In this document: positions 1 through 64,000 of the stretch, in pieces | How positions within the stretch are numbered: position 1 is the first letter of the stretch | Layout of the letters: the number at the start of each line of letters is the position of its first letter | Origin: Candidatus Falkowbacteria bacterium | GTDB lineage: Bacteria > Patescibacteriota > Patescibacteriia > Patescibacteriales > WJLG01 | Assembly (NCBI GenBank): GCA_963747695.1 | Contig: CAVVFV010000010.1 | Location: 164,451 to 228,450, forward strand | Length of the DNA stretch: 64,000 nucleotides | Reading direction: 5' to 3' | Made by a program: the position numbers and the translations under genes | Notes under the pieces: generated by a model | Seen by the model: the letters and a program-made list of their open reading frames with translations, nothing else | What the model was told of the DNA's origin: nothing | The model's database searches: none

Positions 1-285
1 ATCCGGAGTGACGCCGTAATTTTTCAGCAAGTCGGACAAAGATTCACTGTCTTCCTTTTGGACGATCTTCACCGACTTGTCATTAAGCGTCTCGGTCACT
101 TTTGTTCCCTCGACGACGATAGAAGCCACATTGCCGTTATTAATATCCTGCACCAGAGCGCCAATATTTGAATCAGTGCTCGTCGGCTTGCTCATCAGGT
201 TACCGCCGCCAAACAAACTGAAAATACCGGCCAAAACGAGGAACACGGCAAAAAAGATAATAAAATTTTTAATTAAATTTTTCAT
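1..285 (-). CDS. ftsH: ATP-dependent zinc metalloprotease FtsH, N-terminal fragment (runs off window start)
   Basis: Own translation of minus strand from ATG at 283-285: MKNLIKNFIIFFAVFLVLAGIFSLFGG...IGALVQDINNGNVASIVVEGTKVTE = TM helix plus the N-terminal extracytoplasmic domain typical of FtsH. No stop before position 1. Confidence 0.5.
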   Translation of the reverse strand, partial: MKNLIKNFIIFFAVFLVLAGIFSLFGGGNLMSKPTSTDSNIGALVQDINNGNVASIVVEGTKVTETLNDKSVKIVQKEDSESLSDLLKNYGVTPD

Positions 286-293
286 ATTTATTA

Positions 294-384
294 TATGGCT
301 ATATTGCTATATTGTTATATTGTTAAGCGATTTAAATCGTTGCGTAACAATATGACAATATGACAATATAACAATTTTATGTAA
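294..384. repeat. AT-rich palindromic element (ATATTGTT arms), family copy 1
   Basis: ctatattgctatattgttatattgttaagcgatttaaatcgttgcgtaacaatatgacaatatgacaatataacaat, immediately upstream of the ftsH start. Confidence 0.6.
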
Positions 385-471
385 CGCCCATATCATAACA
401 AAAATAAGGGTTTTGTCAAAAAAAAGAGCCGCCGGTTTTGATTCCGACGGTTCAGCTTAAAAGTTTAGTCA

Positions 472-753
472 CTATTTTGTCTGCAGGGAGATTTTCCTGC
501 TGAACGAATTGCCGCTGGCAATTATGGTGACGGGGTTATGATTCTTATCAACGGCTTTGATTTCGAAGGCCACTTCGTCGGTCTCCGAGCAGCCGTAGAG
601 ATCACCAACAAACAAAACGTGTTTGTTGATAATCTTGACATCGCTATATCCTTCTTCAACGGCCCGGATAACGTTGTCAGACCGAACGTTTATGCCACAG
701 CTTGAAAAAAACAAGCTGCAGAAAATAACCGTCAAAAGAACTGCGTACTTCAT
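472..753 (-). CDS. small lipoprotein (hypothetical)
   Basis: ORF 472..789 trimmed to the internal Met MKYAVLLTVIFCSLFFSSCG (signal peptide plus lipobox). GGGAGG RBS lies 5 nt upstream of the ATG at 753. Confidence 0.55.
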   Translation of the reverse strand: MKYAVLLTVIFCSLFFSSCGINVRSDNVIRAVEEGYSDVKIINKHVLFVGDLYGCSETDEVAFEIKAVDKNHNPVTIIASGNSFSRKISLQTK

Positions 754-809
754 GCTGCCTCCCAGAAGGTTGAATGGATTATAGAGCAATATCTTAATAT
801 TTGTCTAAG

Positions 810-830
810 GCTAATTATATCATAATTAGC
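810..830 (-). promoter_or_regulatory. perfect palindrome GCTAATTAT-ATC-ATAATTAGC containing an extended -10 (TGATATAAT on the minus strand)
   Basis: Seen in sequence ~55 nt upstream of the lipoprotein start. Same TATATCATAATTAG 14-mer recurs at the PGI/PMI start (53199). Confidence 0.3.
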
Positions 831-861
831 TAACTTTGTCAATATTGGCAATAGGCAAGAA

Positions 862-888
862 AACCCGGCTTAAGGCCAGGTTTTCCTT
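862..888 (-). terminator. hairpin downstream of rpsA (putative terminator)
   Basis: gaaaacccggcttaaggccaggttttc imperfect stem-loop immediately after the rpsA stop. Confidence 0.3.
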
Positions 889-907
889 GCTTTATATTGA
901 GCGATGA

Positions 908-2173
908 TTATTCTTTTTCTTCTTTCTTAGCCTTCTTGGCCTTTTTCGGCTTGTCCTCTGAAGCTTTAGCGGAGGAGGATTTTTCTTCCTTAGCCTCTTC
1001 TTTCTTCTCGGATTTTTCTTCAGCCTTTTCGATCTTTTCCTCTTTTATCTCTTCTTTCTTCTCTGTTTTTTTCTTGCCGCCTTCTTTGACGACTTGCAAG
1101 CCCAGGCGATGTTCTTTGGGTTCGATGGAAGTGATCTCAAAATCCATCACCGTGCCGGCCTTGTAAAGTTCTTCGATCTTCTGACCAGCCAACAAACCCA
1201 ATTGTGAGATATGAGCCAAGCCATGGATGAGCTCGTCGAGTTCGACGAACAAACCGAACGGATTGACTTTGAGGATTTTGCCGTTCACCACCTGGCCGAC
1301 TTTGTATTTTTCAGCCACGCCAGCCCACGGATCAGTCATCAATTTCTTGGCCGATAAGAAAATCTTCGAGCCGTTGATGTTGATGATTTCCGCCTTGATC
1401 GGATCGCCGACCTTATACAAATCTCCCGGATTGTCGATTCTCTTCCAGGCCAATTCGGAAATATGGATCAAACCTTCCATGTTCTCGCCGAAGGAAACGA
1501 AGACGCCGAAATCGGTGACGGCAGTAACTTCGCCTTCCACAACCGCGCCGACCTGGTACTTACTGATAACATCTTTTTGATTTTCGCTCCAGGCTTCTTT
1601 TTCACTGAAGATGATCTTATTCTCATTCTCGTCCAAAGTCATCACCTTGGTTTCCATATCCATACCGACAAACGATTTCAATTTTTCCAAAATCTTGGAT
1701 TTGTCGCCGCCTGAAACGCGGGGATAATTTTCCGGCGCCAATTGGGAAACCGGCAAGAAACCGGAAATCTGGCGGAAGCGGACCAACAGGCCGCCTTTGT
1801 TGCCGTCGATAACTTTGACTTTGACATTGGTCTTGTCCTTGTACGCTTCGCGCAGAGTGTCCCAGGCTTTTTCCTGACCGGCAATGCGGAAAGACAATTC
1901 CAATTCACCGTGTTCATTTTCCAGATCGACCACCGTGGCGTCGACTTCGTCGCCCGGTTTCAAGTTGGCGTATTCATCGGCTTCGCCGTAAAGCTCCGGA
2001 CCGCGAACCACGCCGACCAAAATGCCATTGATGTCCAAACGGACTTCCGCTTTCGAGGCAGCCAAAACCGTGCCCCTAACTGCTTCGCCGACAGCCGGAA
2101 CGACCAATTTATCTTTCTCCAAGAGCTTGGCAAATGCCTCCTGCTCCGGAGTTAAATTCTTCTTCTCTTCCAT
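908..2173 (-). CDS. rpsA: 30S ribosomal protein S1 (4 S1 domains, Lys/Glu-rich tail)
   Basis: 421-aa ORF with repeated S1 motifs (GTVLAASKAEV..., VKVKVIDGNKGGLLV..., GAVVEGEVTAVTDFGVFV..., GQVVNGKILKVNPFGLFVEL) and a KEEKEE C-terminal tail. Confidence 0.8.
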   Translation of the reverse strand: MEEKKNLTPEQEAFAKLLEKDKLVVPAVGEAVRGTVLAASKAEVRLDINGILVGVVRGPELYGEADEYANLKPGDEVDATVVDLENEHGELELSFRIAGQEKAWDTLREAYKDKTNVKVKVIDGNKGGLLVRFRQISGFLPVSQLAPENYPRVSGGDKSKILEKLKSFVGMDMETKVMTLDENENKIIFSEKEAWSENQKDVISKYQVGAVVEGEVTAVTDFGVFVSFGENMEGLIHISELAWKRIDNPGDLYKVGDPIKAEIININGSKIFLSAKKLMTDPWAGVAEKYKVGQVVNGKILKVNPFGLFVELDELIHGLAHISQLGLLAGQKIEELYKAGTVMDFEITSIEPKEHRLGLQVVKEGGKKKTEKKEEIKEEKIEKAEEKSEKKEEAKEEKSSSAKASEDKPKKAKKAKKEEKE

Positions 2174-2382
2174 AAAATTATAATGCTAATTTTCGAATGA
2201 TGCGAATCTACGAATATAGATTCTATTTAATCCAACAAAAAAAGCATTTTAACCCGCGCATTCTTTAGTTAGAATACCGAGTCCCCCGACCACCTTAAAT
2301 CAAGGGTTTTGTTATAGGTGATAATGATTATAAATGACTGATGATATATTAGTATAAACCACAAAAAATTGCAAGAGCGGAC

Positions 2383-3561
2383 CTATTTGATAAACATCGC
2401 GTCGCCATAACTGTAAAACCGATATTTTTTCTTAATCGCCTCTCGATAGGCGCGATCGATATTTTTCTTGCCGGCCAAAGCGGAAACTAACATCAATAAA
2501 GTCGATTTGGGCAGATGGAAATTGGTGATCATAGCATCGACGATCTTGAATTTATATCCCGGATAAATAAAAATATCCACCCAATCCTTGAAGCCGCGTA
2601 GGCCCGCAATACTTTGCGGGCAGGCTTTTTCCTGCCAGCAGGCTTCCAAACTTCTCGCGCTTGTCGTTCCCACGGCGATTATCCGTGACCGCGGAACGCA
2701 AGGTATTGCGTTCCTACGATTTATTTCCGCGATAACCTTACCAACTATCTCTACCCACTCGGAATGCATTTTATGTTCCAAGATATTTTCCGTCTTCACC
2801 GGCGCGAAAGTTCCCATTCCGACATAAAGCGTAATTTCCAAAATCTTCACGCCTTTTTTCTTAATCTTCTTCAAAAGCTCCGGCGTAAAATGCAACCCAG
2901 CCGTCGGCGCCGCCACGCTGCCGGCCTTATTATTAGCAGCATATACGGTTTGGTATTCTTGTTTGTCTTTTTCAATGATTCTCTCTTCTCTCTTATCTTT
3001 TCTCTGATTCTCTATATACGGCGGCAGCGGCACTTCGCCGATCTTTTCAATCGCTTTCATCAGCGCCGCGCCGGATTTATTGAATTGCAAATCCCAAGTA
3101 CCATCATGATTATTCTTTAAAATGACGGCTGTCATCCTGAGCGGAGCGTCAGCGGAGTCGAAGGACCCCTTCGAAATTTTAGAAACTTTAAGTGGTTCCT
3201 CGACTTCGGCCGTGGCGGCCTTCGCTCGGAATGACAGATGTAAATTTTCGCTCACCCGGCCACCCAGTAAACACTGCCAAGTATTCGCGCTCAATTTTTT
3301 ATGCAATAAAACTTCAACTTTCCCGCCGGTTTCTTTTTTCTTCGCCCACAGCCGCGCCGGAATGACTTTGGAATTATTCAATACCAAAATATCGCCCGGA
3401 TTCAAATAATCGATGATATCAAAAAAATGCTTATGTTCGATCTTGCCCGTCTTCTTGTCCAGCACTAAAAGCCGCGAACTGTCTCGCGGCTCAGCCGGAT
3501 GCGTGGCGATCAATCCATCCGGCAAATTAAAGTCGTAATCACTCAACTTCACGTAACGCAT
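2383..3561 (-). CDS. queA: S-adenosylmethionine:tRNA ribosyltransferase-isomerase QueA, carrying two in-frame repeat-element insertions
   Basis: MRYVKLSDYDFNLPDGLIATHPAEPRDSSRLLVL...VIPARLWAKKKETGGKVEVL...PLPPYI...IIAVGTTSARSLE...YRFYSYGDAMFI. It is ~40 aa longer than typical QueA because of the insertions at 2693-2714 and 3129-3237. Confidence 0.85.
   Translation of the reverse strand: MRYVKLSDYDFNLPDGLIATHPAEPRDSSRLLVLDKKTGKIEHKHFFDIIDYLNPGDILVLNNSKVIPARLWAKKKETGGKVEVLLHKKLSANTWQCLLGGRVSENLHLSFRAKAATAEVEEPLKVSKISKGSFDSADAPLRMTAVILKNNHDGTWDLQFNKSGAALMKAIEKIGEVPLPPYIENQRKDKREERIIEKDKQEYQTVYAANNKAGSVAAPTAGLHFTPELLKKIKKKGVKILEITLYVGMGTFAPVKTENILEHKMHSEWVEIVGKVIAEINRRNAIPCVPRSRIIAVGTTSARSLEACWQEKACPQSIAGLRGFKDWVDIFIYPGYKFKIVDAMITNFHLPKSTLLMLVSALAGKKNIDRAYREAIKKKYRFYSYGDAMFIK
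2693..2714. repeat. small palindrome GGAACGCAAGGTATTGCGTTCC inside queA (encodes NAIPCVP)
   Basis: 9-bp stem with 4-nt loop. Same family in the helicase and tsaD. Confidence 0.7.
3129..3237. repeat. PE-1 palindromic element copy 1 (TGTCATCCTGAGCG...CGCTCGGAATGACAG), in frame inside queA
   Basis: 109-bp imperfect palindrome. Near-identical copies lie at 24927-25038 and 25579-25692 (both intergenic). Confidence 0.75.
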
Positions 3562-3592
3562 AACTCGTAACTCATAACACTTTTTTTAAAAA

Positions 3593-3675
3593 TCCCCTCT
3601 TGCCTGCCCCGCAAAGCGGAAGTGTGCGTGGGGGAGGGGTGACTCGCGCCGCGAGACGGGGAGGGTCTATTCCCG
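3593..3675. repeat. GC-rich palindromic repeat (CCCCTCT...GGGGAGGGG family)
   Basis: cccctcttgcctgccccgcaaagcggaagtgtgcgtgggggaggggtgactcgcgccgcgagacggggaggg, between the queA start and the nuclease gene end. It stands out in an otherwise AT-leaning sequence. Confidence 0.6.
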
Positions 3676-3682
3676 ACATTGG

Positions 3683-4795
3683 CTATGCAGCAGTCTCGCA
3701 TAGGACCGCAGCACCACCCGACGTCCAATAATTATCAGCAACCCTACTTATAGCCTCTATCATACCGTCCACCTTACAATTCCAACCATCTATTCCAAAA
3801 ACAGTTCTATTTGTGCCCTTCTCAACATGGATTCCAACTTTAGCAATTAGCGGTTCTAACTCTGCTATCCTAGAAATTTGTTCCGCTGAGGCCCCCTTTT
3901 TTGGATAATCAAAAGAAATTCTTAAAACTCCACCTGATTCCAAAACAAATAATGGTTTTGTGCCGAGCGAATCAAACATTGCCGAAAAAGAACTGCGAAT
4001 TGCCCCGGTGCCCCAGATTATTTTAGATTTTTGTTTTGCAAAATCATATAATTTTTTAACAGCGACAATTTTTTCGCTATCCAAATTTTTTCGCACATCT
4101 TCAAAAAAACTTTGTTCATCCCATTTCATCCGAGGGCTCTCCGATGAATTAGCAGAAACATTTTTCTTTGCCTCGATACCGAATAATTTTGGGATCATTA
4201 TTTTATATTTTTCGAACTCATAATACTCCATCTGAACAGCGTAAATATCAAATTGGCTATTTCGATTAACGTAAACGATTAAATCCCTTAATCTATCGTC
4301 AATCGAATCCATTAAAATAACAAATTTAATATTGCCGCTTTGAAGATTTCGTTTAACAGCCTCAATCAATATGCCAAATTGATCATCATCAATTTTAAAA
4401 GAAGACACAACCTTTTCCTTAAAACTAACTTTAAATTTTTCACGAATTTTATCACCAATTTTTACTATAAATTCATCAAAGTCGCTATGTCGCCACAGCG
4501 AAGCCCCATAATCCAATGCTTGGGCAACGACCTTTCTTCTGTCTGGGTTTACCTCCCTCTTAGTTTCAACGACATAAATATCGCCGTCCTTATCAATAGC
4601 CAAAGCATCGATTGGACCCGATTCAGTCGCAAATTCTCTAGCTAGCACTAATAGCTCTTTATCTTCCTCTATTTCGTAAACGGGAATTGATTCCGGATTT
4701 TCATGAATATATTCTTGTAAATACCCTTCCTTCTCGATTTCCATCTTGTTAACCCTCTTTACCTTTTGACCATCTTCTAAAACCATTAATGGCAT
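3683..4795 (-). CDS. PD-(D/E)xK (NucS/RecB-like) nuclease-domain protein with ~280-aa C-terminal region of unknown function
   Basis: N-terminal EYIHENPESIP...ELLVLAREFATESGPIDALAIDKDGDIYVVETKRE matches the D...(D/E)xK restriction-endonuclease-like motif arrangement seen in the NucS C-terminal domain and DUF4263. The remainder has no motif I recognise. Confidence 0.55.
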   Translation of the reverse strand: MPLMVLEDGQKVKRVNKMEIEKEGYLQEYIHENPESIPVYEIEEDKELLVLAREFATESGPIDALAIDKDGDIYVVETKREVNPDRRKVVAQALDYGASLWRHSDFDEFIVKIGDKIREKFKVSFKEKVVSSFKIDDDQFGILIEAVKRNLQSGNIKFVILMDSIDDRLRDLIVYVNRNSQFDIYAVQMEYYEFEKYKIMIPKLFGIEAKKNVSANSSESPRMKWDEQSFFEDVRKNLDSEKIVAVKKLYDFAKQKSKIIWGTGAIRSSFSAMFDSLGTKPLFVLESGGVLRISFDYPKKGASAEQISRIAELEPLIAKVGIHVEKGTNRTVFGIDGWNCKVDGMIEAISRVADNYWTSGGAAVLCETAA

Positions 4796-4804
4796 ATTAT
4801 TAAT

Positions 4805-5839
4805 TTAAAATAGTTTTTTATCTCTTCTCTCTTCTTTTTTATCTTTCTTCAAATGCTCATACGCGTGCGGCGTCGCGATGCGGCCGCGAGGGGAACGATC
4901 TAAAAAGCCGAGGCGGATGAGATAGGGCTCATAGACATCTTCAATCGTTTCCATTTCTTCGCCCGTGGCGGCGGCGATAGTATTGAGACCAACCGGTCCG
5001 CCGGCGAATTTATCAATAATGGTTGTTAATATTTTGCGATCCACCCAATCCAGACCGAGCTCGTCGATTTCCAGCATGCCAAAAGCGTCGCGGCAAGTGT
5101 TGTCCGATAAGCAGCCATCGCCTTTGACGGCGGAATAATCGCGGACACGTTTTAGTAAGCGATTGGCAACTCTGGGCGTGCGGCGAGCGCGAGAAGCGAT
5201 CGCTTTCAAAGCGGCCGGATCAATCTCTACGCCTAAAATCTTGGCCGAGCGTTCGACTATTTTTTCAATATCTTTATCTTCGTAAAAATCCAAATGGTGA
5301 TGATGGCCAAAGCGGTCGCGCAACGGCGCGGAAAGCATGCTGACTTTGGTGGTCGCGCCGATCAAGGTGAATCTAGGCAGATCAATGCGCACCGTGCGGG
5401 CGGCCGGACCTTTACCTAAAATAATATCCAGAGCATAATCTTCCATCGCCGGATACAAAATTTCTTCCACGGTTTTGTTCAAGCGATGGATTTCGTCGAT
5501 GAACAGCACATCGCCTTCTTCCAAGTTTGATAGGATCGCCGCCAGGTCGCCGGATTTCTCAATCGCCGGGCCGGTGGTGACGCGGATGTTGGCACCCATC
5601 TCTTTCGCAATCAAATGCGCCAGCGTGGTTTTGCCTAAACCCGGCGCGCCATATAACAAAACATGCTCGATCGATTCCTTTCTCCCTTTCGCCGCCTGAA
5701 TGGTAATTTCCAAACTATCCTTAACTTTATTCTGCCCGATATAGTCGGCAAATTTCTGCGGCCGCAAAGTCAAATCTAAAGAGTTGTCTTCTTTCTCCTC
5801 TTTTGGATTAATTATTCTATTAATCGATTCTTCTGGCAT
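4805..5839 (-). CDS. ruvB: Holliday junction branch-migration helicase RuvB
   Basis: [43 protein letters not shown]...[10 protein letters not shown] (Walker A/B, sensor motifs). 344 aa. Confidence 0.9.
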
Positions 5840-5847
5840 GTTTCGTT

Positions 5848-5928
5848 AATGTTATATTGTTATATTGCTATATTGTTGCGCAACGAATTAAATAGTTTAA
5901 CAATATAGCAATATAACAATTTAGCAAT
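5848..5928. repeat. AT-rich palindromic element (ATATTGTT tandem arms), family copy 2
   Basis: atattgttatattgctatattgttgcgcaacgaattaaatagtttaacaatatagcaatataacaat. Sits immediately upstream of the ruvB start. Related copies at 294-384 and 14866-14958. Confidence 0.6.
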
Positions 5929-6274
5929 TTTCCAATATCCAACTCATTATTATATCAATAATATACCTATTTTCCTCATCGTTCAAGGCTCGGCCTTTTG
6001 GTATCTGGTGCCATTTTTCCAAACAGCCGCGGCAGCAGGTGGCCGTCGCATGTTGTCCGACGAAGACCGGATGGCCGTGGAACGGAGTCTGCTTTCCGTC
6101 GTTTTTCGGTTCCGCTGGCACCAATCGTTCTTTAATAAATTCTTCCGCGTGCATTTTTATTTCTTCAATCCCTTTCTTGTTGATATATTCCAAATTTTTC
6201 AGCTTCAACTTAAAACTTGAGCGAAACTTCGACTTGGCCAATCTGATTTTCAATTCTTCCCAACTTTTAAACAT
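5921..6274 (-). CDS. DUF4186-family protein (conserved TATCCRGCLEKWH motif)
   Basis: 117 aa with ...GKQTPFHGHPVFVGQHATATCCRGCLEKWHQIPKGRAL..., matching my recollection of DUF4186. Confidence 0.55.
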   Translation of the reverse strand: MFKSWEELKIRLAKSKFRSSFKLKLKNLEYINKKGIEEIKMHAEEFIKERLVPAEPKNDGKQTPFHGHPVFVGQHATATCCRGCLEKWHQIPKGRALNDEENRYIIDIIMSWILENC

Positions 6275-6284
6275 AGCCTAGCTT

Positions 6285-6926
6285 TCAAATAATTTTCGGC
6301 AGCCAATCCTTTCTAACGCCCTCAATCACCTTGAGATCGAATAAATCATTAATCAATGACATTTTTCTTTTATCCTGCTCGAGCTCGGCGACATTTTTAA
6401 AAATATTTTTTGTTAATTTACTCAGAATTTTTTCTTCATAAAACATCGTTTTATAATATTCGGGACGTAAATCTTGATGCTCATAAAGCTTTTGCATCGC
6501 CGCAAGATGTTTTTCAATCAATTCCTTATCCTCGCTATTCGGATTGCCCATCGCGCCGATCAGCGGCAGATATTTACCTATCTCTATTTCCGCCGCGTTC
6601 CGAATATCGCCGATAACCTTGATGGCGGTATTTAACGCCAACCATTTTTCTTCCAGTTCGTTTAATTCTCCTAAAAATAATGGTTTCACCTCCCGATAAT
6701 AAGCCTTGTCCGAAATAAGATGGGCGATCCAGCCCTTACGGAAATCATCACCACCGATAAAATTTTTATCAATCAGATCTTTACCATGCGTCAGCGAACG
6801 GTCGATCTTGGTAAAATACCGGCTGTCCGGGTAAACGGCGCCGGTTAGATATTTGCCCAAATCTCTGACTTGCAAATCGTCCTTTATTTCCAAAGCAAAT
6901 TTAATGTGGCTGGCTTGCAGTGGCAT
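6285..6926 (-). CDS. hypothetical protein (possible zinc-dependent phospholipase C-like metal hydrolase fold)
   Basis: 213-aa ORF. N-terminal SHIKFALEI ... GAVYPDSRY ... AHLISDKAY spacing resembles the His/Asp ligand pattern of that fold. Weak call. Confidence 0.35.
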   Translation of the reverse strand: MPLQASHIKFALEIKDDLQVRDLGKYLTGAVYPDSRYFTKIDRSLTHGKDLIDKNFIGGDDFRKGWIAHLISDKAYYREVKPLFLGELNELEEKWLALNTAIKVIGDIRNAAEIEIGKYLPLIGAMGNPNSEDKELIEKHLAAMQKLYEHQDLRPEYYKTMFYEEKILSKLTKNIFKNVAELEQDKRKMSLINDLFDLKVIEGVRKDWLPKII

Positions 6927-6934
6927 AGTTATGA

Positions 6935-9900
6935 TTATAATTTCCTAAATTCGCAAATGCCGTTGTAGTCGCAGAATTTGCATTGCTGGCCGGGGGTCGC
7001 CGGAAATTCTCCCTTGCGGATCGCGCGGATAGTTTCAGAAATCTTTTCATCAAGCTTGGCGAAATCTTTTTCCTTGCCTAAAAATTCTATCTCGCTATTA
7101 TCATTCAAATAGCGATAACAAAGCGCGCCGACTTCCTGACGGAATAATTCTTTCACGGCTTGCTGGTAAATCAATAATTGCGCTTTTTCATTGAATTCCA
7201 ATTTCTCTTTGGGCTTGCCGGTTTTGTAATCAACAATCTTCAGCCTGCCATCGGGCATTTCGTCGATGCGGTCTATTTTTCCGGCGATGGTGATCCCCTC
7301 GCCATCGATCTTCATTCGCAGGGCGAAAGCTTTTTCCAGAAACAGGACTTTCGGCCAATTATTTTTATATTCTTCATAAAAAGCCTTGGTCATCTCTCTG
7401 CCTTTCTCGTGATATTTTTTCTTGTTGGCTTCGGTTTCATACCATTCGTCGATCCACGATTCTTCATAAATTTTCAGGCAATCTTCCAGAGAAAGTAACA
7501 CACCCCGGCCTTCGGCCACCACTCTTGATAGAGGGGAATTTTCTTTTTTATCAGCCGGAGAGACAAATAAACTATCCTGCTTTTTTTCGCCGGCTTCTTT
7601 TACGGTTTGAAGGATTTTCTGCAAAGTTGAATGCATGGTCTTGCCGAAGGACATCTGGAAATTGCCGCGTTTGGGAACTCTTAAGATATTATCAAACCGA
7701 TATTGATACGGGCAGCGTTCGTAAGCTTCAAATTGGGAATAGGAAAATCTTTCCGGCGCTTGAGGTACCCAACTCCGCTCCGTGGCGGAGCTTCGCTGGG
7801 CAAGTCCGGCAATTTTTAATTTCTTTCCGCGCAACATTGAATTCTTATCTTCCAGCGGTTCGACCGCTTTTTCATCGGCATTGCTGATATCCAAATCTTC
7901 GGCTAATTTAGTTTCGACTAAAAATCTTGAAGCGCGTCGTTCGCGTTTCCCGCCGGCATCCGACGACCAGGAAAAATAAATCCCTTTTTTGGCACGAGTA
8001 ATCGCCACGTAAAACAACCGCCGTTCTTCTTCCAAGTGATGGTCGCCAGCGGGGATTATCTCGTCGAGCAAAGCATCAGGAATCTTGATTGACTCAGAAC
8101 GCTCAATCGATGGAAATCGCTTATCGATTAAATTTATGACAAAAACGTATTTGAATTCCAAACCTTTGGCGGCGTGCACGGTCATGATTTTGATCATCGC
8201 CGGGTCTTCTTCGTCGCTCAAAGGCAATGTCCCCTGCTCGCCGGCTTCCATCTCGACCGCTAGTCCGGCCAAAAATTCCCGCACTGATTTATCGGTCGAG
8301 CTGGTCTCAAATTCCTTGATCCGCTTCATGAATTGATTAAGCTGGTTAGTCGCCAAAATCTGCTGCCGCTCCGGCTGGGCATATAGATATTTCAAATACC
8401 CGGTGTCTTCGAGAAAATCCGAAAATATTTCCGAGGCCGGTTTATAGCGCGCATCCGCGGCGTGCTTGCGGAAAATTGCCAAAAATTTGTTGATCTTTTC
8501 CAAGGTTGCGCTGCCCAAACCCAGCGCTGAAGCTTCATTCAAGACTTTATAGAGCGACATGGCTTTGCGCGAAACGATATAATTCATCGCCGCCAATTCT
8601 TCGGCGGTAAAATTGAAAACCGGCAAAGTCAAAACTTTATACAAAGCCACGCCGTCATATTGGTCGGCCACGGCAGTCAGATAACTGATTGAATTGATAA
8701 TCGGTATTGCCGCGTAAAGTCCGCGAGAAGAAAATAATTTATAAGGAAACTGCGCCTCGTCCAGATAGACGCAAATTTCCTTGCCCGCGTCATTAGATCT
8801 AGCCATAATCGCAAAGTCTCCCCAATTCGCCTCTTTGTCCTCAGTTTTTAGTTCGGCAATTTTCTTGACCACCCGAACCATCTCATCGGCGGTATCGGCG
8901 CCGCGAATCACTTCAATCGAACCAGCATCTTTAAAATTCGCTTTTAATTTCTTAGATAATTTATCACCGTCGTTCTTCAATTGCTCCTCTAGGCGGTTGG
9001 GATTATTCAATTTGATAAAATCATAGGCCAGATCCAAAATATTCTGCCGGTTGCGGTAATTCTCAATCAAAAAAACCTGTTTGGCGTCAGGGTAATCTTT
9101 TTTGAATTCCAAAATATTGGCCATGGCCGCGCCGCGGAAGCGGTAGATCGCCTGGTCATCGTCGCCGACGACCGTAATATTATTTTGCGGGGCAGCCAAT
9201 AATTTCACCAGTTCATATTGCGCCCAATTCGTATCCTGGAATTCATCGACTAGAATATATTTGAACCTGGTTTGATAGCGCGCCAACACATTCGGCCGCT
9301 CGCGGAAAAGCTTAAGGCAATAATTGATCAGATCGCCAAAGTCCAGCGCATTATTTTCCAACAATAAATTTTGGTAGATATGAAAAGCATTGGCCACTTC
9401 CTCAATCTTTTTAACTTCGAATTCCGCCACTTCCTGATCGAATTCACCTTTGGCATTAAGAAAATCTGCCGTAGGCGCGCAATGCTTCGTGGGTCCGCAA
9501 TGCTTTGCGTACCGGTCTTCTTCACTGCTTTTCGGAACGCAAGGTATTGCGTTTCTACGTCCGCTTAGCATCCCGTCCAGATTCTGCCGCAGCTCTTCGG
9601 CATATTCCAAATATTTCAACGGCGTGATGTCTTCGTCTTTGCAACGGGAAAAATGCTTGAGCAAGTCGCGGATGAATTTGGTCGGGTTGCCCATCGGCCG
9701 ATAATAATCCAGGCCGAACCGGTCCAGATGTTTCTTGAACAAAGCATACTGCTGATATTCGTCGAGCAATTTATAATCGGTCGGCAAACCGATATCTAAA
9801 CCGGCTTCAGTCAAAACATCCTGGCAGAAAGAATGGAAAGTGGAAATCGACAAATCAAAAAAAGCGCCATAAGGCAACAGCCGATCAACGCGTTCCTCCA

Positions 9901-10102
9901 TTTCGCCGGCCGCTTTTTCGGTAAACGTCAACGCTAAAATCTCTTCGGACTTGGCTTTGCCCGAGTCGATCAAACCGACGATCCTCTCTGAGATTACGCT
10001 GGTCTTGCCTGTGCCAGCGCCGGCCACGATCAATAATGGCCCTTCACCAAACTGAACCGCTTCGGCTTGCTCTTTATTTAATTGGTTTTTCTTCATTTCC
10101 AT
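6935..10102 (-). CDS. UvrD/PcrA-family ATP-dependent helicase fused to C-terminal RecB/Cas4-type 4-Cys PD-(D/E)xK nuclease (AddA-like)
   Basis: N-terminus LIVAGAGTGKTSVISERI (Walker A), helicase motifs throughout. C-terminus CPYQYRF...KIDRIDEMPDGRLKIVDYKTGKP...CKFCDYNGICEF. Carries an in-frame hairpin insertion (RRNAIPCVPKSSEEDRYAKHCGPTKHCAPT). Confidence 0.85.
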   Translation of the reverse strand: MEMKKNQLNKEQAEAVQFGEGPLLIVAGAGTGKTSVISERIVGLIDSGKAKSEEILALTFTEKAAGEMEERVDRLLPYGAFFDLSISTFHSFCQDVLTEAGLDIGLPTDYKLLDEYQQYALFKKHLDRFGLDYYRPMGNPTKFIRDLLKHFSRCKDEDITPLKYLEYAEELRQNLDGMLSGRRNAIPCVPKSSEEDRYAKHCGPTKHCAPTADFLNAKGEFDQEVAEFEVKKIEEVANAFHIYQNLLLENNALDFGDLINYCLKLFRERPNVLARYQTRFKYILVDEFQDTNWAQYELVKLLAAPQNNITVVGDDDQAIYRFRGAAMANILEFKKDYPDAKQVFLIENYRNRQNILDLAYDFIKLNNPNRLEEQLKNDGDKLSKKLKANFKDAGSIEVIRGADTADEMVRVVKKIAELKTEDKEANWGDFAIMARSNDAGKEICVYLDEAQFPYKLFSSRGLYAAIPIINSISYLTAVADQYDGVALYKVLTLPVFNFTAEELAAMNYIVSRKAMSLYKVLNEASALGLGSATLEKINKFLAIFRKHAADARYKPASEIFSDFLEDTGYLKYLYAQPERQQILATNQLNQFMKRIKEFETSSTDKSVREFLAGLAVEMEAGEQGTLPLSDEEDPAMIKIMTVHAAKGLEFKYVFVINLIDKRFPSIERSESIKIPDALLDEIIPAGDHHLEEERRLFYVAITRAKKGIYFSWSSDAGGKRERRASRFLVETKLAEDLDISNADEKAVEPLEDKNSMLRGKKLKIAGLAQRSSATERSWVPQAPERFSYSQFEAYERCPYQYRFDNILRVPKRGNFQMSFGKTMHSTLQKILQTVKEAGEKKQDSLFVSPADKKENSPLSRVVAEGRGVLLSLEDCLKIYEESWIDEWYETEANKKKYHEKGREMTKAFYEEYKNNWPKVLFLEKAFALRMKIDGEGITIAGKIDRIDEMPDGRLKIVDYKTGKPKEKLEFNEKAQLLIYQQAVKELFRQEVGALCYRYLNDNSEIEFLGKEKDFAKLDEKISETIRAIRKGEFPATPGQQCKFCDYNGICEFRKL
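9476..9555. repeat. intragenic small palindromic hairpins (GGAACGCAAGGTATTGCGTTTC plus CGCAATGC repeats) inside the helicase gene
   Basis: Same hairpin family as queA 2693-2714 and tsaD 45004-45051. Translated in frame. Confidence 0.7.
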
Positions 10103-10226
10103 ATCTTCATATTATATTACAATTTTCTTTTTAACACTATTGACAAACGCTGTAAAATATGATAAAATTTCAATATTCGTTCTGTAAAATAAAATATCAA
10201 TAAACCTCATCAATCCGGGAGGATTC

Positions 10227-10724
10227 ATGAAAAAGTTCGAAGTATTAGGAATCGTTTCTCTGGTCGTCTTCTTTGCCATGCAGGCCGTCCCGCACAACGC
10301 CGCGAAAATCGCTTCCTGCCTCATCCCTAGCATTGTCTTCCTTTCACTCGCCTTCCTGTCGGCTGGCATTGCCTGGAGTTCCAAAAGCTCCGGGTGGACA
10401 GCGATGACAGCAGGAATGGTGCTGATGGCGGCTAGCACGCTGATTTTTTCCGCCATCGATGCTAATATCTGCCTGACCAAACTGGTTTTTGCCGCTATCT
10501 GTCTGGCGTTCATGGTTATGGTGATAATGATCGTCGCTCTGATGGGGGCCGGTTCTGATAATAACGGAACTTTGATCTTATCGATAATTGCCGGCACGAT
10601 TATCATTATCTCACTCGGCCTGATATCAGGCTTGGCGCCGGCGCTCTGCCTGGCAGCAGCCAATGCGTGCTTTTTTTCCGCCCCTCCGATCTTTAGGCAG
10701 AAAAAAATTATTATTGTCAATTAA
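10227..10724 (+). CDS. multi-pass membrane protein (hypothetical)
   Basis: GGGAGG RBS 4 nt upstream of the ATG. Hydrophobic 165-aa product. The antisense ORF 10112..10720 is rejected. Confidence 0.6.
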   Translation: MKKFEVLGIVSLVVFFAMQAVPHNAAKIASCLIPSIVFLSLAFLSAGIAWSSKSSGWTAMTAGMVLMAASTLIFSAIDANICLTKLVFAAICLAFMVMVIMIVALMGAGSDNNGTLILSIIAGTIIIISLGLISGLAPALCLAAANACFFSAPPIFRQKKIIIVN

Positions 10725-10725
10725 A

Positions 10726-10775
10726 AAGATCTGCTGCGGCTTTCGGAATAATCTTCTGCAGGCCGCTTTTTTATT
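10726..10775 (+). terminator. putative intrinsic terminator
   Basis: GC stem (gcggc...gccgc) followed by ttttttatt, right after the membrane-protein stop. Confidence 0.4.
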
Positions 10776-10826
10776 GTTTTATTATTGTAAGTTGATTTTT
10801 CAAGAGCTAAAGACTAATATTGAAAT

Positions 10827-12161
10827 ATGAATCTAAAAAAAGTCAAAGAATTGAATATCCCGACCAGACCAGGCTCTTATCAATATTATGATAAGTCTGG
10901 AAAAATAATCTATGTCGGGAAAGCCGCGAATTTAAGGTCGCGGGTGCTTTCGTATTGGCGGGAAAGTTCCGTGCTGGCACCCGATAAACAGCTGATGCTC
11001 AGTGAAATCAAAGAGATCAAATGGATTGAAACCGACACCGAAATCGAAGCTTTGTTATTGGAAGCTAATTTGGTTAAGCGTTATCAGCCGGAATATAATA
11101 TTATGCTCCGCGATGATAAACGCTATGCTTATATAAAAATCTCTATTGAGGATCAATGGCCAAGAGTTTTCTTAACGCGGGAAATCGCTAAGCAGGGAAA
11201 GTATTTCGGTCCGTTCTTAAGTGCCGAATCAGTCAAGGAAGTTTTAAAGATCATCCGCTACATCTGGCCGTTCCGCTCTTGCGCGACTATGCCGAAGCGC
11301 GCCTGCTTATATTATCGGATCGGCAAATGCCCGGGCATGTGCGAATTTCCAGTATCACGCGAAGAATATTTAAAAACGATTAACGAGATCGATAAATTTC
11401 TACAAGGAAAAAGAAAAGAAGTCGAAAAAAATCTTCAATCTTCGATTATCAATCTTCAATCGCAAATTAATAAACTATCAGGAGGTGAAACAAGACAAAA
11501 ACTCGAGGAAAGGTTGCAAGCGTATCAATACCGTTTATTTAACTTAGAAAAAGTTCTGGCAAATTCCCGGATTTTGACCGTTGGCGAAAAATACGCCGCC
11601 GATGTGATTGAATTGGCCAAGACTTTGAATCTCCCAAAAATCCCTGCCCGCATCGAAGGTTATGATATTTCCAATATTTTCGGCAAAGAAGCGGTCGGCT
11701 CAATGGTGGTTTTCGCCGAAGGCGAGCCGGATAAGAATGAATACCGCAAATTTACCATCCGCGGCGTGGCCGGCGCACAGAGCAAGGGCGACGATACCGG
11801 GATGCTCAAAGAAGTTTTGGAACGGAGATTTCATAATCGACCCACGCCGGAAAACGGCGGGGCAGGTTGGCCGATGCCGGATTTGATTATTATTGACGGC
11901 GGAAAAGGCCAGCTTAACGCCGGTTTAGTAATTTTGAAAAAATTTAAATTTAATATTCCGATCATCGCCATTTCCAAAGGCGAAGGTCTGCGCTCGGCGC
12001 ATGCGCCGGACAAGATATTTTTTCCGGGTATGAAAACTCCGTTGCTTTTGCCGCTCGCTTCGCCTTCTCTTCACGTCATCAAGCGCGTTCGGGATGAGGC
12101 GCATCGTTTTGCGATCAGCTTCCACCGGCAGCGGCGCTCAAAAAATTGGTTAAGCCATTAA
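10827..12161 (+). CDS. uvrC: excinuclease ABC subunit C, short form lacking the C-terminal (HhH)2 domain
   Basis: GIY-YIG N-terminus (YQYYDKSGKIIYVGKAANLRSRVLSY), Cys cluster RSCATMPKRACLYYRIGKCPGMC, endonuclease V-like domain IEGYDISNIFGKEAVGSMVVF...DEAHRFAISFHRQRRSK. 444 aa versus ~600 typical. Confidence 0.85.
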   Translation: MNLKKVKELNIPTRPGSYQYYDKSGKIIYVGKAANLRSRVLSYWRESSVLAPDKQLMLSEIKEIKWIETDTEIEALLLEANLVKRYQPEYNIMLRDDKRYAYIKISIEDQWPRVFLTREIAKQGKYFGPFLSAESVKEVLKIIRYIWPFRSCATMPKRACLYYRIGKCPGMCEFPVSREEYLKTINEIDKFLQGKRKEVEKNLQSSIINLQSQINKLSGGETRQKLEERLQAYQYRLFNLEKVLANSRILTVGEKYAADVIELAKTLNLPKIPARIEGYDISNIFGKEAVGSMVVFAEGEPDKNEYRKFTIRGVAGAQSKGDDTGMLKEVLERRFHNRPTPENGGAGWPMPDLIIIDGGKGQLNAGLVILKKFKFNIPIIAISKGEGLRSAHAPDKIFFPGMKTPLLLPLASPSLHVIKRVRDEAHRFAISFHRQRRSKNWLSH

Positions 12162-12165
12162 AAAA

Positions 12166-12190
12166 CCTGACAAAATGTCAGGCTTTTTTT
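12166..12190 (+). terminator. rho-independent terminator of uvrC
   Basis: cctgaca-aaa-tgtcagg perfect 7-bp stem followed by cttttttt. Confidence 0.75.
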
Positions 12191-12227
12191 ATATCAAGCT
12201 AAAAAAATAGCTACTAAGAGAATATCT

Positions 12228-12298
12228 TCTTACTTCTTACTTCTTACTTCTTACTTCTTACTTCTTACTTCTTACTTCTTACTTCTTACTTCTTACTT
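12228..12298. repeat. tandem heptanucleotide repeat (TTCTTAC)x10
   Basis: Seen directly. Ten perfect 7-bp units between convergent uvrC and the DUF4340 gene. The last unit overlaps the TAA stop of the minus-strand gene. Confidence 0.9.
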
Positions 12299-13201
12299 CA
12301 AATCCGTCATCTTCTTATCCAGCGCGTCGCGATCGGTTTTGGAAATCAAGTAAATGTCGTCGTTAGCCGCTGACTTGGCGTAGCAGAGATTGTCTTTGGT
12401 ACAGTCGCCGATCATGATCGTATCGTCAAAATCTCCGCCTGTAACCTGGACGATGATGCTATGCTTTTCCAAACCGGTGTTGGTAAAAGTCTGGGCGGGA
12501 ATCTTCACCGCCGTCAAATTTTGCAATACGCTTAACACCGCGTCAATCTTGGTCGCATCGACGTCGAATTTCTTCGGCTGGGTGCCAGTCCACTGGTTGG
12601 CGATCTGTTCGACGGTAAATTGCCGGTCAGGATATTGGAAGCGGATCTTCTCGCTGCGTTCCTTCATAAAAGAAAAGATGGTCAGGCTGCGCCAATCGCT
12701 GCGGCCGAAAATGCTGTTCAAATCCAAAGCGATCGAAAAAGTCTTGCTGGAATCCGGCTCGGCGATGTAGGTGCCGGAGTAATCGGGCGTCGTGGTGCCG
12801 ACCACAAAATCAAAAGTCTGCCGGCCTTGTTCGATCTCGACCTTAATTCCCTGACCATCGGTACCGAAAGAACTTTTTTTATCAGCGTTGGTGCTGACCG
12901 TTTCGATCGGCAAAACGCCGATTTCATTCAGCGCCGAGTCCAAGGCGCCGGCGGCGGTATTGTCCACGCTGAAATTTTTCACGCCGGCGATCGCCCAACC
13001 ATCGGCGGTTTTGTCCAATTCGGTTTTCTGCCCGTTATTATCGATCGAGATCTTTTTAATTTGCGCCAAAGAGACGGCGGCCAGAAAATTCTTTTCCTGC
13101 CCTTTGGTTTTTTTCCAGTCAGCCAGCGGTCCGCTCCAGATCCAAGCAAAAGCGACCAGTAATATCAAAATTCCTCCCAGGATTAAATTCTTTTTAGACA
13201 T
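12293..13201 (-). CDS. DUF4340-like secreted/anchored protein (final gene of GldG-type ABC accessory cluster)
   Basis: N-terminal TM helix, 302 aa. Genomic context downstream of the GldG-like gene as commonly seen. Confidence 0.5.
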   Translation of the reverse strand: MSKKNLILGGILILLVAFAWIWSGPLADWKKTKGQEKNFLAAVSLAQIKKISIDNNGQKTELDKTADGWAIAGVKNFSVDNTAAGALDSALNEIGVLPIETVSTNADKKSSFGTDGQGIKVEIEQGRQTFDFVVGTTTPDYSGTYIAEPDSSKTFSIALDLNSIFGRSDWRSLTIFSFMKERSEKIRFQYPDRQFTVEQIANQWTGTQPKKFDVDATKIDAVLSVLQNLTAVKIPAQTFTNTGLEKHSIIVQVTGGDFDDTIMIGDCTKDNLCYAKSAANDDIYLISKTDRDALDKKMTDLK

Positions 13202-13245
13202 ATATTTCGCATAACTCGTAACGCGTAACGCGCAACGATTTTATT

Positions 13246-14847
13246 TTATACTGTTGTCAAATTAACCGCGGCCGGCGCGGTTTTCTTGTCCCGGCGGCGC
13301 AGGAAATACCGGGCAACGCCGAACACGAGGACGATTACGGTAACGCCAAAGATGTTCAGATAGCGCATCGTTTCTTTGGCCGCGGTGGACGGCAAAGTTA
13401 TCGGCCGTTCCGTCGCGGTCTTGGCGCGGATATTGATCAAATCGGAATCCAAAGACAAGCCGTCGACCAGGTTCTGGAAGAAAAGCATATTGTCCGAACC
13501 GTCACCCGTGAACATATCGGTGGCAAAATCGGAGTCGCCCACCAAAACAATCCTGGCTTTATCCGTTGATCCGGCGCCGAAAGCGCTGGTCACTTTGCCC
13601 GAAACATATACCGCCAGATCATATTGGCCGGATTTGCCGCTGGCATTCGCGGCGGCTTGCGGATCAAGGACGAAACTATCCGTTTCGGCCAAGCTGTCAC
13701 TAGTAGATTTGGCCAGGTAAACGACGTTTTCGCCGGCCTTCGGCGTTACGTCAATACTTGATACCCAAGGAAAAATTATGCTCTGCAGATTGGCGACGAT
13801 CACATTGGATTTATCCATATTGTTCGGCAAAATTTTCGGCCAAAGCGGATAATTTATCATATACGTCATGCTGTAACCGCCGCTCGTGGAAGAAAAAGAC
13901 GCCCGGCCGTTGGAAGAAGCATCGGCGATCAAATCATTATTAAGCTGCAAACCGTAAGCGGATAATAATTTACTCAAGCCCAGATCATTTTTCGTCGCCC
14001 CCATTCCCTTGGCCACTGTCACGCCATCAGCCAGAAGGATCAGCGACTTGCCTTTCATCACGAACGCATCGATCTTTTTCAATTCATCGTCGGTGAATTT
14101 ATCCTGCGGACCGACGATCAGCAATGTGCTGACATCATCGGTGATCTGATCTTTAGCCAGATCGATATTCTTGACCTCGTAAAGGTCGCTGAGTTTGGCA
14201 TAAGCCTGCGTCATCAAGGTGTCGCCCGAGTTCGGATCGCCGGTGGTCGGCACAGTCTTGTTGCTGGTCACCAGGCCGATGACCGGCAAATTTTTTCCGG
14301 CTAATTTTTTGATATCGGAAGTGACCTGATATTCCAGATTCGAGGTATCGCTCACCACCGGGATGACTTCGGTCTTGCCGCCATACTGCAAAACGATCCC
14401 CAGATAGCCGTTGACGACCTGGTAAGAATCATTGCGCATCACATTGAACTGCAAAGTCGGAATGCCCTTGGCCGCCAATTCGTTGGAGGCGTCTTTCAAG
14501 GTAGCCGGATCAATCATTTGCACTTTTATTTTCCCGTTGGAATAGCTGGAGTATTCAGCCAACAGATCACTGACTTGCTGCTGCAAATCCAAATATTGCG
14601 CGGGCAGATTCTTGCTGAAATAAGCCTTAATATTGACAACATCGTCAAGATTGGCGGCGGTTTTTTTGCTGGCGGTCGACAAAGAGTAATCACCGTTGGC
14701 AGTCAGATCCCAGCGGAAATGTAACTGGCTGAAAATAAAATTAATAACAAGCAAGAGACCGATAATAATAACAATTGTAATAAAATTATCACCTTGCTTT
14801 GGCAGCTTCCACGCCCTGATCCGTTTCGTTATATCGAAAAATTTCAT
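13246..14847 (-). CDS. GldG-like ABC-transporter auxiliary component (TM helix at both ends)
   Basis: N-terminus ...IVIIIGLLLVINFIFSQLHFRWDLTANGDYSLSTASKKTAANLDDVVNIKAYFS... matches the GldG N-terminus. C-terminal TM VTVIVLVFGVARYF. 533 aa. Confidence 0.7.
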   Translation of the reverse strand: MKFFDITKRIRAWKLPKQGDNFITIVIIIGLLLVINFIFSQLHFRWDLTANGDYSLSTASKKTAANLDDVVNIKAYFSKNLPAQYLDLQQQVSDLLAEYSSYSNGKIKVQMIDPATLKDASNELAAKGIPTLQFNVMRNDSYQVVNGYLGIVLQYGGKTEVIPVVSDTSNLEYQVTSDIKKLAGKNLPVIGLVTSNKTVPTTGDPNSGDTLMTQAYAKLSDLYEVKNIDLAKDQITDDVSTLLIVGPQDKFTDDELKKIDAFVMKGKSLILLADGVTVAKGMGATKNDLGLSKLLSAYGLQLNNDLIADASSNGRASFSSTSGGYSMTYMINYPLWPKILPNNMDKSNVIVANLQSIIFPWVSSIDVTPKAGENVVYLAKSTSDSLAETDSFVLDPQAAANASGKSGQYDLAVYVSGKVTSAFGAGSTDKARIVLVGDSDFATDMFTGDGSDNMLFFQNLVDGLSLDSDLINIRAKTATERPITLPSTAAKETMRYLNIFGVTVIVLVFGVARYFLRRRDKKTAPAAVNLTTV

Positions 14848-14865
14848 ATTTTTAAATTATTAAAT

Positions 14866-14958
14866 GTTATATTGTTATATTGTTACTCAACGAATTTGAT
14901 TACTCGGCGCATTTTTTTCACAACGCAACAATATGACAATATATCAATATGGCAATTT
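14866..14958. repeat. AT-rich palindromic element (ATATTGTT arms), family copy 3
   Basis: gttatattgttatattgttactcaacgaatttgattactcggcgcatttttttcacaacgcaacaatatgacaatatatcaatatggcaat, immediately upstream of the GldG-like start. Confidence 0.6.
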
Positions 14959-14962
14959 TATA

Positions 14963-15697
14963 CTATCGCCACGCCCGTTTCTGAATAACCTGCGCGTTGA
15001 GCCAGAGGAATAAGAAAATAAAAGTCAGGTAATAAACGATATCTTGAGAATCGATCACGCCGCGGGCAATACTGTCAAAATGCGTGCCCAATCCCAGAAA
15101 GGCGAAGACGGGGGCGATAGCGGGCGGCGCTACCTGGAGGACAAAGCTGGAACCGACGATCAGCGCCGCGAAACAAGCGACTAAGCCGAGTACGAAAGCG
15201 ATGATCTGATTGCGGGTCAGCGCCGACAGGAAAAGCCCAAGCGACAAATAAGCGCCGGCCAAGAAGATCGATCCCAGATAACTGCCGATCAGCGGACCGA
15301 AATCCAGCCGGCCCAGGAAAGAAATGGAAACCGGAATGGTAAAAGTCAAAGCCAGGGCGATGATCATAAAACATAAAGCGCCCAAAAATTTAGCCAGCAC
15401 GGCTTGCCAGGTGGTGATCGGCAAGGTCAGCAGAAATTCGATCGTGCCGGATTTTTTTTCTTCCGCCCAAAGCCGCATTGTTACGGCCGGCGAGAGAAAT
15501 AAGAAAATCCAGGGCAGCAGCGCGAAATATTCGCGCATGCTCGCTTCCTGATAAATGAAAAAATTCTGGAAGAAAAGCCAGTTGCCGGCCACCAAAAACA
15601 CCGCAATGAATATGTAGGCGATCGGGGAATTGAAATAGGACATCAGCTCCTTCTTAAATAAAGTCCAGATTATTTTGAAATATTGTTTATTATTCAT
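14963..15697 (-). CDS. ABC-2 family transporter permease (GldF-like)
   Basis: 244 aa, six predicted TM segments. Adjacent to the ABC ATPase. Confidence 0.7.
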   Translation of the reverse strand: MNNKQYFKIIWTLFKKELMSYFNSPIAYIFIAVFLVAGNWLFFQNFFIYQEASMREYFALLPWIFLFLSPAVTMRLWAEEKKSGTIEFLLTLPITTWQAVLAKFLGALCFMIIALALTFTIPVSISFLGRLDFGPLIGSYLGSIFLAGAYLSLGLFLSALTRNQIIAFVLGLVACFAALIVGSSFVLQVAPPAIAPVFAFLGLGTHFDSIARGVIDSQDIVYYLTFIFLFLWLNAQVIQKRAWR

Positions 15698-15847
15698 AAT
15701 TATATCAATTTTTGAATTTTTAATTTTGTAATTTTTAAATAAGTCTTAATTTTTAATTATTAAACTTTGAAATTACCGCTGGTTTAAAAATTAATAATTT
15801 GACCTTAAAAATTATTTAGAAATTAAAAATTATAAAAATTTAAAAAT

Positions 15848-16774
15848 TTATTTTGTCAGTTCCCTAAACGCGTCTTCCAGCGACGCCTGATACTTGGCAA
15901 TCTCCAAAACATTGAACCCGCCGATGATCAGCGCCTTGTTGATCGCGGCCCGGGCATCGCGGCCCGCTTCAGTTTCCACCTCATATAAGATGGCGCTGCC
16001 TTCCTGCCCGACCGGCACAACTTTAGTCACTCCCGGGGTTTTGCCCAACAGCGCCAAAACTTTTTCCTTGGCGCCTTCAACTTTTATCTTTACCATCTCC
16101 CTGGATTTGGTCTGCTTGATCAATTCGGCCGGACTGCCTTCGCCGACGATTTTTCCGTTATTGATGATAATCACCCGGTCGCAAACCGCGCTCACCTCGC
16201 CCAGAATATGCGTGGAAAAAATCACGGTTTTTTCTTTGCCGATCTTCTTGATCAACTCGCGGATCTCCATTATCTGATTCGGGTCCAAGCCGGTAGTCGG
16301 TTCATCCAAAATCAAAACATCTGGATTGCCCATGATCGCCTGCGCCAATCCCACTCTTTGCCGATAGCCTTTGGATAATTCGTCGATCAATTTATTCATC
16401 ACTCCGGAAACGCCGCAAGCCGCCGCCACTTCCGCCAGCCGCGACTTCAGTTTTTCACCCGACAAGCCGCGCATTTCCGCCACGAATTTCAGATACTCTC
16501 TGACTTTCAGATCTTCGTAAAGCGGCACGGTTTCCGGCAGATAGCCGATCTTGGCCCGAGTCGCGAGAGAATTATTGACTGCATCGATACCGTCGATCGT
16601 AATCGAACCGGAAGTCGGAGTCCAAAAAGAAGTGAGGATCTTCATCGTCGAAGTCTTGCCCGCGCCGTTCGGGCCCAAAAAACCGAGGATCTCCCCGGTC
16701 TTAACCGAGAAGGAAATATCGTTCAAAATCTGGGTATTACCGATCTTTTTGGTGAGATTTTTGATTTCGATCAT
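15848..16774 (-). CDS. ABC transporter ATP-binding protein (GldA-like)
   Basis: GPNGAGKTST (Walker A), LSKGYRQRVGLAQA (signature), ILILDEPTTGLD (Walker B). Confidence 0.9.
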   Translation of the reverse strand: MIEIKNLTKKIGNTQILNDISFSVKTGEILGFLGPNGAGKTSTMKILTSFWTPTSGSITIDGIDAVNNSLATRAKIGYLPETVPLYEDLKVREYLKFVAEMRGLSGEKLKSRLAEVAAACGVSGVMNKLIDELSKGYRQRVGLAQAIMGNPDVLILDEPTTGLDPNQIMEIRELIKKIGKEKTVIFSTHILGEVSAVCDRVIIINNGKIVGEGSPAELIKQTKSREMVKIKVEGAKEKVLALLGKTPGVTKVVPVGQEGSAILYEVETEAGRDARAAINKALIIGGFNVLEIAKYQASLEDAFRELTK

Positions 16775-16883
16775 ATTTAAAAAAAATTATTATCTTAGAA
16801 TTTCCGCCGAACGGACTATTAATACTAATACGACAAAACTATATTTTTGTGACATCTAATGTGTAATCTTACCAAATAAAAAA

Positions 16884-16910
16884 GCCTGGCGTCAATCTTG
16901 CGCGCCAGGC
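16884..16910 (-). terminator. bidirectional hairpin terminator (gcctggcg...cgccaggc flanked by A/T runs)
   Basis: Perfect 8-bp GC stem with A7 on the plus strand and T run on the minus strand. Downstream of the Cys-rich gene on the minus strand. Confidence 0.6.
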
Positions 16911-16955
16911 AAAAAAATGTCGTTATAAAAAACAGGTTTTGAAAATCCGCCCAGC

Positions 16956-17276
16956 TCACTTATCATCAAATTTTCGTCCGCACAAGGAGCAGTCATAAAT
17001 GTCCTGATTGTCAGGACTGGCTCCGCCACCCATATTGCACGTTTTCCATGAACATAGTCTCTCTTCTTTGCAATCGGGATTAAGACAAATGTGCCGGCTA
17101 GTATTGTAGATCACGTCTGGATTATCATTCAGATCAATGACACATACAATCGGAGCGCCGCAAACGCATTTTTGGTCGATTACCTTTGTGCTGACATCAA
17201 GACCAAGATCTTTGATCTTCAGCTTGATCGTCTCTTCAGGAGTGAGTAATTTTTCGGACTTCTTACTTTCATCCAT
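16956..17276 (-). CDS. Cys-rich small protein (putative zinc-ribbon), hypothetical
   Basis: 106 aa with CVCG...C...CLNPDC...C...CSLCG pattern. Downstream of dnaJ. Confidence 0.5.
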   Translation of the reverse strand: MDESKKSEKLLTPEETIKLKIKDLGLDVSTKVIDQKCVCGAPIVCVIDLNDNPDVIYNTSRHICLNPDCKEERLCSWKTCNMGGGASPDNQDIYDCSLCGRKFDDK

Positions 17277-17325
17277 AATCCCTCCTTTTTAAAGATCAGC
17301 ATGATTGAACTTATTCTAAAAAAAA

Positions 17326-18432
17326 TTATATGTCCAATTCTTTTAAAGCCTCTTTTTGTTTCTTGTTCAAATTTTTCGGCGTCCTGATGATTACTGTTAC
17401 CAGATGATCCCCTTTCGTGCGCCCATCTTGATATTGCACGCCCTTATTTTTCAATTTAAAGACCGTGCTCGATTGCGTGCCTTCGGGGATTTTCAATTCG
17501 ACCGGCCCGTAAACCGTTTCAATCTCAACCTTGGCGCCCAAAGCCGCTTGGGAAAAATTAATTTCTTTTTTAGTTAAGATATCATAATCATCGCGCGCGA
17601 ATTTGTCACTCGGCTTCACTCTGATTTCCAAATACAGATCGCCGGCGCTGGCGCCTTTTTCGCCAGCCTCGCCATATCCGGGAATCCGGATGCGGCCGCC
17701 ATTGTCCACGCCGGCCGGAATCTTCACTTTGAATTTTACCGTATCGTAAACCGTTCCCGCGCCGCGGCAAGCTTCGCATTTCTGGGAAACGGTTTTGCCT
17801 TCGCCGCCGCAATTCGGGCAGGAGGTTTCGGTCTGGATATTTCCTAAAATCGTTTGTTGAACTCGGCGGACGCGGCCGTGCCCTTTGCAAGTCGGACATT
17901 CTTCAACCTTCGCATTCGGGTGAGCGCCGGAACCATTACATTCTTTACAGACGACCTTTTTCTTCAGCGTGACTTCTTTCTCGACGCCGAAAATGGCTTC
18001 CATAAAATCAACCGTCATTTGCGCTTCGATATCCTGGCCGCGCTGCGTCCGCCCTCGTCCGCCTCTGGCGGAGCGGGATGAACCAAAACCAAATATATCT
18101 CCTAGTCCGCCGAACATTTCGCCCAGATCGCCCAAGTCATCCATATTGATATTCATTCCGCCATTCTGAAAACCGCCGAAGCCTCCATAACCTCCCTGAC
18201 CAGGATTAAACCCTCCGGCGCCGTTGAAATTCGCACCGAATTGATCGAATTGTTTTCTCTTTTCCGGATTCCCCAAAACCTGATAAGCTTCATTGATCTC
18301 CTTGAACTTATCGTCTTTGCCCGCGTTCTTGTCCGGATGATATTGATGCGCCAATTTCAAAAACGCCTTCTTGATCTCGTCGGCGGAGGCCGTTTTTTCT
18401 ACACCTAAAATCTTATAATAATCTTTAGACAT
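17326..18432 (-). CDS. dnaJ: molecular chaperone DnaJ
   Basis: J domain [35 protein letters not shown] region, four CxxCxGxG zinc-finger repeats. Confidence 0.95.
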
Positions 18433-18446
18433 GTTTATTTAAAAAT

Positions 18447-18520
18447 GATAGATGATAAATGATAGATGATAAATTTCTTAACATTATTTATCACTTATCA
18501 TTTATTATTAATCATTGATA
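18447..18520. promoter_or_regulatory. direct and inverted repeats of GATAGATGATAAAT upstream of dnaJ (candidate operator)
   Basis: aaatgatagatgataaatgatagatgataaat ... atttatcacttatcatttat. Lies in the divergent region between dnaJ (-) and the small membrane gene (+). Confidence 0.35.
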
Positions 18521-18614
18521 CAACCTATTGCTTTTTTTATTAATTTATGTTATACTATTTAGACGTTCATTTGAAATTAATTAGCCATAAAATCCAATCA
18601 ACGAAAGGATTGCC

Positions 18615-18875
18615 ATGTACCCAGCACCCCTGACAAAAGAAGAATCTGCGGAGAATATCAAGGTGATGTTCAGATGGTTCAAGGTCATGATCATTTTGGC
18701 CAATCTCGCGGCCATCGCCATCGCCATTACCGACAACCAGGATCTTCCTGAACTCAGCTCCAAAATATTTTGCTGCATCCTCGGCGTCGGTATCCCGTGG
18801 CTTGCCTTCATGGTCTGCAAATTCATGATCGACAACCAGACCGAACAAGAGCAAACAGGAACCAAACAATCCTAA
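18615..18875 (+). CDS. small membrane protein (hypothetical)
   Basis: AAAGGA RBS upstream of ATG. 86 aa with two hydrophobic helices. Followed by a clear terminator. Minus-strand ORFs overlapping it are rejected. Confidence 0.55.
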   Translation: MYPAPLTKEESAENIKVMFRWFKVMIILANLAAIAIAITDNQDLPELSSKIFCCILGVGIPWLAFMVCKFMIDNQTEQEQTGTKQS

Positions 18876-18896
18876 CAAACATTTTTTCGATCACCA

Positions 18897-18930
18897 GAGC
18901 GCCTCTAAGGAAAAGAGGCGTTTTTATTTT
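18897..18930 (+). terminator. rho-independent terminator
   Basis: gcgcctct-aaggaaa-agaggcg followed by tttttatttt. Confidence 0.7.
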
Positions 18931-18932
18931 GC

Positions 18933-19220
18933 TTAGGCTTTGAATCCGATCTCCTTATTCAATTCTTCCGCTTCCTTGATCTTGCCGAATTTGGCTTCAT
19001 AATCTTTCAACGCTTTTTCCATCACCGCGATCATCCGTTTATAATGTCCGGGGTTGGAAATTATCTTCGCGACCACGCGGCCGTTCTGCCCGACCAGATT
19101 GAAAAACGGCAAAGTGAATTCATCCTTATTAAAGACGACTTGCATCGCGTTGGTATACTCCCCGCCCGGAATGTTGTCGGCGATCTTAATTTCCACCGGC
19201 TTAGTTTGATTGGGTCCCAT
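18933..19220 (-). CDS. DUF3467-family protein
   Basis: ...IKIADNIPGGEYTNAMQVVFNKDEFTLPFFNLVGQ...AKIISNPGHYKRMIAVMEKALKDYEAKFGKI matches the DUF3467 pattern as I recall it. Confidence 0.55.
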   Translation of the reverse strand: MGPNQTKPVEIKIADNIPGGEYTNAMQVVFNKDEFTLPFFNLVGQNGRVVAKIISNPGHYKRMIAVMEKALKDYEAKFGKIKEAEELNKEIGFKA

Positions 19221-19245
19221 AGTATTAAGAATTATAAATTATAAA

Positions 19246-19818
19246 TTACAAATTATAAATTTTTAATCGATTCTTAAATTCTTTCAAACTTTTCACCCCG
19301 CCCTTTAAAACCGCTTCGTATATTTTAAAGCCGGCGATTATAATCTTGTTATCATTCCTGAATTTTTTTAACGCGAGAATCAGCTCTCTCTGCCGATCGG
19401 AAATTTTTTTCCAGAAAACGATGCTGGCTTTCGTCCTTCTGGCAAATTCCTTTTCGTCCATGAACCAAACATCGATCGTCCAGGTTTCGCCGGCGAATCT
19501 GGTTTTCATGCCGAGATAATGGCCATTAGGAAATTCTTTGCCCATTCTGGGATCATCCCATTTACCGCCGATAAAATAACTCTTGAATTTATTCTGCCAA
19601 TAAAGCCGGTTGAATATCCGTAAAACTTCCTGCCTGGAATATTTTTTTGCTCTCGTCACCTCCAGATCAATATCGCCGTGCATCATCAAACCAAGCGAAT
19701 AGGCGCCGACCAAATGCACCTGGCCGAATTTTGCCAAATCCTTGATCAGTCCGGTCTTGGTCAGTAAATTATCGGCTTGATTTTTATATTTTCGGCTGAT
19801 TCGGGTAAGTTTTGACAT
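19246..19818 (-). CDS. nucleotidyltransferase-fold protein (hypothetical)
   Basis: GAYSLGLMMHGDIDLEV = GS-x9-DxD NTase motif. 190 aa. Confidence 0.5.
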   Translation of the reverse strand: MSKLTRISRKYKNQADNLLTKTGLIKDLAKFGQVHLVGAYSLGLMMHGDIDLEVTRAKKYSRQEVLRIFNRLYWQNKFKSYFIGGKWDDPRMGKEFPNGHYLGMKTRFAGETWTIDVWFMDEKEFARRTKASIVFWKKISDRQRELILALKKFRNDNKIIIAGFKIYEAVLKGGVKSLKEFKNRLKIYNL

Positions 19819-19830
19819 AGATATTTAATT

Positions 19831-19872
19831 CCCCTCTTGGGAGGGGTGTCTGCCCCGCACGGACGGGGTGGG
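19831..19872. repeat. GC-rich palindromic repeat (CCCCTCTTGGGAGGGG core)
   Basis: cccctcttgggaggggtgtctgccccgcacggacggggtggg. Confidence 0.6.
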
Positions 19873-19886
19873 TTTATTGTCTTTCA

Positions 19887-20636
19887 TTATTTAAAAAACT
19901 TTTTTATCTTCCGCCAGAATTGCGGCTTGATCGAGTTGCGAGCGGAAAGATGACCGCCCTTCTTTAAATATAGGTGTTGGCAGCCAAGGTCTTTAACGAA
20001 CTTTTTCACTGATGGCGTACTGATAAGCTTATCGTCATTAGCTTGAATTATGAAAATATTTTTGGCGTTCAATTTTTTTACGACCGAAGCCGGATTATAT
20101 ATTTTACCTTCTTCTAATTTTTTCCAATCGCGGTGATCAAACCGGTATCCTTCGCCGAAGGCCGCACGGGTGAATTTTTCCAGCCAAGGCATCGGTTCGA
20201 TTTTACTATGCACTTCTTCGCGCCAATCAACCACAGGCGAAAACGCCACGGCCTTTTTAACTTTCGGACTCTGCGAGGCCAAGATGACCGCCGGTCCGCC
20301 GAAACTTGAACCGATCAAATAAACCTGCGGCTTCTTTATCTGCAAAACTTTGCCGCTCCACAAATCCTTAAAACCTTTCGGCAGTTCTTCAATAATATCC
20401 AAGATATCCTGATGCGGTGACACTCGCAAAAACTTTCCGCCGCTCTCCCAGGTCCCGCGATATCTCGGCAAGAACGCCCAATAGGCTCGCTTAGCCAGCC
20501 AAAAAAGCATTTCATCACTTCTGCCCGGATAGCCAGGCATGCCGCCGCAAACAATCACCACCTTATTCGATCTCTTCTTAGGAGCAACAAACTCGCAGAT
20601 AATATCTTTCTTAATTCTAGTTCTCAATGTATACAT
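19887..20636 (-). CDS. alpha/beta-hydrolase (esterase/dienelactone-hydrolase-like)
   Basis: GxSxG nucleophile elbow LIGSSFGGPAV. Start trimmed to MYTLRT... because the longer ORF N-terminus is only the translated GC repeat. Confidence 0.6.
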   Translation of the reverse strand: MYTLRTRIKKDIICEFVAPKKRSNKVVIVCGGMPGYPGRSDEMLFWLAKRAYWAFLPRYRGTWESGGKFLRVSPHQDILDIIEELPKGFKDLWSGKVLQIKKPQVYLIGSSFGGPAVILASQSPKVKKAVAFSPVVDWREEVHSKIEPMPWLEKFTRAAFGEGYRFDHRDWKKLEEGKIYNPASVVKKLNAKNIFIIQANDDKLISTPSVKKFVKDLGCQHLYLKKGGHLSARNSIKPQFWRKIKKFFK

Positions 20637-20646
20637 AAATTTAAGT

Positions 20647-20687
20647 CCCCTCTTGAGAGGGGTGGCCGAAGGCCGGGGTGTGTGAAG
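20647..20687. repeat. GC-rich palindromic repeat (CCCCTCTTGAGAGGGG ... CGGGGTGTGTGAAG)
   Basis: Seen in sequence between hydrolase and DUF559 genes. Confidence 0.65.
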
Positions 20688-20691
20688 ATTT

Positions 20692-21054
20692 TCAAAGGCG
20701 CGGACTATTTTTACCCATCCAATCCTTAATCTCCTCGACAATCGCCCAACGGGCATTTTTAACATTGCTATCTGTAAACCGCAAGAATCTTATTCCCAAT
20801 TTTTCCAATTCCCTCTGGCGAATTTCATCTTCAATTTCTTTATATCCGTGCGAATCACCATCGATCTCGATCGCCAGCCGCAATTCGTCGCAGAAAAAAT
20901 CGACAATATAATTTCCCATTGGCTTCTGCCGGTGAAAATTATAACCGCGGATTTTTCTCTGTTTCAACTCCTGCCAAAGCAGTATTTCGGCCAAGGTGCT
21001 ATGTTTTCTCAAATTACGCGCCAGCTGTTTCAATTTTGGATCGTATTTGATCAA
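20692..21054 (-). CDS. DUF559 (very-short-patch-repair-endonuclease-like) domain protein
   Basis: ...LARNLRKHSTLAEILLWQELKQRKIRGYNFHRQKPMGNYIVDFFCDELRLAIEIDGDSHGYKEIEDEIRQRELEKLGIRFLRF... is a near-textbook DUF559 match. Start is uncertain (TTG at 21054 or upstream). Confidence 0.7.
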   Translation of the reverse strand: MIKYDPKLKQLARNLRKHSTLAEILLWQELKQRKIRGYNFHRQKPMGNYIVDFFCDELRLAIEIDGDSHGYKEIEDEIRQRELEKLGIRFLRFTDSNVKNARWAIVEEIKDWMGKNSPRL

Positions 21055-21115
21055 TAATTTTGTTTTTCTTATCCCCCTCCTTATTAATAAATTATATTTC
21101 CCGCCGCTTCCCAAT

Positions 21116-21247
21116 CTTCACACACCCCGTCAGTCCGCGGCGGACTGCCACCCCTCTCTAGAGGGGACTTTTTCCGACGCCGGTTTCTTCGTTGCGAAGT
21201 CCCCTCTGGAGAGGGGTGCCGAGCCCGGCGAGGCGGGGTGTGTGAAG
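21116..21247. repeat. compound GC-rich palindromic element: outer CTTCACACACCCCG/CGGGGTGTGTGAAG arms enclosing two CCCCTCT..GAGAGGGG hairpins
   Basis: Seen directly. 14-bp perfect outer inverted repeat. Inner cccctctctagagggg and cccctctggagagggg. Confidence 0.7.
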
Positions 21248-21272
21248 ATGTTATTTGCGACAAAATGATTTT

Positions 21273-23180
21273 TTACTTCTTTTCTTGGTATTCTCCTTCA
21301 ACCGGACCCTGTTCATCTTTCTTCGCTTCTCCGGCGTTAGGTTGTTCGGCACCCGGAGCTCCGGCACCCGGCTGACCCGCTTGTGATTGGTACATCTTCG
21401 CGCCGATCGATTGCGCGAGCTGATTCATTTCTTCCAATTTTTTCTTGATCGCCTCGGTATCCGTGCCGTCCTTGATCTTTTTCAGATCTTCGACATGATC
21501 GGTTAAAGTCTTGATATCTTCCGGCGACATTTTGGCGCCCATATCTTTGATCAATTTTTCCGTCTGGAAAATCACACCCTCGGCTTGATTTTTCAGATCA
21601 ATGCTTTCCTTTTTCTTCTTGTCATCCTCGGCATGCAGTTCGGCTTCTTTCTTCATCTTCTCCACTTCTTCCTTGGATAAACCAGAGGAAGCAGTGATGG
21701 TGATCTTCTGCTGTTTATTGGAAGCTTTGTCGGTCGCGGAAACATTCAAGATGCCGTTGGCGTCGATATCAAATTTAACTTCAACTTGCGGGACACCGCG
21801 AGGAGCCGGCGGAATGCCGTCGAGCATAAATCTGCCCAAAGTTTTATTATCAGTCGCCATTGGCCGTTCGCCTTGGAGAATATGGATTTCGACGGAAGTC
21901 TGGCCATCAGCCGCGGTCGAGAAGACCTGGGATTTCTGTGTCGGGATGGTGGTGTTGCGTTCGATCAATGGAGTGGACACGCCGCCCAAAGTCTCAATGC
22001 CCAAAGTCAAAGGCGTCACATCAAGCAACAAGATATCTTTCACTTCGCCTCTTAAAATACCGCCTTGCACGCCGGCGCCAGCCGCCACGACTTCATCCGG
22101 ATTGACTGACATATTCGGGTCTTTCTTGAAAAAATCTTTAACCAGGGCTTGCACCATCGGCATGCGAGTCTGGCCGCCGACCAAAACGACTTCTTGCAGA
22201 TCTTCAACTTTCATTCCCGCGTCAGCCAAAGCTTTTTTGCAAGGCTCGATAGTTTTCTGCACCAAATCGCCCACCAATTCTTCCAATTTCGCGCGAGTCA
22301 TTTTTTTCACCAAATGCTTCGGACCTTCCGCGCCGACAGTAATGAAAGGCTGATTGATTTCGGTTTCCATCGCGCTCGACAATTCGATCTTGGCTTTTTC
22401 GGCCGCTTCCTTGATGCGCTGCAAAGCCAGCGGATCTTTGGACAAGTCCACGCCGTTCTCGCGCTTGAAATCATCCAAAATCCAATTGATGATGCGCTGA
22501 TCAAAATCCGCGCCGCCCAAATGCGTATCGCCGTTGGTGGCTTTCACCATCACGCTGTCGCCGGAAACATCCAAAATGGAAACATCGAAAGTTCCGCCGC
22601 CCAAATCGTAGACCACGATCTGATGGCCTTGCTTCTTGTCCATACCGTAAGCCAAAGCGGCCGCGGTCGGTTCGTTGATAATTCTTTTCACATCTAGCCC
22701 AGCTATCTGGCCGGCATCTTTGGTCGCCTGTCTTTGCGAATCGTTGAAGTAAGCCGGCACGGTGATGATCGCTTCGGTGATGGTTTCGCCCAAACGCGCT
22801 TCGGCATCAGCTTTTAATTTTGACAAGATCTTGGCGGAAATTTCCTGCGGAGTATATTCTTTGCCGGAAATGATGATCTTCACGCCTTCGCCGGCCTGCA
22901 CGATCTTGAACGGCATATTCTTGAGGTCGCGCTGAACTTCGGCATCATTGAAATGACGGCCGATCAAACGCTTAACTTCAAAAATCGTGTTCTCCGGATT
23001 AGTGACGGCTTGCCGTTTCGCTGAAGCGCCCACCAGCCATTCGCCGGATTTGGAAATCGCGACGATGGACGGAGTAGTTCTCATGCCTTCCGAATTTTCT
23101 AAAATTTTCGGCTGCCCGCCTTCGACGATCGCCATCGCGGAGTTAGTTGTTCCTAAGTCGATTCCTAGTATTTTACTCAT
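21273..23180 (-). CDS. dnaK: molecular chaperone DnaK (Hsp70)
   Basis: [10 protein letters not shown]..., [20 protein letters not shown]-terminal lid. 635 aa. Confidence 0.97.
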
Positions 23181-23211
23181 AGATTTTTTTATTAAATTAA
23201 TTTTTATAAAA

Positions 23212-23451
23212 CTAAATTTTACCCTGTTTTATATTCATCTTCTCCCTTGCAGTTAAAGTTTTTGAATCCGGACATTTATCTTTTAAAATTTTCATTATTC
23301 CTTTTAATTCATCAATGACTTCCTTAGAAAGACAGGCTTCGGATTGAATATTTTCGTTTGAATTTAAATTTTGAATCCTTGAATGAATTCCTGCTTTAAG
23401 CTCGCGATATTTTTTTATTAATTTTTCACAATCATTATTTTGATTTTCCAT
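23212..23451 (-). CDS. hypothetical small protein
   Basis: 79-aa ORF between dnaK and the membrane protein. No motif recognised. Confidence 0.35.
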
Positions 23452-23454
23452 AAT

Positions 23455-24228
23455 TTATTTTTTAGCTCTGGCAGAGTCTTGCCCTAAGGACTCCGACGAG
23501 GCCAATTTTTTAGATTCTTCCCACGTTTTATTAATTTCTTTTTGGCGTAATTTCTTTAATTCCGCGGAATCGCAATAATCACCGCCAAGCTGATCTTTAA
23601 AACGTTTTTCTATTTCTTCCATTCTTATATATAACTTTTCTCTTGCGTAAAGGTGCTCTTGTCCATCCTCTCTAGATAAATAATTTAATATTTCCATCTC
23701 GTGAACAACATCTCCTAATACATCCATGTAGTCAGTCCAGTCTTTAACCACCCTATCAAGCAATGTTTTATCATGTTTAAAGCGTTCGCTAAGGCGAATA
23801 AAGTTTTTTTTACCACAATCAAACGAAGCAATCTCTATTCCGTTTTGTTCACCATCTTTCAAATCCCTTGTTTTTATTTTATTTAAAAGAAAACTTTCCT
23901 TTTGTTCAATTTCGGCTCGTACATCTTCGTTAGCTCCGTCAGAGGCTTCCTCCACAGACCCCGATGATATCAAACGCTGCTTAATTTTTCCTTTTTTACC
24001 ATACACTAGTAATTTATAAATTTTATATGTCAGAAAAGCTGAGCCAAAAGCCCCAATTAAAATTGCTGCCGAATTTACATCAGAATATACTCTGGCATTT
24101 TCCGAAATATGTATTCCAATCATATTTAATACTAAAGTCGTGATCAATGCCACGATAAATTTAATCACTTGGTAAAAAATTATTAATGTAAAAAAACCAA
24201 TTACAAATCCTAAAATTTTTTTTCCCAT
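23455..24228 (-). CDS. membrane-anchored hypothetical protein (2 N-terminal TM helices, charged coiled C-terminal region)
   Basis: 257-aa ORF with hydrophobic N-terminus. Confidence 0.45.
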   Translation of the reverse strand: MGKKILGFVIGFFTLIIFYQVIKFIVALITTLVLNMIGIHISENARVYSDVNSAAILIGAFGSAFLTYKIYKLLVYGKKGKIKQRLISSGSVEEASDGANEDVRAEIEQKESFLLNKIKTRDLKDGEQNGIEIASFDCGKKNFIRLSERFKHDKTLLDRVVKDWTDYMDVLGDVVHEMEILNYLSREDGQEHLYAREKLYIRMEEIEKRFKDQLGGDYCDSAELKKLRQKEINKTWEESKKLASSESLGQDSARAKK

Positions 24229-24299
24229 AGTTGTTAGTTCAAATTAATTAATTTTGGCTCTGACAGAGTCTCGCGGCTGCAGACTCTGCCAAGGCTGAT

Positions 24300-24346
24300 C
24301 TTCACACACCCCGTCCGCGCGGCGCGGCCACCCCTCTCAAGAGGGG
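24300..24346. repeat. GC-rich palindromic repeat (CTTCACACACCCCG ... CCCCTCTCAAGAGGGG)
   Basis: Seen in sequence. Followed at 24360-24470 by a further GC-rich palindromic stretch (gtcattgcgagcgcctcgcgaagc...). Confidence 0.6.
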
Positions 24347-24481
24347 AATTTTACTTGTCATTGCGAGCGCCTCGCGAAGCAGTCTCGCCCTGACTGCGTC
24401 TGCTCTTGGGCAGGACATATTAGCCGCGAGGCGCGGGTTTGCTTCGTCGCTAATCGCTCCTCGCATATGTGTTATGTTTTT

Positions 24482-24916
24482 TTATTTCTTCTCAATCTTA
24501 ATATTTTTTACGACCTGTTCGGTTCCCGCTTCGGAATACTGAATTTTCAAGATGCCGGACTCGGAAATGGCCGAGGCTCTGTCGCCGTCCACATGAGCCG
24601 GTAACGGAATGGAACGGAAGAATGAGCCGCGGCGGATTTCTTTGCGGTAATAATCTTTATCTTCCACCTCGCTTTTCTTTTCGCTTTCGCCCTTGATCGT
24701 CAACACATCATTTTCGATGGCGATGGAAACTTTTTCCGGATCGATTCCGGCTAATTGCGTTTCGACAATTAAATTACCGCCATCCTCATATATATCCACG
24801 GCTGGGACAAAGCCGGCGGAATCGGTGCGGCGCACCATCGGCACGAATTCAGAGAACATCTTGTCCGTATCATCGAACCCGTCGAAGAACGGACTCCACT
24901 TGATTAAATTGCTCAT
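24482..24916 (-). CDS. Hsp20/alpha-crystallin family small heat-shock protein
   Basis: ...PAVDIYEDGGNLIVETQLAGIDPEKVSIAIENDVLTIKGE... alpha-crystallin domain pattern. Confidence 0.85.
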   Translation of the reverse strand: MSNLIKWSPFFDGFDDTDKMFSEFVPMVRRTDSAGFVPAVDIYEDGGNLIVETQLAGIDPEKVSIAIENDVLTIKGESEKKSEVEDKDYYRKEIRRGSFFRSIPLPAHVDGDRASAISESGILKIQYSEAGTEQVVKNIKIEKK

Positions 24917-24926
24917 ATTTTTTTAC

Positions 24927-25038
24927 ATTGTCATTCCGACCGAGCACGCCGCGTGCGAGCGGAGGAACCGCTTCGAGTTATTTAAAACTTTAAGGGGTCC
25001 TTCGACTGCGGCCGAGGCGGCCTTCGCTCAGGATGACA
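24927..25038. repeat. PE-1 palindromic element copy 2 (intergenic hsp20/grpE)
   Basis: ttgtcattccgaccgagcacgccgcgtgcgagcggaggaaccgcttcgag...aaggggtccttcgactgcggccgaggcggccttcgctcaggatgacaa. Confidence 0.75.
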
Positions 25039-25052
25039 AAAAAAATAAATTA

Positions 25053-25568
25053 TTACTCTAGAACTACGCGGGCGGCACGGATTACTTTGCCGTTTAATTT
25101 ATAGCCGGTCATAATCTCTTTCGCGACTTTTTCGCCGGTGCCTTCGACCGCTTCCATTTCGGCCGGATTGAATTTCTCGCCGATCGTTTTTATCTCATCA
25201 ACGCCATTCACGCTCAGTAAATCTTTAAATTGCTTCACGGTATATTCCACGCCCTTCACCCAGGCGCTGGCCTTTTCAGCTTCCGGCAAAGATATGATGG
25301 ATAATTTCAAATGATCGTAGACCATCAAAAATTCCGATAGAACTTCCTGATTGGCATATTTCACGAATTCATCCTTTTCGATCGATTGCCGTTTGATCAG
25401 ATTCTGTTCTTCCGCCAGCACGCGCAAATACTTATCATTGGCGTCTTTCAATTCGGTTTCCAAACGCAGAATTTTTTCATCAGCAGTTTCTTCCTGCGGT
25501 GCAATTTCTTCATTATTTTTTCCCTTGTCCTCCGTATCTTTAGCGGAGGAGGATTTTTCTTCTGACAT
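25053..25568 (-). CDS. grpE: nucleotide exchange factor GrpE
   Basis: Coiled N-terminus then ...YLRVLAEEQNLIKRQSIEKDEFVKYANQEVLSEFLMVYDHLKLS... GrpE pattern. Confidence 0.85.
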   Translation of the reverse strand: MSEEKSSSAKDTEDKGKNNEEIAPQEETADEKILRLETELKDANDKYLRVLAEEQNLIKRQSIEKDEFVKYANQEVLSEFLMVYDHLKLSIISLPEAEKASAWVKGVEYTVKQFKDLLSVNGVDEIKTIGEKFNPAEMEAVEGTGEKVAKEIMTGYKLNGKVIRAARVVLE

Positions 25569-25578
25569 ATTTAATCTT

Positions 25579-25692
25579 CTGTCATTCCGACCGAACGCGC
25601 CGCGCGTGAGCGGAGGAACCGCTTCGAGTTTTTTAAAAACTTTAAGGGGTCCTTCGACTGCGGCCGCGGCGGCCTTCGCTCAGGATGACAAA
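25579..25692. repeat. PE-1 palindromic element copy 3 (intergenic grpE/hrcA)
   Basis: ctgtcattccgaccgaacgcgccgcgcgtgagcggaggaaccgcttcgag...ggccttcgctcaggatgacaa. Confidence 0.75.
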
Positions 25693-25699
25693 ATAATTT

Positions 25700-26398
25700 T
25701 TAACTTTTAACTTTTAACTTATTTAAAATATACTCAACTAGCGACAGATTCCGTTCGTAGTCCATCCGCATCGGGCCGAGGATGCCGAACAAGCCGGATT
25801 GATTGCCGCGTTTGTATTTGGCAAGGATCGCGCCGCAGAAATTGCCGAACGGATTTTCTTCGCCGATCATAATTTGCGCTTCGGTGCCGGTCTTTTCAAA
25901 AATATTATCGATAATCTCGTCCATCCGGTCGATCACGGCGGATACATTATATACCAAGCCGCTGTTCAAGAATTCCGGCTGCTGAAAAAGATTGGATAAT
26001 CCAGTGTAATAAAGATTATTTTTGTGGAAAGCCCAGAACACAGCGGAATCGGTCAGCGCCGCCAAAGTCTTGGCCGTGTCGCGCATCGCTCCCTCGTCCG
26101 AATCACCCAAAGCAATATCTAATTCCTGCAAATCTTTATCTTTGATTTTCTTCGCTTTTTTCTTGCCGATCACTTCCGCTAAATATAATTTATAGGCGGC
26201 TTCGGTGGGAACGCGGCCGGCGGAAGTGTGAGGCTGGCGGATAAATCCTTCCTCTTCCAGTTCCGCCATAATATTGCGCACGGTCGCCGAAGAGCAATCC
26301 AGTTTATATTTCTCCACCAAATTCGAAGACCCGACCGGTGCGCCGGTCGAAATATGTTCTTTAATGATGGCTTCAAGAATTTGTTTTTTCCGATCCAT
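25700..26398 (-). CDS. hrcA: heat-inducible transcription repressor HrcA (short form)
   Basis: N-terminal winged helix ILEAIIKEHISTGAPVGSSNLVEKYKLDCSSATVRNIMAELEEEGFIRQPHTSAGRVPT. A CIRCE operator lies upstream. Confidence 0.85.
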   Translation of the reverse strand: MDRKKQILEAIIKEHISTGAPVGSSNLVEKYKLDCSSATVRNIMAELEEEGFIRQPHTSAGRVPTEAAYKLYLAEVIGKKKAKKIKDKDLQELDIALGDSDEGAMRDTAKTLAALTDSAVFWAFHKNNLYYTGLSNLFQQPEFLNSGLVYNVSAVIDRMDEIIDNIFEKTGTEAQIMIGEENPFGNFCGAILAKYKRGNQSGLFGILGPMRMDYERNLSLVEYILNKLKVKS

Positions 26399-26545
26399 AG
26401 TTTTTCGCTTCGCTCGGCCGCACTACTGATGCGGCGCATACGAATATTACGTAATGTTGATCTACGAATGCATCCAAATCACTAAATTAATGTTCGAGTC
26501 ATTCAGCTTCGCTCGTAGATTGGAATTATTATCATAATACTTTAT

Positions 26546-26572
26546 TTAGCACTCAGGTGTCAAGAGTGCTAA
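26546..26572. promoter_or_regulatory. CIRCE operator (TTAGCACTC-N9-GAGTGCTAA), HrcA binding site
   Basis: Perfect consensus inverted repeat ttagcactc aggtgtcaa gagtgctaa, ~150 nt upstream of hrcA. Confidence 0.9.
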
Positions 26573-26692
26573 ATAATCAGCAATTAACCATTCCCGCTCT
26601 TGACTATTTTAATTTTTTATGCCAAATTATAATCGGTTCGTTTACAATCAATTCTTGTCCGATATTTTTCAAATCCCAAAAAGGAGAAACGT

Positions 26693-28048
26693 ATGGAAGG
26701 TAAATTTTTTAAAGGCTCAGTAAGCGGCTTTCCGCTTCGCGGTAGGCTGATAAATTTCGGCAGCGGCGACGCCGGCAAAACGCTTTCGGCCGCCACGAAA
26801 GTGGCCAAGGGCGCGTTGGTAGTCGGCGGCGGCCTGGCTGTCGCCAGCGGCATTATCAACCTGTTCAAATTCGGGGGTAGCTTATTAACAGCTGCTTTTG
26901 AGTCGTATGAGAGTGAAGAAGAGAAAAAAGAAAGAATCAGAAGGGAAGAAGAAATAGCCAGGGAATTGGCAAAGCAGCGGAGCAGACAGGCCTTAGAAAA
27001 ATTCAAAAATGGACTTCCCGAAATGCTGACGATCGATCTCTTGTGCATGGCCAAAACTGAGGACCAATTATTTTATGGCATTTGCGCCAGTGATAATCTG
27101 GATATCTTTTGTGAACATGAACCGTTTTCAATCCCGATTAAATTAATCAAGTTGATTACCCAGATTGAAAACCGGGGAACCCTGCTGAATGCGGTCGTCC
27201 TGCTTGACGGTTCAACTTTCGTCGTTAACGATTATTTGGACGAATTACCGACTTTGAATTTCTGGACTGTCGCCGGACTGCACAAGATTCCTCTTGGTTC
27301 AGATCTCCAGTTTGTCAGCGGAATGATGCCCAAAGATAAAGAGCAACTTGCTCAAAACTTGAGAACCTTCATGGCCCAAAAGGAAGATGATATAATTTCC
27401 CTGCTCGGCGAAGAGGGGCTGATGAAAATATTGACCGAATGCGGTATTAACCCGGTGCCAAGGCGATTAGCTGGCCTGACTCCGGCCGCCAATTGCGAAA
27501 AACAAAAAGCCGAACCGCCGCACGAGGGGGAAAGCCCCGCTACTGCAACAGAAAAAACTCCGCTGGCGGATTCAGACTCAACTTCCCGCAAAGAAGAAAC
27601 AGCTGTTCCGGATACCCAGCCCAGCGAACAGCTGAAAAGAGCGGCGATCTATGCCAAGCTGGATGAAGTCGACCGCCAAAAACTGATGACCAATTTTGAA
27701 CGGGCGGAAGAAACTGTTCCGTCAGAAAAAGCAATGCTGCTCGAAACGGAGCGACTAATCAAGAAGGTCAAATTCCATATAAAAGAGCTCGAATTTAGGA
27801 TTCGCCGGCTGTCCAATGAATTCAAATTTGACCGGAAGACACTCAAATCCAACAAAAATATCGTCAAGATTTTCAAAAACAACAAGGAGCAATATGAGGA
27901 GAACTTGCTCGAACTGGAAACTAACGCCAAAGACCTGCGACTGCAGCTAAGTAAGTGGGCGGAATATAAGAAAATAATATTCACCAGCGATGCCGACGGA
28001 TTAGATTCACTGGGCGAAGAGCTTCGGCGCGCGACTTTGGTGCAATGA
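26693..28048 (+). CDS. hypothetical protein (451 aa, Gly-rich N-terminus, charged coiled C-terminal half)
   Basis: AAAGGAG RBS 7 nt upstream of ATG. No recognisable domain. Antisense ORF 26617..27054 rejected. Confidence 0.6.
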   Translation: MEGKFFKGSVSGFPLRGRLINFGSGDAGKTLSAATKVAKGALVVGGGLAVASGIINLFKFGGSLLTAAFESYESEEEKKERIRREEEIARELAKQRSRQALEKFKNGLPEMLTIDLLCMAKTEDQLFYGICASDNLDIFCEHEPFSIPIKLIKLITQIENRGTLLNAVVLLDGSTFVVNDYLDELPTLNFWTVAGLHKIPLGSDLQFVSGMMPKDKEQLAQNLRTFMAQKEDDIISLLGEEGLMKILTECGINPVPRRLAGLTPAANCEKQKAEPPHEGESPATATEKTPLADSDSTSRKEETAVPDTQPSEQLKRAAIYAKLDEVDRQKLMTNFERAEETVPSEKAMLLETERLIKKVKFHIKELEFRIRRLSNEFKFDRKTLKSNKNIVKIFKNNKEQYEENLLELETNAKDLRLQLSKWAEYKKIIFTSDADGLDSLGEELRRATLVQ

Positions 28049-28104
28049 ATGCCAAAATTCGCCAACGGTAGTTGTCGGCAAACTTCTCAACCAGTTTTCA
28101 ATCA

Positions 28105-28138
28105 GCGCGCGTCCATTCCTCTGGACGCGCTTTTTTTA
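28105..28138 (+). terminator. rho-independent terminator
   Basis: agcgcgcgtccattcctctggacgcgc followed by tttttttag. Confidence 0.65.
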
Positions 28139-28192
28139 GCTTCTTCGAACCATTTTTTCAACAAAAAAAAGCAACCCAAGGGGGTTGCAGTT

Positions 28193-28759
28193 CTACTTGG
28201 CAGCAAACGCTAAATCGTTGCTGCTGAACATTTGCTTTTGCATCGCATCGTGCAGACAATGGAATGCCTCGGCCTTGCTGTTCCGCTGAACTTCGGCGAC
28301 TCGCAGCCGCGCCGCTTTGATCCGTTCAAACGAATCTTTCTCCTCTTTTTTCAAGCCGGCTGCCGTCCCCAGCGACAATTCATCGAGCAGCGATAGTGCC
28401 CGGTCCCAATCACCCAAATTGCTGTAAAGGCCGGATTGAAAGAACATCACGTATCGGCTTTTTTTGCCCGGTCGGCTTTGACCATTTTCCGGTTCAAAAG
28501 CATCGAGCTGCTCAGCGGAATCAGACGGATTGAGCGTTGCATACAGATCGGCGGCATGGTTCAAGAGAATTTCGGCCGACTTGAGCCATCCCAAGCGCCG
28601 ACAAGTTTCGCCCAGATAATAATAGACTGTGTGGCTGTTCGGGTTATTTTTCCGCGCCTGGCGAAAATGTATTAACGCCTCGTCCAGATTATTTTCTTCC
28701 AGACTCAATATTCCAAGATTGCAGCGAGCTTCAAACCCCAGTTTTTTAGCCATAGCCAT
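28193..28759 (-). CDS. TPR-repeat protein
   Basis: Repeated A/L/Y-rich 34-residue-like units (…EALIHFRQARKNNPNSHTVYYYLGETCRRLGWLKSAEILLNHAADLY…). Confidence 0.55.
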   Translation of the reverse strand: MAMAKKLGFEARCNLGILSLEENNLDEALIHFRQARKNNPNSHTVYYYLGETCRRLGWLKSAEILLNHAADLYATLNPSDSAEQLDAFEPENGQSRPGKKSRYVMFFQSGLYSNLGDWDRALSLLDELSLGTAAGLKKEEKDSFERIKAARLRVAEVQRNSKAEAFHCLHDAMQKQMFSSNDLAFAAK

Positions 28760-28953
28760 CCTCCTTATTATGAAGGAACAAAGCGTCTTCCTGCCTTTAA
28801 TATTAGGCCGTTGGCTGGCTTTGTCAATCCAAAATTCGGCTAAAATTATCGTGCTCTTGACATTTTTACTAATTTATGATAAGATTCCCTGATTTTAGAA
28901 GAACTTTCTAAAATATTAAAAGATCGCTATTTCACAATTAAAAGGGAGGTTTT

Positions 28954-30525
28954 ATGTTCTCTGTCGTCCTCATCACCGGTTTGTTTCTGGTTGCCGTGTG
29001 TTGGTTGGTCCACTTTGTCGCGTGGGTCAACTCAAAAATGCTCGCGCCCGACGGATCAGTCGAGTGGCTAAAAGTGAACGGCAAGGAAGACCGCGCCCAG
29101 ATCGCGCTGAAGTTTTACTTCGGCGACAATTTTGGGTGGACGATCAGCGTCCTGCGTTCCGTCTTCCGCGTCCTGATCAAGGTCGCCGCGACACTCTGGC
29201 GTTTCACCGCTCCGGCCATCGTCAGAGCCGCCAAAAAAATTCAGTTGTCGCTTTCCATAGCGCGGCTGAAAATTTTGAAAGCGCGCGCTGAAAAGAAAGC
29301 CAAGGCGGCGCGGAAAATCGTGCCGGTCATTCCCAAAGCGCGGCAGGTCAAAGCTGACAAGAAAAAGGAATTCGTCCCGATTCGGATCGAAGAACCAAAA
29401 ACGGAACTGCTCGCAACAGCAAAGCTTGCGGCGGCGGAACCGGTGGCGGAAAAAGACGAGGAGCTGACGCTGAAAGAAAAACTGGCGGCGCTCTTTGCCA
29501 AATTACTTCCCGCGAAGCCGGTGAAGAAACCCGTGCCGGTGAAAAAACCGACCGATCGGGACTTGCTTGACCAGTATCATCGCGATGCTGAAAAAACCGT
29601 CGACTACCGAACGCAAATGCATTACCTCGAACTCGCCAAAACGCAAATTCCCTTGGACATCTTTATCAGAATGCCTGGTGGAGCCGAAATTCTGGATAAA
29701 TATCTGGAAAGTAATCTTTGGGTCAGGCGGCGCTGGGAATCAGTTTGCCAATATTATTTCAGTCTGCCGTTTGAAGAACTCAATGACGAATCGTGGGTTC
29801 GGCATTGGCATTATACGGTCTGCCTGGAATCCATCCTCAAAACCGCCATCGTTCTTCCTTCCGAAGAAAAACCGGCCGATCCGATAGTCCAGCACTTCCA
29901 AACGTCGCTGCCTGAACAACAAAGCGGCGTCACGCTGGCCAATTCGAACGGAGTTTCGTTCGCTACGCTTTTTGACAAGACGGTGGGCAAAATTGTCCAT
30001 GAGGATAACGAATCCCTGCCCGCCTTAGTCGAAAAACCGAACACGGAAGCGAATGACGCCTCACGAACATCCGCTACGGCAAATCCGCCGGCGGCTGCGA
30101 CCAAAGAAAAAACTTCCGAACCGGAAATCAAAATCGCCAAAGTCGAGGCGGTCGTCACGGGTAAGGAAGACAAAGAAAAAGTAAGCGTACTGATCAAACA
30201 GGTTGATCGCACGAAGGAAGTCCAAACTCGCCAAACAAATCCGCAATCGGAAGGAGAGAGTATGAAATTCTGGGAAGATCTGAAAAATGTGTTGGGCCTG
30301 ATCCCACGCCTGAAAGGACGGTCAAAGGACGTCAAAAAAGCGCACGACGAGCTGATCGTAGCCGCCCTTAAAAAACAGGTTGCGGATACGAACAGCGATG
30401 TGCTGGTCGCCGACAAAGCCAACATGGAATTGCGCAGAGCAATTTCTCAACGAGAAAAAGAATCTGCTTCCTTTGGAACAGGAAGTCAGCGAATCATGGT
30501 TGTTGCACTACATAGAGCTCGATGA
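28954..30525 (+). CDS. membrane-anchored hypothetical protein. A probable frameshift near 30440 would extend it to 30643.
   Basis: N-terminal TM, Lys/Ala/Pro-rich linker, then globular region. ORF 30380..30643 in the +1 frame continues with protein-like sequence (…LEQEVSESWLLHYIELDEAKKAHEQGKTIEE…) after an A5 run at ~30450. Confidence 0.55.
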   Translation: MFSVVLITGLFLVAVCWLVHFVAWVNSKMLAPDGSVEWLKVNGKEDRAQIALKFYFGDNFGWTISVLRSVFRVLIKVAATLWRFTAPAIVRAAKKIQLSLSIARLKILKARAEKKAKAARKIVPVIPKARQVKADKKKEFVPIRIEEPKTELLATAKLAAAEPVAEKDEELTLKEKLAALFAKLLPAKPVKKPVPVKKPTDRDLLDQYHRDAEKTVDYRTQMHYLELAKTQIPLDIFIRMPGGAEILDKYLESNLWVRRRWESVCQYYFSLPFEELNDESWVRHWHYTVCLESILKTAIVLPSEEKPADPIVQHFQTSLPEQQSGVTLANSNGVSFATLFDKTVGKIVHEDNESLPALVEKPNTEANDASRTSATANPPAAATKEKTSEPEIKIAKVEAVVTGKEDKEKVSVLIKQVDRTKEVQTRQTNPQSEGESMKFWEDLKNVLGLIPRLKGRSKDVKKAHDELIVAALKKQVADTNSDVLVADKANMELRRAISQREKESASFGTGSQRIMVVALHRAR

Positions 30526-30666
30526 AGCCAAGAAAGCCCACGAGCAAGGCAAAACCATCGAAGAAATCAAGCTCAAACTCAGTTCGCCCAAGGATGGCGA
30601 ACCGGAAACTATGCCCAAAGCGGCTCAAGAACAGCTGGCCTAAGGCGAGCAAGCATCAAATGTATC

Positions 30667-30703
30667 GACCCTGACTGTCTTATTCAGTCGGGGTCTTTTT
30701 TTA
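30667..30703 (+). terminator. rho-independent terminator
   Basis: cgaccctgactg...cagtcggggtc followed by tttttttatt. Confidence 0.6.
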
Positions 30704-30804
30704 TTCATTATCTAAAAAATATAGCTAAAACCTCTTAATTTTCCCGATAAATTATCTCTAATATTAAATGATTTACCGCCATTTTCATCTTTCCCCTAAA
30801 ACCA

Positions 30805-30834
30805 TTGACTTTTCATGCTATTTTATGCTATACT
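30805..30834 (+). promoter_or_regulatory. sigma70-like promoter (TTGACT - 18 nt - TGcTATACT extended -10)
   Basis: Seen in sequence upstream of the long structured leader and the SPFH gene. Confidence 0.5.
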
Positions 30835-30870
30835 AAAATGATTTGGAATAAGGCAAATTCTGCCAAGGGG

Positions 30871-31026
30871 ACTGTCATCGAATGCTCATTTAGTCATAAA
30901 TTTTCAAATTTTGAGGAAATTTTTTTCAAAAATTTTTGAAGCGATATGACCATATCGTTGAAAAGATTTTTGAAAAAATTTACCGAAATTTGAAGATTTA
31001 GGGCAAATACGGCATTCGATGACAGT
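30871..31026 (+). other. long stem-loop: 15-bp perfect inverted repeat (ACTGTCATCGAATGC / GCATTCGATGACAGT) enclosing ~125 nt of AT-rich TTTCAAA(A)TTTTTGA(A)G repeats, in the 5' leader of the SPFH gene
   Basis: Seen directly. Ends ~90 nt before the SPFH start codon. Confidence 0.6.
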
Positions 31027-31114
31027 TCCCGAATCTGAATCAAATGTCCCTTACAATTTTTTGTAAGTAACATCAAAACAATCCATTCTGAAACCTTAAT
31101 CAAAGGAGTCCTGT

Positions 31115-32887
31115 ATGATGAACGCGCTTATCGTTGTCGCGATTGTGTTGGCTGTCTATCTTCTCGCCCGGTTCTGGATCTTCCGGAACTGGTTCGCGAA
31201 GAGAAAGACGGAGACCGAGTATGAGAAACGATTGTCGGAAATCCGCGCGACCGAAGAAGGAAGAAGGGTCGCCGACGAAATCCGCCTAACTGAGCTGGAC
31301 CTCGAAAGAACGAAGAAGCAAACCTTGACCGAACAGGAAAAGATCAACCTCATCCAGTTGCGCAAAACTCATCTCGAGTTGAAGCGGTCATTGCTCAAAT
31401 CCTTGAAGGATGAAGAGCCGACTGCCGGCGCAACGGACTCCGGAGTCGAAGATTCCCAAAACAAGCGAAGCCGTCGCGGGAAAAAAGGCTGGTCAGTAAT
31501 GATCAGTTTAGTTTCGCTGGCCGCAATCGTCATTTGGGCCGGAATGAGTTTTCTCAATCACTGGGAATGGCCCGCCACCTATCTGCCGATCATCGGTATG
31601 ATCGCGGCCGCCGTGCTCATCATCAGGAGACTTAATTCGAACAAAAAAAACAAGGTCAACCAGACAGGAAACAAGACGGGCAGGAAGTCCAAACCAGGCA
31701 AAAAAAAGAGCAAAGAAATTACTCAATTATTTTACCCTCACTGGTTATGGATTTCGTTTCTGGCAATGATAAGTCTTATTCCTATTACCGTTTTGATTCT
31801 GAATCTTTCTTGGCAGTACAGTCAGAAACATCCGGCAATTTTTTATCTCAGCATTGTCATTTCCCTGCTCATCGCGGCTTATTATCTGGTGCGTACGGTC
31901 AAAGGCGCAAACAATCCGTTGCCGGAAAAAGATGAGTTTGCCGTAACTATTTTTAAAAAATATTGCGGCACAAGGAAAACCCCCGGGCTATTCTTTGCCT
32001 TTCCCCTTTTCGGCTGGGTCGAACTTCTGGGCATAAGCACGGAAGACGATCAAGAGCAATTATTCCAAGTGGTCGATAAAGAAGGAAAAGTGAGCACGGC
32101 GCGGTTTGACCTCGACGATGCGAGCGTTCCCCTGCTGGCCGACGTCTTCTTCCGAATCGTCGATGCGTATAAATTCCTTTTCGGCAATGAAGATAGCGTC
32201 CAGTCCATGGTCGAATATGTCGAAGCCTATCTGCGGCGAGTCTTTATAGTGCCAGCGGATGCGGCAAGCGGAAAATCAGAACGAGTCATGAATTTGGAAG
32301 AAGCCTTACTGTTCAAAGCCAAAGACATGATCACCCGCTTTAATACCGAGAATAACGAAAACGGAGAAGTTCATCGTGATTTCGTTAAGTCTCATTGGGG
32401 AATAGAAGTTTTTCGGATCCAGATCAGGGACTTTGACCTAAATGAAGAACAGCGCAAAGCGTTAAATATGAAACTTGAAGCGAAAAAAAGAAAAGAAGCG
32501 GCCCGGGAAGATGCCGATGCCGAAGCTGTGCGAGCTGACGGCAAAGCGCGCGGAATCGAAAGGCTGGCTAAAGCAAGCCGGGTGGAATTTGCGGAAAATG
32601 CCGCAGGATATTCGGATGCCGTAAACTCGTTCGCGGGCAAAGTCGAACCCGACGAAGTTCTTTTTCACATTAGGGAAATGAGAAAATTCGGTATGCCTAA
32701 TGCCACCCTCGTCATCAGCGACGGAGGCGGCAATGCGGCATTTGGCGCCCAATTCGAAGCGGGCCGCCAAGCTTACAACAGAAACAACGAAAGGAAAGAA
32801 CCAAATGCTGAAACCATATTACCCAAGAAACGGCCGGACGGTTCAAAGGAAGGAACAGGGTCTTCCGACAAAAAACCCAACGGCTGA
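31115..32887 (+). CDS. SPFH/band-7 (stomatin/flotillin/HflK-like) domain membrane protein with extended multi-TM N-terminus
   Basis: Central region ...FFAFPLFGWVELLGISTEDDQEQLFQVVDKEGKVSTARFDLDDASV...DSVQSMVEYVEAYLRRVF...FRIQIRDFDLNEEQRKALNMKLEAKKRKEAAREDADAEAVRADGKARG fits the SPFH domain plus coiled-coil. Several N-terminal TM helices. Confidence 0.6.
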   Translation: MMNALIVVAIVLAVYLLARFWIFRNWFAKRKTETEYEKRLSEIRATEEGRRVADEIRLTELDLERTKKQTLTEQEKINLIQLRKTHLELKRSLLKSLKDEEPTAGATDSGVEDSQNKRSRRGKKGWSVMISLVSLAAIVIWAGMSFLNHWEWPATYLPIIGMIAAAVLIIRRLNSNKKNKVNQTGNKTGRKSKPGKKKSKEITQLFYPHWLWISFLAMISLIPITVLILNLSWQYSQKHPAIFYLSIVISLLIAAYYLVRTVKGANNPLPEKDEFAVTIFKKYCGTRKTPGLFFAFPLFGWVELLGISTEDDQEQLFQVVDKEGKVSTARFDLDDASVPLLADVFFRIVDAYKFLFGNEDSVQSMVEYVEAYLRRVFIVPADAASGKSERVMNLEEALLFKAKDMITRFNTENNENGEVHRDFVKSHWGIEVFRIQIRDFDLNEEQRKALNMKLEAKKRKEAAREDADAEAVRADGKARGIERLAKASRVEFAENAAGYSDAVNSFAGKVEPDEVLFHIREMRKFGMPNATLVISDGGGNAAFGAQFEAGRQAYNRNNERKEPNAETILPKKRPDGSKEGTGSSDKKPNG

Positions 32888-33443
32888 AAAGGAAAACACA
32901 AATGGTGAATCGGGAACTCCGGAAAAATGCCAACCAACGGGCAGGCCGGCGGTGAGCAATGAAACACTGTCAATTCTTTTCGTGATCGGAGTATTCGTAG
33001 TCGGGACAATTCTTCTGGCATATCTCCAGAACTTGAAAAACCCTGCCGCGACCATCACGGACATCGTGTTCAGCAATAATTTCTGGTTGTTTACCGTAGC
33101 CTGCGTTTTAAGCTGGATCTACGGCGTGATCAAGAAAAAAAGCTTGCTGCACGTTGTCAACCGAATTCTTCTCCTGGAAATAGCGGTCTTAGCGATAATA
33201 CTGCTGTTGCCGGTGGTATTTGTTAAAAAACCAGTTGTCGCGGAAAGCTACGCCATGAACCGACCGACGGCCTACACAGCACCGTTGGCGAATGTCGCGG
33301 GGAAATATGTATTTTCCCTTGACTCGCTCGGTCAAGGAAGGAACGTTCTGATTTTCTGCCCGGACGGCCAGTCCATTGGGCGGTCGGCACCGACAAGTGC
33401 CAAAACAACGCCCTGCTCTCTGTCAGGGGCAACGATACATTGA
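32805..33443 (+). CDS. membrane protein overlapping the SPFH gene end (possibly NfeD-like partner)
   Basis: AAAGGAAAG RBS ~10 nt upstream of ATG at 32805. Three TM helices then a ~70-aa C-terminal domain. SPFH genes are commonly paired with NfeD (established knowledge). The NfeD assignment itself is only inference. Confidence 0.45.
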   Translation: MLKPYYPRNGRTVQRKEQGLPTKNPTAEKENTNGESGTPEKCQPTGRPAVSNETLSILFVIGVFVVGTILLAYLQNLKNPAATITDIVFSNNFWLFTVACVLSWIYGVIKKKSLLHVVNRILLLEIAVLAIILLLPVVFVKKPVVAESYAMNRPTAYTAPLANVAGKYVFSLDSLGQGRNVLIFCPDGQSIGRSAPTSAKTTPCSLSGATIH

Positions 33444-33835
33444 GAAGCTGGCTGACAGACCAACATTCGGAGGGCCTGCAGAAAGACTTCGTAATGATCG
33501 CGATTGCCCCGATGGAAGTATCGAATTCACGGAAAAGTCGGGATGATCTATGACCCCGCCTGATTGCCAAAGCAAAAAGGAGCGTAAAAACACAACCTAA
33601 GGGAAGCGCACAATGTCTTCCCTTTTTTATTTTGCCTAAATGAGATATAATAATACTGATGGTTTACAATAACCTTCAAAAAAGCCCTTATGAAAAATAT
33701 TATTAAAATTTTCCCTTGTTTTATCGATAATTTCACATTCGCGATCACGGCAAAATTAGTTTTGGCCGATGACAATATCACGGCACTTGTACTTGCGATC
33801 GTATCGGCCAAGATGCTTACGCCGAAGATGCGCCA

Positions 33836-34315
33836 ATGGGTTGGGTAGCGGATGAAACCGGCGAAACAGGCATTGACTTGCACGACAGTATCGCCCAAGA
33901 TGCTTGTGCAAATACGGTTCCGAATGTGGCCGGCAGCGATGCCAGCGGCTGGCGAACAAACTGGACCGGATTGGGCGGTAGCGGCCGACCGGTTCCGGAT
34001 GAGCGACTCCGGATCAACGCCCGTCCGGATACCGGTACCGTCCCGGCCGTCAATTTGAATAATCCTTTAGGCAATACCGTTACCGTTCCCGGACTGGTTC
34101 ACAATATTATCAATGCCGCGCTCGGCGTGGTCGGATCATTGGCTTTGGTGATGTTCATCTATGGCGGCTTCACTTGGATGCTTGCCGCCGGCAACGAACA
34201 AGCTGTGGAGAAGGGCCGCAACATTTTGGTCTGGGCGGCGGTCGGCCTGGTCGTCATCTTCGCTTCTTATTCTTTCGTCAACTTCGTCATCAGCGCCATC
34301 ACCAGCAGCGGCTAG
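33836..34315 (+). CDS. TrbC/VirB2-like T4SS pilin. Apparent signal peptide sits in a different frame (33690..33845).
   Basis: C-terminal ...GLVHNIINAALGVVGSLALVMFIYGGFTWMLAAGNEQAVEKGRNILVWAAVGLVVIFASYSFVNFVI = two TM helices around a short loop, the VirB2/TrbC hallmark. Upstream frame-0 ORF MKNIIKIFPCFIDNFTFAITAKLVLADD... looks like its signal peptide, separated by a -1 shift near 33775-33790. Confidence 0.6.
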   Translation: MGWVADETGETGIDLHDSIAQDACANTVPNVAGSDASGWRTNWTGLGGSGRPVPDERLRINARPDTGTVPAVNLNNPLGNTVTVPGLVHNIINAALGVVGSLALVMFIYGGFTWMLAAGNEQAVEKGRNILVWAAVGLVVIFASYSFVNFVISAITSSG

Positions 34316-34394
34316 GATCAATTAAAATTAAAAATGAAAAATTAACAATTTCTCTAAAAAAACGCCGGATAATTTCCGATGTTTTTTAAATGAT

Positions 34395-34640
34395 AAAAAT
34401 TACTCATTATAGCGCGCATTGGAAAATTTTCCGTAATCACGCAGCGTATCATTCCCGCTGGCGGGAAAGGAAGCCGTGCAAAATTGCGTTGTCCGAAGCC
34501 CCGCTTCATTTATTAGGATTTTATAAAGGAAAGCGGGGCAAGTATAGCAATTTTGCTAGGCTTCATAGCGAAGTGATAGGAAATTTGTCCAGCGCGCGAT
34601 TTTTTGCGCCACTTTTTTTAAAAAAAGTGGCAAAGATGTT
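34395..34640 (+). ncRNA. conserved structured non-coding element, copy 1 (homolog at 61945-62172). Class unknown.
   Basis: Shared blocks gcgcgcattggaaaatttt / cgcagcgtatca / cgctggcggga / ccgtgcaaaattgcgttg / agcaattttgctagg / ttcatagcg / aatttgtccagc / gcgccactttttttaaaaaagtggcaaa. A variable hairpin sits between the blocks. Frame is not conserved between copies, so the tracker ORF 34390..34794 is rejected. Confidence 0.5.
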
Positions 34641-34672
34641 GATTTGTTCATTAGTAATAATGTCGGTAATAG

Positions 34673-34738
34673 ACCCTCCCCGTCTCGCCCACGCCCAAGG
34701 GGACACGGCGGGCTCGGCACCCCTGCCGTGGAGGGGAC
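34673..34738. repeat. GC-rich palindromic repeat (…GGCTCGGCACCCCTGCCGTGGAGGGG)
   Basis: Same family as 37563-37606 (gggctcggcacccctcccaagagggg). Sits just after the tyrS stop. Confidence 0.6.
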
Positions 34739-34749
34739 TTTTTTTACTT

Positions 34750-35970
34750 CTAACTTCTTACTTTGACAAATCCCCGTTTACCTTTCTGAATTAAGACTTC
34801 TTTGTCCGCCACCGCCATTTCCGCTTCCCGGTCGCTGACAGTTTGATTATCAACCTTCACGCCGCCCTGTTCGATCAATCGGCCGGCCTCGCTTTTGGAT
34901 TTGGCCAAGCCGGCTTCAACCAGAAATCAGTTAATTGATAATTTCCGGCTGACATTTTGAAGACTGGGATATCAGCCGGTACTTCTTTATTCTGCACCGT
35001 GGCTTCAAAACCGCGCTGGGCTTTTACCGCTTCATCTTCGCCGCGGACGTTTTGACGATTTCGAAAGCCATCATTTTTTTATACTCCATCGGATTGACCC
35101 CTTTGGCCATCTCGCTTTTGATTTCTTTGATCGCTTCCAGCGGAACCTCGGTCAATAATTCCAAACCCATCGCGATATGATCATCGGAATAAGACATCGC
35201 TTTGCCGTACATATCAGCGGAAGAATCGACAAATTTATGCCATTGCCCTTAGTCTTGGACATGGTCCGGCCGTCGGGCGCGTCCATCATCTTGTTGGCGC
35301 GGACAAATCTTTCTTTGCCCAAATAAGCCTTGGATAATTCACGCCCGGCCAGCATATTGAAAGTCTGGTCAGCGCCGGCAATTTCCATATCGACGTTCAT
35401 CGCCACGCCGTCATAACCTTGCATCAAGGGATAAATAAACTCGTGCAAGCCGATCGGATCGCCGGCCGCCAGACGGCGATCGAACATATCGCGATCAAGC
35501 ATCTGCTGCACGGTCATATGCGACATCAATTTGATCACTTCGTCCAGCTTTAATTGCGAAAGCCATTCATGGTTGCGTTTGAATTGGACGGGATTATCGC
35601 CGCCGAAATCAATCAGCTGCGCGGCTTGTTCTTTCCAACCCTGTAAATTTTCTTCGATCTCGGCAACGGAAAGCATCTTCCGGCCGGATTCCTTATCCGG
35701 GTCGCCAACGCGGGCGGTGTAATCACCGACCAGAAAAATCACTTCATGGCCGAGCTGTTGCAGAATGCGCATCGCCCGGATACCCATCGCGTGCCCGACG
35801 TGCAAAAATTTACCGGTCGGATCATAACCTTGGTAAATGCGCAGCCGCTCGCCCGAATACAATTTTTCCCGGAAGCCGTCAACGGAGGGATAAATCGCCT
35901 CGACGCCGCGGGTTAAGAACTTTTCAATCAATTCTTTGTCGACAATCACTTTGGACATATTTTTTATCAA
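34750..35970 (-). pseudogene. tyrS: tyrosyl-tRNA synthetase broken by three 1-nt frameshifts (or local sequencing errors)
   Basis: N-terminal part 35152..35970 (HIGH-like HVGHAMG, KMSKS-like TMSKTKGN), middle part 35024..35212 (MYGKAMSYSDDH...), C-terminal S4 domain in a third and fourth frame (...NYQLTD / FLVEAGLAKSKSEAGRLIEQGGVKVDNQTV...KGKRGFVKV). Shifts map to AAA/AAAA, TTT/TTTT and GCGG(G)CG sites. Confidence 0.75.
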
Positions 35971-35984
35971 AATTATATTTAGCT

Positions 35985-36752
35985 TTAGTTATTATGGCCG
36001 TTCCGCCTGAACAGGAAAGGCAGCTGGCCGAATATTTCCCGCCAGACCTGGCAATAGAGCCAGAAAATATTTTGCCGGTATTCATCAGGCTGATAGCGAT
36101 AGCATTTCGCCGTCTTGACCATTTCCCCTTCCGCGTCAGCCTGTCTGCCCTCGATCGCGGCCAGCGAGCAGGAACCGGTATTGAAATAATTGATCGCTTT
36201 GAAGCACCAAATCTTACCGGCTTGCCGCTGCAGGATGACGGCCGGTAATGCCGAAAGGAGAACCGTGGCCGGAAGCAGAAAACAAGCTAATTTTTCCGAA
36301 AAGCCCGGACGGCCAACCTTGATCTCCCTGGAAAAATCATGCCCGTAAAGCAGGCGATGATTTTTCTTGATCTCAAAAAGGAATAGATTCCGGCCGACCA
36401 ATTTGGTCATCAATCTGAGCCGGAAGCTGACCGGCTGGAAAGATTCATTCAATTCATCGCGTCCGATAACGATCAGATGAATTCCGCCGAAGCTGTTACT
36501 GGCCAAGAAGATCCGCTGGATAAAGGCATTGAGCCGAGTCGGATGGATGCCGAAAATTTTCTCTTGCGCTCTTACGGCGGCGGCGAAAACTTTTTTGGTA
36601 TCCCGCTTGCCGGGACAAATGATCAAAAGATCGATATCGGAAATGGCCAGATCTTTTTCGCCGACTCCGGACCCTAAAACTTCTACAGAAATGATCTTGT
36701 CTTTCTGATCTCTGACTAACTCTTCAACAAAAAGTTGTGTTCTGTTTTCCAT
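35985..36752 (-). CDS. nucleotidyltransferase-fold protein (hypothetical)
   Basis: VEVLGSGVGEKDLAISDIDLLII = GS...DxD motif. Start trimmed to MENRTQ... because the longer ORF runs across tRNA-Leu. Confidence 0.5.
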   Translation of the reverse strand: MENRTQLFVEELVRDQKDKIISVEVLGSGVGEKDLAISDIDLLIICPGKRDTKKVFAAAVRAQEKIFGIHPTRLNAFIQRIFLASNSFGGIHLIVIGRDELNESFQPVSFRLRLMTKLVGRNLFLFEIKKNHRLLYGHDFSREIKVGRPGFSEKLACFLLPATVLLSALPAVILQRQAGKIWCFKAINYFNTGSCSLAAIEGRQADAEGEMVKTAKCYRYQPDEYRQNIFWLYCQVWREIFGQLPFLFRRNGHNN

Positions 36753-36862
36753 TATTTTATCTGACGGTGCGGATGGAGAGATTTGTCCGCTACGTCGGCC
36801 TTTGACCGCGAGCGGATCCGCGCGCGCCGCATCGCGGCGACGTCGCGGAAACCCGTCTTGTT

Positions 36863-36947
36863 TGGTGCAGACGGTGGGACTTGAACCCACATGAATTGCT
36901 TCACAAGCTCCTAAGGCTTGCGCGTATACCAGTTCCGCCACGTCTGC
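36863..36947 (-). tRNA. tRNA-Leu (anticodon TAG), class II with long variable arm, CCA encoded
   Basis: Minus-strand read GCAGACGTGGCGGAACTGGTATACGCGCAAGCCTTAGGAGCTTGTGAAGCAATTCATGTGGGTTCAAGTCCCACCGTCTGCACCA. Acceptor GCAGACG/CGTCTGC, anticodon loop CTTAGGA, T-arm GTGGGTTCAAGTCCCAC. Confidence 0.85.
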
Positions 36948-37166
36948 GAATTTACTAATCGTTTATCGGTATTAATTACCTTATTTTTAAGCAAAAAACG
37001 ACTTCTGTCAATGTTGTTATAAATTAGAAATTGGAAATTTGAGATTAGCCCTCAAAACCAAATATCAAATTTCCAATTTCCAATTTCAATCTTCATTATA
37101 TCATATATTTATGTTATAATAACACCATAGACCTAATAATTTATTAATCCACTAATTATCAATTTT

Positions 37167-37529
37167 ATGGACGAACAAAACCAAAATCCGACGCCGCAAA
37201 CGCCACCGGCCGCCAATCCCGGCTCGGCCGACGACCGCGATGCGCAAGAAAATAAGTATGTCGCTCTTTTCTCTTACATCTATATCCTCTTCTTGATCCC
37301 GCTCTTGGCCAAGCGCGATTCTAAATTCTGCCAATTCCATGCCAAGCAAGGCCTGGTGCTTTTCGTCATCGACATCATCGCCAGCCTGTTTATGTGGATC
37401 CCGCTGGTCGGCCAATTACTGATGCTGGCCTTGGCCGTGATCTCGATCATCGGCATCGTCAAAGTCTTGAACGGCGAATACTGGAAGATCCCCTACATTT
37501 ATGATTGGTCGGAAAAAATTAAAATCTAA
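37167..37529 (+). CDS. DUF4870-family small membrane protein
   Basis: ...KYVALFSYIYILFLIPLLAKRDSKFCQFHAKQGLVLFVIDII... matches the family as I recall it. Pro/Gln-rich N-terminus. Confidence 0.55.
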   Translation: MDEQNQNPTPQTPPAANPGSADDRDAQENKYVALFSYIYILFLIPLLAKRDSKFCQFHAKQGLVLFVIDIIASLFMWIPLVGQLLMLALAVISIIGIVKVLNGEYWKIPYIYDWSEKIKI

Positions 37530-37535
37530 TGCTAA

Positions 37536-37655
37536 TTTGCGAATGATGCGAATCTACGAATAACCCACCCCGCCTCGCCGGGCTCGGCACCCCTCCCAAG
37601 AGGGGAATTCGCGCAATTCGCATCATTAGCGAAATTAGCATTATCATTAATTAGC
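37536..37655. mobile_element. MITE-like composite: AT-rich terminal inverted repeats (TGCTAATTTGCGAATGATGCGAAT / ATTCGCATCATTAGCGAAATTAGCA) flanking a GC-rich CCCCTCCCAAGAGGGG core
   Basis: Seen directly. A solo copy of the AT-rich arm (aatgctaattttcgaatgatgcgaatctacgaata) occurs at 2186-2222 upstream of rpsA. Confidence 0.5.
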
Positions 37656-37664
37656 ATTTAAACT

Positions 37665-40040
37665 ATGTCAAAGTTTGTCAAATTTTTCAGCGAGCTGCGC
37701 ATCAAAGACGTGCCGCAGGTAGGCGGCAAGAACGCCTCGCTCGGCGAAATGTACTCCAAGCTGACCCGCAAAAAAATCCGCGTGCCCAACGGCTTCGCGC
37801 TGACGGCCGACGCTTACCGGTATTTTATGGATGAAACCGGATTAAAAAAGCATATCAAGGAAATCCTCAAAGATCTGGACACCAAAAGCGTCACCAATCT
37901 GATGGCGCACGGCAAAGCGGTGCGCGATGCGATTATGCGCGCCGAGCTGCCGGAAGCTTTGGACCGCGAGATCTTCAGCGCTTATCACAAACTTTGTAAG
38001 TCCGAAGGTCGCCCGGTTTTGGATGTCGCCGTCCGTTCCTCGGCCACGGCCGAAGACCTGCCCGACGCCTCCTTCGCCGGTCAGCAGGAATCGTTCTTGA
38101 ATATCCGCGGCGAACAGCATCTGCTTTTAGCCGTCAAAGAATGCATCGCTTCGCTCTTCACCAACCGCGCCATCTCCTATCGCCATGACAAAGGCTTTGA
38201 TCATTTCAAAGTCGCCTTGTCGGTCGGCGTGCAAAGGATGATCCGATCCGATATCGGCTCAAGCGGTGTGATGTTCACCATCGACACCGAATCCGGCTTC
38301 AAAAATACCGTTTTGATCCATTCCATCTATGGCTTGGGCGAAAATATCGTCCAGGGCCGCGTCAATCCCGACGAATTCTACGTCTTCAAGCCGAGCGGCG
38401 CGATCATTTCCCGCGCGCTGGGCAAAAAGGATCTCCGCTTGATCTATGATGTCGACCGCAACCATCCCACCAAAAATATTTCCGTGCCGGCGTCTGACCG
38501 CAATAAATTTTCTCTCGATGATGCCAACGTGAAATTACTCGCCCGCTGGGGGATGGAGATTGAAAAACATTATAACAAGCCGATGGATATCGAGTGGGCG
38601 TTCGACGGCCGCGAAAAAAGACTTTACATCATTCAGGCCCGGCCGGAAACCGTGGAGAGCGTCAAGGATCCCAACCTCATCGAAAAATACCAACTGGTCA
38701 AGGACGGCGAAATCTTGGTGCAAGGGCAATCAGTCGGCTCGAAGATCGGCGCCGGAGTGGTTAACCGCATCTTGGACGTTTCCGGCATCAAGACTTTCAA
38801 GCCCGGACAGGTTTTGGTGACTGATATGACTGATCCGGATTGGGAACCGATCATGAAGATCGCTTCGGCGATCGTCACCGACAAAGGCGGACGCACTTGC
38901 CATGCCGCGATCGTTTCCCGCGAGCTGGGAATTCCTTGCGTCGTCGGCACCAACAATGCGACGCGCAAATTAGCCACCGGCATGAAAATTACCGTTAATT
39001 GCGCCGAAGGCGAACATGGTTATGTCTATAAAGGTATTTTGCCGTTCAAGGTAACTCGGCGCAACGTCAAGAATCTCAAGCGGCCGAAAACCAAAATAAT
39101 GATGAACGTCGGCGAACCGGACCTGGCTTTCCAAACTTCGTTCATCCCCAATGACGGCATCGGCCTCGCCCGCTTGGAATTCATCATTAACAACTCCCTT
39201 AAAATTCATCCGCTGGCTTTGCTGAATTTCAACCAGCAAACGCCGGAAGTCAAAGCGCAAATCGAAAAGATCACCTTCCCTTACAAGGATAAACGGCAAT
39301 TCTTCATCGATAAGATGGCTGAAGGCGTGGCGACGATCGCCGCATCGGTCTATCCCAAAGATTGCATCATCCGCTTGTCGGATTTCAAAACCAACGAATA
39401 CGCCAACCTGATCGGCGGCAAAAATTACGAACCGGTGGAATCCAATCCGATGATCGGCTGGCGCGGCGCCAACCGTTATTATACGCCGCGCTTCGTTCCG
39501 GCTTTCGATATGGAATGCGAAGCGATGAAAAAAGTCCGCGACGGCATGGGACTCACCAACTTGAAGATTATGATCCCGTTCTGCCGCACGATCGAAGAAG
39601 GCCAGCGCGTCAAAGGGATCATGGCCCGCCACGGTTTGATCCAAGGCAAAAACGGTTTGCAGATTTATGTGATGGCGGAAATTCCGGCTAATATAATTCT
39701 CGCGGAAAAATTCGCCCGCGAATTCGACGGCTTTTCCATCGGCTCCAACGATCTCACTCAATTGACGCTAGGAATCGACCGCGATTCCGGCTCGATGCTC
39801 GGCGTTGCCGGCGTCTCTAATGAAAAGAACGAAGCGGTAAAAATATTAATCAAGCGTTTGATCGAAGTCGGCCATAAAACTAAGACCAAGGTCGGCATCT
39901 GCGGCCAGGCGCCGTCCGATTTCCCGGACTTCGTTGAATTCCTGGTCAAACTCGGCATCGATTCAATCTCCTTGATCCCCGACACAGTGATCGACACGAC
40001 GATCAATGTTTTGAAAGTTGAAAAGAAAATTCGAAGATAA
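37665..40040 (+). CDS. ppsA: phosphoenolpyruvate synthase (pyruvate, water dikinase)
   Basis: N-terminal ...VGGKNASLGEMYSKL...VPNGFALTADAYRYF, phospho-His domain GGRTCHAAIVSRELGIPCVVG, C-terminal PEP-utilising domain. 791 aa. Confidence 0.85.
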   Translation: MSKFVKFFSELRIKDVPQVGGKNASLGEMYSKLTRKKIRVPNGFALTADAYRYFMDETGLKKHIKEILKDLDTKSVTNLMAHGKAVRDAIMRAELPEALDREIFSAYHKLCKSEGRPVLDVAVRSSATAEDLPDASFAGQQESFLNIRGEQHLLLAVKECIASLFTNRAISYRHDKGFDHFKVALSVGVQRMIRSDIGSSGVMFTIDTESGFKNTVLIHSIYGLGENIVQGRVNPDEFYVFKPSGAIISRALGKKDLRLIYDVDRNHPTKNISVPASDRNKFSLDDANVKLLARWGMEIEKHYNKPMDIEWAFDGREKRLYIIQARPETVESVKDPNLIEKYQLVKDGEILVQGQSVGSKIGAGVVNRILDVSGIKTFKPGQVLVTDMTDPDWEPIMKIASAIVTDKGGRTCHAAIVSRELGIPCVVGTNNATRKLATGMKITVNCAEGEHGYVYKGILPFKVTRRNVKNLKRPKTKIMMNVGEPDLAFQTSFIPNDGIGLARLEFIINNSLKIHPLALLNFNQQTPEVKAQIEKITFPYKDKRQFFIDKMAEGVATIAASVYPKDCIIRLSDFKTNEYANLIGGKNYEPVESNPMIGWRGANRYYTPRFVPAFDMECEAMKKVRDGMGLTNLKIMIPFCRTIEEGQRVKGIMARHGLIQGKNGLQIYVMAEIPANIILAEKFAREFDGFSIGSNDLTQLTLGIDRDSGSMLGVAGVSNEKNEAVKILIKRLIEVGHKTKTKVGICGQAPSDFPDFVEFLVKLGIDSISLIPDTVIDTTINVLKVEKKIRR

Positions 40041-40052
40041 ATAAAATAAAAA

Positions 40053-40080
40053 ACACCCGGCTAGAACCGGGTGTTTTTTA
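40053..40080. terminator. bidirectional rho-independent terminator between convergent genes
   Basis: acacccgg-ctagaa-ccgggtgt with tttttta 3' and aaaaa 5'. Confidence 0.8.
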
Positions 40081-40083
40081 TTT

Positions 40084-41439
40084 CTATTCCTTTAAACGGC
40101 TTAATTTATCTTCCGCCTCTTTTATCTGTTCATCCTTGACTCTGGTGGCTAATTTATTATCAGCTATTTCCTTCTCGTTATTAACTATATCTCCTGACTC
40201 GTAAATAGTCAGCAAACGGCTTTTGAGGATATTTCTTTCGTCCTTCAAGGCGTCAAGCTCTTTCATAATGGCGGTTATTTTTTTCTCTTCATCCAATTCC
40301 CGAATGGCGTCGGCTGATTCTTCGCCCATATTCTGGATGCTGGCGATAAATCTGTCATTCGGATCTTTGCTCGTGGCCAAGCCATTCTTATCTTTTCCTT
40401 TCTTTTTTTTCATCCTCAAGTTGCCGCCATCGAGCCACGCGCCCATTATCTTATCCGAAGCCGTATCAAAATCGTCATCGTCATTAATCTTATTTTTTTC
40501 CGAAATATCCCCCATCAAAGCTTCATAAAGAGTACAGACGGCACCGCTCATCCAAGCATGGAAAACCGGCGTGATATTATTTTTTGAACATTCAGCGATC
40601 GCCTGGCGCATCGGCTTGGTTAAATGCGCTTTAACCACGGCATCTTCAATATTTATAATTTCTTTGGCTTTTTCATCGCGAAAAATCTTGTCATGAACCA
40701 CCTCCAATACCTGATTGATTCCTTTTACCCCATCAGTTTCTCCCTCGATTATAGTTTGCGACTCGCCAGGGCAACCGAACTCATCGCCGGACTCGTGGAT
40801 CATCGTCGCATCAAGGCCGAATTTCTTGGCCAGCGCCCCTACCGCCGGATCTTTCAAGACTCTGACCGGAATCTTAATATATTCATCGCCTTGCTCATGC
40901 TTGCCGCCATTCAGATTATTAGTACCTCTTAAAGCGTTCAAGTCCCAACTGATATAAAAAAATTTTTTTAGATCACTGATCGATGGTTTGCTTTTAAAAA
41001 GCTTTCTGATCATATCCTTGATGATCATTTTTTCAAAAGCCTTATTAGGCATCTTAAAATTATCAAGATAGGCATCATGAACCTCCTTGGCTTCCGCCTC
41101 GGCTTCATTCTTCAAATCCGTCTCAGAAAGCCCCTTTGCTTTCAATCGATCGATCTTTTGCTGTACTTTTTCCTTAAGCTTTGACGGCAGATGGGCGCAA
41201 TACTTTTCTACATAGTCATCAAGGTTCATTTCGCGCTTATCTTTCTCTCTTTGGCCGTCATCGGCTATTCTCTTTTCGTAGATCAAATCAATCCGCTCTT
41301 GCAGTTTTTTTTCTTTTTCTAAGATGCTTTCTGCGGATTCCGCCTTAGCTTCATTATCATTGTTTTCTAACATATATTTAAAAAATAAAAGGCAATACGG
41401 ATTAACTCCGATTGCCTGATCTTCATTTAGCCTTTTCAA
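40084..41439 (-). CDS. hypothetical protein (451 aa, charged/coiled, no recognised domain)
   Basis: Long ORF with good coding-like composition. Confidence 0.5.
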   Translation of the reverse strand: MKRLNEDQAIGVNPYCLLFFKYMLENNDNEAKAESAESILEKEKKLQERIDLIYEKRIADDGQREKDKREMNLDDYVEKYCAHLPSKLKEKVQQKIDRLKAKGLSETDLKNEAEAEAKEVHDAYLDNFKMPNKAFEKMIIKDMIRKLFKSKPSISDLKKFFYISWDLNALRGTNNLNGGKHEQGDEYIKIPVRVLKDPAVGALAKKFGLDATMIHESGDEFGCPGESQTIIEGETDGVKGINQVLEVVHDKIFRDEKAKEIINIEDAVVKAHLTKPMRQAIAECSKNNITPVFHAWMSGAVCTLYEALMGDISEKNKINDDDDFDTASDKIMGAWLDGGNLRMKKKKGKDKNGLATSKDPNDRFIASIQNMGEESADAIRELDEEKKITAIMKELDALKDERNILKSRLLTIYESGDIVNNEKEIADNKLATRVKDEQIKEAEDKLSRLKE

Positions 41440-41677
41440 TTTTGGCGAAAAGTTCGCTAAAGACTTTTTCTTCCTGTTCCTTAGTGTAGGTTTTGGGGAT
41501 ATAGCTGGGACGATACCCGGCCGAAAATGATCGAAGACCCAGGTTCCGATCTTTCATTTTGGCAACGCGGGAGCTTGACGCTGCCGCACCGTTTTTTAAA
41601 CCTTGCTTGCTTTTCACGGCCGAGCCTCCTTTCATTTTCTTTTTTTTGGGTTTATTTTTCATTTTAGCTTTGGCCAT
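41423..41677 (-). CDS. small highly basic protein (hypothetical)
   Basis: MAKAKMKNKPKKKKMKGGSAVKSKQGLKNG... 84 aa. Overlaps the downstream gene by 17 nt. Confidence 0.4.
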   Translation of the reverse strand: MAKAKMKNKPKKKKMKGGSAVKSKQGLKNGAAASSSRVAKMKDRNLGLRSFSAGYRPSYIPKTYTKEQEEKVFSELFAKIEKAK

Positions 41678-41930
41678 AGGTTTGGTGATTGGTTAAGGGG
41701 TGGTTTACTTAAATTATAAGCAAATAACGAGTTAAGGTCAAAGTTAGAAAAAAATGCGATTTTTGAAAAAGATCATTTGTTTTATGGGCATCTTCTTTGA
41801 GATGGGGCTGTCTTGAAACTACAATGATTACATAATTATGTCAATCTTGACAAATTATAATAATTATGATAGCGTTTAAACAGTTATTTTTCGTTTGCAT
41901 TCTTACCAACTTAACCGAAAGGAGATAGGT

Positions 41931-42464
41931 ATGATCAGGGTTACGGGTTTCCGGAACAGTGAATCGGGAATACATCATTTCCCGACACAAGTCGTCTCAC
42001 CAGACGATGCCTTGGCAGATCTGGCGAGTAATGAGCTGGGGTTCGGCGGCACCATCAGCGCGATCACGCCGCGGCGGGTGACGGTCACGACGCCGATACC
42101 GATGCGGTACGGAATGATTGACACGGTCAATTTCAGCGGCGGTCAGCGGGAGATGCGGAACATTATCCGGTTCTGCAGTTTCTTCCTGCTAGCCGTTGCG
42201 GAACACGATGAGCTGGCGATCGCCGGGGCGGTAACAGCGGGTGAACATCTTACCGGCGACAATACCGGGATTTTTACCTTAGCGGCGCACGTTCTGGTCG
42301 GAGGCAGCCGGGTGAATCTGGCACTGCTCTTGAACCGGGGAATTTCTGAAACGGAAATTCTAACTGCGGGTGCGGCGATCGCGACACCAGATCTGTTGGC
42401 GGCCATCCAGTTGGCTGAAGAAATGAACCTTCCCATCATGCAAGCAATCGAGCTTGCCCACTAA
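41931..42464 (+). CDS. hypothetical protein (noticeably GC-richer than neighbours)
   Basis: AAAGGAG RBS 7 nt upstream of ATG at 41931. 177 aa, Ala/Gly-rich. Confidence 0.5.
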   Translation: MIRVTGFRNSESGIHHFPTQVVSPDDALADLASNELGFGGTISAITPRRVTVTTPIPMRYGMIDTVNFSGGQREMRNIIRFCSFFLLAVAEHDELAIAGAVTAGEHLTGDNTGIFTLAAHVLVGGSRVNLALLLNRGISETEILTAGAAIATPDLLAAIQLAEEMNLPIMQAIELAH

Positions 42465-42478
42465 AAAAGGAGAACCAA

Positions 42479-42751
42479 ATGAAAGCGAAAATTTTGAGAA
42501 CTCCGCAAGGCGACCGAGTCGGATTTTGGCAGCGGCGACACCATGAAATCATGCGCGCCAAAAAAGGCAAAGGCGCTTATCGGCGTCAAAAAGAAAAAAG
42601 AGCTTACTTCGAAATGAATGTAAGCTCTTCTGTTTTTAAGCGCCATCAGTCCGATCAGGCACCCGGTAACTTCTTACGAAAAGTGTCAACAAATCTTTTG
42701 ATTACCGAATTCTCCACCGAATCGGACACAAAGGGCAGCCAGCAAGGATAA
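42479..42751 (+). CDS. small basic hypothetical protein (convergently overlaps the TolB-like gene end)
   Basis: AAAAAGGAG RBS directly upstream. 90 aa. Overlaps the minus-strand gene by ~97 nt, which lowers confidence. Confidence 0.3.
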   Translation: MKAKILRTPQGDRVGFWQRRHHEIMRAKKGKGAYRRQKEKRAYFEMNVSSSVFKRHQSDQAPGNFLRKVSTNLLITEFSTESDTKGSQQG

Positions 42752-43758
42752 TAATTATCAAGCACGAACCGGTCAATCAAGGGCTTGGGCGAAGGCGGAA
42801 GATCAGGGTTGAATTCAACCACGAAAACATCATAGTAATCGCGGACAAAAACACCAATTTTTTTTCTGACCTTCATTTGGAAAACGATCGCCTTGCCGTC
42901 CGGAGTCCAGGTCGGATTGAGGCATTCCCCGGCCACGCCGTTGACTATCAAGACGCTTTTGATGACTTGCTTCTTGCTATTCAGCAATGCAGCGCCGATG
43001 CCGACCGTACCGGCATAGTTTACTTGATAAGCAACCCAATTATTCGTCGGCGAACAGGCCGGCCGCTGGTAATTGCCGTTGGCTCCGCCCTGCATAATCC
43101 AGCGCGGATTTTTTCCGTCGCGGTCCATGATCCAAAGATCGACCACGCCGGCATGGGTGCAATCATAAACGATCTGCTGATCATCATTCGTATAGCTGGG
43201 ACTGCCGCAAAAAGTCAAATTATTGGTCAGGAGCCTCGGCTTCGGGTTTGCGCTGTCCAAGTCGGCGCAGAAAATGTCCCGGTAGCTGCCCGAACCGGTC
43301 AGATTAGCTTCAAAAAGTATATGCCGTCCGTCATGCGAACAAGCCGGATTGATATACAGCGAATCCGCGGTAATGAACATCAGGTCGGACATCGTCTTTA
43401 AGTTAAAGCGGTGGGTACGCAAATCGATCTTATTGAGATAATAGATCATTCCTTCGGAAGAAACTGCAATTCGACTGTCCAGTTTTCCGGCATAGAGAGC
43501 GATCGGCAGAATGATTTTTCGGCCAATGCCGCAAGTATCGCCGATCATCACTTCGCGGCGGACGAAACCGGCGGGAGGGAAGGTCGTACTGTCGTAATAG
43601 ATATTATCGGCGGCAAAAACGACATACGGCTGGAACGTCATCTTCGGCTTGAATATTTCCGCCAAGCGAGGGCGGTACCAATCCCAGCCGAAAATCAAAA
43701 AAACTACTAATATCACGCCGCCGACCCAGCCCAAAATTTTCCCGAGCTTCTTCATCAC
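42655..43758 (-). CDS. TolB-like beta-propeller (PD40 repeat) protein with N-terminal TM anchor
   Basis: Repeated ...SHDGRHILFEA..., ...DRDGKNPRWI..., ...TPDGKAIVFQ... PD40-like blades. 367 aa. Confidence 0.55.
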   Translation of the reverse strand: MMKKLGKILGWVGGVILVVFLIFGWDWYRPRLAEIFKPKMTFQPYVVFAADNIYYDSTTFPPAGFVRREVMIGDTCGIGRKIILPIALYAGKLDSRIAVSSEGMIYYLNKIDLRTHRFNLKTMSDLMFITADSLYINPACSHDGRHILFEANLTGSGSYRDIFCADLDSANPKPRLLTNNLTFCGSPSYTNDDQQIVYDCTHAGVVDLWIMDRDGKNPRWIMQGGANGNYQRPACSPTNNWVAYQVNYAGTVGIGAALLNSKKQVIKSVLIVNGVAGECLNPTWTPDGKAIVFQMKVRKKIGVFVRDYYDVFVVEFNPDLPPSPKPLIDRFVLDNYYPCWLPFVSDSVENSVIKRFVDTFRKKLPGA

Positions 43759-43857
43759 TCCTCCTTGTTTGGGTTTAAGAAAAAAAGAGCCGTCAATTTT
43801 TTACCGAGCTTATAGTAAAACTTATACTACTGGAAAATAATTTAGTCAACGGATAAA

Positions 43858-43884
43858 AAAACTTGCGTCAGGCGACGCAAGCTG
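43858..43884 (-). terminator. rho-independent terminator (minus strand) after the tsaD/small-gene unit
   Basis: cttgcgtc-aggc-gacgcaag. On the minus strand followed by ttttttt. Confidence 0.7.
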
Positions 43885-43886
43885 GT

Positions 43887-44108
43887 TTAACCGGAAACAT
43901 CAATCTTTCCACCCGCCTGGCCGAAAGGGTCGGGCGGCGGCGCATTCTTTTTTTTCTCAGGCGTTTCCTGCGTTTTTTCCTTTTCGCCGGCTTTCCGGCG
44001 GTCTTTTTCCGGAAGCTCGCGGCGGATTTTTTGCTTCTCCTCGATCGGCTCGGTCTTCTCGTTCTCGGGAAAAGCGTCAGGAATAACAAAAGGCGGATCA
44101 GTTCGCAT
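43887..44108 (-). CDS. small charged hypothetical protein
   Basis: AGGAGGT RBS 7 nt upstream. 73 aa, low complexity (E/K/P-rich). Confidence 0.45.
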   Translation of the reverse strand: MRTDPPFVIPDAFPENEKTEPIEEKQKIRRELPEKDRRKAGEKEKTQETPEKKKNAPPPDPFGQAGGKIDVSG

Positions 44109-44120
44109 ATATTTTACCTC

Positions 44121-45254
44121 CTATTTAAATTCTAAATTTGAATCAGCTTTTAATTTGTTCCAAGGCGTGAAAGCTTTTTTCCGGGCCCGGAAATATCCGG
44201 CCGCGGCGATCATCGCCGCGTTATCAGTAGTATACTCCAAAGGCGGGATATGACAAGCCAGGCCCAGTTTGGCCGCCGCATTCTGGAACTCTTCGCGCAA
44301 AACCAGATTGGCGGAAACTCCGCCGGCCAACATCATTGTTTTAATTTTGAATTTTTTGGCCGCCTTAACCGCTTTGCCGACCAGTGTTTCTACCACGGCT
44401 CGTTCAAATTCATGGCAATACTCCGGAACTTTATTTTTCCAATCCTGATCTTTTTGAATTTTATAAAGCAAGGCGGTCTTCAATCCGGAAAAAGAAAAAT
44501 CAAAATTCGGATCATTCAACATCGGACGAGGTAGAATTATCCCCCTCCCGGGGAAGGGTGGCCGCGCCGCGCGGACGGCTTGCCCCGAGCCCTGTCGAGG
44601 GGGGTGTGTGACGGCGTAATCAGCATAGACATTTTTAAATTCTGCCGCTAACTTCGCCACAGCCGGTCCGCCCGGATAGCCAATACCGAGAAGTTTGGCC
44701 GCTTTATCAAATGCTTCGCCAGCCGCGTCATCCCTGGTTTCGCCGATCGTCTGGAATTTGCCATGGCTTTTCATTAATATAAGCATGGTGTGTCCTCCGG
44801 AAACAGTCAGAATCAGCGCCGGGAATTTTATTTTTTCGTTGCCGATAAAATTTGCATAAATATGCCCTTCAATATGATTAACGGCCACCGCCGGAATTTT
44901 CCAGGCATAAGCCAAAGTTCGCGCCGTTTCCACGCCGACCAAAAGCGAAGTAATCAATCCTGGGCCGACCGTTACCGCCAGCGCATCAATTGCCGGCTTC
45001 GTAGGAACGCAATATTTTGCGTTCTTTTTTTGAGCGCAAGATATTGCGCTCCTACCGATCGCCTCGTTAATCACCGGCAAAATATTCAAAATATGCTCCC
45101 GGGCCGCGATTTCCGGGACGACGCCATTATATTTCCGGTGAATTTCGATCTGCGAAGAAACAACATTCGACAAAACCTTGACGGCATCTCCTTTGCCTTC
45201 AATCACGCTGGCAGCGGTCTCATCACAGCTGGTTTCGATGCCCAAAATTATCAT
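44121..45254 (-). CDS. tsaD: tRNA N6-adenosine threonylcarbamoyltransferase TsaD with two in-frame repeat insertions
   Basis: MIILGIETSCDETAASV...GVVPEIAAREH...VTVGPGLITSLLVG...FDFSFSGLKTAL. Extra segments SAISCAQKKNAKYCVPTKP (45004-45051 hairpins) and ADYAVTHPPRQGSGQAVRAARPPFPGRGII (44538-44612 GC-rich repeat) relative to canonical TsaD. Confidence 0.85.
   Translation of the reverse strand: MIILGIETSCDETAASVIEGKGDAVKVLSNVVSSQIEIHRKYNGVVPEIAAREHILNILPVINEAIGRSAISCAQKKNAKYCVPTKPAIDALAVTVGPGLITSLLVGVETARTLAYAWKIPAVAVNHIEGHIYANFIGNEKIKFPALILTVSGGHTMLILMKSHGKFQTIGETRDDAAGEAFDKAAKLLGIGYPGGPAVAKLAAEFKNVYADYAVTHPPRQGSGQAVRAARPPFPGRGIILPRPMLNDPNFDFSFSGLKTALLYKIQKDQDWKNKVPEYCHEFERAVVETLVGKAVKAAKKFKIKTMMLAGGVSANLVLREEFQNAAAKLGLACHIPPLEYTTDNAAMIAAAGYFRARKKAFTPWNKLKADSNLEFK
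44538..44612. repeat. GC-rich palindromic repeat inserted in frame within tsaD
   Basis: ccccctcccggggaagggtggccgcgccgcgcggacggcttgccccgagccctgtcgaggggggtgtgtgac. Same family as the intergenic copies. Confidence 0.7.
45001..45056. repeat. compound small palindrome (GTAGGAACGCAATATTTTGCGTTC...GAGCGCAAGATATTGCGCTCCTAC) inside tsaD
   Basis: Two tandem hairpins inside an outer GTAGGA/TCCTAC inverted repeat. Confidence 0.7.
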
Positions 45255-45382
45255 CTTGACTTTTTTATAATTATTATCTATATTATTACTAACATAAGTT
45301 AAGGAAAAAATCCAGCAATCAGCGGATTTTTATTTTTAAAAATAATTTGTAATTTATAATTTTTAATTTATAATTGATATAT

Positions 45383-45454
45383 GGTCCCTTCGTCTATCGG
45401 TTAGGACACCAGGTTTTCATCCTGGTAAGAGGGGTTCGACTCCCCTAGGGACTA
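45383..45454 (+). tRNA. tRNA-Glu (anticodon TTC), no encoded CCA
   Basis: GGTCCCTTCGTCTATCGGTTAGGACACCAGGTTTTCATCCTGGTAAGAGGGGTTCGACTCCCCTAGGGACTA. Acceptor GGTCCCT/AGGGACT (one GU), anticodon loop TTTTCAT, T-arm GGGGTTCGACTCCCC. Confidence 0.85.
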
Positions 45455-45668
45455 CGTAAAAGAAAACACTCGACCTCAGTCGAGTGTTTTCTTTTACGTA
45501 ATTTCGGGAGTCGAACTGGTTGCGAGCGAGCTATGAGCCGCGAGGGAACGAGCGGCGAATAAGCAAGCGACGCCAGACGCGACCAACGGGAGCGTTTGGC
45601 GGCAACCCCGGACAAAGGAGCGAAGCGCAATCCGGCGCCGAGCGACTGCGACGACTCCCCTAGGGACT
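45455..45668 (+). other. 214-bp GC-rich structured element X, copy 1: 21-bp perfect hairpin plus GC-rich core, ending in a 17-bp copy of the tRNA-Glu 3' end (CGACTCCCCTAGGGACT)
   Basis: Seen directly. ~96% identical to copy 2 (47420-47633). Copy differences include a compensatory hairpin change (gcgcaatccggcgc vs ggcggtttccgcc). Confidence 0.8.
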
Positions 45669-45680
45669 TCGGATAAATAA

Positions 45681-45710
45681 AAAATACTGACTTAACGCCA
45701 GTATTTTTTA
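45681..45710. terminator. bidirectional hairpin terminator (aatactgacttaacgccagtatt with flanking A/T runs)
   Basis: Downstream of cassette gene A1 on the minus strand. Confidence 0.6.
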
Positions 45711-45729
45711 TTTATCCGAATTTTTAAAA

Positions 45730-46392
45730 CTATTTTGCAAATCTAAAAGTTTCCACTATGGCTTTCATCATCGCATCCTCATTGAGTATATTAGATCCCA
45801 TTCCCGCCGTCATTGGATCAAATTCATAAATCAAGTTTCCTTTTTTAACAAAGTAGGAATAAGACCTCCCGTAAATAGAATCTTGGGAATAAAATGACAT
45901 AGCCTCATCGCTTGTAGGAATATCAACTTTGTTTAAATTTTCTGCTTTAGCCCCCTGACTAGAATATGCTTTTATAATCCAATCTTCAAGTGACAGATTA
46001 CTTACATTTTCGGATGCCGATATATTTACTGGGATATCAAAATCTCCACTAGACTTGGGGAAAATTTGCATGGAACCGCCATTTTGCAAAGATTTATCGC
46101 TTGATGTAAACGATACTATCCAATCCTTAGGAGCACTTATTTTATAACCATACTGTTTGTTTTCGTATGTTTGCCAATCGTTTTTATCGATTTTTACCGC
46201 ATCGATTTCAACTACGGTTGGGTGCTGTGAAATCGTCGAGGAAGCGATTGCAGACACCGGAGTAGAAGTGCTTATAGTTTCCTTTTTAACTTCTGGAACA
46301 GCTGAATGAGATTGATATTTAACAAAAATGATCAAACCCGCGACGATAATCAAAACAATGCCTACGCAAATAAAAATAATGTTTTTTTTCAT
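45730..46392 (-). CDS. cassette gene A1: N-terminally membrane-anchored extracytoplasmic protein, paralog of A2
   Basis: 220 aa. TM then Ser/Thr-rich linker. C-terminal ...AMMKAIVETFRFAK shared with A2 (...AMMKAIIETFRFTK). Confidence 0.6.
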   Translation of the reverse strand: MKKNIIFICVGIVLIIVAGLIIFVKYQSHSAVPEVKKETISTSTPVSAIASSTISQHPTVVEIDAVKIDKNDWQTYENKQYGYKISAPKDWIVSFTSSDKSLQNGGSMQIFPKSSGDFDIPVNISASENVSNLSLEDWIIKAYSSQGAKAENLNKVDIPTSDEAMSFYSQDSIYGRSYSYFVKKGNLIYEFDPMTAGMGSNILNEDAMMKAIVETFRFAK

Positions 46393-46481
46393 AGAATGAA
46401 ACTTTTTATTATGATAAATTTATAAATAATTAAAATAGGGGGCGGTGTTTTCTTGAACACCGCCCGATTAATAACCGATCA

Positions 46482-47138
46482 CTATTGGATGTGATAAACA
46501 TTGTAGCCCAGTTTTTGGTTAGCCGACGTAGGCCTGGTAAATGCGTAAAAGTCGGAATACGACACGAAGTGGGTAGAGATATAATTTTCTTTTGGCGGAT
46601 TGTTTGCCGGTGCCGCGACAAAATTACAATCCAGCATGTAAAAACCTTTCACGCCGCCCACTGTTACGTTTCCGTTTAGAAAAAAAGAAGTGTGCTGAGT
46701 AGGGTGATAGGTACCGTCAGCCCAGCGAACATTCCAATACATTTGGATAATGTCAGCTGGGACGCAATATTCGACCATTGTGCTTCTGCCTTGGATCGGC
46801 ATACATGGGGCATCCTGCCACATGCTCATGTTATTCGGATAATATGCCGGAATCTGGACGGCTTGTCCGCTTGCCGTCAAAACGACATGAGACACCCAAC
46901 CCCAACACTGCCCCGTGTTGTGGCCACCAATTTCGGAATTTGCTTTGGCAAGAATCTTACTGTCCCTAGTCGCTTGCGGCAATGCTTCCCACGTCTTCAT
47001 TGCCGTTGATTGCGTGCAACCAGAAGAAAGTGCTGCTATGGGTTGTGCGGATTGTTCTTTACTGCTATTTACGGGATTATTACTGCATCCCAAAACAACA
47101 AACAGAAAAGCAAGTGAAACAAATAGATTGGTTTTCAT
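46482..47138 (-). CDS. cassette gene B1: CHAP-domain (Cys/His amidohydrolase-peptidase-like) lipoprotein
   Basis: Signal plus lipobox ...VLGCSNNPVNSSKEQ. GQCWGWVSHVV (CHAP Cys motif) and ...TQHTSFFLNG (His). Paralog of B2. Confidence 0.6.
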   Translation of the reverse strand: MKTNLFVSLAFLFVVLGCSNNPVNSSKEQSAQPIAALSSGCTQSTAMKTWEALPQATRDSKILAKANSEIGGHNTGQCWGWVSHVVLTASGQAVQIPAYYPNNMSMWQDAPCMPIQGRSTMVEYCVPADIIQMYWNVRWADGTYHPTQHTSFFLNGNVTVGGVKGFYMLDCNFVAAPANNPPKENYISTHFVSYSDFYAFTRPTSANQKLGYNVYHIQ

Positions 47139-47419
47139 GCCAATCCTCCTTTGGTTTAGAATGGTTTAGTTTCCTGACAATAGTAATCAATTTTGAAAAG
47201 AACGAGCGTAAAAGAACCGGAACTAACTGGTATTCGCTTTCATCTCAATCTCCTTGTTAAGATTATACGATTTATTAACTATAATTAATAGGTTAGCAAA
47301 AAAAAAATGGCCTTTGTCAAATTTTTCAATAATTTAAGCCTAAAATTTTACTGGCACCAACCTTTTCCATTTCCGAATATCCTGGATGATGGGGTGTAAA
47401 TTCTCAATACAGTAGTCTA

Positions 47420-47633
47420 CGTAAAAGAAAACACTCGACCTCGGTCGAGTGTTTTCTTTTACGTAATTTCGGGAGTCGAACTGGTTGCGAGCGAGCTATG
47501 AGCCGCGAGGGAACGAGCGGCGAATAAGCGAGCGACGCCAGACGCAACCAACGGGAGCGTTTGGCGGCAACCCCGGACAAAGGAGCGAGGCGGTTTCCGC
47601 CGCCGAGCGACTGCGACGACTCCCCTAGGGACT
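47420..47633 (+). other. structured element X, copy 2
   Basis: cgtaaaagaaaacactcgacctcggtcgagtgttttcttttacgtaatttcgggagtcgaactggttgcgagcg...cgactgcgacgactcccctagggact. Confidence 0.8.
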
Positions 47634-47696
47634 ACGGATATAAAAAAGACTGATACTATCAGTCTTTTTTATTTGAATCGTTCCAATTTGTTCGAA

Positions 47697-48371
47697 CTAT
47701 TTTGTAAACCTAAAAGTTTCAATTATTGCCTTCATCATTGCATACTGATCAAGTAAATCACTATTCAAATCCATGGCACCAAAACCGAAAACATCATCGC
47801 CCTTTTTAACATAAGCACCATAAATCCCGTGTGACAATCCAACAAATGCTCCGTCGCTCGACGGAATGTTTATCTCCATTATTTGCGCGGGGTTATCCTT
47901 CGCTTCCTGGCGATATTTTTTAAGCCAAACTTCTGGTGATGAAGTGTCATGAATAATGCCAATTGCTGTAGGAGCATTAAATTTTTCATCGCTATTTGGC
48001 ATTATCAATAACTCGGTGCCATTTAAAAGATCGAGTTTCCCCGTAAAATTCCATCCCGCCGGAGCACTAATTTCAAAACCATACTTTTCATCCTTGTAAA
48101 TTTGCCAATTATTTTTATCTATTTTCACAGCGTTTATTTCTGCAAAGGTTGGATATGCTAAATTTGGAGATGAAGATGCTATCGTCCCCAAATTTGAGCT
48201 GCTAGCAACATTGTTCTGCTGGTTAATTAAAGAACTCGAAGAAGCAATTTTATTGACCTGATTTGCCCTATTCTTTTGATAACTTTTTTTCAATGGATAC
48301 TCTTTTAAAACAACAACTCCGACTACAAGTAAAATAACTGCCAGCCAAATTAAGATTGTTTTTTTCTTCAT
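47697..48371 (-). CDS. cassette gene A2 (paralog of A1)
   Basis: 224 aa, same architecture and conserved C-terminus. Confidence 0.6.
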   Translation of the reverse strand: MKKKTILIWLAVILLVVGVVVLKEYPLKKSYQKNRANQVNKIASSSSLINQQNNVASSSNLGTIASSSPNLAYPTFAEINAVKIDKNNWQIYKDEKYGFEISAPAGWNFTGKLDLLNGTELLIMPNSDEKFNAPTAIGIIHDTSSPEVWLKKYRQEAKDNPAQIMEINIPSSDGAFVGLSHGIYGAYVKKGDDVFGFGAMDLNSDLLDQYAMMKAIIETFRFTK

Positions 48372-48452
48372 ATAAATATAAAAATTATTTAAATTTAAAA
48401 ATTGGAATGGTGTATTCTGCTAAACACCATTCCAGCTAACTAATTGCTATTG

Positions 48453-49136
48453 TCACTGAATCTGATATACCGAAAAACCCAAAAGTGGATTATTCACGGT
48501 GGCGGTGGTAAATAATTTGAAATCCGCGTAGGTCACTTTATGAACACTAACCGTGTACTTCGGGCTAAAATTACAATCAATCCACATCATGCAATTTTTA
48601 GTGTCGTCCGTATAGCCACTTGTATTACTTACAACAATTGCAGTGTGTGGGCCTTGGGGACCCAAAGATCCGTTGGCTAACCTTGGTGTCCACCAAAGCT
48701 GAAATATTTGGCCAGGCGCAACCCAAGGAAGTGATGAAGCATTGCTATAAAGCTTTACGACTTGGCTGTTAAAGCAATCTGCACTTAACCATGAATAATA
48801 GTTGGGGGTGCCGCCATGATCACAAGTATTGGCACCGATCGTGATGCCGCTAACCGGCAAAACAACATACGATTGCACCCAAGGCTTACACTCAACGGGC
48901 GGAATGTAGTTACTATAGTTGTTACCATTCATTGCTTGCGCAAAGGCCAAAAGCTTCGCATTTTTTTGCGGTTGCGACAGTAAATTCCAGGCCTGCAAGG
49001 TAGGCGTTATCGTACAAGTGGTGGCTACTGCTGCAAGTGGTTGAACCAACTGTTCTTTACTGCTATTCACGGGATTATTACTGCATCCCAAAATTGCAGC
49101 TGACAAGACAAGAGCAAAACAAAGATATTTTTTCAT
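48453..49136 (-). CDS. cassette gene B2: CHAP-domain lipoprotein (paralog of B1)
   Basis: Identical lipobox region ILGCSNNPVNSSKEQ. CKPWVQSYVV and GPHTAIVVSN motifs. Confidence 0.6.
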   Translation of the reverse strand: MKKYLCFALVLSAAILGCSNNPVNSSKEQLVQPLAAVATTCTITPTLQAWNLLSQPQKNAKLLAFAQAMNGNNYSNYIPPVECKPWVQSYVVLPVSGITIGANTCDHGGTPNYYSWLSADCFNSQVVKLYSNASSLPWVAPGQIFQLWWTPRLANGSLGPQGPHTAIVVSNTSGYTDDTKNCMMWIDCNFSPKYTVSVHKVTYADFKLFTTATVNNPLLGFSVYQIQ

Positions 49137-49476
49137 ATCCAGCCCTTTGGTTGCTGAGTTGATGGTTTAATGATCTGACAATAGTAATCAATTTTTAAAA
49201 GAACAAATACTGAAAGAACATTAGCTTGAATCCATTTTTTCGCCTCCCTGTTAGAATTATACGGTTTATTAATGACTATTAACAGAGTAGCAAAAAAAAA
49301 ATGACATTCGTCAAATTTTTCAATAATTTAAGCCTAAAATTTCACTTATATAAATATCATCCATTTCTTAATATCCGCGATAATAGGATGTAAATTCTCA
49401 ATACAGTAGTCTACTGAAAATAAAATACCGCCACGCAAATTCGCGGGCGGTATAAATTATTCTGCTAAAAAAGAGC

Positions 49477-49866
49477 TTAGGCTTTACTCCGGATACCTCT
49501 GACAGCGCCGCTTTCGATGAGCGCGTCCACCAAACACAACGGCATTCGGATCTCCTGCATCCCCACATCTATTCCGCAGTTGACGGCTTTGACGTAGATT
49601 TCTTTTTGAAAATCATAGCCGGCTTTGGATATCGTGGCATGGAGAGCTTCCGAACACACGCGTGAAATCCTTTGCGTAAAATAGTCCGAGACATCGTAAG
49701 CAAAGGCCAAGGCCAGCTCCCTGGTCAAGGGCGCGGAAAGATCAGTCTCGGCCGTTTCTCCGCCTGAGAGCGAATCCCATTCGGCAAAAAAGGACTGTGC
49801 TTCAGAAACATTTGATTTTCTTACCAGCTCAAGGAAATCACCGTAAGTCTTATTTTCTCTGGACAT
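49477..49866 (-). CDS. hypothetical protein
   Basis: AAGGAGG RBS 7 nt upstream of MSRENKTYGDF... (start trimmed from the longer ORF). Own hairpin terminator at ~49440-49476. Confidence 0.5.
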   Translation of the reverse strand: MSRENKTYGDFLELVRKSNVSEAQSFFAEWDSLSGGETAETDLSAPLTRELALAFAYDVSDYFTQRISRVCSEALHATISKAGYDFQKEIYVKAVNCGIDVGMQEIRMPLCLVDALIESGAVRGIRSKA

Positions 49867-49979
49867 TCTTATCCTCCTTTGGGGTTTATTTCTCCCCAGC
49901 TTAACAAAATTGGGCATCGATGTCAAAATACAAAAAATCCGACCTGCAGCCGGATTTTTTATTTGAATTTTTTGAAAAT

Positions 49980-50588
49980 TCACCCCATCGCTTCTTCGAA
50001 TTTTTTATTCAAGACATCCCAATTCAGATTCTTGAAGAAGTCATTGATATACGATTTGCGATCCGAGCCGTAATCGATGAAATAGGCATGCTCATAGCAA
50101 TCGCAGACCAAGATCGGTTCAGCTCCCCAAACCGCGCCCTGATTGTGCACGTCGCACATATAGATTTTGATCTTTTCCGCCTGGCAATCATAGGATAAGA
50201 CGAGCCAGCCGCGGGTGGCCAGGCACGAAGCTTTGAAATAGCGTTCAAAGTTCTCGTAGCTGTCCCATTTTTCTTCGATCGCTTTTTTCAACTTTCCGCC
50301 CGGAACGCCGTCGCCGCTCAGAGCGTCAAAATAATGCTCATGGAGATAAACCGCATTGACCGCGAAAGTTTCAGCATCACGCAAAGACCGGAGATCATGG
50401 AAAGTCGGATTGACAGTTTCCACGTCGCCGCCGCCTTCGCCGTAAACGTGCAATTTGTCGTGGATCTCGTTGGCTTTGCTGACATAGCCTTTGTAAAGCT
50501 TGTTGTAATGAATGTCTAAGGTTTTTTGGGAAATTCCCGATACCTTGGAAAAATCATAAGTTTTGGCTTCTAATTTTGTCCCTTGCAT
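49980..50588 (-). CDS. Fe/Mn superoxide dismutase
   Basis: ...LDIHYNKLYKGYV...HDLRSL...AVNAVYLHEHYF...WGAEPILVCDCYEHAYFIDYGSDRKSYI... Confidence 0.9.
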   Translation of the reverse strand: MQGTKLEAKTYDFSKVSGISQKTLDIHYNKLYKGYVSKANEIHDKLHVYGEGGGDVETVNPTFHDLRSLRDAETFAVNAVYLHEHYFDALSGDGVPGGKLKKAIEEKWDSYENFERYFKASCLATRGWLVLSYDCQAEKIKIYMCDVHNQGAVWGAEPILVCDCYEHAYFIDYGSDRKSYINDFFKNLNWDVLNKKFEEAMG

Positions 50589-50732
50589 AAATTTTTCAAC
50601 GCCGATTAATTTTAAAAAACCGTCGGCGCCCCCTGCTTAAAAATTATATTTAAATACTTTGTTTATGATAATTTAATCGAGGGATCCCTCGACAGGGCTC
50701 GGGATGACAATGTTTCTAAAATCGAAACATTG

Positions 50733-51263
50733 TCATTTTTCAAATTTTTTCTTCATCTCCTCGTCCAAAGCGATATGGTCTTTTTCCACATTCATGATCG
50801 CTTCAAAAACTTCGCGGACTCTAGCTTCGGTCGCTTCGGCCAATGCCCGGGAATAAAATTCTACTGCGTGATTTTCCCGGCGATAGGAATCTTCGATGCA
50901 ATCGGCCGGATCGGCCGGACAGTCTTCTTTGACTTCCGGAGTCGTTGCCAATTTTAATAATTTCCGGAAAACCGAGGCATGTTCCCGCTCCACCTTGGCC
51001 AGGCCTTTGAACATCTTGGCCGCTTCCTTATTAGTCAGCTTGTCAGCCGCGCAGAAATAAAAAGCGGTGTTGGATAATTCCAGCTGCAAAGCATCTTCCA
51101 GATTCTTCCGGCTTTTCTCGCTTACCGCCACGCCGATATTCTCATCTTCCCAATCGTGGGCGAATTTCAATTGCTCGGCCGCCACGCCGCAGAACGGACA
51201 AGAAGCCGGTTTCTCTTTTCCCAGATAAACTTCCCCGCAAATGTTACAGACAAAAATTTTCAT
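50733..51263 (-). CDS. rbr: reverse rubrerythrin (N-terminal rubredoxin-like CxxC...CxxC, C-terminal ferritin-like)
   Basis: MKIFVCNICGEVYLGKEKPASCPFCG then E..H di-iron motifs (...VEREHASVF..., ...NVEKDHIALDEE...). Confidence 0.8.
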   Translation of the reverse strand: MKIFVCNICGEVYLGKEKPASCPFCGVAAEQLKFAHDWEDENIGVAVSEKSRKNLEDALQLELSNTAFYFCAADKLTNKEAAKMFKGLAKVEREHASVFRKLLKLATTPEVKEDCPADPADCIEDSYRRENHAVEFYSRALAEATEARVREVFEAIMNVEKDHIALDEEMKKKFEK

Positions 51264-51378
51264 AAAAATCGGCTTAATTATTGCTAATGATATTTTAGCA
51301 CAAAATCAAAAGCTATCAAATCCAATTTATACTAACTAACAAGCTGACGCGGAATTAATGGATAAAAAATCGCCTACC

Positions 51379-51996
51379 CTAAGGTAAGCGATCAAACTTG
51401 GCTTTCATTTTGTCAAGAAAGAACGGATAGAGATAGGCGTCATACATCGCCCGGCAGGAAGCGATCAGAATATTGCTATGGGCGCCCAGCGTTTTCCACT
51501 CGATCTCGCCGTTGGAAAAGTATACCGAAACCTGCATTCGCGCTCCCGACCCATTTTTTTTGTCCAGATCGACTGTTTCGTAATCGACTAGCTTAATCGG
51601 TTCGACGATGTGACCGAGGTCAGGAAACAAATCTTCCAGCCCTTTCGCAAAGCACCTGTCCAGGGCATTGACCGGACCATTGCCTTCGGAAACATAGAGC
51701 TCGGTTTTTCCCGCGACGGAAAGCTTAATGTTCACTTCGCACGATTCCCGGTTCCGATCGTCAACGCCGGCCAAAGAATGCCACGAAACGACCCTGAAGG
51801 TGGGATTGAACAGTCCCAGTCGGAACGACAGCCAAAGCTGCAAGGAAGCCTGCGCGTTCGCCGCCATAAAATCCATTCCTTGTTTTTCATTGGCCCGGAA
51901 CGCCGCGGCAAATTCGCCGTTGCGGGATTCAGGAATCATCGCGATCAGCTCGTGCGTCAGATAATTGAGCCGGCTGGCATTTCTAAGTTTTTTCAT
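51379..51996 (-). CDS. hypothetical protein resembling the LeuA C-terminal allosteric/dimerisation domain
   Basis: ...GNGPVNALDRCFAKGLEDLFPDLGHIVEPIKLVDYETVDLDKKNGSGARMQVSVYFSNGEIEWKTLGAHSNILIASCRAMYDAYLY... Weak recollection-based call. Confidence 0.35.
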   Translation of the reverse strand: MKKLRNASRLNYLTHELIAMIPESRNGEFAAAFRANEKQGMDFMAANAQASLQLWLSFRLGLFNPTFRVVSWHSLAGVDDRNRESCEVNIKLSVAGKTELYVSEGNGPVNALDRCFAKGLEDLFPDLGHIVEPIKLVDYETVDLDKKNGSGARMQVSVYFSNGEIEWKTLGAHSNILIASCRAMYDAYLYPFFLDKMKAKFDRLP

Positions 51997-52122
51997 CCTT
52001 AATCCTTTCGTTGCTAAAGTGCGAAAGATCGTCCCGCAGCGAGACGATCTTTTTTATGTCATTGCTTGGCAATTTGCCTCTGTCAGCATTTTAACCAAAA
52101 AAAATTATTCCTGTCAAGCCGG

Positions 52123-53196
52123 CTAACCTAATTTTTTCTTAAACCAATTTACCGACTGGATCGAGATGGGATCGACTTTGTTCAGCCCGGCCAAATAAAA
52201 GGTTATCCAGGAACCGAGCTGTAAAAGTTCGGCCGCCGCTCCCAGCTTGGTTTTACTCTGCAATCTAAGTTCGATGCTATCGATCCGGTTTTTTTGGATG
52301 ATCTCCCGCGTCAGGCGGCTGCGTTTCTTTATTCGCGGATGATCGAGATCGCTTTTCACAAAAATAAAAATCAAATTTTTCTTATTGGTCGGCGGATTGG
52401 TTAATCCTTCCAGGGCATAATGATTCAGATCGGGCAGCACCAGATAATCGGCGAAATTCTTGCTCGTTTCGCAAAACATATTGCGCCAGGCGTGCAAATT
52501 CCCCTCGATAAATTCCGCGCCGACCAGGATAATTTCCCGGCCGTAAATCTTTTGCGCCGCCAAGCGGGCCGGATTACGGCGCGGGTCAGCCGATAAAATC
52601 AACTGGGAATTATTTTTTTCCAAAGCCGAAACGATCCGCGCAATTTCTTTTTGGTCGATCTTGATTACTCCGGCTCGGCCAAGCAACGCCAATAAAGCGA
52701 AGACGGCATAGCCCAAACCCAGCCGCGGTTGGCGGGAAGGATTTTTTGTCGTACTAAAGATAAATCCTGGCAAATTTTCTTTCTTAAGCAAAGCCGCCAA
52801 TTTATTATCAGTTCCTTGCTCAGTCAAACCAGCGATCTTAGCTCCGCTTTTTTTGGCAGCCGCAAAAGCGCTCAAGGGCTCCTCGGTATTGCCGGAATAG
52901 GAAGAAATCAGATAAAGAGTCTCTCGATCGACATACCCGGGCACTTGATAGCCGGGTTCAATCAAGATCGGAACTTTGAGTTTATCCTTGAAAACCGCGG
53001 CGACGATGCGCGCGCCCAGATTCGAACCGCCCATCCCGTTCACTACCACGCGATTTATTTTTTTATAGGCCGGGGGCAATTTTAATTCCGCCGCCTGCTT
53101 CATTATATCGGCAATCTGCGCCGGCAAGGAAGCAATCGAATCAGCGACTTTTTCTTCATTTATTTTTTTAGTATTCTTGAGATTCATATATTTCAT
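52123..53196 (-). CDS. bifunctional phosphoglucose/phosphomannose isomerase (archaeal-type SIS-domain PGI/PMI)
   Basis: ...RVVVNGMGGSNLGARIVAAV...LYLISSYSGNTEE...AKIAGLT... SIS domain plus C-terminal PGI/PMI region. Start may be the second Met (53187). Confidence 0.7.
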   Translation of the reverse strand: MKYMNLKNTKKINEEKVADSIASLPAQIADIMKQAAELKLPPAYKKINRVVVNGMGGSNLGARIVAAVFKDKLKVPILIEPGYQVPGYVDRETLYLISSYSGNTEEPLSAFAAAKKSGAKIAGLTEQGTDNKLAALLKKENLPGFIFSTTKNPSRQPRLGLGYAVFALLALLGRAGVIKIDQKEIARIVSALEKNNSQLILSADPRRNPARLAAQKIYGREIILVGAEFIEGNLHAWRNMFCETSKNFADYLVLPDLNHYALEGLTNPPTNKKNLIFIFVKSDLDHPRIKKRSRLTREIIQKNRIDSIELRLQSKTKLGAAAELLQLGSWITFYLAGLNKVDPISIQSVNWFKKKLG

Positions 53197-53355
53197 TATA
53201 TCATAATTAGTTAATTAGTTAATTAGCCGATCAGTTGATTGAAAAATAAGTCCGAAAACTAATTAGCCAATCGACCAATCGGCTAATTTCCAATATTGAC
53301 TTCCCACTGATAAAAGGCCAATATATAAGTAGTAAATAACTAATTATAAAAAAAT

Positions 53356-54177
53356 ATGTTCAACTTCCTCCACACCTTCTCGCCCACGCCGATTCTCGTT
53401 TCATTCGGCCCGCTGCGGGTTTACTGGTACGGTTTATTCGTGGTTTTAGGCATCCTGACCGCGCTGACCGTCTCTTTGAAACTGGCCAAGAAATTCGGAC
53501 TTTCGCCGAACAAAATCTTTGATCTGTCTTTCTGGATGATCGTGGCCGGCATCATCGGCGCCCGGATTTATCATGTCCTTTTGGAATGGAACTATTACAG
53601 CCAGGATTATTGGAGCATCTTGAAAGTCTGGCAGGGAGGAATGGCGATCCACGGCGGCTTGATCGCCGGCGCGCTGGTCTTGATCTATTTTTGTTGGAAA
53701 GAAAAAGTTAATTTCTGGCTGCTGGCGGCGGTCTTCGCGCCCGGCGTCGCTTTGGGACAAGCAATCGGCCGCTGGGGAAATTATTTCAACCAGGAACTTT
53801 TCGGCACGCCGACCAATCTGCCCTGGGGAATTCCGATCGACTTTATGAACCGCCCCGACCGCTATCTGTCGGCCGATTATTTTCATCCCACTTTCCTTTA
53901 CGAATCGCTCGGCGATCTGCTGATCTTCGCCGTCCTGATGCTGATCGTCGTCCAATTCCTCAAGAAAAAATGGACGAACTACAAAATTATTTTCCTCACC
54001 TATCTTATTTTATATTCGGCTTTAAGATTCAGTACGGAATTTTTGCGCACCGATACGACCGCCTATTTTTTCGGTTACCGCTGGCCGCAGGTAATCAGCC
54101 TGCTGATCATTGCCGTATCGCTGATCCTCTTATTCTTTCCCCGAAAGAAAAGGGTCGAGTTGGATATATCAAAATAA
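53356..54177 (+). CDS. lgt: prolipoprotein diacylglyceryl transferase
   Basis: ...YGLFVVLGILTALTVSL...IGARIYHVL...WQGGMAIHGGLIAGAL...GRWGNYFNQELFG... Lgt signature region. Confidence 0.9.
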   Translation: MFNFLHTFSPTPILVSFGPLRVYWYGLFVVLGILTALTVSLKLAKKFGLSPNKIFDLSFWMIVAGIIGARIYHVLLEWNYYSQDYWSILKVWQGGMAIHGGLIAGALVLIYFCWKEKVNFWLLAAVFAPGVALGQAIGRWGNYFNQELFGTPTNLPWGIPIDFMNRPDRYLSADYFHPTFLYESLGDLLIFAVLMLIVVQFLKKKWTNYKIIFLTYLILYSALRFSTEFLRTDTTAYFFGYRWPQVISLLIIAVSLILLFFPRKKRVELDISK

Positions 54178-54822
54178 TTTGAGGCTGGCTTTTCATCCCG
54201 CCCCAGTTTTTATATAAAATAATTTCACTATCCGCTATAATTATTTTTTGATAATTTATCGTCTACCCCGTTTACCAACAAAACTGGCGGCGGGATTATA
54301 CGATCCCTTTCTCGCCTTCCCTCGCCCCTAGCGAGGGGCGAGGTCGGCTCAAAGGGCTTGCGTATAAAAAAGGGGAGAAGCCGATCATCGATCAGCCCTC
54401 CCCTGCTCAAAATGCGAAATCCTGAAAAGGAGTTGCGGAGCTCCCCGCGGAAATAAACCACCGTAAAAAGAGGTCTCGAACCTCATCAAGAGTCCGTTAC
54501 CAGACTCAGGGATTCCATGGTGATCCTTCGCATTTTGAAAAAAATATTTTTTCCTCTTTAATATAGAGAGGGAAGTTGTTGTCCTTCCCTCCCTCGCCCT
54601 TTACTGGCAGGAAGCCTGAAACGTACTGAGGAAAAAAATCGTCCCAGGCACTTTTACCCTATCGCAGGAAAAACAAACAGTCAATCCTCTTGTCTTAAAG
54701 ATAAATTATTGATAGATTATATTTTAGGAATTGAATGAAAAAGAGAATATAAAATCTTAGATCGCCTTTGGCGGGCTTTGCCTCGCCGAAGTCCCGCCTT
54801 GGCAGGACGAAGGCGGGTATCG

Positions 54823-54849
54823 TATATCGGTATTACCCCAGCTTTCTCC
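54823..54849 (+). other. partial duplicate of the tRNA-Gly 5' half (GCGGGTATCGTATATCGGTATTACCCC)
   Basis: Compare with the tRNA 5' end GCGGGTATCGTATAGCGGTTATTATGCC, 60 nt downstream. Confidence 0.6.
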
Positions 54850-54907
54850 CCGCTACGCCGCGCGGCGCGGCTTCGGGGGACAAGCAAGCTTACAAAAACA
54901 AATAAAC

Positions 54908-54982
54908 CGCGGGTATCGTATAGCGGTTATTATGCCAGTTTTCCAAACTGGTCATAGGGGTTCGACTCCCCTTACCCGCTCC
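54908..54982 (+). tRNA. tRNA-Gly (anticodon TCC), CCA encoded
   Basis: GCGGGTATCGTATAGCGGTTATTATGCCAGTTTTCCAAACTGGTCATAGGGGTTCGACTCCCCTTACCCGCTCCA. Acceptor GCGGGTA/TACCCGC, anticodon stem CCAGT/ACTGG with loop TTTCCAA. Confidence 0.85.
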
Positions 54983-56469
54983 AAAGAGAAACAAGACCTA
55001 TTTTCCAGAAATTTTTCACGCGCTTCGCGAAGCGAAGCGTAAGGTTTAATGGGCACAAATTGAATTTTTTTATCTTTCAAAAACAGGTTCGAGCCGGAAA
55101 TTTTTACGGCTGAAGATTTTTTATCCAAAAGTGATGATGAAATGGCGTTTTCGCCTATATTTACTGCGTCTTTTATCCATTCCCGCATCGGTTCGAGCCA
55201 AACTATAGACCCTCTCTTAAAATCGACGATTTTCTCCTCCAGCGACTTCTTGCGAGAGAGAAGACTCGCCTTCTCCGTGAGGTATGCCTCGCGCTCTATG
55301 TCTTGGTCTAAATATGCGGTAAGAAGGCGCTGGAGCTTCGCCTCGATAGCTATAACTTCTTCTCTCATCTCATGACTTACAGTTGCTGATAATTGGGCGG
55401 CCTCTTTTGCATCTTTGTCGGTCATTTTCAAGAGTTCTGCCGCCCAATCGGAAGGCATAGCATATTCTTTTAGGACATCAGTCAATTGCGCGATCAATTC
55501 CTTGTCTTTCATGTACGGTTGTGAGCAAGCCCCTTTCTTTTTGGTGCAGTGATAGTAAGTATATTCATGGGTCTTGCCGGATACCTGCCTTTTTATCTTA
55601 TGCTCAGCCGTAATGGAACAGCCGCACTCGCCGCACCTAAATAGCCCGCATAGCGGCTGAGGTTCGTTTTTAATCTTGTCGTGCGGTTTGCCGCGATCGG
55701 CAATCACAGCCTGCACGCGGTCAAATAATTTTTTGGAAATGATTGACTCGTGTGTGCCTTCGTAGACTTCGCCGGCATATTGGAACAGGCCGCAATAAAA
55801 AATGTCGGATAATATGCGCGATATTCTGTCCCGCTTGAATATGCTTCCGGTGTCGGCGCGCACGCCTTTCTCCGCGAAGAACGCGGAGATATCTTCAAGC
55901 CGCGAGTTGCCCTTGGCGTAAAGTTCAAAGGCGGCAATCACCACCTTCGCCGTTTTTCTCTCCACGATAATGCGTTTCGTCCGAACGTCGTTCAAGTATC
56001 CGAGCGGGGCGCGCGAAGGATATTCGCCTCTCTTAACTTTTTCGTGTAGTCCGCGTTTAGTGTTAGTGCTCAAGTCGATGATGAACTGGTTAGCCATGCC
56101 AAACTCCATGCTCATAACCAGCGTGTTGTCGGTCGAGCGATAGCTCCGGTCATGGGTTTGGATATGTTGGATAGTTCCCCGCTGTAAAAACCAGCTGATT
56201 TGTCCGCCGTCGATCGGATTGCGGGCGAGACGATCAAGTTTCCAGCAAACAATGCCTTGCGCCTCGCCTTTTTCAAGGCGCGAAAGCATCTCGCCAAATA
56301 CAGGGCGTCCAGGTCTCTTGGCTGATTGTTTTTCGATAAACTCCTCAACGATATTCAACCCTTCGGTCTTGGCCAGCGCCCGCAAGACGGCCAGCTGATC
56401 GTCAATAGAACGGACTTGCTTGTCTTCAACGTCAGTCGATTTGCGGGCGTAGAGGAAATAATTTGGCAT
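54952..56469 (-). CDS. large serine recombinase (resolvase/invertase N-terminal domain + recombinase domain + zinc-ribbon + coiled-coil)
   Basis: ...FLYARKSTDVEDKQVRSIDDQLAVLRAL (catalytic Ser region), ...GIVCWKLDRLARN, recombinase-domain motifs, CGECGCSITAEHK...YYHCTKK zinc ribbon. C-terminal 58 aa are encoded by IR-L and the last 9 aa by the tRNA-Gly 3' end. Confidence 0.85.
   Translation of the reverse strand: MPNYFLYARKSTDVEDKQVRSIDDQLAVLRALAKTEGLNIVEEFIEKQSAKRPGRPVFGEMLSRLEKGEAQGIVCWKLDRLARNPIDGGQISWFLQRGTIQHIQTHDRSYRSTDNTLVMSMEFGMANQFIIDLSTNTKRGLHEKVKRGEYPSRAPLGYLNDVRTKRIIVERKTAKVVIAAFELYAKGNSRLEDISAFFAEKGVRADTGSIFKRDRISRILSDIFYCGLFQYAGEVYEGTHESIISKKLFDRVQAVIADRGKPHDKIKNEPQPLCGLFRCGECGCSITAEHKIKRQVSGKTHEYTYYHCTKKKGACSQPYMKDKELIAQLTDVLKEYAMPSDWAAELLKMTDKDAKEAAQLSATVSHEMREEVIAIEAKLQRLLTAYLDQDIEREAYLTEKASLLSRKKSLEEKIVDFKRGSIVWLEPMREWIKDAVNIGENAISSSLLDKKSSAVKISGSNLFLKDKKIQFVPIKPYASLREAREKFLENRSCFSLERVRGVEPL
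54978..55152. repeat. IR-L: 175-bp perfect inverted repeat (partner at 56921-57094). Starts within the last 5 nt of tRNA-Gly.
   Basis: Verified by reverse-complementing block by block. Every 10-mer matched. Confidence 0.95.
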
Positions 56470-56571
56470 AAATTTTATATTTCAATATTTTTTAGAAGTG
56501 TTATAATATCTACACAACGATGACACATTTCCATTATAACGCTATTATGAAAAATAGTAAATAACTACTAT

Positions 56572-56778
56572 ATGCCAAAGGGGTCAATTATTTCCGGGAA
56601 TATAAAAAAATACCGAGCCAAACTCGGTATTTCTCAAGACAAGCTGTCGAAAATGTCCGGTGTCGATTACAACACGATCATTAAAATTGAATCGGGCGTG
56701 ACTTACAACCCGCGGGTTGAAACATTGAAGAATATTGCCGATGTTTTTAAAGTCGGCATTGATGATTTGATGAGATAA
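56572..56778 (+). CDS. XRE-family helix-turn-helix transcriptional regulator
   Basis: ...IKKYRAKLGISQDKLSKMSGVDYNTIIKIESGVTYNPRVETLKNIADVFKVGIDDL. Divergent from the recombinase gene. Confidence 0.8.
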   Translation: MPKGSIISGNIKKYRAKLGISQDKLSKMSGVDYNTIIKIESGVTYNPRVETLKNIADVFKVGIDDLMR

Positions 56779-56920
56779 AAATATGCAGACGGATAAAGAA
56801 ACAAATAAAATTTATAAAGTCTTTGAAATAATTTTGGCGGTTGGGAGTTCGCCGTTTTCTCAACTCGGCGAAGATGCATAATGCGCGCACGGGATGGGCG
56901 GGGCAAGCATTATACAATTT

Positions 56921-57094
56921 GAAAACGCCATTTCATCATCACTTTTGGATAAAAAATCTTCAGCCGTAAAAATTTCCGGCTCGAACCTGTTTTTGAAAGA
57001 TAAAAAAATTCAATTTGTGCCCATTAAACCTTACGCTTCGCTTCGCGAAGCGCGTGAAAAATTTCTGGAAAATAGGTCTTGTTTCTCTTTGGAG
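56921..57094. repeat. IR-R: inverted partner of IR-L. Encodes an alternative recombinase C-terminus on the plus strand.
   Basis: Tracker ORF 56894..57139 reproduces ENAISSSLLDKKSSAVKISGSNLFLKDKKIQFVPIKPYASLREAREKFLENRSCFSLE then continues TLRNEIRTIYTQIS. Confidence 0.95.
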
Positions 57095-57257
57095 ACGCTA
57101 AGAAACGAAATCCGAACAATTTATACCCAAATTTCTTGACGCTTTCGCCACCTGTTCAACCCCTTATCTACCCCGTTTGTTAGAACTCATCTTGGCCAAA
57201 ACGGCGGCGATTTACCGTTTCCTCTGGCAACTATTGAAGCTAACCAATAATAAAGAA

Positions 57258-57285
57258 AAAAACAGGCTCCTACCTGTTTTTTCTT
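57258..57285 (+). terminator. hairpin with T-run (aaaaaaacaggctcctacctgtttttt)
   Basis: Seen in sequence ~120 nt right of IR-R. Confidence 0.5.
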
Positions 57286-57724
57286 TTATTGATTGGGGTT
57301 GGGAAAAGTTTAAATCAAATTATCGAAAAAAGTGGGCGTTATGCTTTTTTTTGTTTTCCCAAAAACAAAAGCCTCATCGATGGTGGAAACAAGAATTGAC
57401 AAATACCAATAGGTCTTCTTTCAAGAAACTGCGGACGAACTTTGTTCGCCGGCAATTTCTTGAAAGAAAGTTGCCGCCTGGCGATAGAAAAGAAATTCCT
57501 CGCTACTGTCGGGCGGACAAATTTGCCCTTAAGACTCCTCACCGGGAAACCGCGGCTCCCCGAAATATCGGAATCAATAGAAAAATAATAGTCAAAATCT
57601 TGTTAGTTATCAATGAAGCTTTCTGATTATATTGTAGCAAAAAATTGCCGGTTAATAAATACCAAACCTGACACTAACTTAAGCCAAAATATCCGGCTTG
57701 CCAAAATAAAATTTTGCCCCTATA

Positions 57725-59251
57725 ATGAAACTAAAGCTTAAAAAATTTCGTAAATACCTCATGGATGAACTAAAAAAAGATATTATCGAACCGGCGGTCG
57801 AACCTTCGGCACCGCAAATTAGAAAAACCAAAGCCGGCGGCAGGAAATTATTTTACCAGATTTCCTTTTCCGCGGTTATTTTTTTTGTTGTCGTTTTCCT
57901 GCTTTTTTCCTTCCGCGGGCCGATCTCCGATCAGACCAATTCGATCATCGACAAAATTCCGATCTTCGGCCAGCTTCGGCATCTGGTCAACAGTTCCGAT
58001 CGCCTGCTCAAAGACGAACAGACCGGCCGGATAAATATCCTGCTCTTGGGCATCGGCGGCAAAAATCATGACGGCCCGTATCTGACCGACACGATCATGC
58101 TGGCTTCGCTTGATGTCAAAGATAAAAAAATCGCTTTGCTTTCGATTCCGCGCGATCTTTCCATCCCGGTGGAAAATACCACCGATTGGACGAAAATAAA
58201 TGACATCGACGCTTTCGCCGAAGCCAAAACCCCCGGCTCGGGCGGAGTGGCCGCTTCCGAAGCGGTGGCCGATATCTTGGGCGTGCCGGTCGATTATTAT
58301 GTCCGGGTCGATTTTGACGGTTTCAAGAATGTCATCGATAAGATCGGCGGCATTGACGTTAACGTCGAAAATACCTTGGATGATTACAGCTACCCGGTCG
58401 ACGGTCAGGAAGACAATCCCGATTACAATGCCCGCTATATGCATTTGCACGTCGATAAAGGTTTGCAGCATATGGATGGCACCCTGGCTTTGGAATTTGC
58501 CCGGTCGCGCCACGGCGCCGGAGCCGAAGGTTCGGATTTCGCCCGCGCCCGCCGCCAACAGCTGGTTTTACAGGCAGTCAAAACCAAACTCTTGTCGGTC
58601 AACGTCTTGCTCAATCCGGTTCTGGTCACGCAAATCATCAGCGAACTGACCGATCACATCAGCACCAATCTGCAAGTCTGGGAAATCGTCAAGGCCTGGA
58701 CAATGTTCAAGGATGTCAACCAGAGCGATATCATCACCAAAGTGCTGGATAACAGCGCCGGCGGATTGCTTTATCAAACGATCAACGCTCAAGGCGCTTA
58801 TGTTCTACTTCCGAATAACGGCGACTTTTCCGCCATTCAATATTTAGCGCAAAATATTTTCAGCCAGCCGCCGACGCAAACCAAAGACGACGTAGCTACG
58901 GAAAGCGCTTCGGTTGAAATTTTGAACGGCACCTGGATCAATGGACTCGCCAACAAGAGCGCGACCGATTTGGAAAAATATGACTTTAAAGTGATTGCGG
59001 TCGCCAATTCCAGCCGGCAAAATTTTACCACTTCGGTGATCTATGATCTGACCATGGGACAAAAAATCGATGCCTTGGCCGTCCTCAAAGAAAAAACCGG
59101 CGCCACCGTCACTTTTGATCTGCCCGATTGGCTTAAGGCCGATCTCTCCGCCGAGCTGACTAAAAATCCCGGCGAGGAAAAACCCGACTTCGTCCTGGTG
59201 CTCGGTCAAGACGCGGACAAAACTAACTCGGGAACAGCCAACACACAATAA
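57725..59251 (+). CDS. LytR-CpsA-Psr (LCP) family cell-envelope phosphotransferase
   Basis: N-terminal TM, ...INILLLGIGGKNHDGPYLTDTIMLASLDVKDKKIALLSIPRDL...VDYYVRVDFDGFKNVIDKIGGIDV... LCP domain, C-terminal LytR_C-like region. Confidence 0.85.
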   Translation: MKLKLKKFRKYLMDELKKDIIEPAVEPSAPQIRKTKAGGRKLFYQISFSAVIFFVVVFLLFSFRGPISDQTNSIIDKIPIFGQLRHLVNSSDRLLKDEQTGRINILLLGIGGKNHDGPYLTDTIMLASLDVKDKKIALLSIPRDLSIPVENTTDWTKINDIDAFAEAKTPGSGGVAASEAVADILGVPVDYYVRVDFDGFKNVIDKIGGIDVNVENTLDDYSYPVDGQEDNPDYNARYMHLHVDKGLQHMDGTLALEFARSRHGAGAEGSDFARARRQQLVLQAVKTKLLSVNVLLNPVLVTQIISELTDHISTNLQVWEIVKAWTMFKDVNQSDIITKVLDNSAGGLLYQTINAQGAYVLLPNNGDFSAIQYLAQNIFSQPPTQTKDDVATESASVEILNGTWINGLANKSATDLEKYDFKVIAVANSSRQNFTTSVIYDLTMGQKIDALAVLKEKTGATVTFDLPDWLKADLSAELTKNPGEEKPDFVLVLGQDADKTNSGTANTQ

Positions 59252-59281
59252 ATTAAAAATGAAAAGTTAAAAGTTAAAAAT

Positions 59282-59305
59282 AGGGATTAATTATCCCTTT
59301 TTTTG
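59282..59305 (+). terminator. rho-independent terminator
   Basis: agggat-taatt-atccct followed by ttttttt. Confidence 0.75.
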
Positions 59306-59401
59306 TCTATAAATTTTAAAAATATTTATAATTTTTAACTTTTAATTTTTAATTGTCCCGTCTCTTGCTACATCCAACTTTCTACTCTATACTCTAAATA
59401 T

Positions 59402-60898
59402 ATGCCTAAAACTAAGAAAAAAATGCCTCTGGTCGTCATCTTCGGCCGGACCAATGTCGGTAAATCCACGCTTTTCAATACTTTGGTGGAAAAACACCAG
59501 GCGATCGTCTCCGATATCGCCGGCACGACCCGCGACAGCAACGTCAACATCGTCCGCTGGGGCGGTTTTGCTTTTGAACTGATTGACACCGGCGGCATCA
59601 TCAACCCCGACCAGGACACGCTTTTCAAAAAATCCAAGGGTGGCCAGGAAATTAAAACCGAAGATGAAATAAATATCAAAGTGCAAAAACAAGCGGTGCA
59701 ATATTTAAAGCTGGCCGACCTGGTGCTATTTGTGGTTGATAACAAAACCGGAATATTGCCGGCTGACCGGCAGATGATCAACGTCTTGCGAAAAAATTTG
59801 ACCGGCGCGATCGAGGACAAAATATTATTGGTTGCCAATAAAGTCGATTCGCAGGCGCAGCAAGCCGATGCGGCCGAATTCAACCGGCTCGGCTTGGGCG
59901 AACCGTTTATGATTTCCGCGGTAACCGGTTCGGGCACCGGCGATCTTCTGGATCTGATCGCTAAATTTCTGAAGAAAAGAAAATTATCAGTCAAAGAAAA
60001 AACCGAGGAAGAAGAAAAAATTTCCGTCTGCATGCTCGGCAAACCGAACGTCGGCAAATCATCTTTGTTGAATTCTCTTTTAGGCTATGAAAAAGTGATC
60101 GTCTCGCCCATCCCGCACACGACTCGCGAACCGCAGAACACCGAATTGGAATATCTGGGTAAAAAAATAATCCTGATCGATACGGCCGGAATTTCCCAGC
60201 ACGCTCATCAGGCCGAAGGTTTGGAAAAATACGGCGTGGAAAAATCTCTGGCAACATTGCGCCGCTCGGATATCGTCTTGCTCGTTTTGGATATTAATGA
60301 AGTTCTGACTCATCAAGACGCGAAGTTAGTTGAGGAGATCGTCGAAGCCGGAAATAGTTTGATCATCATTGCCAATAAATGGGATTTGGTCCATCCCCGG
60401 GATACCAAAAAATATACCGCGATCATCCGTGATCATTTTCCTTTTGCCGATTGGGCGCCGATCCAGTTCGTTTCCGCCAAGACCGGAGAAAAAGTGCAAA
60501 AAATATTCGATCTGATCATCGAATTGGAAGCGGCCAGAAAAATCCAGCTTTCCGCTTCGCAATTAGCCCATTTCCTGTCCAAGATCGTCAAAATCCATCG
60601 TCCGGCCAAAGGCAAGGGAACCCGGCCGCCGCATATTTACGAACTCAAGCAGGAAGGCGTTGATCCGCCGGTTTTCGAAGTCCGCATCGGCCCCGACGAC
60701 AATCTGCATTTTTCTTATACCCGTTTCATCATCAATAAGCTGCGCGAACGGTTCGGCTTCAACGGCGTACCAATCAAAATTTACGTGGCGAATAAGCCGA
60801 AAGTTCACGGTCAGATGGGCTTGCCCGGCCGCAAACGCGCCATCCCCGGCCGCCCGCCGGCAATACCTCGGCGTTATCGCGCCGCAAGAAGAAAGTAA
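59402..60898 (+). CDS. der: ribosome-biogenesis GTPase Der (EngA), tandem GTPase domains + KH-like domain, basic C-terminal extension
   Basis: GRTNVGKSTLFN / DTGG and second GKPNVGKSSLLN / DTAG G-domains. C-terminal tail ...GRKRAIPGRPPAIPRRYRAARRK. Confidence 0.9.
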   Translation: MPKTKKKMPLVVIFGRTNVGKSTLFNTLVEKHQAIVSDIAGTTRDSNVNIVRWGGFAFELIDTGGIINPDQDTLFKKSKGGQEIKTEDEINIKVQKQAVQYLKLADLVLFVVDNKTGILPADRQMINVLRKNLTGAIEDKILLVANKVDSQAQQADAAEFNRLGLGEPFMISAVTGSGTGDLLDLIAKFLKKRKLSVKEKTEEEEKISVCMLGKPNVGKSSLLNSLLGYEKVIVSPIPHTTREPQNTELEYLGKKIILIDTAGISQHAHQAEGLEKYGVEKSLATLRRSDIVLLVLDINEVLTHQDAKLVEEIVEAGNSLIIIANKWDLVHPRDTKKYTAIIRDHFPFADWAPIQFVSAKTGEKVQKIFDLIIELEAARKIQLSASQLAHFLSKIVKIHRPAKGKGTRPPHIYELKQEGVDPPVFEVRIGPDDNLHFSYTRFIINKLRERFGFNGVPIKIYVANKPKVHGQMGLPGRKRAIPGRPPAIPRRYRAARRK

Positions 60899-60993
60899 TG
60901 AAAAATGAAAAAGTCAAAATGTAAAATTATTGAGTCCGCCACTGGCGGACGAAATTCATTAATTTTTCATTTTGAGATTTACATTTTAAATTT

Positions 60994-61533
60994 ATGAAGA
61001 TCATCGTCGGCCTGGGAAATCCGGGCCAAGAATTCGAAAACACCAGGCACAATGCCGGCTTTATGCTGGTTGATAAGCTGGCGCACGATGCCGGTGCCAC
61101 TTGGAAATTCAACAAACACTTTAAAGCTGAACTGGCTGAAAGCCGCGGCGTTTTTTTCGTCAAACCGCAAACTTTCATGAACGATTCAGGCGTCGCGGTC
61201 ACCGCCGTATTATCTTATTACAAATTATTGCCCAAAACTCTGGGAATCTTAAAAGCCAAAGGCGCCGACCTTTCCCAAATTCTAACCGTCATCCATGATG
61301 ACCTGGACATTCCGTTCGGCACTTATAAAGTTTCCGTCAATTCCCGCTCGGCCGGCCACAAAGGCGTGCAATCAATCATTAATCACCTTAAGACAAAAAA
61401 TTTCCGCCGCATCCGCCTCGGTATCAAAACTCCCAATCGCGGCCAAATCCCGGCCGACAAATTTGTGCTGATGAAATTCAACGCGGACGAAAAAGAAAAA
61501 CTCAATGCCTTGATTAAGACTATTAAAATTTAA
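60994..61533 (+). CDS. pth: peptidyl-tRNA hydrolase
   Basis: MKIIVGLGNPGQEFENTRHNAGFMLVDKLA...HDDLD... Confidence 0.9.
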   Translation: MKIIVGLGNPGQEFENTRHNAGFMLVDKLAHDAGATWKFNKHFKAELAESRGVFFVKPQTFMNDSGVAVTAVLSYYKLLPKTLGILKAKGADLSQILTVIHDDLDIPFGTYKVSVNSRSAGHKGVQSIINHLKTKNFRRIRLGIKTPNRGQIPADKFVLMKFNADEKEKLNALIKTIKI

Positions 61534-61534
61534 T

Positions 61535-61927
61535 ATGAAGAATTTTAACGGCGTAATAATCGAGGAGAGTCTCGAGGATAAGGATGTTTTGAAAAAAATA
61601 AATATTCTAAAAACTAAGATTGAACAAGTTACCGAGAAACATAAAACTCCCTGGATTAAACAATGGACCTTACATACGGTTGAAGTGTCAGAAAACCGGG
61701 CTGGCGATGTCGCAGAGGAAATTAGTAAATCTCTGGATTCTAAACATAATTGGTACGCTGACTTCAAAAACAATTCTTATCACTATATAATCTTTCACGG
61801 TAAAGTTTTTTTCATCGACAGAAAAAGCAGAGAACAATACGACAAAGCTAAAAAATACGGGATCTCTTTGGGCATTCCCGAATATCAGGTGGACTTCCAC
61901 CCAAACATTAAAGAATGGGAGAGATAA
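61535..61927 (+). CDS. hypothetical protein (130 aa)
   Basis: ORF directly abutting the pth stop. No motif recognised. Confidence 0.45.
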   Translation: MKNFNGVIIEESLEDKDVLKKINILKTKIEQVTEKHKTPWIKQWTLHTVEVSENRAGDVAEEISKSLDSKHNWYADFKNNSYHYIIFHGKVFFIDRKSREQYDKAKKYGISLGIPEYQVDFHPNIKEWER

Positions 61928-61944
61928 ATTAAAACAAAACAACA

Positions 61945-62172
61945 TTGCTGCGCGCATTGGAAAATTTTGGATAAGACGCGCAGCGTATCACCGCCGCTGG
62001 CGGGACAGGGAAACCGTGCAAAATTGCGTTGCTTGAGGAGGCGCCGCGCCGACGAGGTTAGCAATTTTGCTAGGTTTCATAGCGGAGCGTCCCAAAATTT
62101 GTCCAGCTCGCAGTTTTCTTGCCCCGTCATTTTTGCGGGGTTGCGCCACTTTTTCTAAAAAAGTGGCAAAAT
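61945..62172 (+). ncRNA. conserved structured non-coding element, copy 2 (homolog of 34395-34640). Ends in a hairpin just upstream of the Nudix start codon.
   Basis: Block-wise conservation with copy 1 (see that entry). Terminal palindrome gcgccactttttctaaaaaagtggc. Confidence 0.5.
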
Positions 62173-62178
62173 AATTCT

Positions 62179-62574
62179 ATGGTGCGAAACGTAGCCGTAA
62201 TAATTCTCTTCGACGAAGATAAAAAAATATTGCTTCAGCACCGCGCCGATAACGCCTTGAGACTTCCGGGCTATTGGGCATTTTTTGGTGGCGGAATTGA
62301 GCCGGGCGAGACCCCCGAACAGACGGTGAGACGGGAGTCTTTGGAAGAATTAAATTACCCGCTTACCAATCCCAAATTAATAATGAAACAGAATTTTATC
62401 TCGCACGGCGACGATAATGAAAAATATGTTTTTATGGAAGAATATGATCCCAATAAAAAAATCGCTTTGGGCGAGGGACAAGGTTTAGGCTGGTATCATC
62501 TTGCGGAAGCCAGCAAATTAAAAATCTTTGGCCACGATCTTGATGTTCTTGAATATATCGCGGACAAATACTAA
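62179..62574 (+). CDS. NUDIX hydrolase
   Basis: Nudix box GGGIEPGETPEQTVRRESLEELN. Start trimmed to MVRNVAVIILFDED because the upstream part of the ORF is the structured element. Confidence 0.8.
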   Translation: MVRNVAVIILFDEDKKILLQHRADNALRLPGYWAFFGGGIEPGETPEQTVRRESLEELNYPLTNPKLIMKQNFISHGDDNEKYVFMEEYDPNKKIALGEGQGLGWYHLAEASKLKIFGHDLDVLEYIADKY

Positions 62575-62654
62575 ATAAATAAAGTTTACCACATCGCAGT
62601 GCCCGGCGCGGGACTGCGGCGAAACCAACGTTGGCAGCAGCCCGCGGCGAGACT

Positions 62655-62676
62655 GCTGCATGGCTATCAAAAAACC
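62655..62676 (+). terminator. rho-independent terminator (ccggcc-tcaa-gccgg + tttttattt)
   Basis: Seen in sequence. Preceded by two GC-rich hairpins (62590-62650). Confidence 0.65.
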
Positions 62677-63185
62677 GGCCTCAAGCCGGATTTTTATTTA
62701 CAAAAAATATTTTTAATTTTTAACTTTTAATTGATCAGTTCTGACGCACAAAATTCTGCTTAAAAGCAAGGTTGCCCTTTTTAAAACCGAGCCGAATCAA
62801 GGAGGGGCGATTCAACAAGGTTACTTTCAAGCAGAATACTAGGCGCCAGAGCCCCTCCAGGCTGACGTGAATTTATGATACAATGGATAGCGTTCGCTTT
62901 GCCGCTTGCTTTACGGCAGATGAATGAACAAGGAGGAATGCATCCAGCAACCGATAAAACAGGCAGCAAACCAAACGCTAAACAAATTGAGGGGGAAACC
63001 CTTGATAGGGTTTTCCCCTCAAGACTCCCCTTTCCAAAGTGCTCGGGTCGCGGAATGAATCCGCCGACCCTCGCGGTTTTTTTATCTATAAACCTCTTAA
63101 GTGTTGTTTAATATTATCACAGTAAAAAATCCCGTCAAGGGGAAAATATCTATCGTTAAATTAGATTAAATATTAGCCAAAAATA

Positions 63186-64000
63186 TGGAGGGGAACGATA
63201 AAAATTATCTGATCGCTTTGACTTATTTCCGCAAGTTCGGACCGGTCAGTTTGAAAAAATTAAAAAATTATTTTCCCGACTGGAAAAATACCTTTTATGC
63301 GTCGGCCGAGGAAATAGCGCGCGCGGGAATCGATGAAAAAATCGCGAATGAATTCACTGCGGCAAGAATAAATATAGTCCCTGAAAAAATTTCCGCCTAT
63401 TTGACACGTGAAAATATCCAAACTGTTTCGTTGGCAGAAGACGACTACCCGGCCTTGCTCAAGGAAATATTTTATCCGCCGTTTCTCTTGTTTTATCGCG
63501 GTAAGCTCGCCGTTAACGGCTTGAAAACCTTGGCCGTGGTCGGGGCGCGCAAATGCACCTATTACGGCCAGCAAGCGATTGAAAAATTGATTCCGCCGCT
63601 CGTCGAAGCGCGGATTTTAATTATCAGCGGCTTGGCGATCGGCATCGATTCGCTTTCGCAGCAAGCCACGGTCAAGTCCGGCGGCCGGACGATCGCCGTT
63701 CTCGGCTCCGGCATCGACCGGGCAAGCATTTATCCGGCACAGAATCTGGAACTCTCAGAACAGATTATCGCCCAAGGCGGAGCCATCGTTTCCGAATTTC
63801 CGCCCGGCACGCCGCCCCTAAGGCAAAATTTCCCGCAGCGCAACCGGATCATCGCCGGCCTGGCCCAGGCGACGCTGGTCGTCGAGGCCAATCAGAAGTC
63901 CGGATCATTGATCACGGCCCGCTTCGCGCTGGAAGAAGGGCGAGAGGTGATGGCGGTGCCGGGAAATATTTTTTCGCCGGCATCCGAAGGACCGAATAAT
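63186..64000 (+). CDS. dprA: DNA-processing protein DprA/Smf (3'-truncated by window end)
   Basis: Own translation: MEGNDKNYLIALTYFRKFGPVSLKKL...LAVVGARKCTYYGQQAIEKLIPPLVEARILIISGLAIGIDS...TIAVLGSGIDRASIYPAQNLEL...IVSEFPPGTPPLRQNFPQRNRIIAGLAQATLVVEANQKSGSLITARFALEEGREVMAVPGNIFSP. Not in the ORF track because no stop falls inside the window. Confidence 0.85.

Follow-up and report, generated by a model that had tools for sequence, protein, structure and literature searches.

The window analysed here is a stretch of 64,000 nt from contig CAVVFV010000010.1 (positions 164,451 to 228,450, forward strand) of Candidatus Falkowbacteria bacterium, assembly GCA_963747695.1 (GTDB lineage Bacteria; Patescibacteriota; Patescibacteriia; Patescibacteriales; WJLG01). 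It contains a tRNA-Glu(UUC) gene without an encoded CCA (45383..45455, + strand), called by ARAGORN and by Rfam (57 bits), and directly 3' of this gene lie two head-to-tail units of ~1.97 kb, each with a structured element, X, and two genes, A and B. Direct repeats with a period of 1965-2001 bp connect the units: 231 nt at 95% identity (45452-45682 / 47417-47647), 185 nt at 81% (47250-47434 / 49244-49428), and two shorter ones, one in the 5' end of B (125 nt, 70%) and one in the 3' end of A (77 nt, 78%). A sliding identity profile of unit 1 against unit 2 gives 0.92-1.0 for X, 0.85 for the lipobox of B, 0.58-0.83 for the upstream region and 0.3-0.55 for most of A and B. Repeats and profile bear out the two-unit layout of the original prediction, with X 96% alike and A and B 34-40%. 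The G+C content of the array is ~10-15% below that of the flanking DNA, which would also fit a foreign origin.

Near-identical 230-nt blocks in head-to-tail order might simply reflect a recent duplication or an artefact of assembly. However, the coding parts share only 34-40% amino acid identity, orthologues of both cassette types are present in independent assemblies, and a second genome, GCA_028716485.1 (locus L001), has a syntenic three-unit version with X copies. Because this genome is independent, an artefact is excluded; recent duplication is refuted with it, and the probability left to either is practically nil.

Several hairpins, the inverted repeats among them without assigned strand, punctuate the array. 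H1 (45453..45500), an inverted repeat with perfect 22-bp arms, begins within the last bases of tRNA-Glu and, with its GC-rich tip and A/T-rich flanks, resembles a bidirectional terminator. H2 (47418..47465) differs from it by one base, in the loop. The predicted X module is indeed conserved, but its limits had to be corrected: it opens with this 46-48-nt perfect terminator-like hairpin, which lies outside the structured X core. A bidirectional terminator with 22-bp arms, homologous to one directly 3' of tRNA-Glu in L001, lies 3' of A1 (45668..45720), and another inverted repeat of this kind lies 3' of A2 (47640..47672). B1 and A1 are separated by a GC-rich, terminator- or attenuator-like hairpin (46440..46465, - strand). 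Leader 1 (47139..47416, -), the predicted promoter and 5'UTR of B1, has a -10 TATAAT at 47267-47262 and the RBS AAAGGAGG; this region is 80-85% conserved over all cassettes and genomes compared. Leader 2 (49137..49428, -), predicted to serve B2 in the same way, has its -10 at 49261-49256 and terminates in ...CAGTAGTCTAC, the junction motif also found directly before H2.

The B–A gene pair

B1 (46482..47138, -, 218 aa) is a lipoprotein with its lipobox LGC at residues 16-18. Its paralogue B2 (48453..49136, -, 227 aa), likewise a lipoprotein, is 34% identical to it (BLASTP) and is the orthologue of the cassette-2 B of L001 (78% amino acid identity). No Pfam model was reached by B1 or B2 at thresholds up to E = 1; of 150 relatives of B, 41 had a CHAP match in Pfam (best E 6.5e-7), and one is fused to PG_binding_1. 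In the AF2 core of B (pLDDT 80-95), a helix has Cys78 at its N-terminus, and His149 belongs to a beta-strand. Among the 150 relatives C78 never varies, and conservation is at least 90% at Q132, H149, T150 and N172. In keeping with the CHAP-type enzyme originally proposed, B is predicted to be a lipoprotein peptidoglycan hydrolase of the papain-like CHAP/NlpC-P60 type, with the invariant Cys78 and the near-invariant His149 and Asn172 as the candidate catalytic centre of B1.

In A1 (45730..46392, -, 220 aa), an N-terminal membrane anchor is joined by a Ser-rich linker to a domain of the Mog1/PsbP type, as read from the ORF, the alignment and the predicted fold of its paralogue A2 (47697..48371, -, 224 aa). 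The two are 38% identical (BLASTP), and A2 is the orthologue of the cassette-2 A of L001 (82% amino acid identity). The membrane anchor upholds the view of A as an anchored extracytoplasmic partner. The proposal of an immunity-like fold stands in part: the A model matches the Mog1/PsbP fold, common to the T6SS/T4SS periplasmic immunity proteins Tsi3, TplEi and Smlt3025, but it is of low confidence (pLDDT 59). At an unrelated locus a relative of B (33% identical to B1) is followed by an A homologue (hhalign E 4e-46); to judge from the sequences, B–A is a conserved gene pair. Most likely A binds the B of its own cassette, as an inhibitor, an immunity protein or a regulator, an interaction that we infer.

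Known pairs of a hydrolase with an inhibitor or immunity protein (Tae/Tai, Tse3-Tsi3, LytE-IseA) resemble B–A in the papain-like alpha+beta fold of B, in the placing of the Cys where a helix begins and of the His within a strand, and in the order of hydrolase followed by small envelope partner; the low-confidence A model has the fold of Tsi3 and TplEi. Unlike them, B1 and B2 fall below all Pfam models, B is a lipoprotein, a secretion-system marker is absent, the modules form one to three paralogous tandem copies at a syntenic chromosomal site, and inhibition by A is presumed.

Cassette number, selection and unit borders

B–A cassettes occur in a few Patescibacteria, one to three at a time, at a syntenic SOD...tRNA-Glu/TsaD locus, and the expected variation in cassette number between genomes is thus real. 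The SOD/rubrerythrin...TsaD context holds two cassettes in the window, three in L001 and two on the contig of P0007, and in L053 one directly follows SOD. The diversifying selection that had been suggested finds no counterpart in the substitution rates. B2 and A2 compared with their L001 orthologues give dN/dS of 0.12 and 0.15, respectively, TsaD, SOD and Rbr give 0.05-0.10, and the 78-82% amino acid identity of orthologous cassettes matches that of TsaD, SOD and rubrerythrin. Such values indicate ordinary purifying selection. Cassette paralogues have a saturated dS and a dN/dS of 0.2-0.4. As the orthologues diverge like housekeeping genes, the paralogues would simply be old, and the diverged payload appears to be an old paralogy between cassette types common to several genomes.

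These rates weigh on the idea of toxin/immunity or host-attack hydrolase cassettes, in which payloads would diversify under selection while borders are kept for exchange. A predicted cell-wall hydrolase, a partner with the fold of Tsi3, TplEi and Smlt3025, the coexistence of several cassette types and a recombinogenic 5' border are what such a system would offer. However, orthologues evolve at housekeeping level, paralogue dN/dS still does not exceed 0.2-0.4, searches of NCBIfam and PHROGs gave no matches, neither a secretion nor a delivery domain turned up, and B is tethered as a lipoprotein to the producer's own membrane, all of which makes this idea very unlikely.

The borders have another history. 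Within a genome X and its hairpin are nearly uniform (96% identity in the window, 92-98% in L001), as against 70-80% between these genomes, and the first 105 nt of B group by genome and not by cassette type, unlike the rest of the gene. This pattern shows concerted evolution of X plus hairpin and of the B 5' end, and bears out the gene conversion originally suspected at the borders. Intragenomic conversion of X plus hairpin and of the leader-to-lipobox segment of B keeps the unit borders alike, as does constraint on the promoter region. The tandem-duplication junctions (GGGA[CTAC]GTAAAAG, TAGT[CTAC]GTAAAAG and TAGT[CTAC]TGAAAAT) have a CTAC microhomology in common. It should be noted that ancient duplication with conversion is hard to tell from repeated re-insertion.

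The X element and its tRNA targets

The window holds two copies of X, both five-helix elements on the + strand: X1 (45500..45673, cmsearch 180 bits) and X2 (47465..47638, 188 bits), which differ by 8 mismatches over 196 nt, including one compensatory change from C:G to G:C. For X1 the folding energy is -73 kcal/mol, and z is -3.7 for the + strand compared with -0.8 for the - strand. The family comprises about 14 copies (12 near-complete, two divergent variants) and fragments; the 10 contigs that carry them come from several genomes and metagenome samples. In the alignment 88.7% of helix cells are paired, and 17 pairs covary on both sides, compared with 7.9 +/- 1.6 in shuffles (0/500 reach 17) and 3-6 in sliding controls. 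The surplus of G:U over A:C (35 vs 9) and the 42 G.A cells indicate that X folds as the + strand. A GGAA tetraloop, recurrent tandem G.A pairs and invariant junction sequences complete the picture, and an Rfam search returned no match. On the basis of about 14 copies, X is an apparently undescribed family of ~175-nt, five-helix elements.

The att-like repeat noticed at the outset is confirmed. In the 64 kb there are exactly three sites of the 17-mer CGACTCCCCTAGGGACT, and no further one even at up to 3 mismatches: tRNA-Glu nt 55-71 (45437-45453), the 3' end of X1 (45652-45668) and that of X2 (47617-47633), where the match extends to 20 nt. At the 5' end of X1, GGGAGTCGAAC is antisense to tRNA-Glu nt 53-63. 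In related bacteria X lies behind at least 8 different tRNA genes, with no B–A genes nearby, while B–A cassettes occur without X at L004, L053 and L055; X as a cassette border, as first conceived, does not hold. The tRNA-linked copies, two of them decayed and one cut by a contig end, share one order: tRNA, a terminator hairpin equivalent to H1 with a differing sequence, X, and a 16-22-nt copy of nt 57/58-73 of the same tRNA. The repeat begins at nt 57/58 in most of them, the window tRNA-Glu (nt 55-56) being an exception. The 5' antisense match to nt 53-63 covaries at nt 59 and 63, and tRNA and X are co-oriented in every case. Comparison of L022 with L023 reveals presence/absence of X and a nested insertion; damage to X is frequent, in the form of truncation, internal deletion or decay (L045, L032, Xb and Xc of L001, and a remnant in L022). 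X behaves like a non-autonomous element targeting the tRNA T-loop. As no recombinase or transposase adjoins any copy, we infer its mobility, mechanism included, from this pattern only; its active form would be RNA or single-stranded DNA.

Alternatively, X could be an ordinary cellular ncRNA gene linked to the tRNA, transcribed together with it or after it, with a functional tRNA-derived 3' tail, and duplicated here as a passenger. The strong covariation of its five helices, the invariant junctions, the tetraloop and tandem G.A pairs, the + strand G:U excess and the constant orientation would suit an RNA. However, a strong terminator-like hairpin separates tRNA from X, a conserved promoter and an Rfam family are absent, spacers are unconserved, and the sporadic occurrence at different tRNAs in different genomes and the frequent damaged copies speak against a cellular gene, which we consider unlikely. 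Since terminator-like hairpins bracket X and no promoter is recognisable, an RNA role of X is hypothetical.

X may also resemble the guide RNAs of mobile elements in design (TnpB/IscB omega RNA, IS110 bridge RNA, group II intron EBS). To its conserved scaffold of ~150 nt is attached a variable 16-17-nt segment identical to a nearby target, which follows the constant motif GGTTCGA, and X has a target-complementary segment as well. Unlike in such guides, the variable segment is partly paired into the scaffold; X has no Rfam match, and none of the X loci contains a TnpB, IscB, IS110 or reverse-transcriptase gene.

Origin of the array

As with X, elements that integrate into tRNA or tmRNA genes at tyrosine-integrase att sites repeat the 3' end of the tRNA directly, starting in the T-loop, and restore the tRNA, and the window repeats its units in tandem with the core at the end of each. 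In contrast, X measures only about 200 bp, lacks an integrase and has a covarying single-strand fold, and one scaffold serves at least 8 tRNAs, with repeat and antisense 5' segment matching each. Casposons (Cas1-solo transposons) target the 3'-distal part of tRNA genes, with target-site duplications of 14 to 35 bp and tandem insertions (PMC4779613). X would likewise target the 3' part with a long repeat; however, its size is some 50-fold lower, and it carries neither terminal inverted repeats nor Cas1 or PolB. As in integron attC and CTX phage attP, structure outweighs sequence in the stems of X, and its function would be strand-specific; when X is folded, its closing stem mirrors the target T-arm duplex, and X, like attC, ends each unit of a gene array.

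An integron-like system might be built on these features: [terminator-A-B-leader-hairpin-X] would be a mobile cassette, folded single-stranded X its attC-like site, and a recombinase acting in trans would insert it at the tRNA-Glu T-loop, the newest cassette closest to the tRNA. Consistent with this, a tRNA-derived core ends every X, number and type of cassettes vary between genomes, in L001 two radical-SAM genes and DUF5680, a different payload, are enclosed by the tRNA core and a copy of the X core, L022 vs L023 suggests that new insertions arrive beside the tRNA, and tandem accretion at a tmRNA gene is known from the Dehalococcoides ssrA islands (PMC3146451). However, an integrase is absent at the locus and beside every X copy; the locus is syntenic, so that a mobile island is not supported either. 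The cassettes have their own promoters and, as orthologues, diverge at the genome-wide rate, cassettes and X occur without each other, the distal A2-B2 lacks an X, IntI is missing, and the attC signature (R/L boxes, GTTRRRY) is absent from X, whose junction sequences are, unlike those of attC, highly conserved. Finally, the left side of X2 carries CTAC only and not the 17-nt core; X2 was therefore not inserted by the route of X1, and segmental duplication is needed as well. An integron-like origin is thus quite unlikely.

We favour, with a probability of roughly 0.55, a resident B–A array of variable copy number on which a copy of a separate family of insertion elements, X, has been superimposed. 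Of this reading, the anatomy and the protein folds are shown, as are the covariation and distribution of X, the concerted evolution and the purifying selection. Every B–A module carries its own conserved promoter and 5'UTR, and the array would grow by tandem duplication or unequal recombination of the ~2-kb unit. X elements would enter tRNA genes at nt 57/58, in the T-loop, leaving the tRNA intact and followed by the terminator hairpin; at its far end X would then carry tRNA nt 58-73 again, as a copy of 16-22 nt. In the window, X would have arrived at tRNA-Glu beside the B–A locus and then been co-amplified with the adjoining unit, and its near-identical copies may now provide the homology for expansion or contraction of the array.

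The two-unit array and its counterparts in other genomes

In the window, the tRNA-Glu(UUC) gene (45383-45455, + strand) is followed by two head-to-tail units (unit 1, 45452-47416; unit 2, 47417-49428). Each holds a cassette of two genes on the - strand, B for a CHAP-type lipoprotein and A for a membrane-anchored partner, and a copy of X, a folded element of ~175 nt (X1, 45500-45673; X2, 47465-47638; both + strand). A repeat finder returned four direct repeats in the window, all at a spacing of 1965-2001 bp: 231 nt over the X blocks (95% identity), 185 nt upstream of B (81%), 125 nt at the 5' end of B (70%) and 77 nt at the 3' end of A (78%). Divergence between the units is strongly non-uniform, with sliding identities of 0.92-1.0 in X, 0.85 at the lipobox, 0.58-0.83 in the leader (promoter and 5'UTR of B) and 0.3-0.55 over most of A and B; A1 and A2 are 38% identical, B1 and B2 34%. 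In the window the 17-mer CGACTCCCCTAGGGACT, which copies the 3' end of tRNA-Glu, is confined to three places, the end of the tRNA and the ends of X1 and X2. The two-unit description of the original prediction is thus correct, as the repeats, the identity profile and the 17-mer copies all confirm.

The neighbours of the array are TsaD and tRNA-Glu at one end and, at the other, SOD and an uncharacterised protein of 168 aa, the ORF of which (49477-49983, - strand) separates SOD from the array and matches nothing in Pfam, NCBIfam or PHROGs. No ORF of its size lies at the equivalent place in the syntenic locus L001 (GCA_028716485.1), where an acyltransferase gene stands beyond SOD, and a further related locus (L053) has no ORF between SOD and its cassette. 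The G+C content is 30-45% in the array, about 48-55% in the flanks and 55-64% in X itself; the low G+C of the B-A array (45700-49400) relative to its flanks is unaccounted for if the array is resident and syntenic.

Close relatives of the cassettes are few: B2 has only eight among 5.8 billion clusters, the named one being from Patescibacteria. L001 carries three B-A cassettes together with X copies in a SOD-rubrerythrin...tRNA-Glu-TsaD region matching that of the window, and X elements and cassettes are therefore present in a related genome, as the original prediction needed. Since the same architecture occurs in an independent genome, the window array is not an assembly artefact. Two cassettes adjoin TsaD on the contig of P0007 (JGI 3300075153), one directly follows SOD in L053, and L004 and L055 hold single cassettes at other places. 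At least three cassette types can be told apart, the window carrying types 1 and 2 and L001 types 3, 2 and 3.

Several of these loci carry other genes of note. In L001, tRNA-Glu is separated from the first X/B-A unit by two radical-SAM genes and a DUF5680 gene (14222-16438 and 16548-16808), which have no more of a B leader before them than its final ~45 nt. An 86-aa ORF with a GIY-YIG domain overlaps this tRNA-Glu on its 5' side. Upstream of the two-cassette array of the P0007 contig (locus coordinates 2037-4765) are Lcl_C, bAvd (weak) and PG_binding_1 genes, which suggests a target and accessory set of the diversity-generating-retroelement type nearby. In L052, an IS3-family transposase pair (HTH_Tnp_1 and rve, 1117-2183) immediately follows A of a type-2 cassette and lies within, or replaces, its terminator region.

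A predicted lipoprotein hydrolase and its anchored partner

B is a lipoprotein with a lipobox (LGC) at residues 16-18. B1 and B2 have no Pfam match at E <= 1, neither A nor B gave anything significant in Pfam, NCBIfam or PHROGs, and a sequence-profile search of B against the PDB returned no match. Searched with a profile, 1.8 billion representatives yielded 248 relatives of B. Among 150 of these, 41 match Pfam CHAP (PF05257) at E <= 0.01 (best E 6.5e-7), eight match Amidase_6 and one is fused to a peptidoglycan-binding domain; all three of the CHAP/Amidase_6 matches with bit scores shown fall below the gathering score, and B itself does not reach the curated threshold of the CHAP (PF05257)/NlpC-P60 family HMMs. 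The alignment-based AF2 model (mean pLDDT 71, core 80-95) predicts a papain-like alpha+beta fold in which Cys78 opens helix 78-90, His149 lies in strand 144-160 and Asn172 just past the next strand. Across the 150 relatives C78 is invariant and Q132, H149, T150 and N172 are each at least 90% conserved, which gives a candidate catalytic Cys, a candidate catalytic His and a polar third residue. As modelled, B is a divergent member of the CHAP/NlpC-P60 kind. The CHAP-type assignment made from the sequence alone holds up on the conserved Cys/His, the AF2 fold and the CHAP matches among relatives, and the Cys/His pair on which it hinged is present in the predicted structure, with C78 at a helix start and H149 in a strand.

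A begins with a membrane anchor, which a Ser-rich linker joins to a domain of ~150 aa; the model of A (pLDDT 59) resembles Tsi3, TplEi and Smlt3025 in fold. The order B-A is kept in all cassettes. Even at the unrelated locus L055, a B relative 33% identical to B1 is followed by an A homologue (hhalign E 4e-46). An adjacent, co-oriented hydrolase and small envelope partner, kept together across divergence, is the arrangement of effector-immunity pairs. However, B has no delivery signal beyond its lipobox signal peptide, and no secretion genes were seen among the neighbourhood genes examined. A GC-rich hairpin lies between the B stop and the A start in each cassette (46440-46465 and ~48404-48433, - strand), conserved in position and not in sequence; it may attenuate transcription or stabilise the mRNA and thereby set the ratio of B to A expression.

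Going by its fold and catalytic residues, B, tethered to the outer face of the membrane, would cut peptidoglycan. Next to it in the membrane, A is most likely the binder of its own B, whether as inhibitor, immunity protein or regulator; the fold of A, the conserved pairing and the parallel divergence of the two point this way. The B-A modules belong to a known type, a CHAP/NlpC-P60 hydrolase with a partner, of which the members themselves are new.

Selection on the payload and the history of the borders

Diversifying selection on A and B had been proposed from their low identity between units. The dN/dS between A or B paralogues is uninformative because dS is saturated. Window unit 2 is, however, the orthologue of L001 cassette 2 (78% amino acid identity for B, 82% for A), and dN/dS in this comparison is 0.12 for B and 0.15 for A. 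In the same pair of genomes TsaD, SOD and rubrerythrin are 82-83% identical in amino acids with dN/dS of 0.05-0.10, from which the divergence of the cassette orthologues is indistinguishable; neither B nor A has the elevated dN/dS of an arms race. As the orthologues diverge like housekeeping genes, the low A1/A2 and B1/B2 identity comes from the great age of the paralogues, which have evolved under ordinary purifying selection, and not from fast diversification. A toxin/immunity pair under diversifying selection, for which dN/dS gives no backing, is not supported.

An integron-like, site-specific cassette system is a less likely alternative, for which the radical-SAM payload of L001, lying between the tRNA core and an X core, speaks. 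However, such a system would have no integrase, does not account for the distal cassette or for the sequence to the left of X2, and is at odds with synteny and with the genome-wide-rate divergence of the orthologous cassettes. Further, intI and attI are absent beside the window array, and X, with its five helices and conserved junctions, has neither attC boxes (R''/L''-L'/R') nor a GTTRRRY box. Integron cassettes are promoterless, whereas each window cassette has its own TATAAT promoter region.

The likeness of the borders is read as gene conversion, together with constraint on the leader. Among copies of one genome, X with its preceding hairpin shows 96% identity in the window and 92-98% in L001; between the two genomes the figure is only 70-80%, at or below their genome-wide nucleotide identity of about 78%. 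Being alike within and not between genomes, these segments have undergone concerted evolution. In B, the initial 105 nt, which cover signal peptide, lipobox and linker, have a history that differs from the remaining gene. Identity in these 105 nt and downstream is 0.67 and 0.78 between window B2 and its orthologue, 0.90 and 0.56 between B of L001 cassette 2 and of L004, and 0.78 and 0.53 between window B1 and B2, and L001 cassettes 1 and 3 are identical over the first 105 nt and 0.75 downstream. This discordance implies that conversion tracts cover the leader and the B 5' end together. Gene conversion, the other process offered in the original prediction, is therefore upheld at the borders, by the homogenised X and hairpin and by the separate history of the B 5' end.

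The leader spans about 280 nt with a TATAAT and an AAAGGAGG RBS, and is 79-85% conserved in every close cassette, including that of L004, whose B has just 41% identity; in the cassette of L055, a distant one, about 136 nt are still 79% conserved. No convincing conserved RNA fold was found in the B 5'UTR (RNAalifold consensus -5 kcal/mol, weak covariation), and the leader is thus read as a constrained promoter or operator region, conserved at the sequence level. Across all cassettes and genomes two blocks hardly vary: CTTTTCAAAATTGATTACTATTGTCAG, within the B 5'UTR (47155-47205 and 49156-49206, - strand), and AAAATTTTAGGCTTAAATTATTGAAAAATTTGA, upstream of the -10 of B; both are candidate operator sites for a regulator. 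The leader end was also considered as a decayed 3' half of tRNA-Glu, and this was rejected, since local alignment did no better than 20 of 300 shuffles.

The three unit junctions, GGGA[CTAC]GTAAAAG, TAGT[CTAC]GTAAAAG and TAGT[CTAC]TGAAAAT, are exactly the trace expected from tandem duplication at CTAC microhomology. Homologous recombination between leaders and between X copies would then change the copy number of the array, and gene conversion would keep leader and X segments alike. The array carries a caution, as gene conversion and old paralogy can mimic conserved borders around a diverged payload without diversifying selection.

A structured element behind tRNA genes

X folds as RNA on the + strand (-73 kcal/mol, z -3.7) and far less on the other strand (z -0.8). 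A scan of the window with Rfam 15 at gathering thresholds returned three tRNAs only, and one of 45300-49600 at E <= 10 returned nothing over the X core. In a MAFFT alignment of 11 sequences, a five-helix structure pairs 88.7% of cells, and 17 pairs are changed on both sides against 7.9 +/- 1.6 in shuffles (none of 500 reached 17) and 3-6 in slid controls. The helix cells comprise 35 G:U against 9 A:C, as well as 42 G.A cells (tandem G.A), and a GGAA loop is conserved; these features look RNA-like and argue that the + strand folds. X was also considered as protein-coding, and this was rejected: stop-free frames on both strands are due to GC-richness alone, indels between copies are not multiples of three, and compensatory pairs occur. 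The family, captured in the covariance model R1, is defined by the five helices with conserved junctions, a 5' part that is antisense to the T-arm, and a repeat of tRNA nt 58-73 at the 3' end. X1 (180 bits) and X2 (188 bits) both satisfy this definition and are the only hits in the window; the collected loci hold 12 near-complete copies and two divergent variants. Literature searches with X sequence strings and on miniature tRNA-targeting elements gave no match, and X appears to be undescribed.

The original prediction made X a cassette border, a role that does not generalise. Copies recovered from public genomes and metagenomes with a 19-mer from the 5' part of X lie directly behind tRNA-Ser(GCU), Arg(CCG), Gly(GCC), Gly(UCC), Leu(UAA), Lys(CUU) and Glu(CUC), with neither B-A cassettes nor leader sequence nearby. 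The order is constant: the tRNA, a 41-55-nt gap with a near-perfect, terminator-like hairpin that differs in sequence in each copy, the X core, and a repeat of 16-22 nt running from nt 57/58 (T-loop) through the discriminator of the same tRNA. Exceptions to the repeat among the tRNA-linked copies are two decayed ones and one cut by a contig end. The att-like tRNA copy noticed at the outset is thus real (17 nt at X1) and recurs in most tRNA-linked copies elsewhere. Further, the X 5' end, GGGAnTCGAAC, is antisense to nt 53-63 of the adjoining tRNA and covaries with it at nt 59 (Glu, Ser, Gly) and nt 63 (Arg).

Comparison of loci gives signs of insertion. In L023 the order is tRNA-Gly, terminator T1, X, repeat and T2, and in L022 it is tRNA-Gly, a new hairpin, X, repeat, T1 and a roughly 10-nt remnant of an older X, so that a second X module landed next to tRNA-Gly. 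A variant X after tRNA-Leu is present in L023 and absent in L022. In L001, tRNA-Glu leads directly into the terminator that in the window follows the X-end repeats, and one inter-cassette junction lacks the hairpin-X-repeat block exactly between CTAC motifs. Truncated, internally deleted or decayed copies are common (Xb and Xc of L001, L032, L045). Based on this nested, presence/absence and decay pattern, X is taken as a non-autonomous element aimed at the tRNA T-loop. X would have arrived at tRNA-Glu as an independent element and then been swept into the repeat unit; X2, with no repeat on its left, was placed by whole-unit duplication, not insertion. A plain cellular ncRNA would fit the structure of X, but not the flanking terminators, the sporadic distribution and the many decayed copies.

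Some related loci show further peculiarities. Behind tRNA-Gly(GCC) in L032 (about 1780-1850), the 5' 30 nt of X are joined to its 3' GGCGGAAT...ACCCG tail, a deletion apparently between repeated GAGCGAG motifs. GC-rich blocks unrelated in sequence to X lie behind tRNA-Leu genes in L032 (1395-1600) and L038 (370-590, - strand); each closes with a repeat of a tRNA-Leu 3' end, which in L038 matches a different tRNA-Leu allele (of the L022/L023 type) and not the adjacent gene. Several element families may share the T-loop site, or tRNA replacement may have occurred. The X-bearing tRNA-Glu of the window does not encode CCA (it continues ...GGGACTACGT), and tRNA-Leu(UAG) (36863-36947) and tRNA-Gly(UCC) (54909-54983) do; the tRNA-Gly beside the newer module of L022 encodes CCA, the displaced repeat there does not, and nor does the tRNA-Gly of L023.

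Among known systems, X is best placed with tRNA-targeting insertion elements, as a tRNA 3' repeat flanks the insert and the tRNA is restored. Integrative elements of this kind encode a tyrosine integrase, whereas the X insert (about 200 bp) does not. The left ends of X are A-rich hairpin arms and the right ends read ...GAGCGAnnGCG, and X has no room for genes; a Pfam scan of neighbours at five loci found no recombinase and housekeeping genes only, the X neighbours being Fmt, Def, SmpB, LytR, SDR and rSAM genes. Two motif scans of viral contigs gave no match accepted by the covariance model. Casposons strike tRNA 3' ends with 14-35-bp duplications (PMC4779613), which the X repeat would parallel if it is a target-site duplication. 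Unlike casposons, X has no Cas1 casposase, and no terminal inverted repeat is visible by eye in its copies. The repeat may be an att core that the element brings along or else a long duplication of the target site, and the active form may be RNA or single-stranded DNA.

We give a probability of roughly one in five to the joint proposal of a new class of mobile element, guided by nucleic acid and homing to the tRNA T-loop, with X as its non-autonomous form. The 5' 11-mer of X would pair with the T-arm of the target, tRNA nt 58-73 would be duplicated (or replaced) on insertion, and X would supply a terminator that keeps the tRNA functional. A protein would take hold of X by its conserved five-helix scaffold, and near-identical X copies would drive expansion, contraction and reshuffling of adjacent cassettes such as B-A.

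Patescibacteria (CPR) are mostly uncultured epibionts whose envelope enzymes and mobile DNA are poorly known. For the former, the B-A modules offer a candidate family of self-controlled cell-wall hydrolases, with several old types per genome, that could act on the wall of the host or on the bacterium's own. For the latter, X is a strongly covarying structured element without an Rfam family, tied to many tRNA 3' ends and with ends matched to its target. If mobile, it would be a compact system in which to study how the universal T-loop is recognised and the gene struck is restored, and would reveal how repeats of this kind shape the gene arrays beside them.

What the first reader, a model, noticed from the sequence alone, without database searches (positions are those of the whole stretch)
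45455..45668. X element: a GC-rich, apparently structured 214-nt element that mimics and duplicates the tRNA-Glu 3' end
X begins exactly at the tRNA-Glu discriminator base. It opens with a perfect 21-bp-stem hairpin (ACGTAAAAGAAAACACTCGAC-ctca-GTCGAGTGTTTTCTTTTACGT). A GC-rich core follows, closed by the long-range pairing GGGAGTCG...CGACTCCC. It ends with CGACTCCCCTAGGGACT, which is identical to the tRNA 3' end. Between the two copies one internal hairpin differs by compensatory changes (gcgc-aatccg-gcgc vs ggcgg-ttt-ccgcc), implying selection on RNA/DNA secondary structure. Candidate roles are a recombination site (attC-like), a small ncRNA, or a tRNA-linked insertion signal.
Basis: seen in the sequence. 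Interest (0 to 1): 0.7.

Follow-up and report, generated by a model that had tools for sequence, protein, structure and literature searches.

The report
Structured GC-rich module beside tRNA-Glu
The 214-base "X element" is a tRNA terminator hairpin followed by a real, previously uncatalogued, about 165-base folded non-coding element that ends in a copy of the tRNA-Glu 3' end. It recurs as a boundary module of gene-cassette arrays next to tRNA-Glu in a few related Patescibacteria, and its function is still unknown.

Summary
X occurs twice (45454-45668 and 47419-47633; 207/215 bases identical). Each copy has a perfect 21-bp hairpin, a GC-rich core and an exact 17-nt copy of the tRNA-Glu 3' end.

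X is composite:
- The hairpin is the bidirectional intrinsic terminator that follows tRNA-Glu. Related genomes without X have one too.
- The core plus tRNA-end copy (45506-45668) belongs to a small family. I found it in four other Patescibacteria contigs, always after tRNA-Glu or a conserved 29-nt "M-box", then a terminator-like hairpin.

Helices P2-P5 of the core are supported by covariation: 18 of 44 pairs in an unfitted alignment, 22 of 46 in a model-fitted one. Only the tRNA-sense strand folds better than shuffles. The closing helix that uses the tRNA-end copy never covaries.

There is no Rfam match, no conserved ORF, and no phage, plasmid or viral match. No integron or tyrosine integrase was found among about 46 ORFs scanned in the window.

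Copies within a genome are about 95% identical. The cassettes they flank are ancient paralogues (36% amino-acid identity). So X is recently copied or homogenised.

Best reading: a locus-specific, recombining non-coding module encoding a structured RNA, or possibly a folded single-stranded DNA site. It is not an integron attC site. Function and transcription remain unshown.

The parts
45383..45454 (+). tRNA-Glu(UUC), no encoded CCA. Its last 17 nt before the discriminator (45437-45453) are the repeated sequence. Promoter-like TTGTAA-16-TATAAT lies at 45347-45374.
   Evidence: ARAGORN; Rfam tRNA 57 bits; promoter scan
45454..45499 (+). Hairpin 1: 21-bp perfect stem (A-tract, CACTCGAC-CTCA-GTCGAGTG, U-tract). 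This is a bidirectional intrinsic terminator of tRNA-Glu and not specific to X.
   Evidence: Analogous A-tract/GC-stem/T-tract hairpins follow tRNA-Glu in loci without X (L020, L018, L026). The hairpin sequence differs between genomes but is identical within one genome.
45506..45651 (+). X1 core: GC-rich (66%) structured element with helices P1 (5' strand), P2, P3, P4 and P5. Conserved single-stranded blocks are GGAGTCGAAC, GCGAGCGAG, CCnGGACAARRGAG and CCGAGCGA.
   Evidence: Fold; CM hit 190 bits; covariation
45652..45668 (+). Direct repeat: exact 17-nt copy of the tRNA-Glu 3' end. Its first 8 nt form the 3' strand of P1.
45669..45719 (.). Bidirectional terminator hairpin shared by X1 (+ strand) and cassette 1 (- strand).
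   Evidence: Sequence; homologous terminator follows the cassette in L004, where there is no X
45730..47138 (-). Cassette 1: 220-aa secreted/TM protein (45730-46392) and 218-aa lipoprotein (46482-47138). The lipoprotein has invariant Cys/His/Asp-Cys-Asn residues.
   Evidence: ORFs; no Pfam match; family and invariant residues
47392..47420 (+). M-box: GGGTGTAAATTCTCAATACAGTAGTCTAC. It occupies the place of the tRNA 3' end in front of X2. Just upstream, ATCCTGGATGATGGGGT resembles tRNA-Glu ATCCTGGTAAGAGGGGT.
   Evidence: the same motif occurs 5 times in L018 and once in L026
47419..47464 (+). Hairpin 2, identical to hairpin 1 except one loop base.
47471..47633 (+). X2 core plus 17-nt direct repeat (47617-47633).
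   Evidence: CM hit 197 bits; fold
47697..49136 (-). Cassette 2: paralogous pair of 224 aa and 227 aa. Its lipoprotein is 36% identical to the cassette 1 lipoprotein.
49386..49414 (+). Second M-box (1 mismatch). It is followed directly by the terminator of the next gene. This junction carries no X core.

Best explanation
X is two things joined together. The first 46 nt are the bidirectional intrinsic terminator of tRNA-Glu. The rest (window 45506-45668 and 47471-47633) is one member of a clade-restricted family of about 165-nt structured non-coding elements.

The structure: helices P2-P5 form a compact multi-branched fold with purine-rich conserved junctions. It is closed by P1, in which an inverted copy of the tRNA-Glu T arm (GGGAGUCG) pairs with the start of a direct copy of the tRNA 3' end (CGACUCCC...). 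The structured strand is the tRNA-sense strand.

The module (hairpin + core + tRNA-end copy) is one of two kinds of block stacked behind tRNA-Glu. The other kind is terminator + genes + promoter + M-box. Every block ends in a tRNA-3'-end-like ...CTAC followed by a terminator hairpin. The blocks occur in different orders and numbers in different genomes.

I infer that the array grows, shrinks and is homogenised by recombination at these tRNA-end-like junctions. I also infer that the core is kept by selection because it makes a structured RNA, read in the tRNA direction and ending at the next terminator.

Shown:
- the family exists
- its position rule
- covariation in P2-P5
- strand asymmetry of folding
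- presence or absence at equivalent junctions
- concerted evolution within genomes

Inferred:
- transcription
- the recombination mechanism
- any role of the tRNA-end copy
For: Family: homologues in L018 (three copies), L017, L021 and L026. CM scores run from 45 to 183 bits.

Structure:
- An unfitted MAFFT/RNAalifold alignment of 5 copies gives 44 pairs, 18 with compensatory double changes.
- The CM-fitted 7-copy alignment gives 46 pairs, 90% paired, 22 with double changes. None of 500 shuffles reach this, and slid controls give 2-6.
- P2 is GGUUGC/GCAACC in most copies and AGGCAG/CUGCCU in L017.
- L026 folded on its own recovers the same P1-P5 architecture. L017 recovers P1 and the P3 and P4 hairpins, but not P2.

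Strand: the + strand core gives -73.1 kcal/mol, z = -3.7. The - strand gives -62.9, z = -1.2. AT skew is +0.39 over the core, so unpaired regions are purine-rich.

Not coding: no reading frame stays open across copies.

Position rule: every copy follows tRNA-Glu or an M-box, then a terminator-like hairpin, in the same orientation.

Module behaviour:
- tRNA-Glu is followed directly by a cassette-type terminator in L018 and L026, and by a plain terminator in L020. X is precisely absent at all three.
- An M-box without X occurs at window 49386 and in L018.

Concerted evolution: X copies are 95-96% identical within a genome and 54-87% between genomes. The two lipoproteins are 36% identical, and each groups with orthologues from other genomes.
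Against: - No promoter is evident between the upstream terminator and the core (and inspection). That hairpin looks like an efficient terminator, so transcription of the core is unproven.
- Wobble-pair counts do not favour either strand.
- Some of the 'covariation' may be wholesale swapping of GC-rich hairpin modules rather than stepwise compensation. P3, P4 and P5 differ in length and sequence between genomes. L021 lacks P3 and P4. L026 carries an extra 31-nt hairpin inside the tRNA-end copy.
- P1 and the tRNA-end copy are not kept in all copies.
- Only 9 copies (6 full-length or nearly so, 3 reduced or truncated) from 5 genomes are known, all from one locus.
- No recombinase is linked to the array.
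Confidence: 0.45

Rival explanations
1. X is a DNA-level attachment module of integrase-less integrative islets. The 17-nt repeat would be an attR-type copy of the tRNA-Glu 3' end left by site-specific integration. The GC-rich core would be the arm next to the crossover site, acting as protein-binding sites or as a folded single strand whose P1 stem re-creates the duplex of the tRNA T-arm region, as in CTX-phage attP or integron attC. No RNA product is needed.
For: - L026 has the classic island layout: tRNA-Glu, cassette, X core, tRNA-end copy.
- In L018 the same end module closes a block with different cargo, DUF5680 plus two radical-SAM genes.
- X is precisely present or absent between repeats.
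- The repeat decays in older copies, as a scar would (L017, L018_b, L021).
- The AGCG/GAGCG motif occurs 7 times against 1.6 expected, which could be binding sites.
- P1 is identical to the duplex of the tRNA gene segment.
- Strand asymmetry is also expected for a folded single-stranded DNA site.
Against: - No tyrosine integrase or IntI is encoded in the 64-kb window or in any related locus (and the gene tables).
- The only recombinase is a large serine recombinase at tRNA-Gly, 9 kb away. That enzyme type does not use long identity blocks.
- No phage, plasmid or viral contig carries X, the M-box or the repeat.
- Arm-type sites would not produce compensatory changes in four helices.
- In the window the block order is A-B-C-B-C, which needs extra deletions under a simple tandem-integration model.
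Confidence: 0.27
2. X is a selfish GC-rich palindromic repeat (MITE, REP or BOX-like, or like mitochondrial GC clusters), built from hairpin modules with 8-bp terminal inverted repeats. It would have no host function.
For: - The genome does carry dispersed GC-rich hairpin repeats: CACACCCCG...CCACCCCTCTCNAGAGGGGAAT at 3590, 21120, 21200 and 24300, and in frame inside tsaD at 44530.
- Small GC hairpins are inserted into tRNA-Glu fragments and into the X repeat of L026.
- X is modular: P3 and P4 are absent in L021.
- GGGAGTCG...CGACTCCC looks like terminal inverted repeats.
Against: - X is not dispersed. A CM search of about 235 kb (the window plus 19 loci) finds it only in the tRNA-Glu array.
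- There is no target-site duplication. The left flank (M-box end) differs from the right repeat in X2.
- Single-stranded junction sequences are conserved across genomes whose TsaD is 73-79% identical to the window's.
- The other strand does not fold better than shuffles, unlike a true palindrome.
Confidence: 0.13
3. X is a decayed tRNA-Glu paralogue or intron-bearing tRNA remnant. A second tRNA-Glu gene would have had its 5' two-thirds replaced by inserted GC-rich sequence, and it would now be drifting.
For: - The locus is littered with tRNA-Glu fragments: 5' fragments with GC hairpin insertions flanking a GIY-YIG gene in L017, L018, L020, L021 and L022, and a 3' fragment with an anticodon-loop insertion after tRNA-Glu(CUC) in L022.
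- Group I introns are common in Patescibacteria tRNA genes (PMC13011429).
Against: - No tRNA, tmRNA or intron model matches the core (ARAGORN; Rfam at E up to 10).
- X has no acceptor 5' strand, D arm or anticodon arm.
- A drifting pseudogene would not keep four helices by compensatory change, nor stay 85-88% identical between genomes while the adjacent hairpin is completely replaced.
- The introns reported in PMC13011429 lie in the anticodon loop, not the T loop.
Confidence: 0.07
4. X is an integron-type attC site in a cluster of attC sites lacking an integrase.
For: - A repeated structured element separates gene cassettes.
- Copies within one array are near-identical while the cassettes differ, as with Vibrio VCRs.
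Against: - There is no RYYYAAC/GTTRRRY pair at the ends. GTCGAAC has a purine at position 4, and there is no GTT site at the 3' end.
- The ends pair for only 8 bp, and the fold is multi-branched, not a single bulged hairpin.
- No IntI is present.
- The cassettes carry their own promoters and terminators and are paralogues. The same cassette occurs elsewhere without X (L004).
Confidence: 0.03

Closest known systems
tRNA-gene-targeted genomic islands (attL/attR direct repeats of a tRNA 3' end; tandem island arrays)
   Same: There is an exact 17-nt direct repeat of the tRNA 3' end. Blocks are stacked behind one tRNA gene. X is present or absent at the same junction in related genomes. The tRNA stays intact.
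   Different: No integrase lies in or near the array. The repeat-bearing unit can be only 214 nt with no cargo. The sequence next to the repeat is a covarying structured element rather than an A+T-rich arm with protein sites. A second, diverged tRNA-end-like motif (the M-box) also marks boundaries.
Integron attC sites / CTX-phage folded attP (single-stranded DNA recombination sites)
   Same: A structured repeat sits between cassettes. Structure is conserved more than sequence. Folding is strand-asymmetric. The closing stem reproduces the duplex of the presumed target, the tRNA T-arm segment.
   Different: X lacks the attC core sites and the single-hairpin architecture. There is no IntI. The cassettes are self-sufficient transcription units. 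There is no evidence of a single-stranded intermediate.
tRNA-linked non-coding RNAs (for example 3' external transcribed spacer RNAs such as 3'ETS-leuZ; tRNA-like 3' ends such as mascRNA or viral TLS). This comparison is from my own knowledge and was not tested here.
   Same: X lies directly downstream of a tRNA on the same strand. It carries tRNA-derived sequence at one end. It is small and structured.
   Different: A strong terminator separates X from the tRNA. The tRNA-derived part is only the 3' strand, with no acceptor 5' strand and no T stem, so it cannot form a tRNA-like fold. No Rfam family matches.
Modular GC-rich or palindromic bacterial repeats (BOX, REP/BIME, Rickettsia palindromic elements, mitochondrial GC clusters). 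This comparison is from my own knowledge.
   Same: X is a GC-rich island in an AT-rich intergenic region. It has a modular hairpin make-up, and hairpin modules vary between copies. The same genome has a genuinely dispersed GC-rich repeat family.
   Different: X is confined to one locus, has conserved non-palindromic junctions, and folds on one strand only.

Membership tests
Any Rfam 15 RNA family | Covariance-model score at or above the gathering threshold, or at least a suggestive E-value | tested here: not met
   (gathering threshold, whole window) found only three tRNAs. One search (E up to 10, 45300-45800) gave no match over the core; the few that clip its edges centre on the terminator hairpins or the tRNA-end copy.
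Intrinsic (Rho-independent) terminator (applies to bases 45454-45499 only) | GC-rich stem-loop immediately followed by a U-tract, placed just after a gene's 3' end | tested here: met
   CACTCGAC-CTCA-GTCGAGTG is followed by TTTTCTTTT, starting at the tRNA discriminator. Equivalent hairpins follow tRNA-Glu in L020, L018 and L026 without X. The consensus scan missed it because the A-tract/T-tract extends the stem to 21 bp.
Structured non-coding RNA | Secondary structure conserved through compensatory base changes | tested here: met
   18 of 44 pairs in an unfitted alignment. 22 of 46 pairs in the fitted alignment, with 0 of 500 shuffles reaching this and slid controls giving 2-6. P1 has no covariation.
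Structured non-coding RNA | One strand folds significantly better than shuffled sequence | tested here: met
   + strand z = -3.7 to -4.5; - strand z = -1.2.
Structured non-coding RNA | Own promoter, or demonstrated transcript with defined ends | tested here: inconclusive
   No sigma-70-like site between the hairpin and the core (and inspection of all copies). A terminator follows the element. No expression data are available with these tools.
Integron attC site | Inverse core sites R'' (RYYYAAC) and R' (GTTRRRY) at the two ends, pairing in a single long imperfect hairpin with extrahelical bases | tested here: not met
   The 5' GTCGAAC deviates from the consensus and there is no GTTRRRY at the 3' end. 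The ends pair for only 8 bp. The fold is multi-branched.
Integron attC site | Integron integrase (IntI) and attI nearby, with promoterless cassettes | tested here: not met
   Pfam on about 46 window ORFs found no tyrosine recombinase. The cassettes have their own promoter regions and terminators.
tRNA-targeted integrative island (att sites) | Direct repeat of the tRNA 3' end bounding the inserted DNA, with the tRNA left intact | tested here: met
   17/17 nt at 45437, 45652 and 47617. In L026 the repeats bracket a cassette plus X.
tRNA-targeted integrative island (att sites) | Integrase gene inside the island, usually next to one att site | tested here: not met
   None in the array or in the related loci. 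The only recombinase is a large serine recombinase at 54952-56469, abutting tRNA-Gly.
tRNA-targeted integrative island (att sites) | Empty site in relatives | tested here: met
   tRNA-Glu is followed directly by a terminator in L020, L018 and L026.
MITE / REP-like dispersed repeat | Many dispersed copies, terminal inverted repeats, target-site duplication | tested here: not met
   Copies occur only at the tRNA-Glu locus in about 235 kb searched. The inverted ends are 8 bp. The flanks of X2 are not duplicated. The whole genome was not available.
tRNA, tmRNA or tRNA intron | Cloverleaf or tRNA-like domain, or a group I/II intron core | tested here: not met
   ARAGORN found nothing over X. No Rfam intron or tmRNA hit.
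Small protein gene | Reading frame kept open, with conservative substitutions across homologues | tested here: not met
   The 47-codon frame is open in the window and in L018_a, but is interrupted by a stop in L026 and is not kept in L017. None of the ORFs is in the protein collection.

The most novel reading that the evidence does not exclude
X could be the recognition module of a tRNA-anchored, integron-like cassette system in Patescibacteria. A folded single strand (or an RNA) would carry both a copy and an inverted copy of the tRNA-Glu T-arm/acceptor segment. Its closing stem would re-create the target duplex. This would let a host or trans-acting recombinase capture, stack and shuffle self-contained gene blocks behind tRNA-Glu without an element-encoded integrase.
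Probability: 0.08. Interest if true: 0.85.

Novelty: new variant of a known kind. Interest (0 to 1): 0.55.

Why it matters
If the core is a functional RNA, it is a new RNA class from a phylum with tiny genomes, where little non-coding sequence is expected to be retained.

If it acts in recombination, it would show how ultra-small Patescibacteria genomes diversify surface and secreted protein cassettes next to a tRNA gene without carrying an integrase. It would also be a rare case of a structured element that embeds both a copy and the complement of its tRNA target.

Either way, the covariance model built here gives a direct handle for a phylum-wide search and for metatranscriptome checks.

Tried and rejected
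DNA scans that found nothing relevant:
- A 20-mer of the core against genome contigs gave two chance hits, in Planctomycetaceae and Nitrospirae coding sequence.
- The gapped pattern GGGAGTCG...CGACTCCCCTAGGGA against metagenome contigs gave nothing.
- Six viral-contig scans with core, M-box and repeat patterns gave nothing or chance hits.
- blastn against phages and plasmids gave nothing.

Protein-based attempts to find more copies:
- Exact look-up of ORFs lying on X: none is in the collection.
- A concatenated six-frame translation of three X copies used as a protein query gave no scoring hit. It was probably swamped by low-complexity candidates.

Ideas rejected:
- Protein-coding.
- attC site, tRNA or tmRNA, and group I intron in the T loop (no model match, no 5' exon).
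- Retroviral-type primer-binding site: the - strand lacks the TGG needed for the CCA end.
- DGR template/variable repeat: the element is not in a gene.
- CsrA-type GGA decoy: the motifs are not conserved in L017.
- Strand assignment from G-U versus A-C counts was uninformative.

Full report
**The observation.** tRNA-Glu(UUC) lies at 45383-45454 (ARAGORN; Rfam). From its discriminator base runs a perfect 21-bp hairpin (45454-45499), then AATTTC, then a 66% G+C stretch (45506-45651). It ends in CGACTCCCCTAGGGACT (45652-45668), which is identical to the tRNA's last 17 nt before the discriminator. That 17-mer occurs three times in the window, against 0.08 expected.

A second copy of the whole unit lies at 47419-47633, and 207 of 215 bases are identical. 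The minimum-energy fold closes the core with GGGAGUCG/CGACUCCC. The core alone is more stable than all 200 shuffles (-73.1 kcal/mol, z = -3.7; for copy 2). So the description is correct.

Two refinements:
- GGGAGTCGAAC is the exact reverse complement of 11 nt of the tRNA's own T arm.
- The 'compensatory' hairpin involves one true C:G to G:C swap plus loop changes and a register shift.

**Surroundings.** The window comes from a Patescibacteria (CPR) genome; the closest TsaD proteins are annotated as Patescibacteria MAGs. Behind tRNA-Glu the order is:
- X1, then a bidirectional terminator
- cassette 1 on the - strand: a 220-aa secreted protein and a 218-aa lipoprotein
- the cassette's promoter region, ending in a 29-nt motif GGGTGTAAATTCTCAATACAGTAGTCTAC (the 'M-box')
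- X2, then a terminator
- cassette 2, a paralogous pair
- a second M-box, then the terminator of the next gene, with no X

The two lipoproteins are only 36% identical, and each groups with orthologues from other genomes. The cassette duplication is therefore old. The X copies are 96% identical with sharp boundaries, so they are young or homogenised.

**The hairpin is a terminator.** Its inner stem CACTCGAC/GTCGAGTG is followed by UUUUCUUUU and preceded by the complementary A-tract. That is the form of a bidirectional intrinsic terminator. tRNA-Glu genes of related genomes that lack X are followed at the same distance by analogous hairpins (L020; L018; L026). Where X is present, the hairpin sequence differs between genomes but is identical within a genome. 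It should not be counted as part of a single 214-nt structured element.

**Homologues.** Exact-pattern scans of the genome, metagenome and viral collections gave only chance matches. Fetching the tRNA-Glu neighbourhood of the closest TsaD relatives succeeded:
- L018 (GCA_028716485.1) has three copies. One is intact, with a 16/17 repeat. One has a 15-nt deletion that removes the repeat. One is truncated after about 35 nt.
- L017 has a divergent copy directly after tRNA-Glu and its hairpin.
- L021 has a mini version lacking P3, P4 and the repeat.
- L026 has a copy at the far end of a single cassette. Its repeat is split by a 31-nt GC hairpin.
- L020, L022 and the cassette locus L004 have none.

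A covariance model (R1) finds these copies and nothing else in about 235 kb.

Every copy is in the tRNA orientation. Every copy is preceded by tRNA-Glu or an M-box, then a terminator-like hairpin.

**Structure.** An unfitted MAFFT/RNAalifold alignment of five copies predicts 44 pairs, and 18 have compensatory double changes. With four copies it was 11 of 46. On the model-fitted seven-copy alignment, 90% of cells pair and 22 of 46 pairs have double changes. No shuffle of 500 reaches this, and sliding the partners gives 2-6.

- P2 is fully rewritten in L017: GGUUGC/GCAACC becomes AGGCAG/CUGCCU.
- P3 shows GCCGC/GCGGC, UUCGC/GCGAA and GCGCC/GGCGC.
- The 3-bp helix outside P3 shows GCU/AGC, GAC/GUC and GAU/AUC.
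- L026 folded alone gives the same P1-P5 architecture. L017 folded alone gives P1, P3 and P4 but pairs the P2 region differently.
- P1, the helix that uses the tRNA-end copy, never covaries. It is invariant in good copies and broken in reduced ones.

The opposite strand of the core folds no better than shuffles (z = -1.2). The + strand is purine-rich in its unpaired parts (AT skew +0.39). Wobble counts are uninformative.

No reading frame survives across copies. Rfam has no match, nor do the phage and plasmid collections.

One caveat: P3-P5 differ so much in length and sequence that part of the signal may be replacement of whole hairpin modules. The genome demonstrably hosts small GC-rich hairpin insertions.

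**Array logic.** All block boundaries fall right after a tRNA-3'-end-like ...CTAC that is followed by a terminator hairpin. Define three blocks:
- A = tRNA-Glu
- B = hairpin + core + repeat
- C = terminator + genes + promoter + M-box

| Genome | Block order |
|---|---|
| Window | A-B-C-B-C |
| L026 | A-C-B |
| L018 | A-C'-B-C-B*-C''-C-C-B* |
| L017 | A-B |
| L021 | A-B(mini) |
| L020 | A |

(* = reduced or truncated B copy; C', C'' = C-type blocks with other cargo.) In L018, C' carries DUF5680 and two radical-SAM genes. Blocks B and C therefore behave as independent units that can sit in any order behind the tRNA. This is what successive recombination at a regenerated tRNA-end site would give.

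Within-genome copies of B are 95-96% identical and between-genome copies are 54-87%. That is concerted evolution.

No integrase is encoded in the array or in related loci. Pfam on about 46 window ORFs finds only a large serine recombinase at 54952-56469, abutting tRNA-Gly.

**Interpretation.** The best-supported reading (confidence 0.45) is a clade-restricted, recombining non-coding module. Its core is maintained by selection on the structure of the tRNA-sense strand, most simply as an RNA. The tRNA-end copy and its inverted partner are inherited from recombination at tRNA-Glu and now form the closing stem.

The main rival (0.27) is that the element works purely as DNA, as the att module of integrase-less islets, perhaps as a folded single strand. 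A selfish palindromic repeat (0.13), a decayed tRNA paralogue (0.07) and an attC site (0.03) fit less well.

Transcription, the recombinase and any role for tRNA mimicry are all untested.

**Novelty and interest.** This is not a member of any catalogued RNA family or of the integron system. It resembles tRNA-anchored island arrays, but with a covarying structured element in place of an ordinary arm and with no integrase. I rate it a new variant of a known kind, with interest 0.55.

Noticed in passing
window 47392-47420 and 49386-49414; L018 near 1027, 2647, 4434, 5045 and 6986; L026 near 3249: A 29-nt motif, GGGTGTAAATTCTCAATACAGTAGTCTAC ('M-box'), is identical between the window and L018 (whose TsaD is about 77% identical to the window's). 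It marks the promoter-distal end of every block in the tRNA-Glu arrays, with or without X. The bases just upstream (ATCCTGGATGATGGGGT) resemble the anticodon-stem to T-stem part of tRNA-Glu. Its function is unknown.
   Followed up: partly
L017 830-1370, L018 9500-9830, L020 3740-4050, L021 5380-5920, L022 540-980, L026 4976-5236 (absent from the window): In relatives, a small GIY-YIG endonuclease gene sits just upstream of tRNA-Glu. In L017, L018, L020, L021 and L022 it is flanked by partial copies of the tRNA-Glu 5' part, and these copies carry GC-rich hairpin insertions in the D-loop or anticodon-loop region. It looks like a free-standing homing endonuclease cassette targeting this tRNA gene.
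   Followed up: partly
window 54952-56469 (-), tRNA-Gly 54909-54983, and about 54815-54840: A 505-aa large serine recombinase (Resolvase + Recombinase + Zn_ribbon_recom; weak XisF/Ccr-like hits) has a 3' end that overlaps the 3' end of tRNA-Gly. A partial copy of the tRNA-Gly 5' part and a GC-rich stretch lie just upstream. This is probably an integrated element at tRNA-Gly.
   Followed up: partly
window 3590-3670, 21115-21250 (inverted pair), 24295-24355, and 44530-44615 inside tsaD; also L017 1510-1570 and L020 3570-3620: A dispersed GC-rich repeat family (CACACACCCCG...CCACCCCTCTCNAGAGGGGAAT) occurs in intergenic regions. One copy is apparently in frame inside the tsaD coding sequence. TsaD is 377 aa here, against about 340-350 aa in many relatives.
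   Followed up: partly
window 45730-47138 and 47697-49136; alignment A1: The cassettes encode an uncharacterised lipoprotein family (12 database hits). It has invariant Cys, His and Asp-Cys-Asn residues, which suggests a papain-like or NlpC-type hydrolase, plus a secreted partner. There is no Pfam, NCBIfam or PDB match. A 43-nt stretch encoding the signal peptide and lipobox is almost identical between paralogues that are otherwise 36% identical. Tiny upstream ORFs (6 and 4 codons) with good ribosome-binding sites precede both lipoprotein genes.
   Followed up: partly
window 35152-36947: Between tRNA-Leu (36863-36947, -) and the TyrRS catalytic-domain ORF (35152-35970, only 272 aa) lies about 0.9 kb that relatives lack. 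There the gap is 60-120 nt and TyrRS is 403-404 aa. The extra sequence includes a GC-rich stretch right after tRNA-Leu and a 318-aa ORF with no family match. TyrRS may be truncated or rearranged here.
   Followed up: no
L022 260-540: One relative, encoding the same TsaD protein as L021, has tRNA-Glu(CUC) at this position. It is followed by a terminator and then by a partial tRNA-Glu 3' fragment that carries a 28-nt GC-rich insertion in the anticodon loop.
   Followed up: no
protein P0002, loci L012-L015: The closest cassette-lipoprotein homologue is labelled 'Candidatus Nanoarchaeia archaeon' at NCBI (GCA_035506055.1). The protein itself has a bacterial-type lipoprotein signal (lipobox), so the bin is probably misclassified.
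   Followed up: no
window 45506-45668: AGCG occurs 7 times (GAGCG 5 times) in the core, against 1.6 expected. In the fold, many of these fall in symmetric GA/GA or GA/AA internal loops of P3 and P5, which are possible tandem sheared G-A pairs.
   Followed up: partly

Follow-up and report, generated by a model that had tools for sequence, protein, structure and literature searches.

The window, by which we mean the whole 64-kb stretch of DNA analysed here, contains a tRNA-Gly gene whose 3′ end adjoins a gene for a large serine recombinase (LSR) and a divergent gene for an XRE-family regulator; most of the former and all of the latter lie between the arms (proximal, IR-L; distal, IR-R) of a perfect inverted repeat (Table 1). 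The initial annotation had placed most of the LSR gene and the XRE gene in a segment of ~1.77 kb and had the repeat begin within the last 5 nt of the tRNA (CTCCA), and we find both descriptions to be accurate, with 1768 nt separating the arms. It had also given the perfect repeat as 175 bp starting at position 54978, which is one base too far: self-BLAST returns 174 nt at 100% identity, and identity breaks at 54978, where a g faces an a at 57095. A repeat search extends the arms to 182 nt at 98% identity (54971-55152 and 56921-57102). The remaining inverted repeats in the 6-kb region are ≤31 nt long and imperfect, and the 174-nt repeat is therefore far beyond chance. Outside IR-R lies psi, a segment that resembles a tRNA 3′ end, followed by element sequence, denoted X, that extends to about 57170. 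No second copy of the element is found in the 64-kb window.

Table 1. Features of the tRNA-Gly/LSR locus, in window coordinates.
Feature	Position	Strand	Remarks
Remnant 5′ half of the original tRNA-Gly	54813..54846	+	Broken in the anticodon
tRNA-Gly(TCC)	54909-54983	+	ARAGORN; Rfam RF00005 tRNA, 59.5 bits
LSR ORF, 505 aa	54952-56469	-	Pfam Resolvase + Recombinase + Zn_ribbon_recom
Junction core CTCCA with putative 2-nt crossover	54979..54983	.	From junction comparison
Proximal arm, IR-L	54979..55152	.	Putative element half of attL; encodes LSR residues 440-497
GC-rich palindrome CGCTTCGCGAAGCG in arm	55020..55035	+	Mirror copy at 57038-57053
T-arm-like motif GGTTCGAGCC within LSR coding sequence	55086..55095	+	Codons GSNL; mirror copy at 56978-56987; direct sequence reading
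Divergent LSR/XRE promoter region	56470..56571	.	Five promoter-like sites, both strands, from consensus matches only
XRE-family HTH regulator, 68 aa	56572..56778	+	Divergent from LSR; Pfam HTH_3, 2e-15
Promoter-like site ATGAAA-16-TATAAT	56909..56936	-	Inner edge of distal arm; aims into the LSR/XRE segment
Distal arm, IR-R	56921..57094	.	Putative arm half of a second, inverted attP
psi, apparent mimic of the tRNA 3′ end	57095..57139	-	Putative other half of the inverted attP
Native terminator, B′ side	57249..57295	+	Directly after tRNA-Gly in the empty site; displaced by the insertion

The LSR carries a resolvase-type catalytic domain (PF00239 Resolvase, residues 5-149, E = 2e-21), then a Recombinase domain (PF07508, residues 172-259, 1e-12) and then a zinc ribbon (PF13408 Zn_ribbon_recom, residues 272-333, 1e-8), the domain set of phiC31, Bxb1, Listeria A118 integrase and SPbeta SprA. 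Sequence matches in the PDB are the A118 integrase (C-terminal domain) and the SPbeta recombinase, with the coiled-coil insert of the LSR left unaligned by sequence. More than 5600 homologues are found, and the divergent XRE partner recurs at six homologous loci (L081, L087, L092, L093, L095 and L096).

The initial annotation had proposed a search for the same tRNA-Gly locus with and without the element, and both states were found: L085 and L083 are empty, while the window and L087 are occupied. The empty site of L085 reads GCTCA joined to CATAAAAC and the filled site of L087 reads GCTCA joined to AAAGAGAAAC; the window junction is GCTCC joined to AAAGAGAAAC, and empty L083 is GCTCCA joined to AAAATAAAC. 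A right junction is seen in L082, where GCGCCTCA is joined to TAATAAAAG, so that psi there directly meets the terminator located after tRNA-Gly in L083. All of these sites break at a CTC(C/A) core, and six loci each hold all three of attL, attR and the internal attP, with 2-5 nt common to the three. These relatives define candidate attachment sites: attB would be tRNA-core-terminator, attL tRNA-core-arm, attR psi-core-terminator and attP psi-core-arm, with the 3′ part of the tRNA (T-arm plus acceptor strand) as the probable bacterial half-site of attL. The comparison places the presumptive crossover within the 2-5-nt core, at the discriminator/CCA position, and we infer conservative recombination by the LSR with a 2-nt staggered crossover.

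Psi appears to be a conserved ~45-nt mimic of the tRNA T-arm and 3′ end. About 45 loci have the motif just beyond the distal arm, irrespective of which tRNA is targeted, and window positions 57092-57145 are 87% identical to psi at the L082 right junction; its GTTCG core is 4 nt farther from the junction than in a real tRNA. Of 128 psi sites from an unbiased scan of metagenomes, 107 lack LSR C-terminal coding sequence past the junction, as judged by a tblastn screen that missed some short arms, and many of the 107 are followed by terminators or convergent tRNAs, as a right junction predicts. Comparison across loci indicates that IR-R and psi together form what looks like a complete second attP (psi-core-arm), inverted and on the far side of the LSR/XRE module. 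We also considered IR-R as the element terminus and rejected this, as relatives have cargo genes and the true attR beyond it.

This arrangement bears directly on the C-terminus of the LSR. As initially annotated, the final LSR codons fall in the repeat: 58 codons lie inside IR-L and are followed by the tail RVRGVEPL, which is the antisense of the tRNA, with the stop codon (54952-54954) inside the T-arm. The LSR ORF thus has no stop codon inside the element, and since the arm is the last ~58 LSR codons, the final residues come from sequence beyond the junction. The annotated second version at IR-R is also present, in an ORF (56894-57139) with the same 58 residues that ends TLRNEIRTIYTQIS; this alternative tail, EIRTIY, is of the psi type. 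Among 120 LSR tails in the database, 58 are tRNA-antisense and 7 are psi-derived by a strict pattern (~13 by eye). By this comparison, the "alternative C-terminus" would simply be the tail carried when the LSR gene abuts psi. Such psi-abutting genes make up ~11% of homologues, all on contigs ≤8.7 kb, and could be free forms or tandem integrants; none of their contigs shows circular closure, and L111 suggests tandem integrants. The 58 LSR codons of the distal arm appear not to be under coding selection, because a conserved 10-nt insertion creates a stop codon or breaks the frame in 10 loci and arm-to-arm differences are spread over codon positions as 32/32/32, with no bias.

The arms carry features that point to a role other than coding. 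The GC-rich palindrome forms a hairpin whose 6 predicted pairs have compensatory double changes at 6/6 (RNAalifold, 24 arms), and in many family members the stem, read from the junction inwards, is succeeded by a T-run; the hairpin is terminator-like, presumably acting on transcription that enters from the tRNA or psi side. The arm stops exactly at the T-arm-like motif in ~19 minimal relatives, and the 10-nt insertion of the distal copy falls exactly at this motif in 10 relatives. The promoter-like site at the inner edge of the distal arm matches the consensus at 10/12 positions in a promoter scan, and relatives have a conserved motif, GGGCAA(A)GCA..TATAC, at the equivalent place; we infer that this site functions as a promoter. 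By direct reading, a TG precedes its -10 hexamer, and the corresponding column of the promoter scan says no.

The two arms evolve in concert. In all 10 pairs compared, arms within one element are 96-100% identical, versus 75-96% between sister elements, and the window arm is 96% identical to the arm of its sister L087, with the rest of the LSR gene at 84%. The outer boundary of the arms is fixed and the inner boundary varies, from 112 to 190 nt, a pattern that fits gene conversion starting at the junction, which would keep the arms near-identical.

The 5′ partial copy of tRNA-Gly that was initially annotated 60 nt upstream of the tRNA is indeed there, at a distance of 62 nt. It matches the intact tRNA-Gly of empty site L085 (5′ half) at 97% identity and the neighbouring tRNA at 86%, and the same remnant-plus-tRNA arrangement occurs in L083, without an LSR; the remnant probably predates the LSR element and sits outside it. 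On the other side, the native terminator aligns locally to the post-tRNA terminator of L085 with a score of 30 (the one shuffle control for this region, which had psi as query, gave a mean of ~15 and a maximum of 25) and contains a terminator-like hairpin at 57257-57282. Ahead of this terminator, which starts at 57249, there is no psi copy in the window, and the window copy is therefore without a recognisable attR. It may for this reason be immobile, having presumably lost, or never had, cargo and a right junction, and the integration model for this copy draws on its relatives.

We find the same inverted repeat in 56 of 80 homologous loci (median 141 nt, 98.8% identity; 19 perfect), and a convergent tRNA adjoins the LSR 3′ end in 55 of 74, representing 15 amino-acid types. 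The repeat-bearing set includes the chromosome-level records OY970216.1, OY970175.1, OY970354.1 and OY970382.1, which we take to be long-read assemblies, and two of the loci, L060 and L070, come from one metagenome-assembled genome, MGKV01. Minimal relatives, ~1.75-1.9 kb in total, have nothing but the LSR between their two arms, simple forms have no distal arm (L001, L092, L094, L119), some tRNA-free loci have inverted attP copies on both sides of the LSR module (L095, L058, L067, L093), and L073 and L111 give evidence of tandem accretion. Fuller relatives would be organised as tRNA-core-[arm, LSR module, arm′]-core-[psi′X′, defence cargo, X psi]-core-terminator, a layout that explains both adjacent repeat pairs seen in them. 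The cargo beyond psi consists of defence genes: restriction-modification (R-M) with GmrSD, HaeII R-M with an OLD-family ATPase, and PLD-SNF2 helicases. The mirrored-attP layout appears to be common to dozens of relatives in the Patescibacteria, a group of ultra-small bacteria, and as far as could be found has not previously been described.

We think it quite probable that the locus is an integrated minimal member (LSR plus XRE, ~2.2 kb) of a very large Patescibacteria family of integrative elements, a circular element inserted at a tRNA 3′ end by its LSR. A tRNA-targeting serine-integrase element was one of two readings offered initially, and the empty, filled and right-junction sites of relatives bear it out; its further proposal that the repeats are the two termini fails, since the distal arm is internal, with cargo and attR beyond. 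Integration would recombine attP with attB, with the zinc-ribbon domain recognising the T-arm motif GGTTCGA, which has attB-type spacing in the tRNA and, lying 4 nt farther out, attP-type spacing in psi. The arms would act at the DNA level, as an integrase-binding half-site and a one-way terminator insulating the LSR gene. Judging from position and consensus motifs, the mirrored attP is most likely an insulator or operator on the LSR promoter side and, in cargo-bearing relatives, most likely also a partner site for cargo rearrangement; a switch for the LSR C-terminus is unlikely. It counts against this model that integration would always have to proceed via the attP next to the LSR 3′ end even if a second attP is intact, and that conversion frequent enough to hold the arms at 99-100% ought also to produce occasional crossovers and hence inversions. 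A bolder and rather doubtful extension is that the family represents a new kind of serine-integrase element with two mirror-image attP sites: since psi imitates the tRNA target, integration products would be of the same type as the substrates, and the integrase could integrate, excise and invert without a directionality factor. It might flip its own module, the defence-cargo module or both, as a bacterial equivalent of the 2-micron FLP/FRT flip-flop of yeast combined with a tRNA-targeting integrase, with the 174-bp repeat as the working site of this flip-flop and the flipped state rare or transient.

The other initial reading was an invertible element with the invertase inside its own switch. 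We considered it as a self-contained flip-flop, in which the 1.77-kb LSR/XRE segment inverts between the arms via LSR or RecA and the altered tail and the orientation to tRNA read-through turn the integrase on or off. The locus does have a segment between inverted repeats that bear recombination sites, with both 174-nt arms ending at the junction core; the arms are perfect and long enough for homologous recombination, their concerted evolution shows that they interact, and the tRNA and the LSR converge as presently oriented, such that read-through would be antisense. Many short-read contigs end at the arms or ~50 nt outside, but any repeat is expected to break contigs. Orientation argues the other way: the LSR faces the tRNA in 55 loci, against the single ambiguous case of L073, where tandem 3′ halves of tRNA-Val lie beside the distal arm and the LSR points away, and in each of five contigs with a psi-tailed LSR the distal arm is without an adjoining tRNA, so that both orientations are not found across these sets. 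Nor do two functional inversion products emerge, as inversion would truncate the LSR at ..FGF* in the 10 loci with an interrupted distal copy, that copy is without coding constraint by codon position, and the tails are read-through. In addition, one site is of the attL type and the other of the attP type, and recombination between these is not known for serine integrases. A C-terminus-swapping switch is thus not supported as a conserved function, and the flip-flop as a whole seems improbable, though occasional inversion may occur; with no coding selection on the distal copy and orientations standing at 55 versus 0-1, the locus reads as a tRNA-targeting LSR element and not as a demonstrated switch.

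It is more improbable still that the locus is an IS-like serine transposon, with the 174-bp arms as terminal inverted repeats of a 2.1-kb unit (54979-57094) that moves into tRNA 3′ ends. The minimal relatives, which are an LSR between two arms, the shared core at both arm ends and a few short contigs bounded by repeats (L052, L080, L095) are as this idea predicts, but psi and X outside the distal arm are conserved with the element and not with the target, cargo and the true right junction lie farther out, the host terminator in L082 is joined to psi rather than to an arm, and forms without a distal arm exist. The repeats are therefore not the physical ends of a mobile unit, attR being formed by psi. 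Moreover, the distal-arm core is reverse-complemented relative to the proximal one and non-palindromic, from which it follows that a serine recombinase could invert the arm-to-arm unit and could not excise it. We give little credence, about as much as to inversion between the arms, to the view that the mirrored attP recombines with the right junction (psi-core-terminator), inverting or exchanging the defence cassette between inverted psi copies, with the window copy an orphan after cargo loss. Inverted X-psi repeats of 77-420 nt, up to 100% identical and beginning exactly at the core beside the distal arm, do bracket the cargo in seven loci (L006, L025, L035, L043, L059, L075, L104), LSR-less psi-bounded defence cassettes adjoin tRNA-Gly(GCC) in L089-L091, and swapping two psi halves would regenerate identical sites. 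The pairing, however, is attP x attR, a non-canonical one for serine integrases; the mirrored attP is retained in the window and in many minimal relatives that have no cargo bracket; and no locus pair with both cargo orientations came up incidentally among the loci compared. An assembly artefact, in which a chimeric or fold-back join in a metagenome-assembled contig made a false inverted duplication, is effectively refuted: misassembly can yield perfect repeats, but 56 of 80 independent loci, drawn from many studies and assemblers and including the four chromosome-level records, share this architecture, and the arms have diverged to 81-99% in many loci. We also know of no standard assembler k-mer length of 174 nt.

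Compared with the large serine integrases of phages and ICEs, the family shares integration by conservative recombination of attP with attB over a very short common core (here by junction comparison), an integrase gene that adjoins the attachment site, and one motif at different spacing in phage-type and bacterial-type half-sites, the offset here being 4 nt; a spacing rule of this kind is reportedly established for A118. It differs in targeting tRNA 3′ ends generally, across 15 amino-acid types, a preference unusual for serine integrases as far as we know, and in having the attP core inside the last integrase codons, one attP half that mimics a T-arm, a second, inverted attP inside the element, and minimal members with no candidate directionality factor. 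Similar in target choice are the tRNA-targeting islands with tyrosine integrases (P4-like islands and Prochlorococcus tycheposons), in which the integrase likewise adjoins the tRNA 3′ end, a copy or mimic of the tRNA 3′ part is carried on the element, the tRNA stays intact, and cargo (here defence genes) is modular with evidence of tandem accretion. Among tycheposons and cryptic elements, 910 of 937 use tyrosine recombinases (10.1101/2020.12.28.424599). In contrast to these islands, identity between the sites here is limited to 2-5 nt and does not extend over a long block, the mimic is degenerate, with a 4-nt offset, and the mirrored attP has no counterpart.

Other systems place a recombinase between inverted sites. 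Hin, Gin, Cin and Pin belong to the small serine recombinases, depend on an enhancer and Fis, act on repeats of 26-34 bp and give coexisting orientations; hin lies inside the invertible H segment of Salmonella. Our family resembles them in having a serine recombinase gene in or beside a segment between inverted repeats, but its enzyme is a large serine integrase, its repeats are 112-190 nt, orientation is fixed in 55/55 clear cases, and the distal copy is often frame-broken. The yeast 2-micron plasmid has its recombinase-encoding unique region between 599-bp near-perfect inverted repeats, each with an FRT target site for FLP, a tyrosine recombinase of a eukaryotic plasmid whose inversion reaction serves copy-number amplification. 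The tRNA-free loci with the LSR module between inverted sites recall this layout; minimal members here lack replication genes, and inversion in the family is hypothetical. In serine transposons (IS607 family, TnpX of Tn4451, TndX of Tn5397), the recombinase alone moves a small element via a circular intermediate, and these lack long inverted repeats and tRNA-end specificity, whereas in the present family psi forms the true right end and the distal repeat lies within the element. Finally, in SSV1-type integrases attP lies inside the integrase gene, so that integration alters the ORF; these are tyrosine recombinases whose gene is split in two, whereas the attP overlap here swaps just the last 8-14 codons.

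Serine integrases are the main tools for large DNA insertion into genomes, and it is difficult to identify the pairs of sites that they use in nature; the family described here provides dozens of integrases with attB, attL, attR and attP readable directly from genomes. A universal tRNA T-arm motif combined with specificity for at least 15 different tRNAs makes the re-targeting of specificity a testable question, and the family possibly offers reversible recombination that needs no directionality factor. It also raises the question of why an integrative element keeps a homogenised, mirror-image attP beside its integrase gene. For the Patescibacteria, whose mobile elements are poorly known, these elements would be a major vehicle for defence systems (R-M, Gabija-like, GmrSD, PLD-SNF2).

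We find that the two inverted arms span 54971-55152 and 56921-57102 by repeat search (182 nt, 98% identity), with 1768 nt separating them, and that self-BLAST aligns 54979-55152 (IR-L, the proximal arm at the 3′ end of the large serine recombinase gene, LSR) with 56921-57094 (IR-R, the distal arm) over 174 nt at 100% identity. The perfect inverted repeat described in the initial annotation is thus present, with the start of IR-L misplaced by one base, and the LSR, XRE and tRNA-Gly genes reported there are all recovered by Pfam domains or by ARAGORN and Rfam. By domain content the LSR belongs to the large serine integrases; no database record of this exact protein was found. The repeat holds no stop codon in the LSR frame, and the ORF crosses the outer repeat edge into the tRNA antisense, ending in RVRGVEPL with its stop codon within the tRNA T-arm, while the coding copy in the distal arm continues into TLRNEIRTIYTQIS. 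An ORF at 56894-57139 (81 aa) was considered as a gene of its own and rejected, as it has no Pfam match and is better explained as a copy of the arm; ORF 57177-57626 (149 aa) also gives no Pfam match.

Features of the tRNA-Gly locus, in window coordinates
Feature	Position	Strand	Description or basis
tRNA-Gly(TCC)	54909-54983		ARAGORN + Rfam
LSR ORF	54952-56469	-	505 aa; Resolvase + Recombinase + Zn_ribbon_recom domains
Hairpin CGCTTCGCGAAGCG	about 55020-55035; mirror 57038-57053		Arm alignment; also in arms of related loci L003-L076
Second T-arm-like motif GGTTCGAGCC	55086-55095		In GSNL codons of LSR
XRE ORF	56572-56778	+	HTH_3/XRE protein
Promoter-like motif ATGAAA-16-TATAAT	56936-56909		Points inward; inner flank of distal arm
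Psi	57095-57139	-	Motif common to relatives
Native terminator	57249-57295		Homologous to terminator after tRNA-Gly in L085 (empty site)

The database holds more than 5600 homologues of the LSR, and a protein search found no relatives in viral contigs. The comparison covered 80 loci in species-representative genomes, almost all of them MAGs of Patescibacteria, at LSR protein identities of 45-68%. The inverted repeat is found in 56 of these, one arm covering the 3′ end of the LSR gene and its partner lying 1.5-3.5 kb upstream, with a median of 141 nt and 98.8% identity; it is perfect in 19, and four of the 56 loci are on chromosome-level records, taken to be long-read assemblies. A convergent tRNA gene abuts the LSR 3′ end in 55 of the 74 loci in which that end lies inside the contig, these targets represent 15 amino-acid types, and the final 3-6 nt of the tRNA fall within the repeat. 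An assembly artefact, which the initial annotation had raised for its 175-bp duplication, is ruled out by this family-wide conservation of the layout.

Close host relatives, found via the neighbouring LytR protein, permit the attachment sites to be read at their junctions (marked here by a slash). L085, in which nothing is inserted, has the order Lgt, tRNA-Gly, terminator, LytR and reads ...ACCCGCTCA/CATAAAAC; in a second empty site, L083, the terminator directly follows tRNA-Gly and the sequence reads GCTCCA/AAAATAAAC... The nearest sister element, L087 (LSR 89% identical in amino acids), occupies an L085-type tRNA and reads GCTCA/AAAGAGAAAC, and the window junction reads GCTCC/AAAGAGAAAC. 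L082 provides the right junction, where a psi-like sequence, 87% identical to window 57092-57145 and in the opposite orientation, runs into the terminator found after the L083 tRNA (...TTCTTAGCGCCTCA/TAATAAAAG). Psi denotes a ~45-nt mimic of the tRNA T-arm and 3′ end and the core is a shared junction of 2-5 nt, and together these junctions give attB as tRNA-core-terminator, attL as tRNA-core-arm and attR as psi-core-terminator; by deduction, attP would be psi-core-arm. The tRNA-Gly locus thus occurs in relatives both with and without the element, and these sites support one of the two readings offered at the outset, a tRNA-targeting serine-integrase element. In L006, L025, L035, L043, L059 and L075, attL or an internal psi-core-arm is readable beside an outer psi-core-host junction, and the sites diverge past the shared core; a serine recombinase needs a core as short as 2-5 nt. 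Architecture, junctions and conservation are all shown by these comparisons. The tRNA-Gly-to-LytR interval is a variable island in close relatives (L082 and L083 compared with window 54984-57361): L083 holds SAM methyltransferases and a shikimate-kinase-like gene, L082 this set with a ParB_N-like gene and unknown genes, and L085 nothing.

The motif tCAGgAATTTttGnTAAAATAGGTTCGAGC-N17-core is found outside the distal arm in about 45 loci, whichever tRNA is targeted, and holds a T-arm-like GGTTCGA placed 4 nt further from the junction than in a real tRNA. IR-R and psi therefore constitute an intact attP, inverted, inside the integrated element. Several relatives have a second repeat pair (X-psi, 77-420 nt, X being further element sequence beyond psi) that starts exactly at the distal-arm core and brackets cargo: an N6/N4 methylase, an MvaI/BcnI endonuclease and GmrSD in L006/L081, and, in others, HaeII R-M together with an OLD-family ATPase, and also PLD-SNF2 helicases and a TrwB-like ATPase. 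In general the order is tRNA-core-[arm, LSR module, arm']-core-[psi'X', cargo, X psi]-core-terminator, which would be the expected product of integrating a circle with two inverted attP copies. In L058, L067, L077, L093 and L095, inverted attP copies flank the LSR module on both sides and there is no tRNA; the repeat of L095 (288 nt, 100% identical) is found at both contig ends. The distal arm is missing from L001, L092, L094 and L119. Nine SPAdes contigs (NODE_ names; L007, L012, L032, L044, L045, L051, L053, L056, L068) start 49-52 nt outside the distal arm, as expected if the assembly graph (k = 55) broke at another repeat, the X-psi pair; the double-repeat layout would therefore be commoner than the resolved loci suggest.

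An unbiased scan of metagenome contigs with one exact psi pattern lists at least 128 sites, a lower bound, and 107 of those listed have no LSR C-terminal coding past the junction in a tblastn screen that misses some short arms; many of the 107 then show terminators or convergent tRNAs, as expected for attR. The pattern has only four matches in viral contigs, all in LSR-less cassettes of another subfamily with partly parsed boundaries. Three IMG/VR contigs (L089, L090, L091) carry 5.2-kb cassettes of HpaII R-M, a Gabija-like OLD ATPase and a UvrD helicase, bracketed by inverted psi-containing repeats (87-100 nt) beside tRNA-Gly(GCC), with no LSR and with a near-palindromic 52-nt stretch between the tRNA and the inner psi; they are possibly orphaned cargo modules belonging to this system. 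The 1.6-kb LSR segment of L077 (1458-11729) is flanked by a perfect inverted repeat of 4352 nt, within which lie psi sites and a 238-nt internal repeat; this may be either a genuine giant palindrome or an assembly error. A sigma-70 promoter in psi with TTGnnA as -35 was rejected, as the 21-nt spacing is too long; with only extended -10-like boxes left, a promoter in psi is speculative. We also rejected a folded single-stranded attP, a feature of CTX phage and of integron attC, because serine recombinases cut both strands, and such a cut in a hairpin stem would sever the chromosome.

In the window, X extends for ~30 nt after psi, to about 57170, followed by 75 nt without assignment. The terminator region aligns locally to that of L085 with a score of 30, against a mean of ~15 in a single shuffle control run with psi as query, and host homology restarts at 57362 relative to L082/L083 and at 57671 relative to L085. 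No second, outer psi is found in the window by local alignment, with a best match of 15 that equals the shuffle mean, or by BLAST, and there is therefore no recognisable attR; a PWM match at 28127-28170 was, on reading, due to chance. The window copy has no cargo, an intact LSR ORF and identical arms, and is possibly incapable of excision. The idea that the LSR excises the unit from arm to arm was rejected, as the two cores are inverted relative to each other and not palindromic. The 5′ half of the original tRNA-Gly is left at 54813-54846, broken in the anticodon and 97% identical to the intact L085 tRNA; a GC-rich stretch of 62 nt, up to 54908, separates it from a second tRNA-Gly variant, which is complete. 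This arrangement recurs in L083 with no LSR element, and the half tRNA appears to be the remnant of an earlier integration or replacement of another kind at the tRNA. Two short near-perfect hairpins, at 57416-57468 and 53221-53288 (arms of 25 nt and 31 nt), are intergenic, the first lying upstream of LytR and the second separating the genes for PGI and Lgt, and show no visible relation to the element.

The other initial reading, an invertible switch of the LSR C-terminus, fares poorly. Free flipping of the LSR module would be expected to place the tRNA beside the distal arm in about half of the loci; the LSR faces the tRNA in 55, against a single ambiguous case, L073 (5512-5850). There, two partial tRNA 3′ halves in tandem come after a complete tRNA-Val and directly before the distal arm, and the LSR is oriented away from them. 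No other locus is a candidate for flipping or accretion, and the partial halves of L073 suggest that psi derives from captured tRNA 3′ halves. The census of arm neighbours used five cases of a fragment plus a tRNA, inspected by hand; in L158 a remnant arm lies beside a tRNA with no LSR. Rare inversion in the source population is possible. Differences between arms fall equally on the three codon positions (32/32/32 in 16 loci), and in ten loci a 10-nt insertion, described below, stops the distal frame; the distal copy is thus not maintained for its coding content, again counter to a switch. A different tail is indeed encoded there, as the initial annotation stated, but it is simply ORF read-through where the arm abuts psi, and the second tail of the window (..EIRTIY..) is of the psi type. 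Among the 120 best of the LSR homologues, classified partly by eye, 58 have tRNA-antisense tails (..GIEP..) and at least 7 by strict pattern, or about 13 by eye, have psi-derived tails (..LYxxxRTYFxxN). Psi-tailed proteins are all on contigs of 8.7 kb or less, and no tRNA is found at the distal arm in the five such contigs examined. The psi beside the LSR 3′ end in L111 (1916-6967) differs from the psi pair bracketing its cargo, so that tandem integration, and not a free form, may account for some psi-tailed genes. The difference suggests that an element inserted at the right junction of one already resident, with psi able to replace the tRNA as target.

Arms within one element are 96-100% identical, compared with 75-96% for orthologous arms (ten related-element pairs), and a comparison of the window with L087 gives 96% identity in the arms versus 84% over the remainder of the LSR gene. 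On the outer side the identity always ends at the core, and its inner limit varies (112-190 nt), a pattern that appears to reflect gene conversion starting at the core, possibly as repair of aborted LSR cleavage. In ten loci (L010, L011, L015, L017, L022, L026, L030, L032, L038, L056), the two arms match except that the distal one has gained a conserved 10 nt (TTCTGAATTT-like insertion), one helical turn, within the T-arm-like motif GGC^TCGAACC, creating ..FGF*. The arms are nearly identical on either side of it, which argues that selection keeps the copies different at that one point. The arm itself ends exactly at this second T-arm-like motif in about 19 minimal elements. In minimal elements, which have the LSR only (L003, L033, L044-L051, L053, L057, L062-L065, L068, L075, L076), the inner boundary is always at (GGC)/TCGAACC, and the distal inner flank shows a canonical-looking T-loop (GGTTCGA/ATCCC...), then a conserved GTATTTGCTTTGCCC upstream of the LSR start. 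Aligning 24 arms reveals a GC-rich hairpin ~50-75 nt from the core, with 6 of 6 predicted pairs kept via double changes and, in many members, a T-run following it in the core-to-inside direction (the strand antisense to the LSR). We infer a one-way terminator, which would replace the displaced native tRNA terminator and shield the LSR gene; it is a possible unidirectional terminator embedded in coding sequence.

A full-text search of literature outside subscription journals found no description of this architecture. The element obeys the logic of integrative elements. Relative to described serine-integrase elements, this one targets tRNA 3′ ends in general, places the attP core within its own ORF, has one attP half that mimics a tRNA and carries a second, mirrored attP; its likeness to Hin-type switches and to the 2-micron FLP/FRT plasmid is in layout only. 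From comparisons among relatives that are mostly MAGs, we propose that the LSR would bind the T-arm motif, with attB-type spacing in the tRNA and attP-type spacing in psi, and would recombine psi-core-arm with tRNA-core-terminator. Integration would then leave the tRNA intact, exchange the LSR tail and bring along a terminator, and the mirrored attP would serve as a homogenised regulatory, insulator or partner site, not as a switch of the C-terminus.
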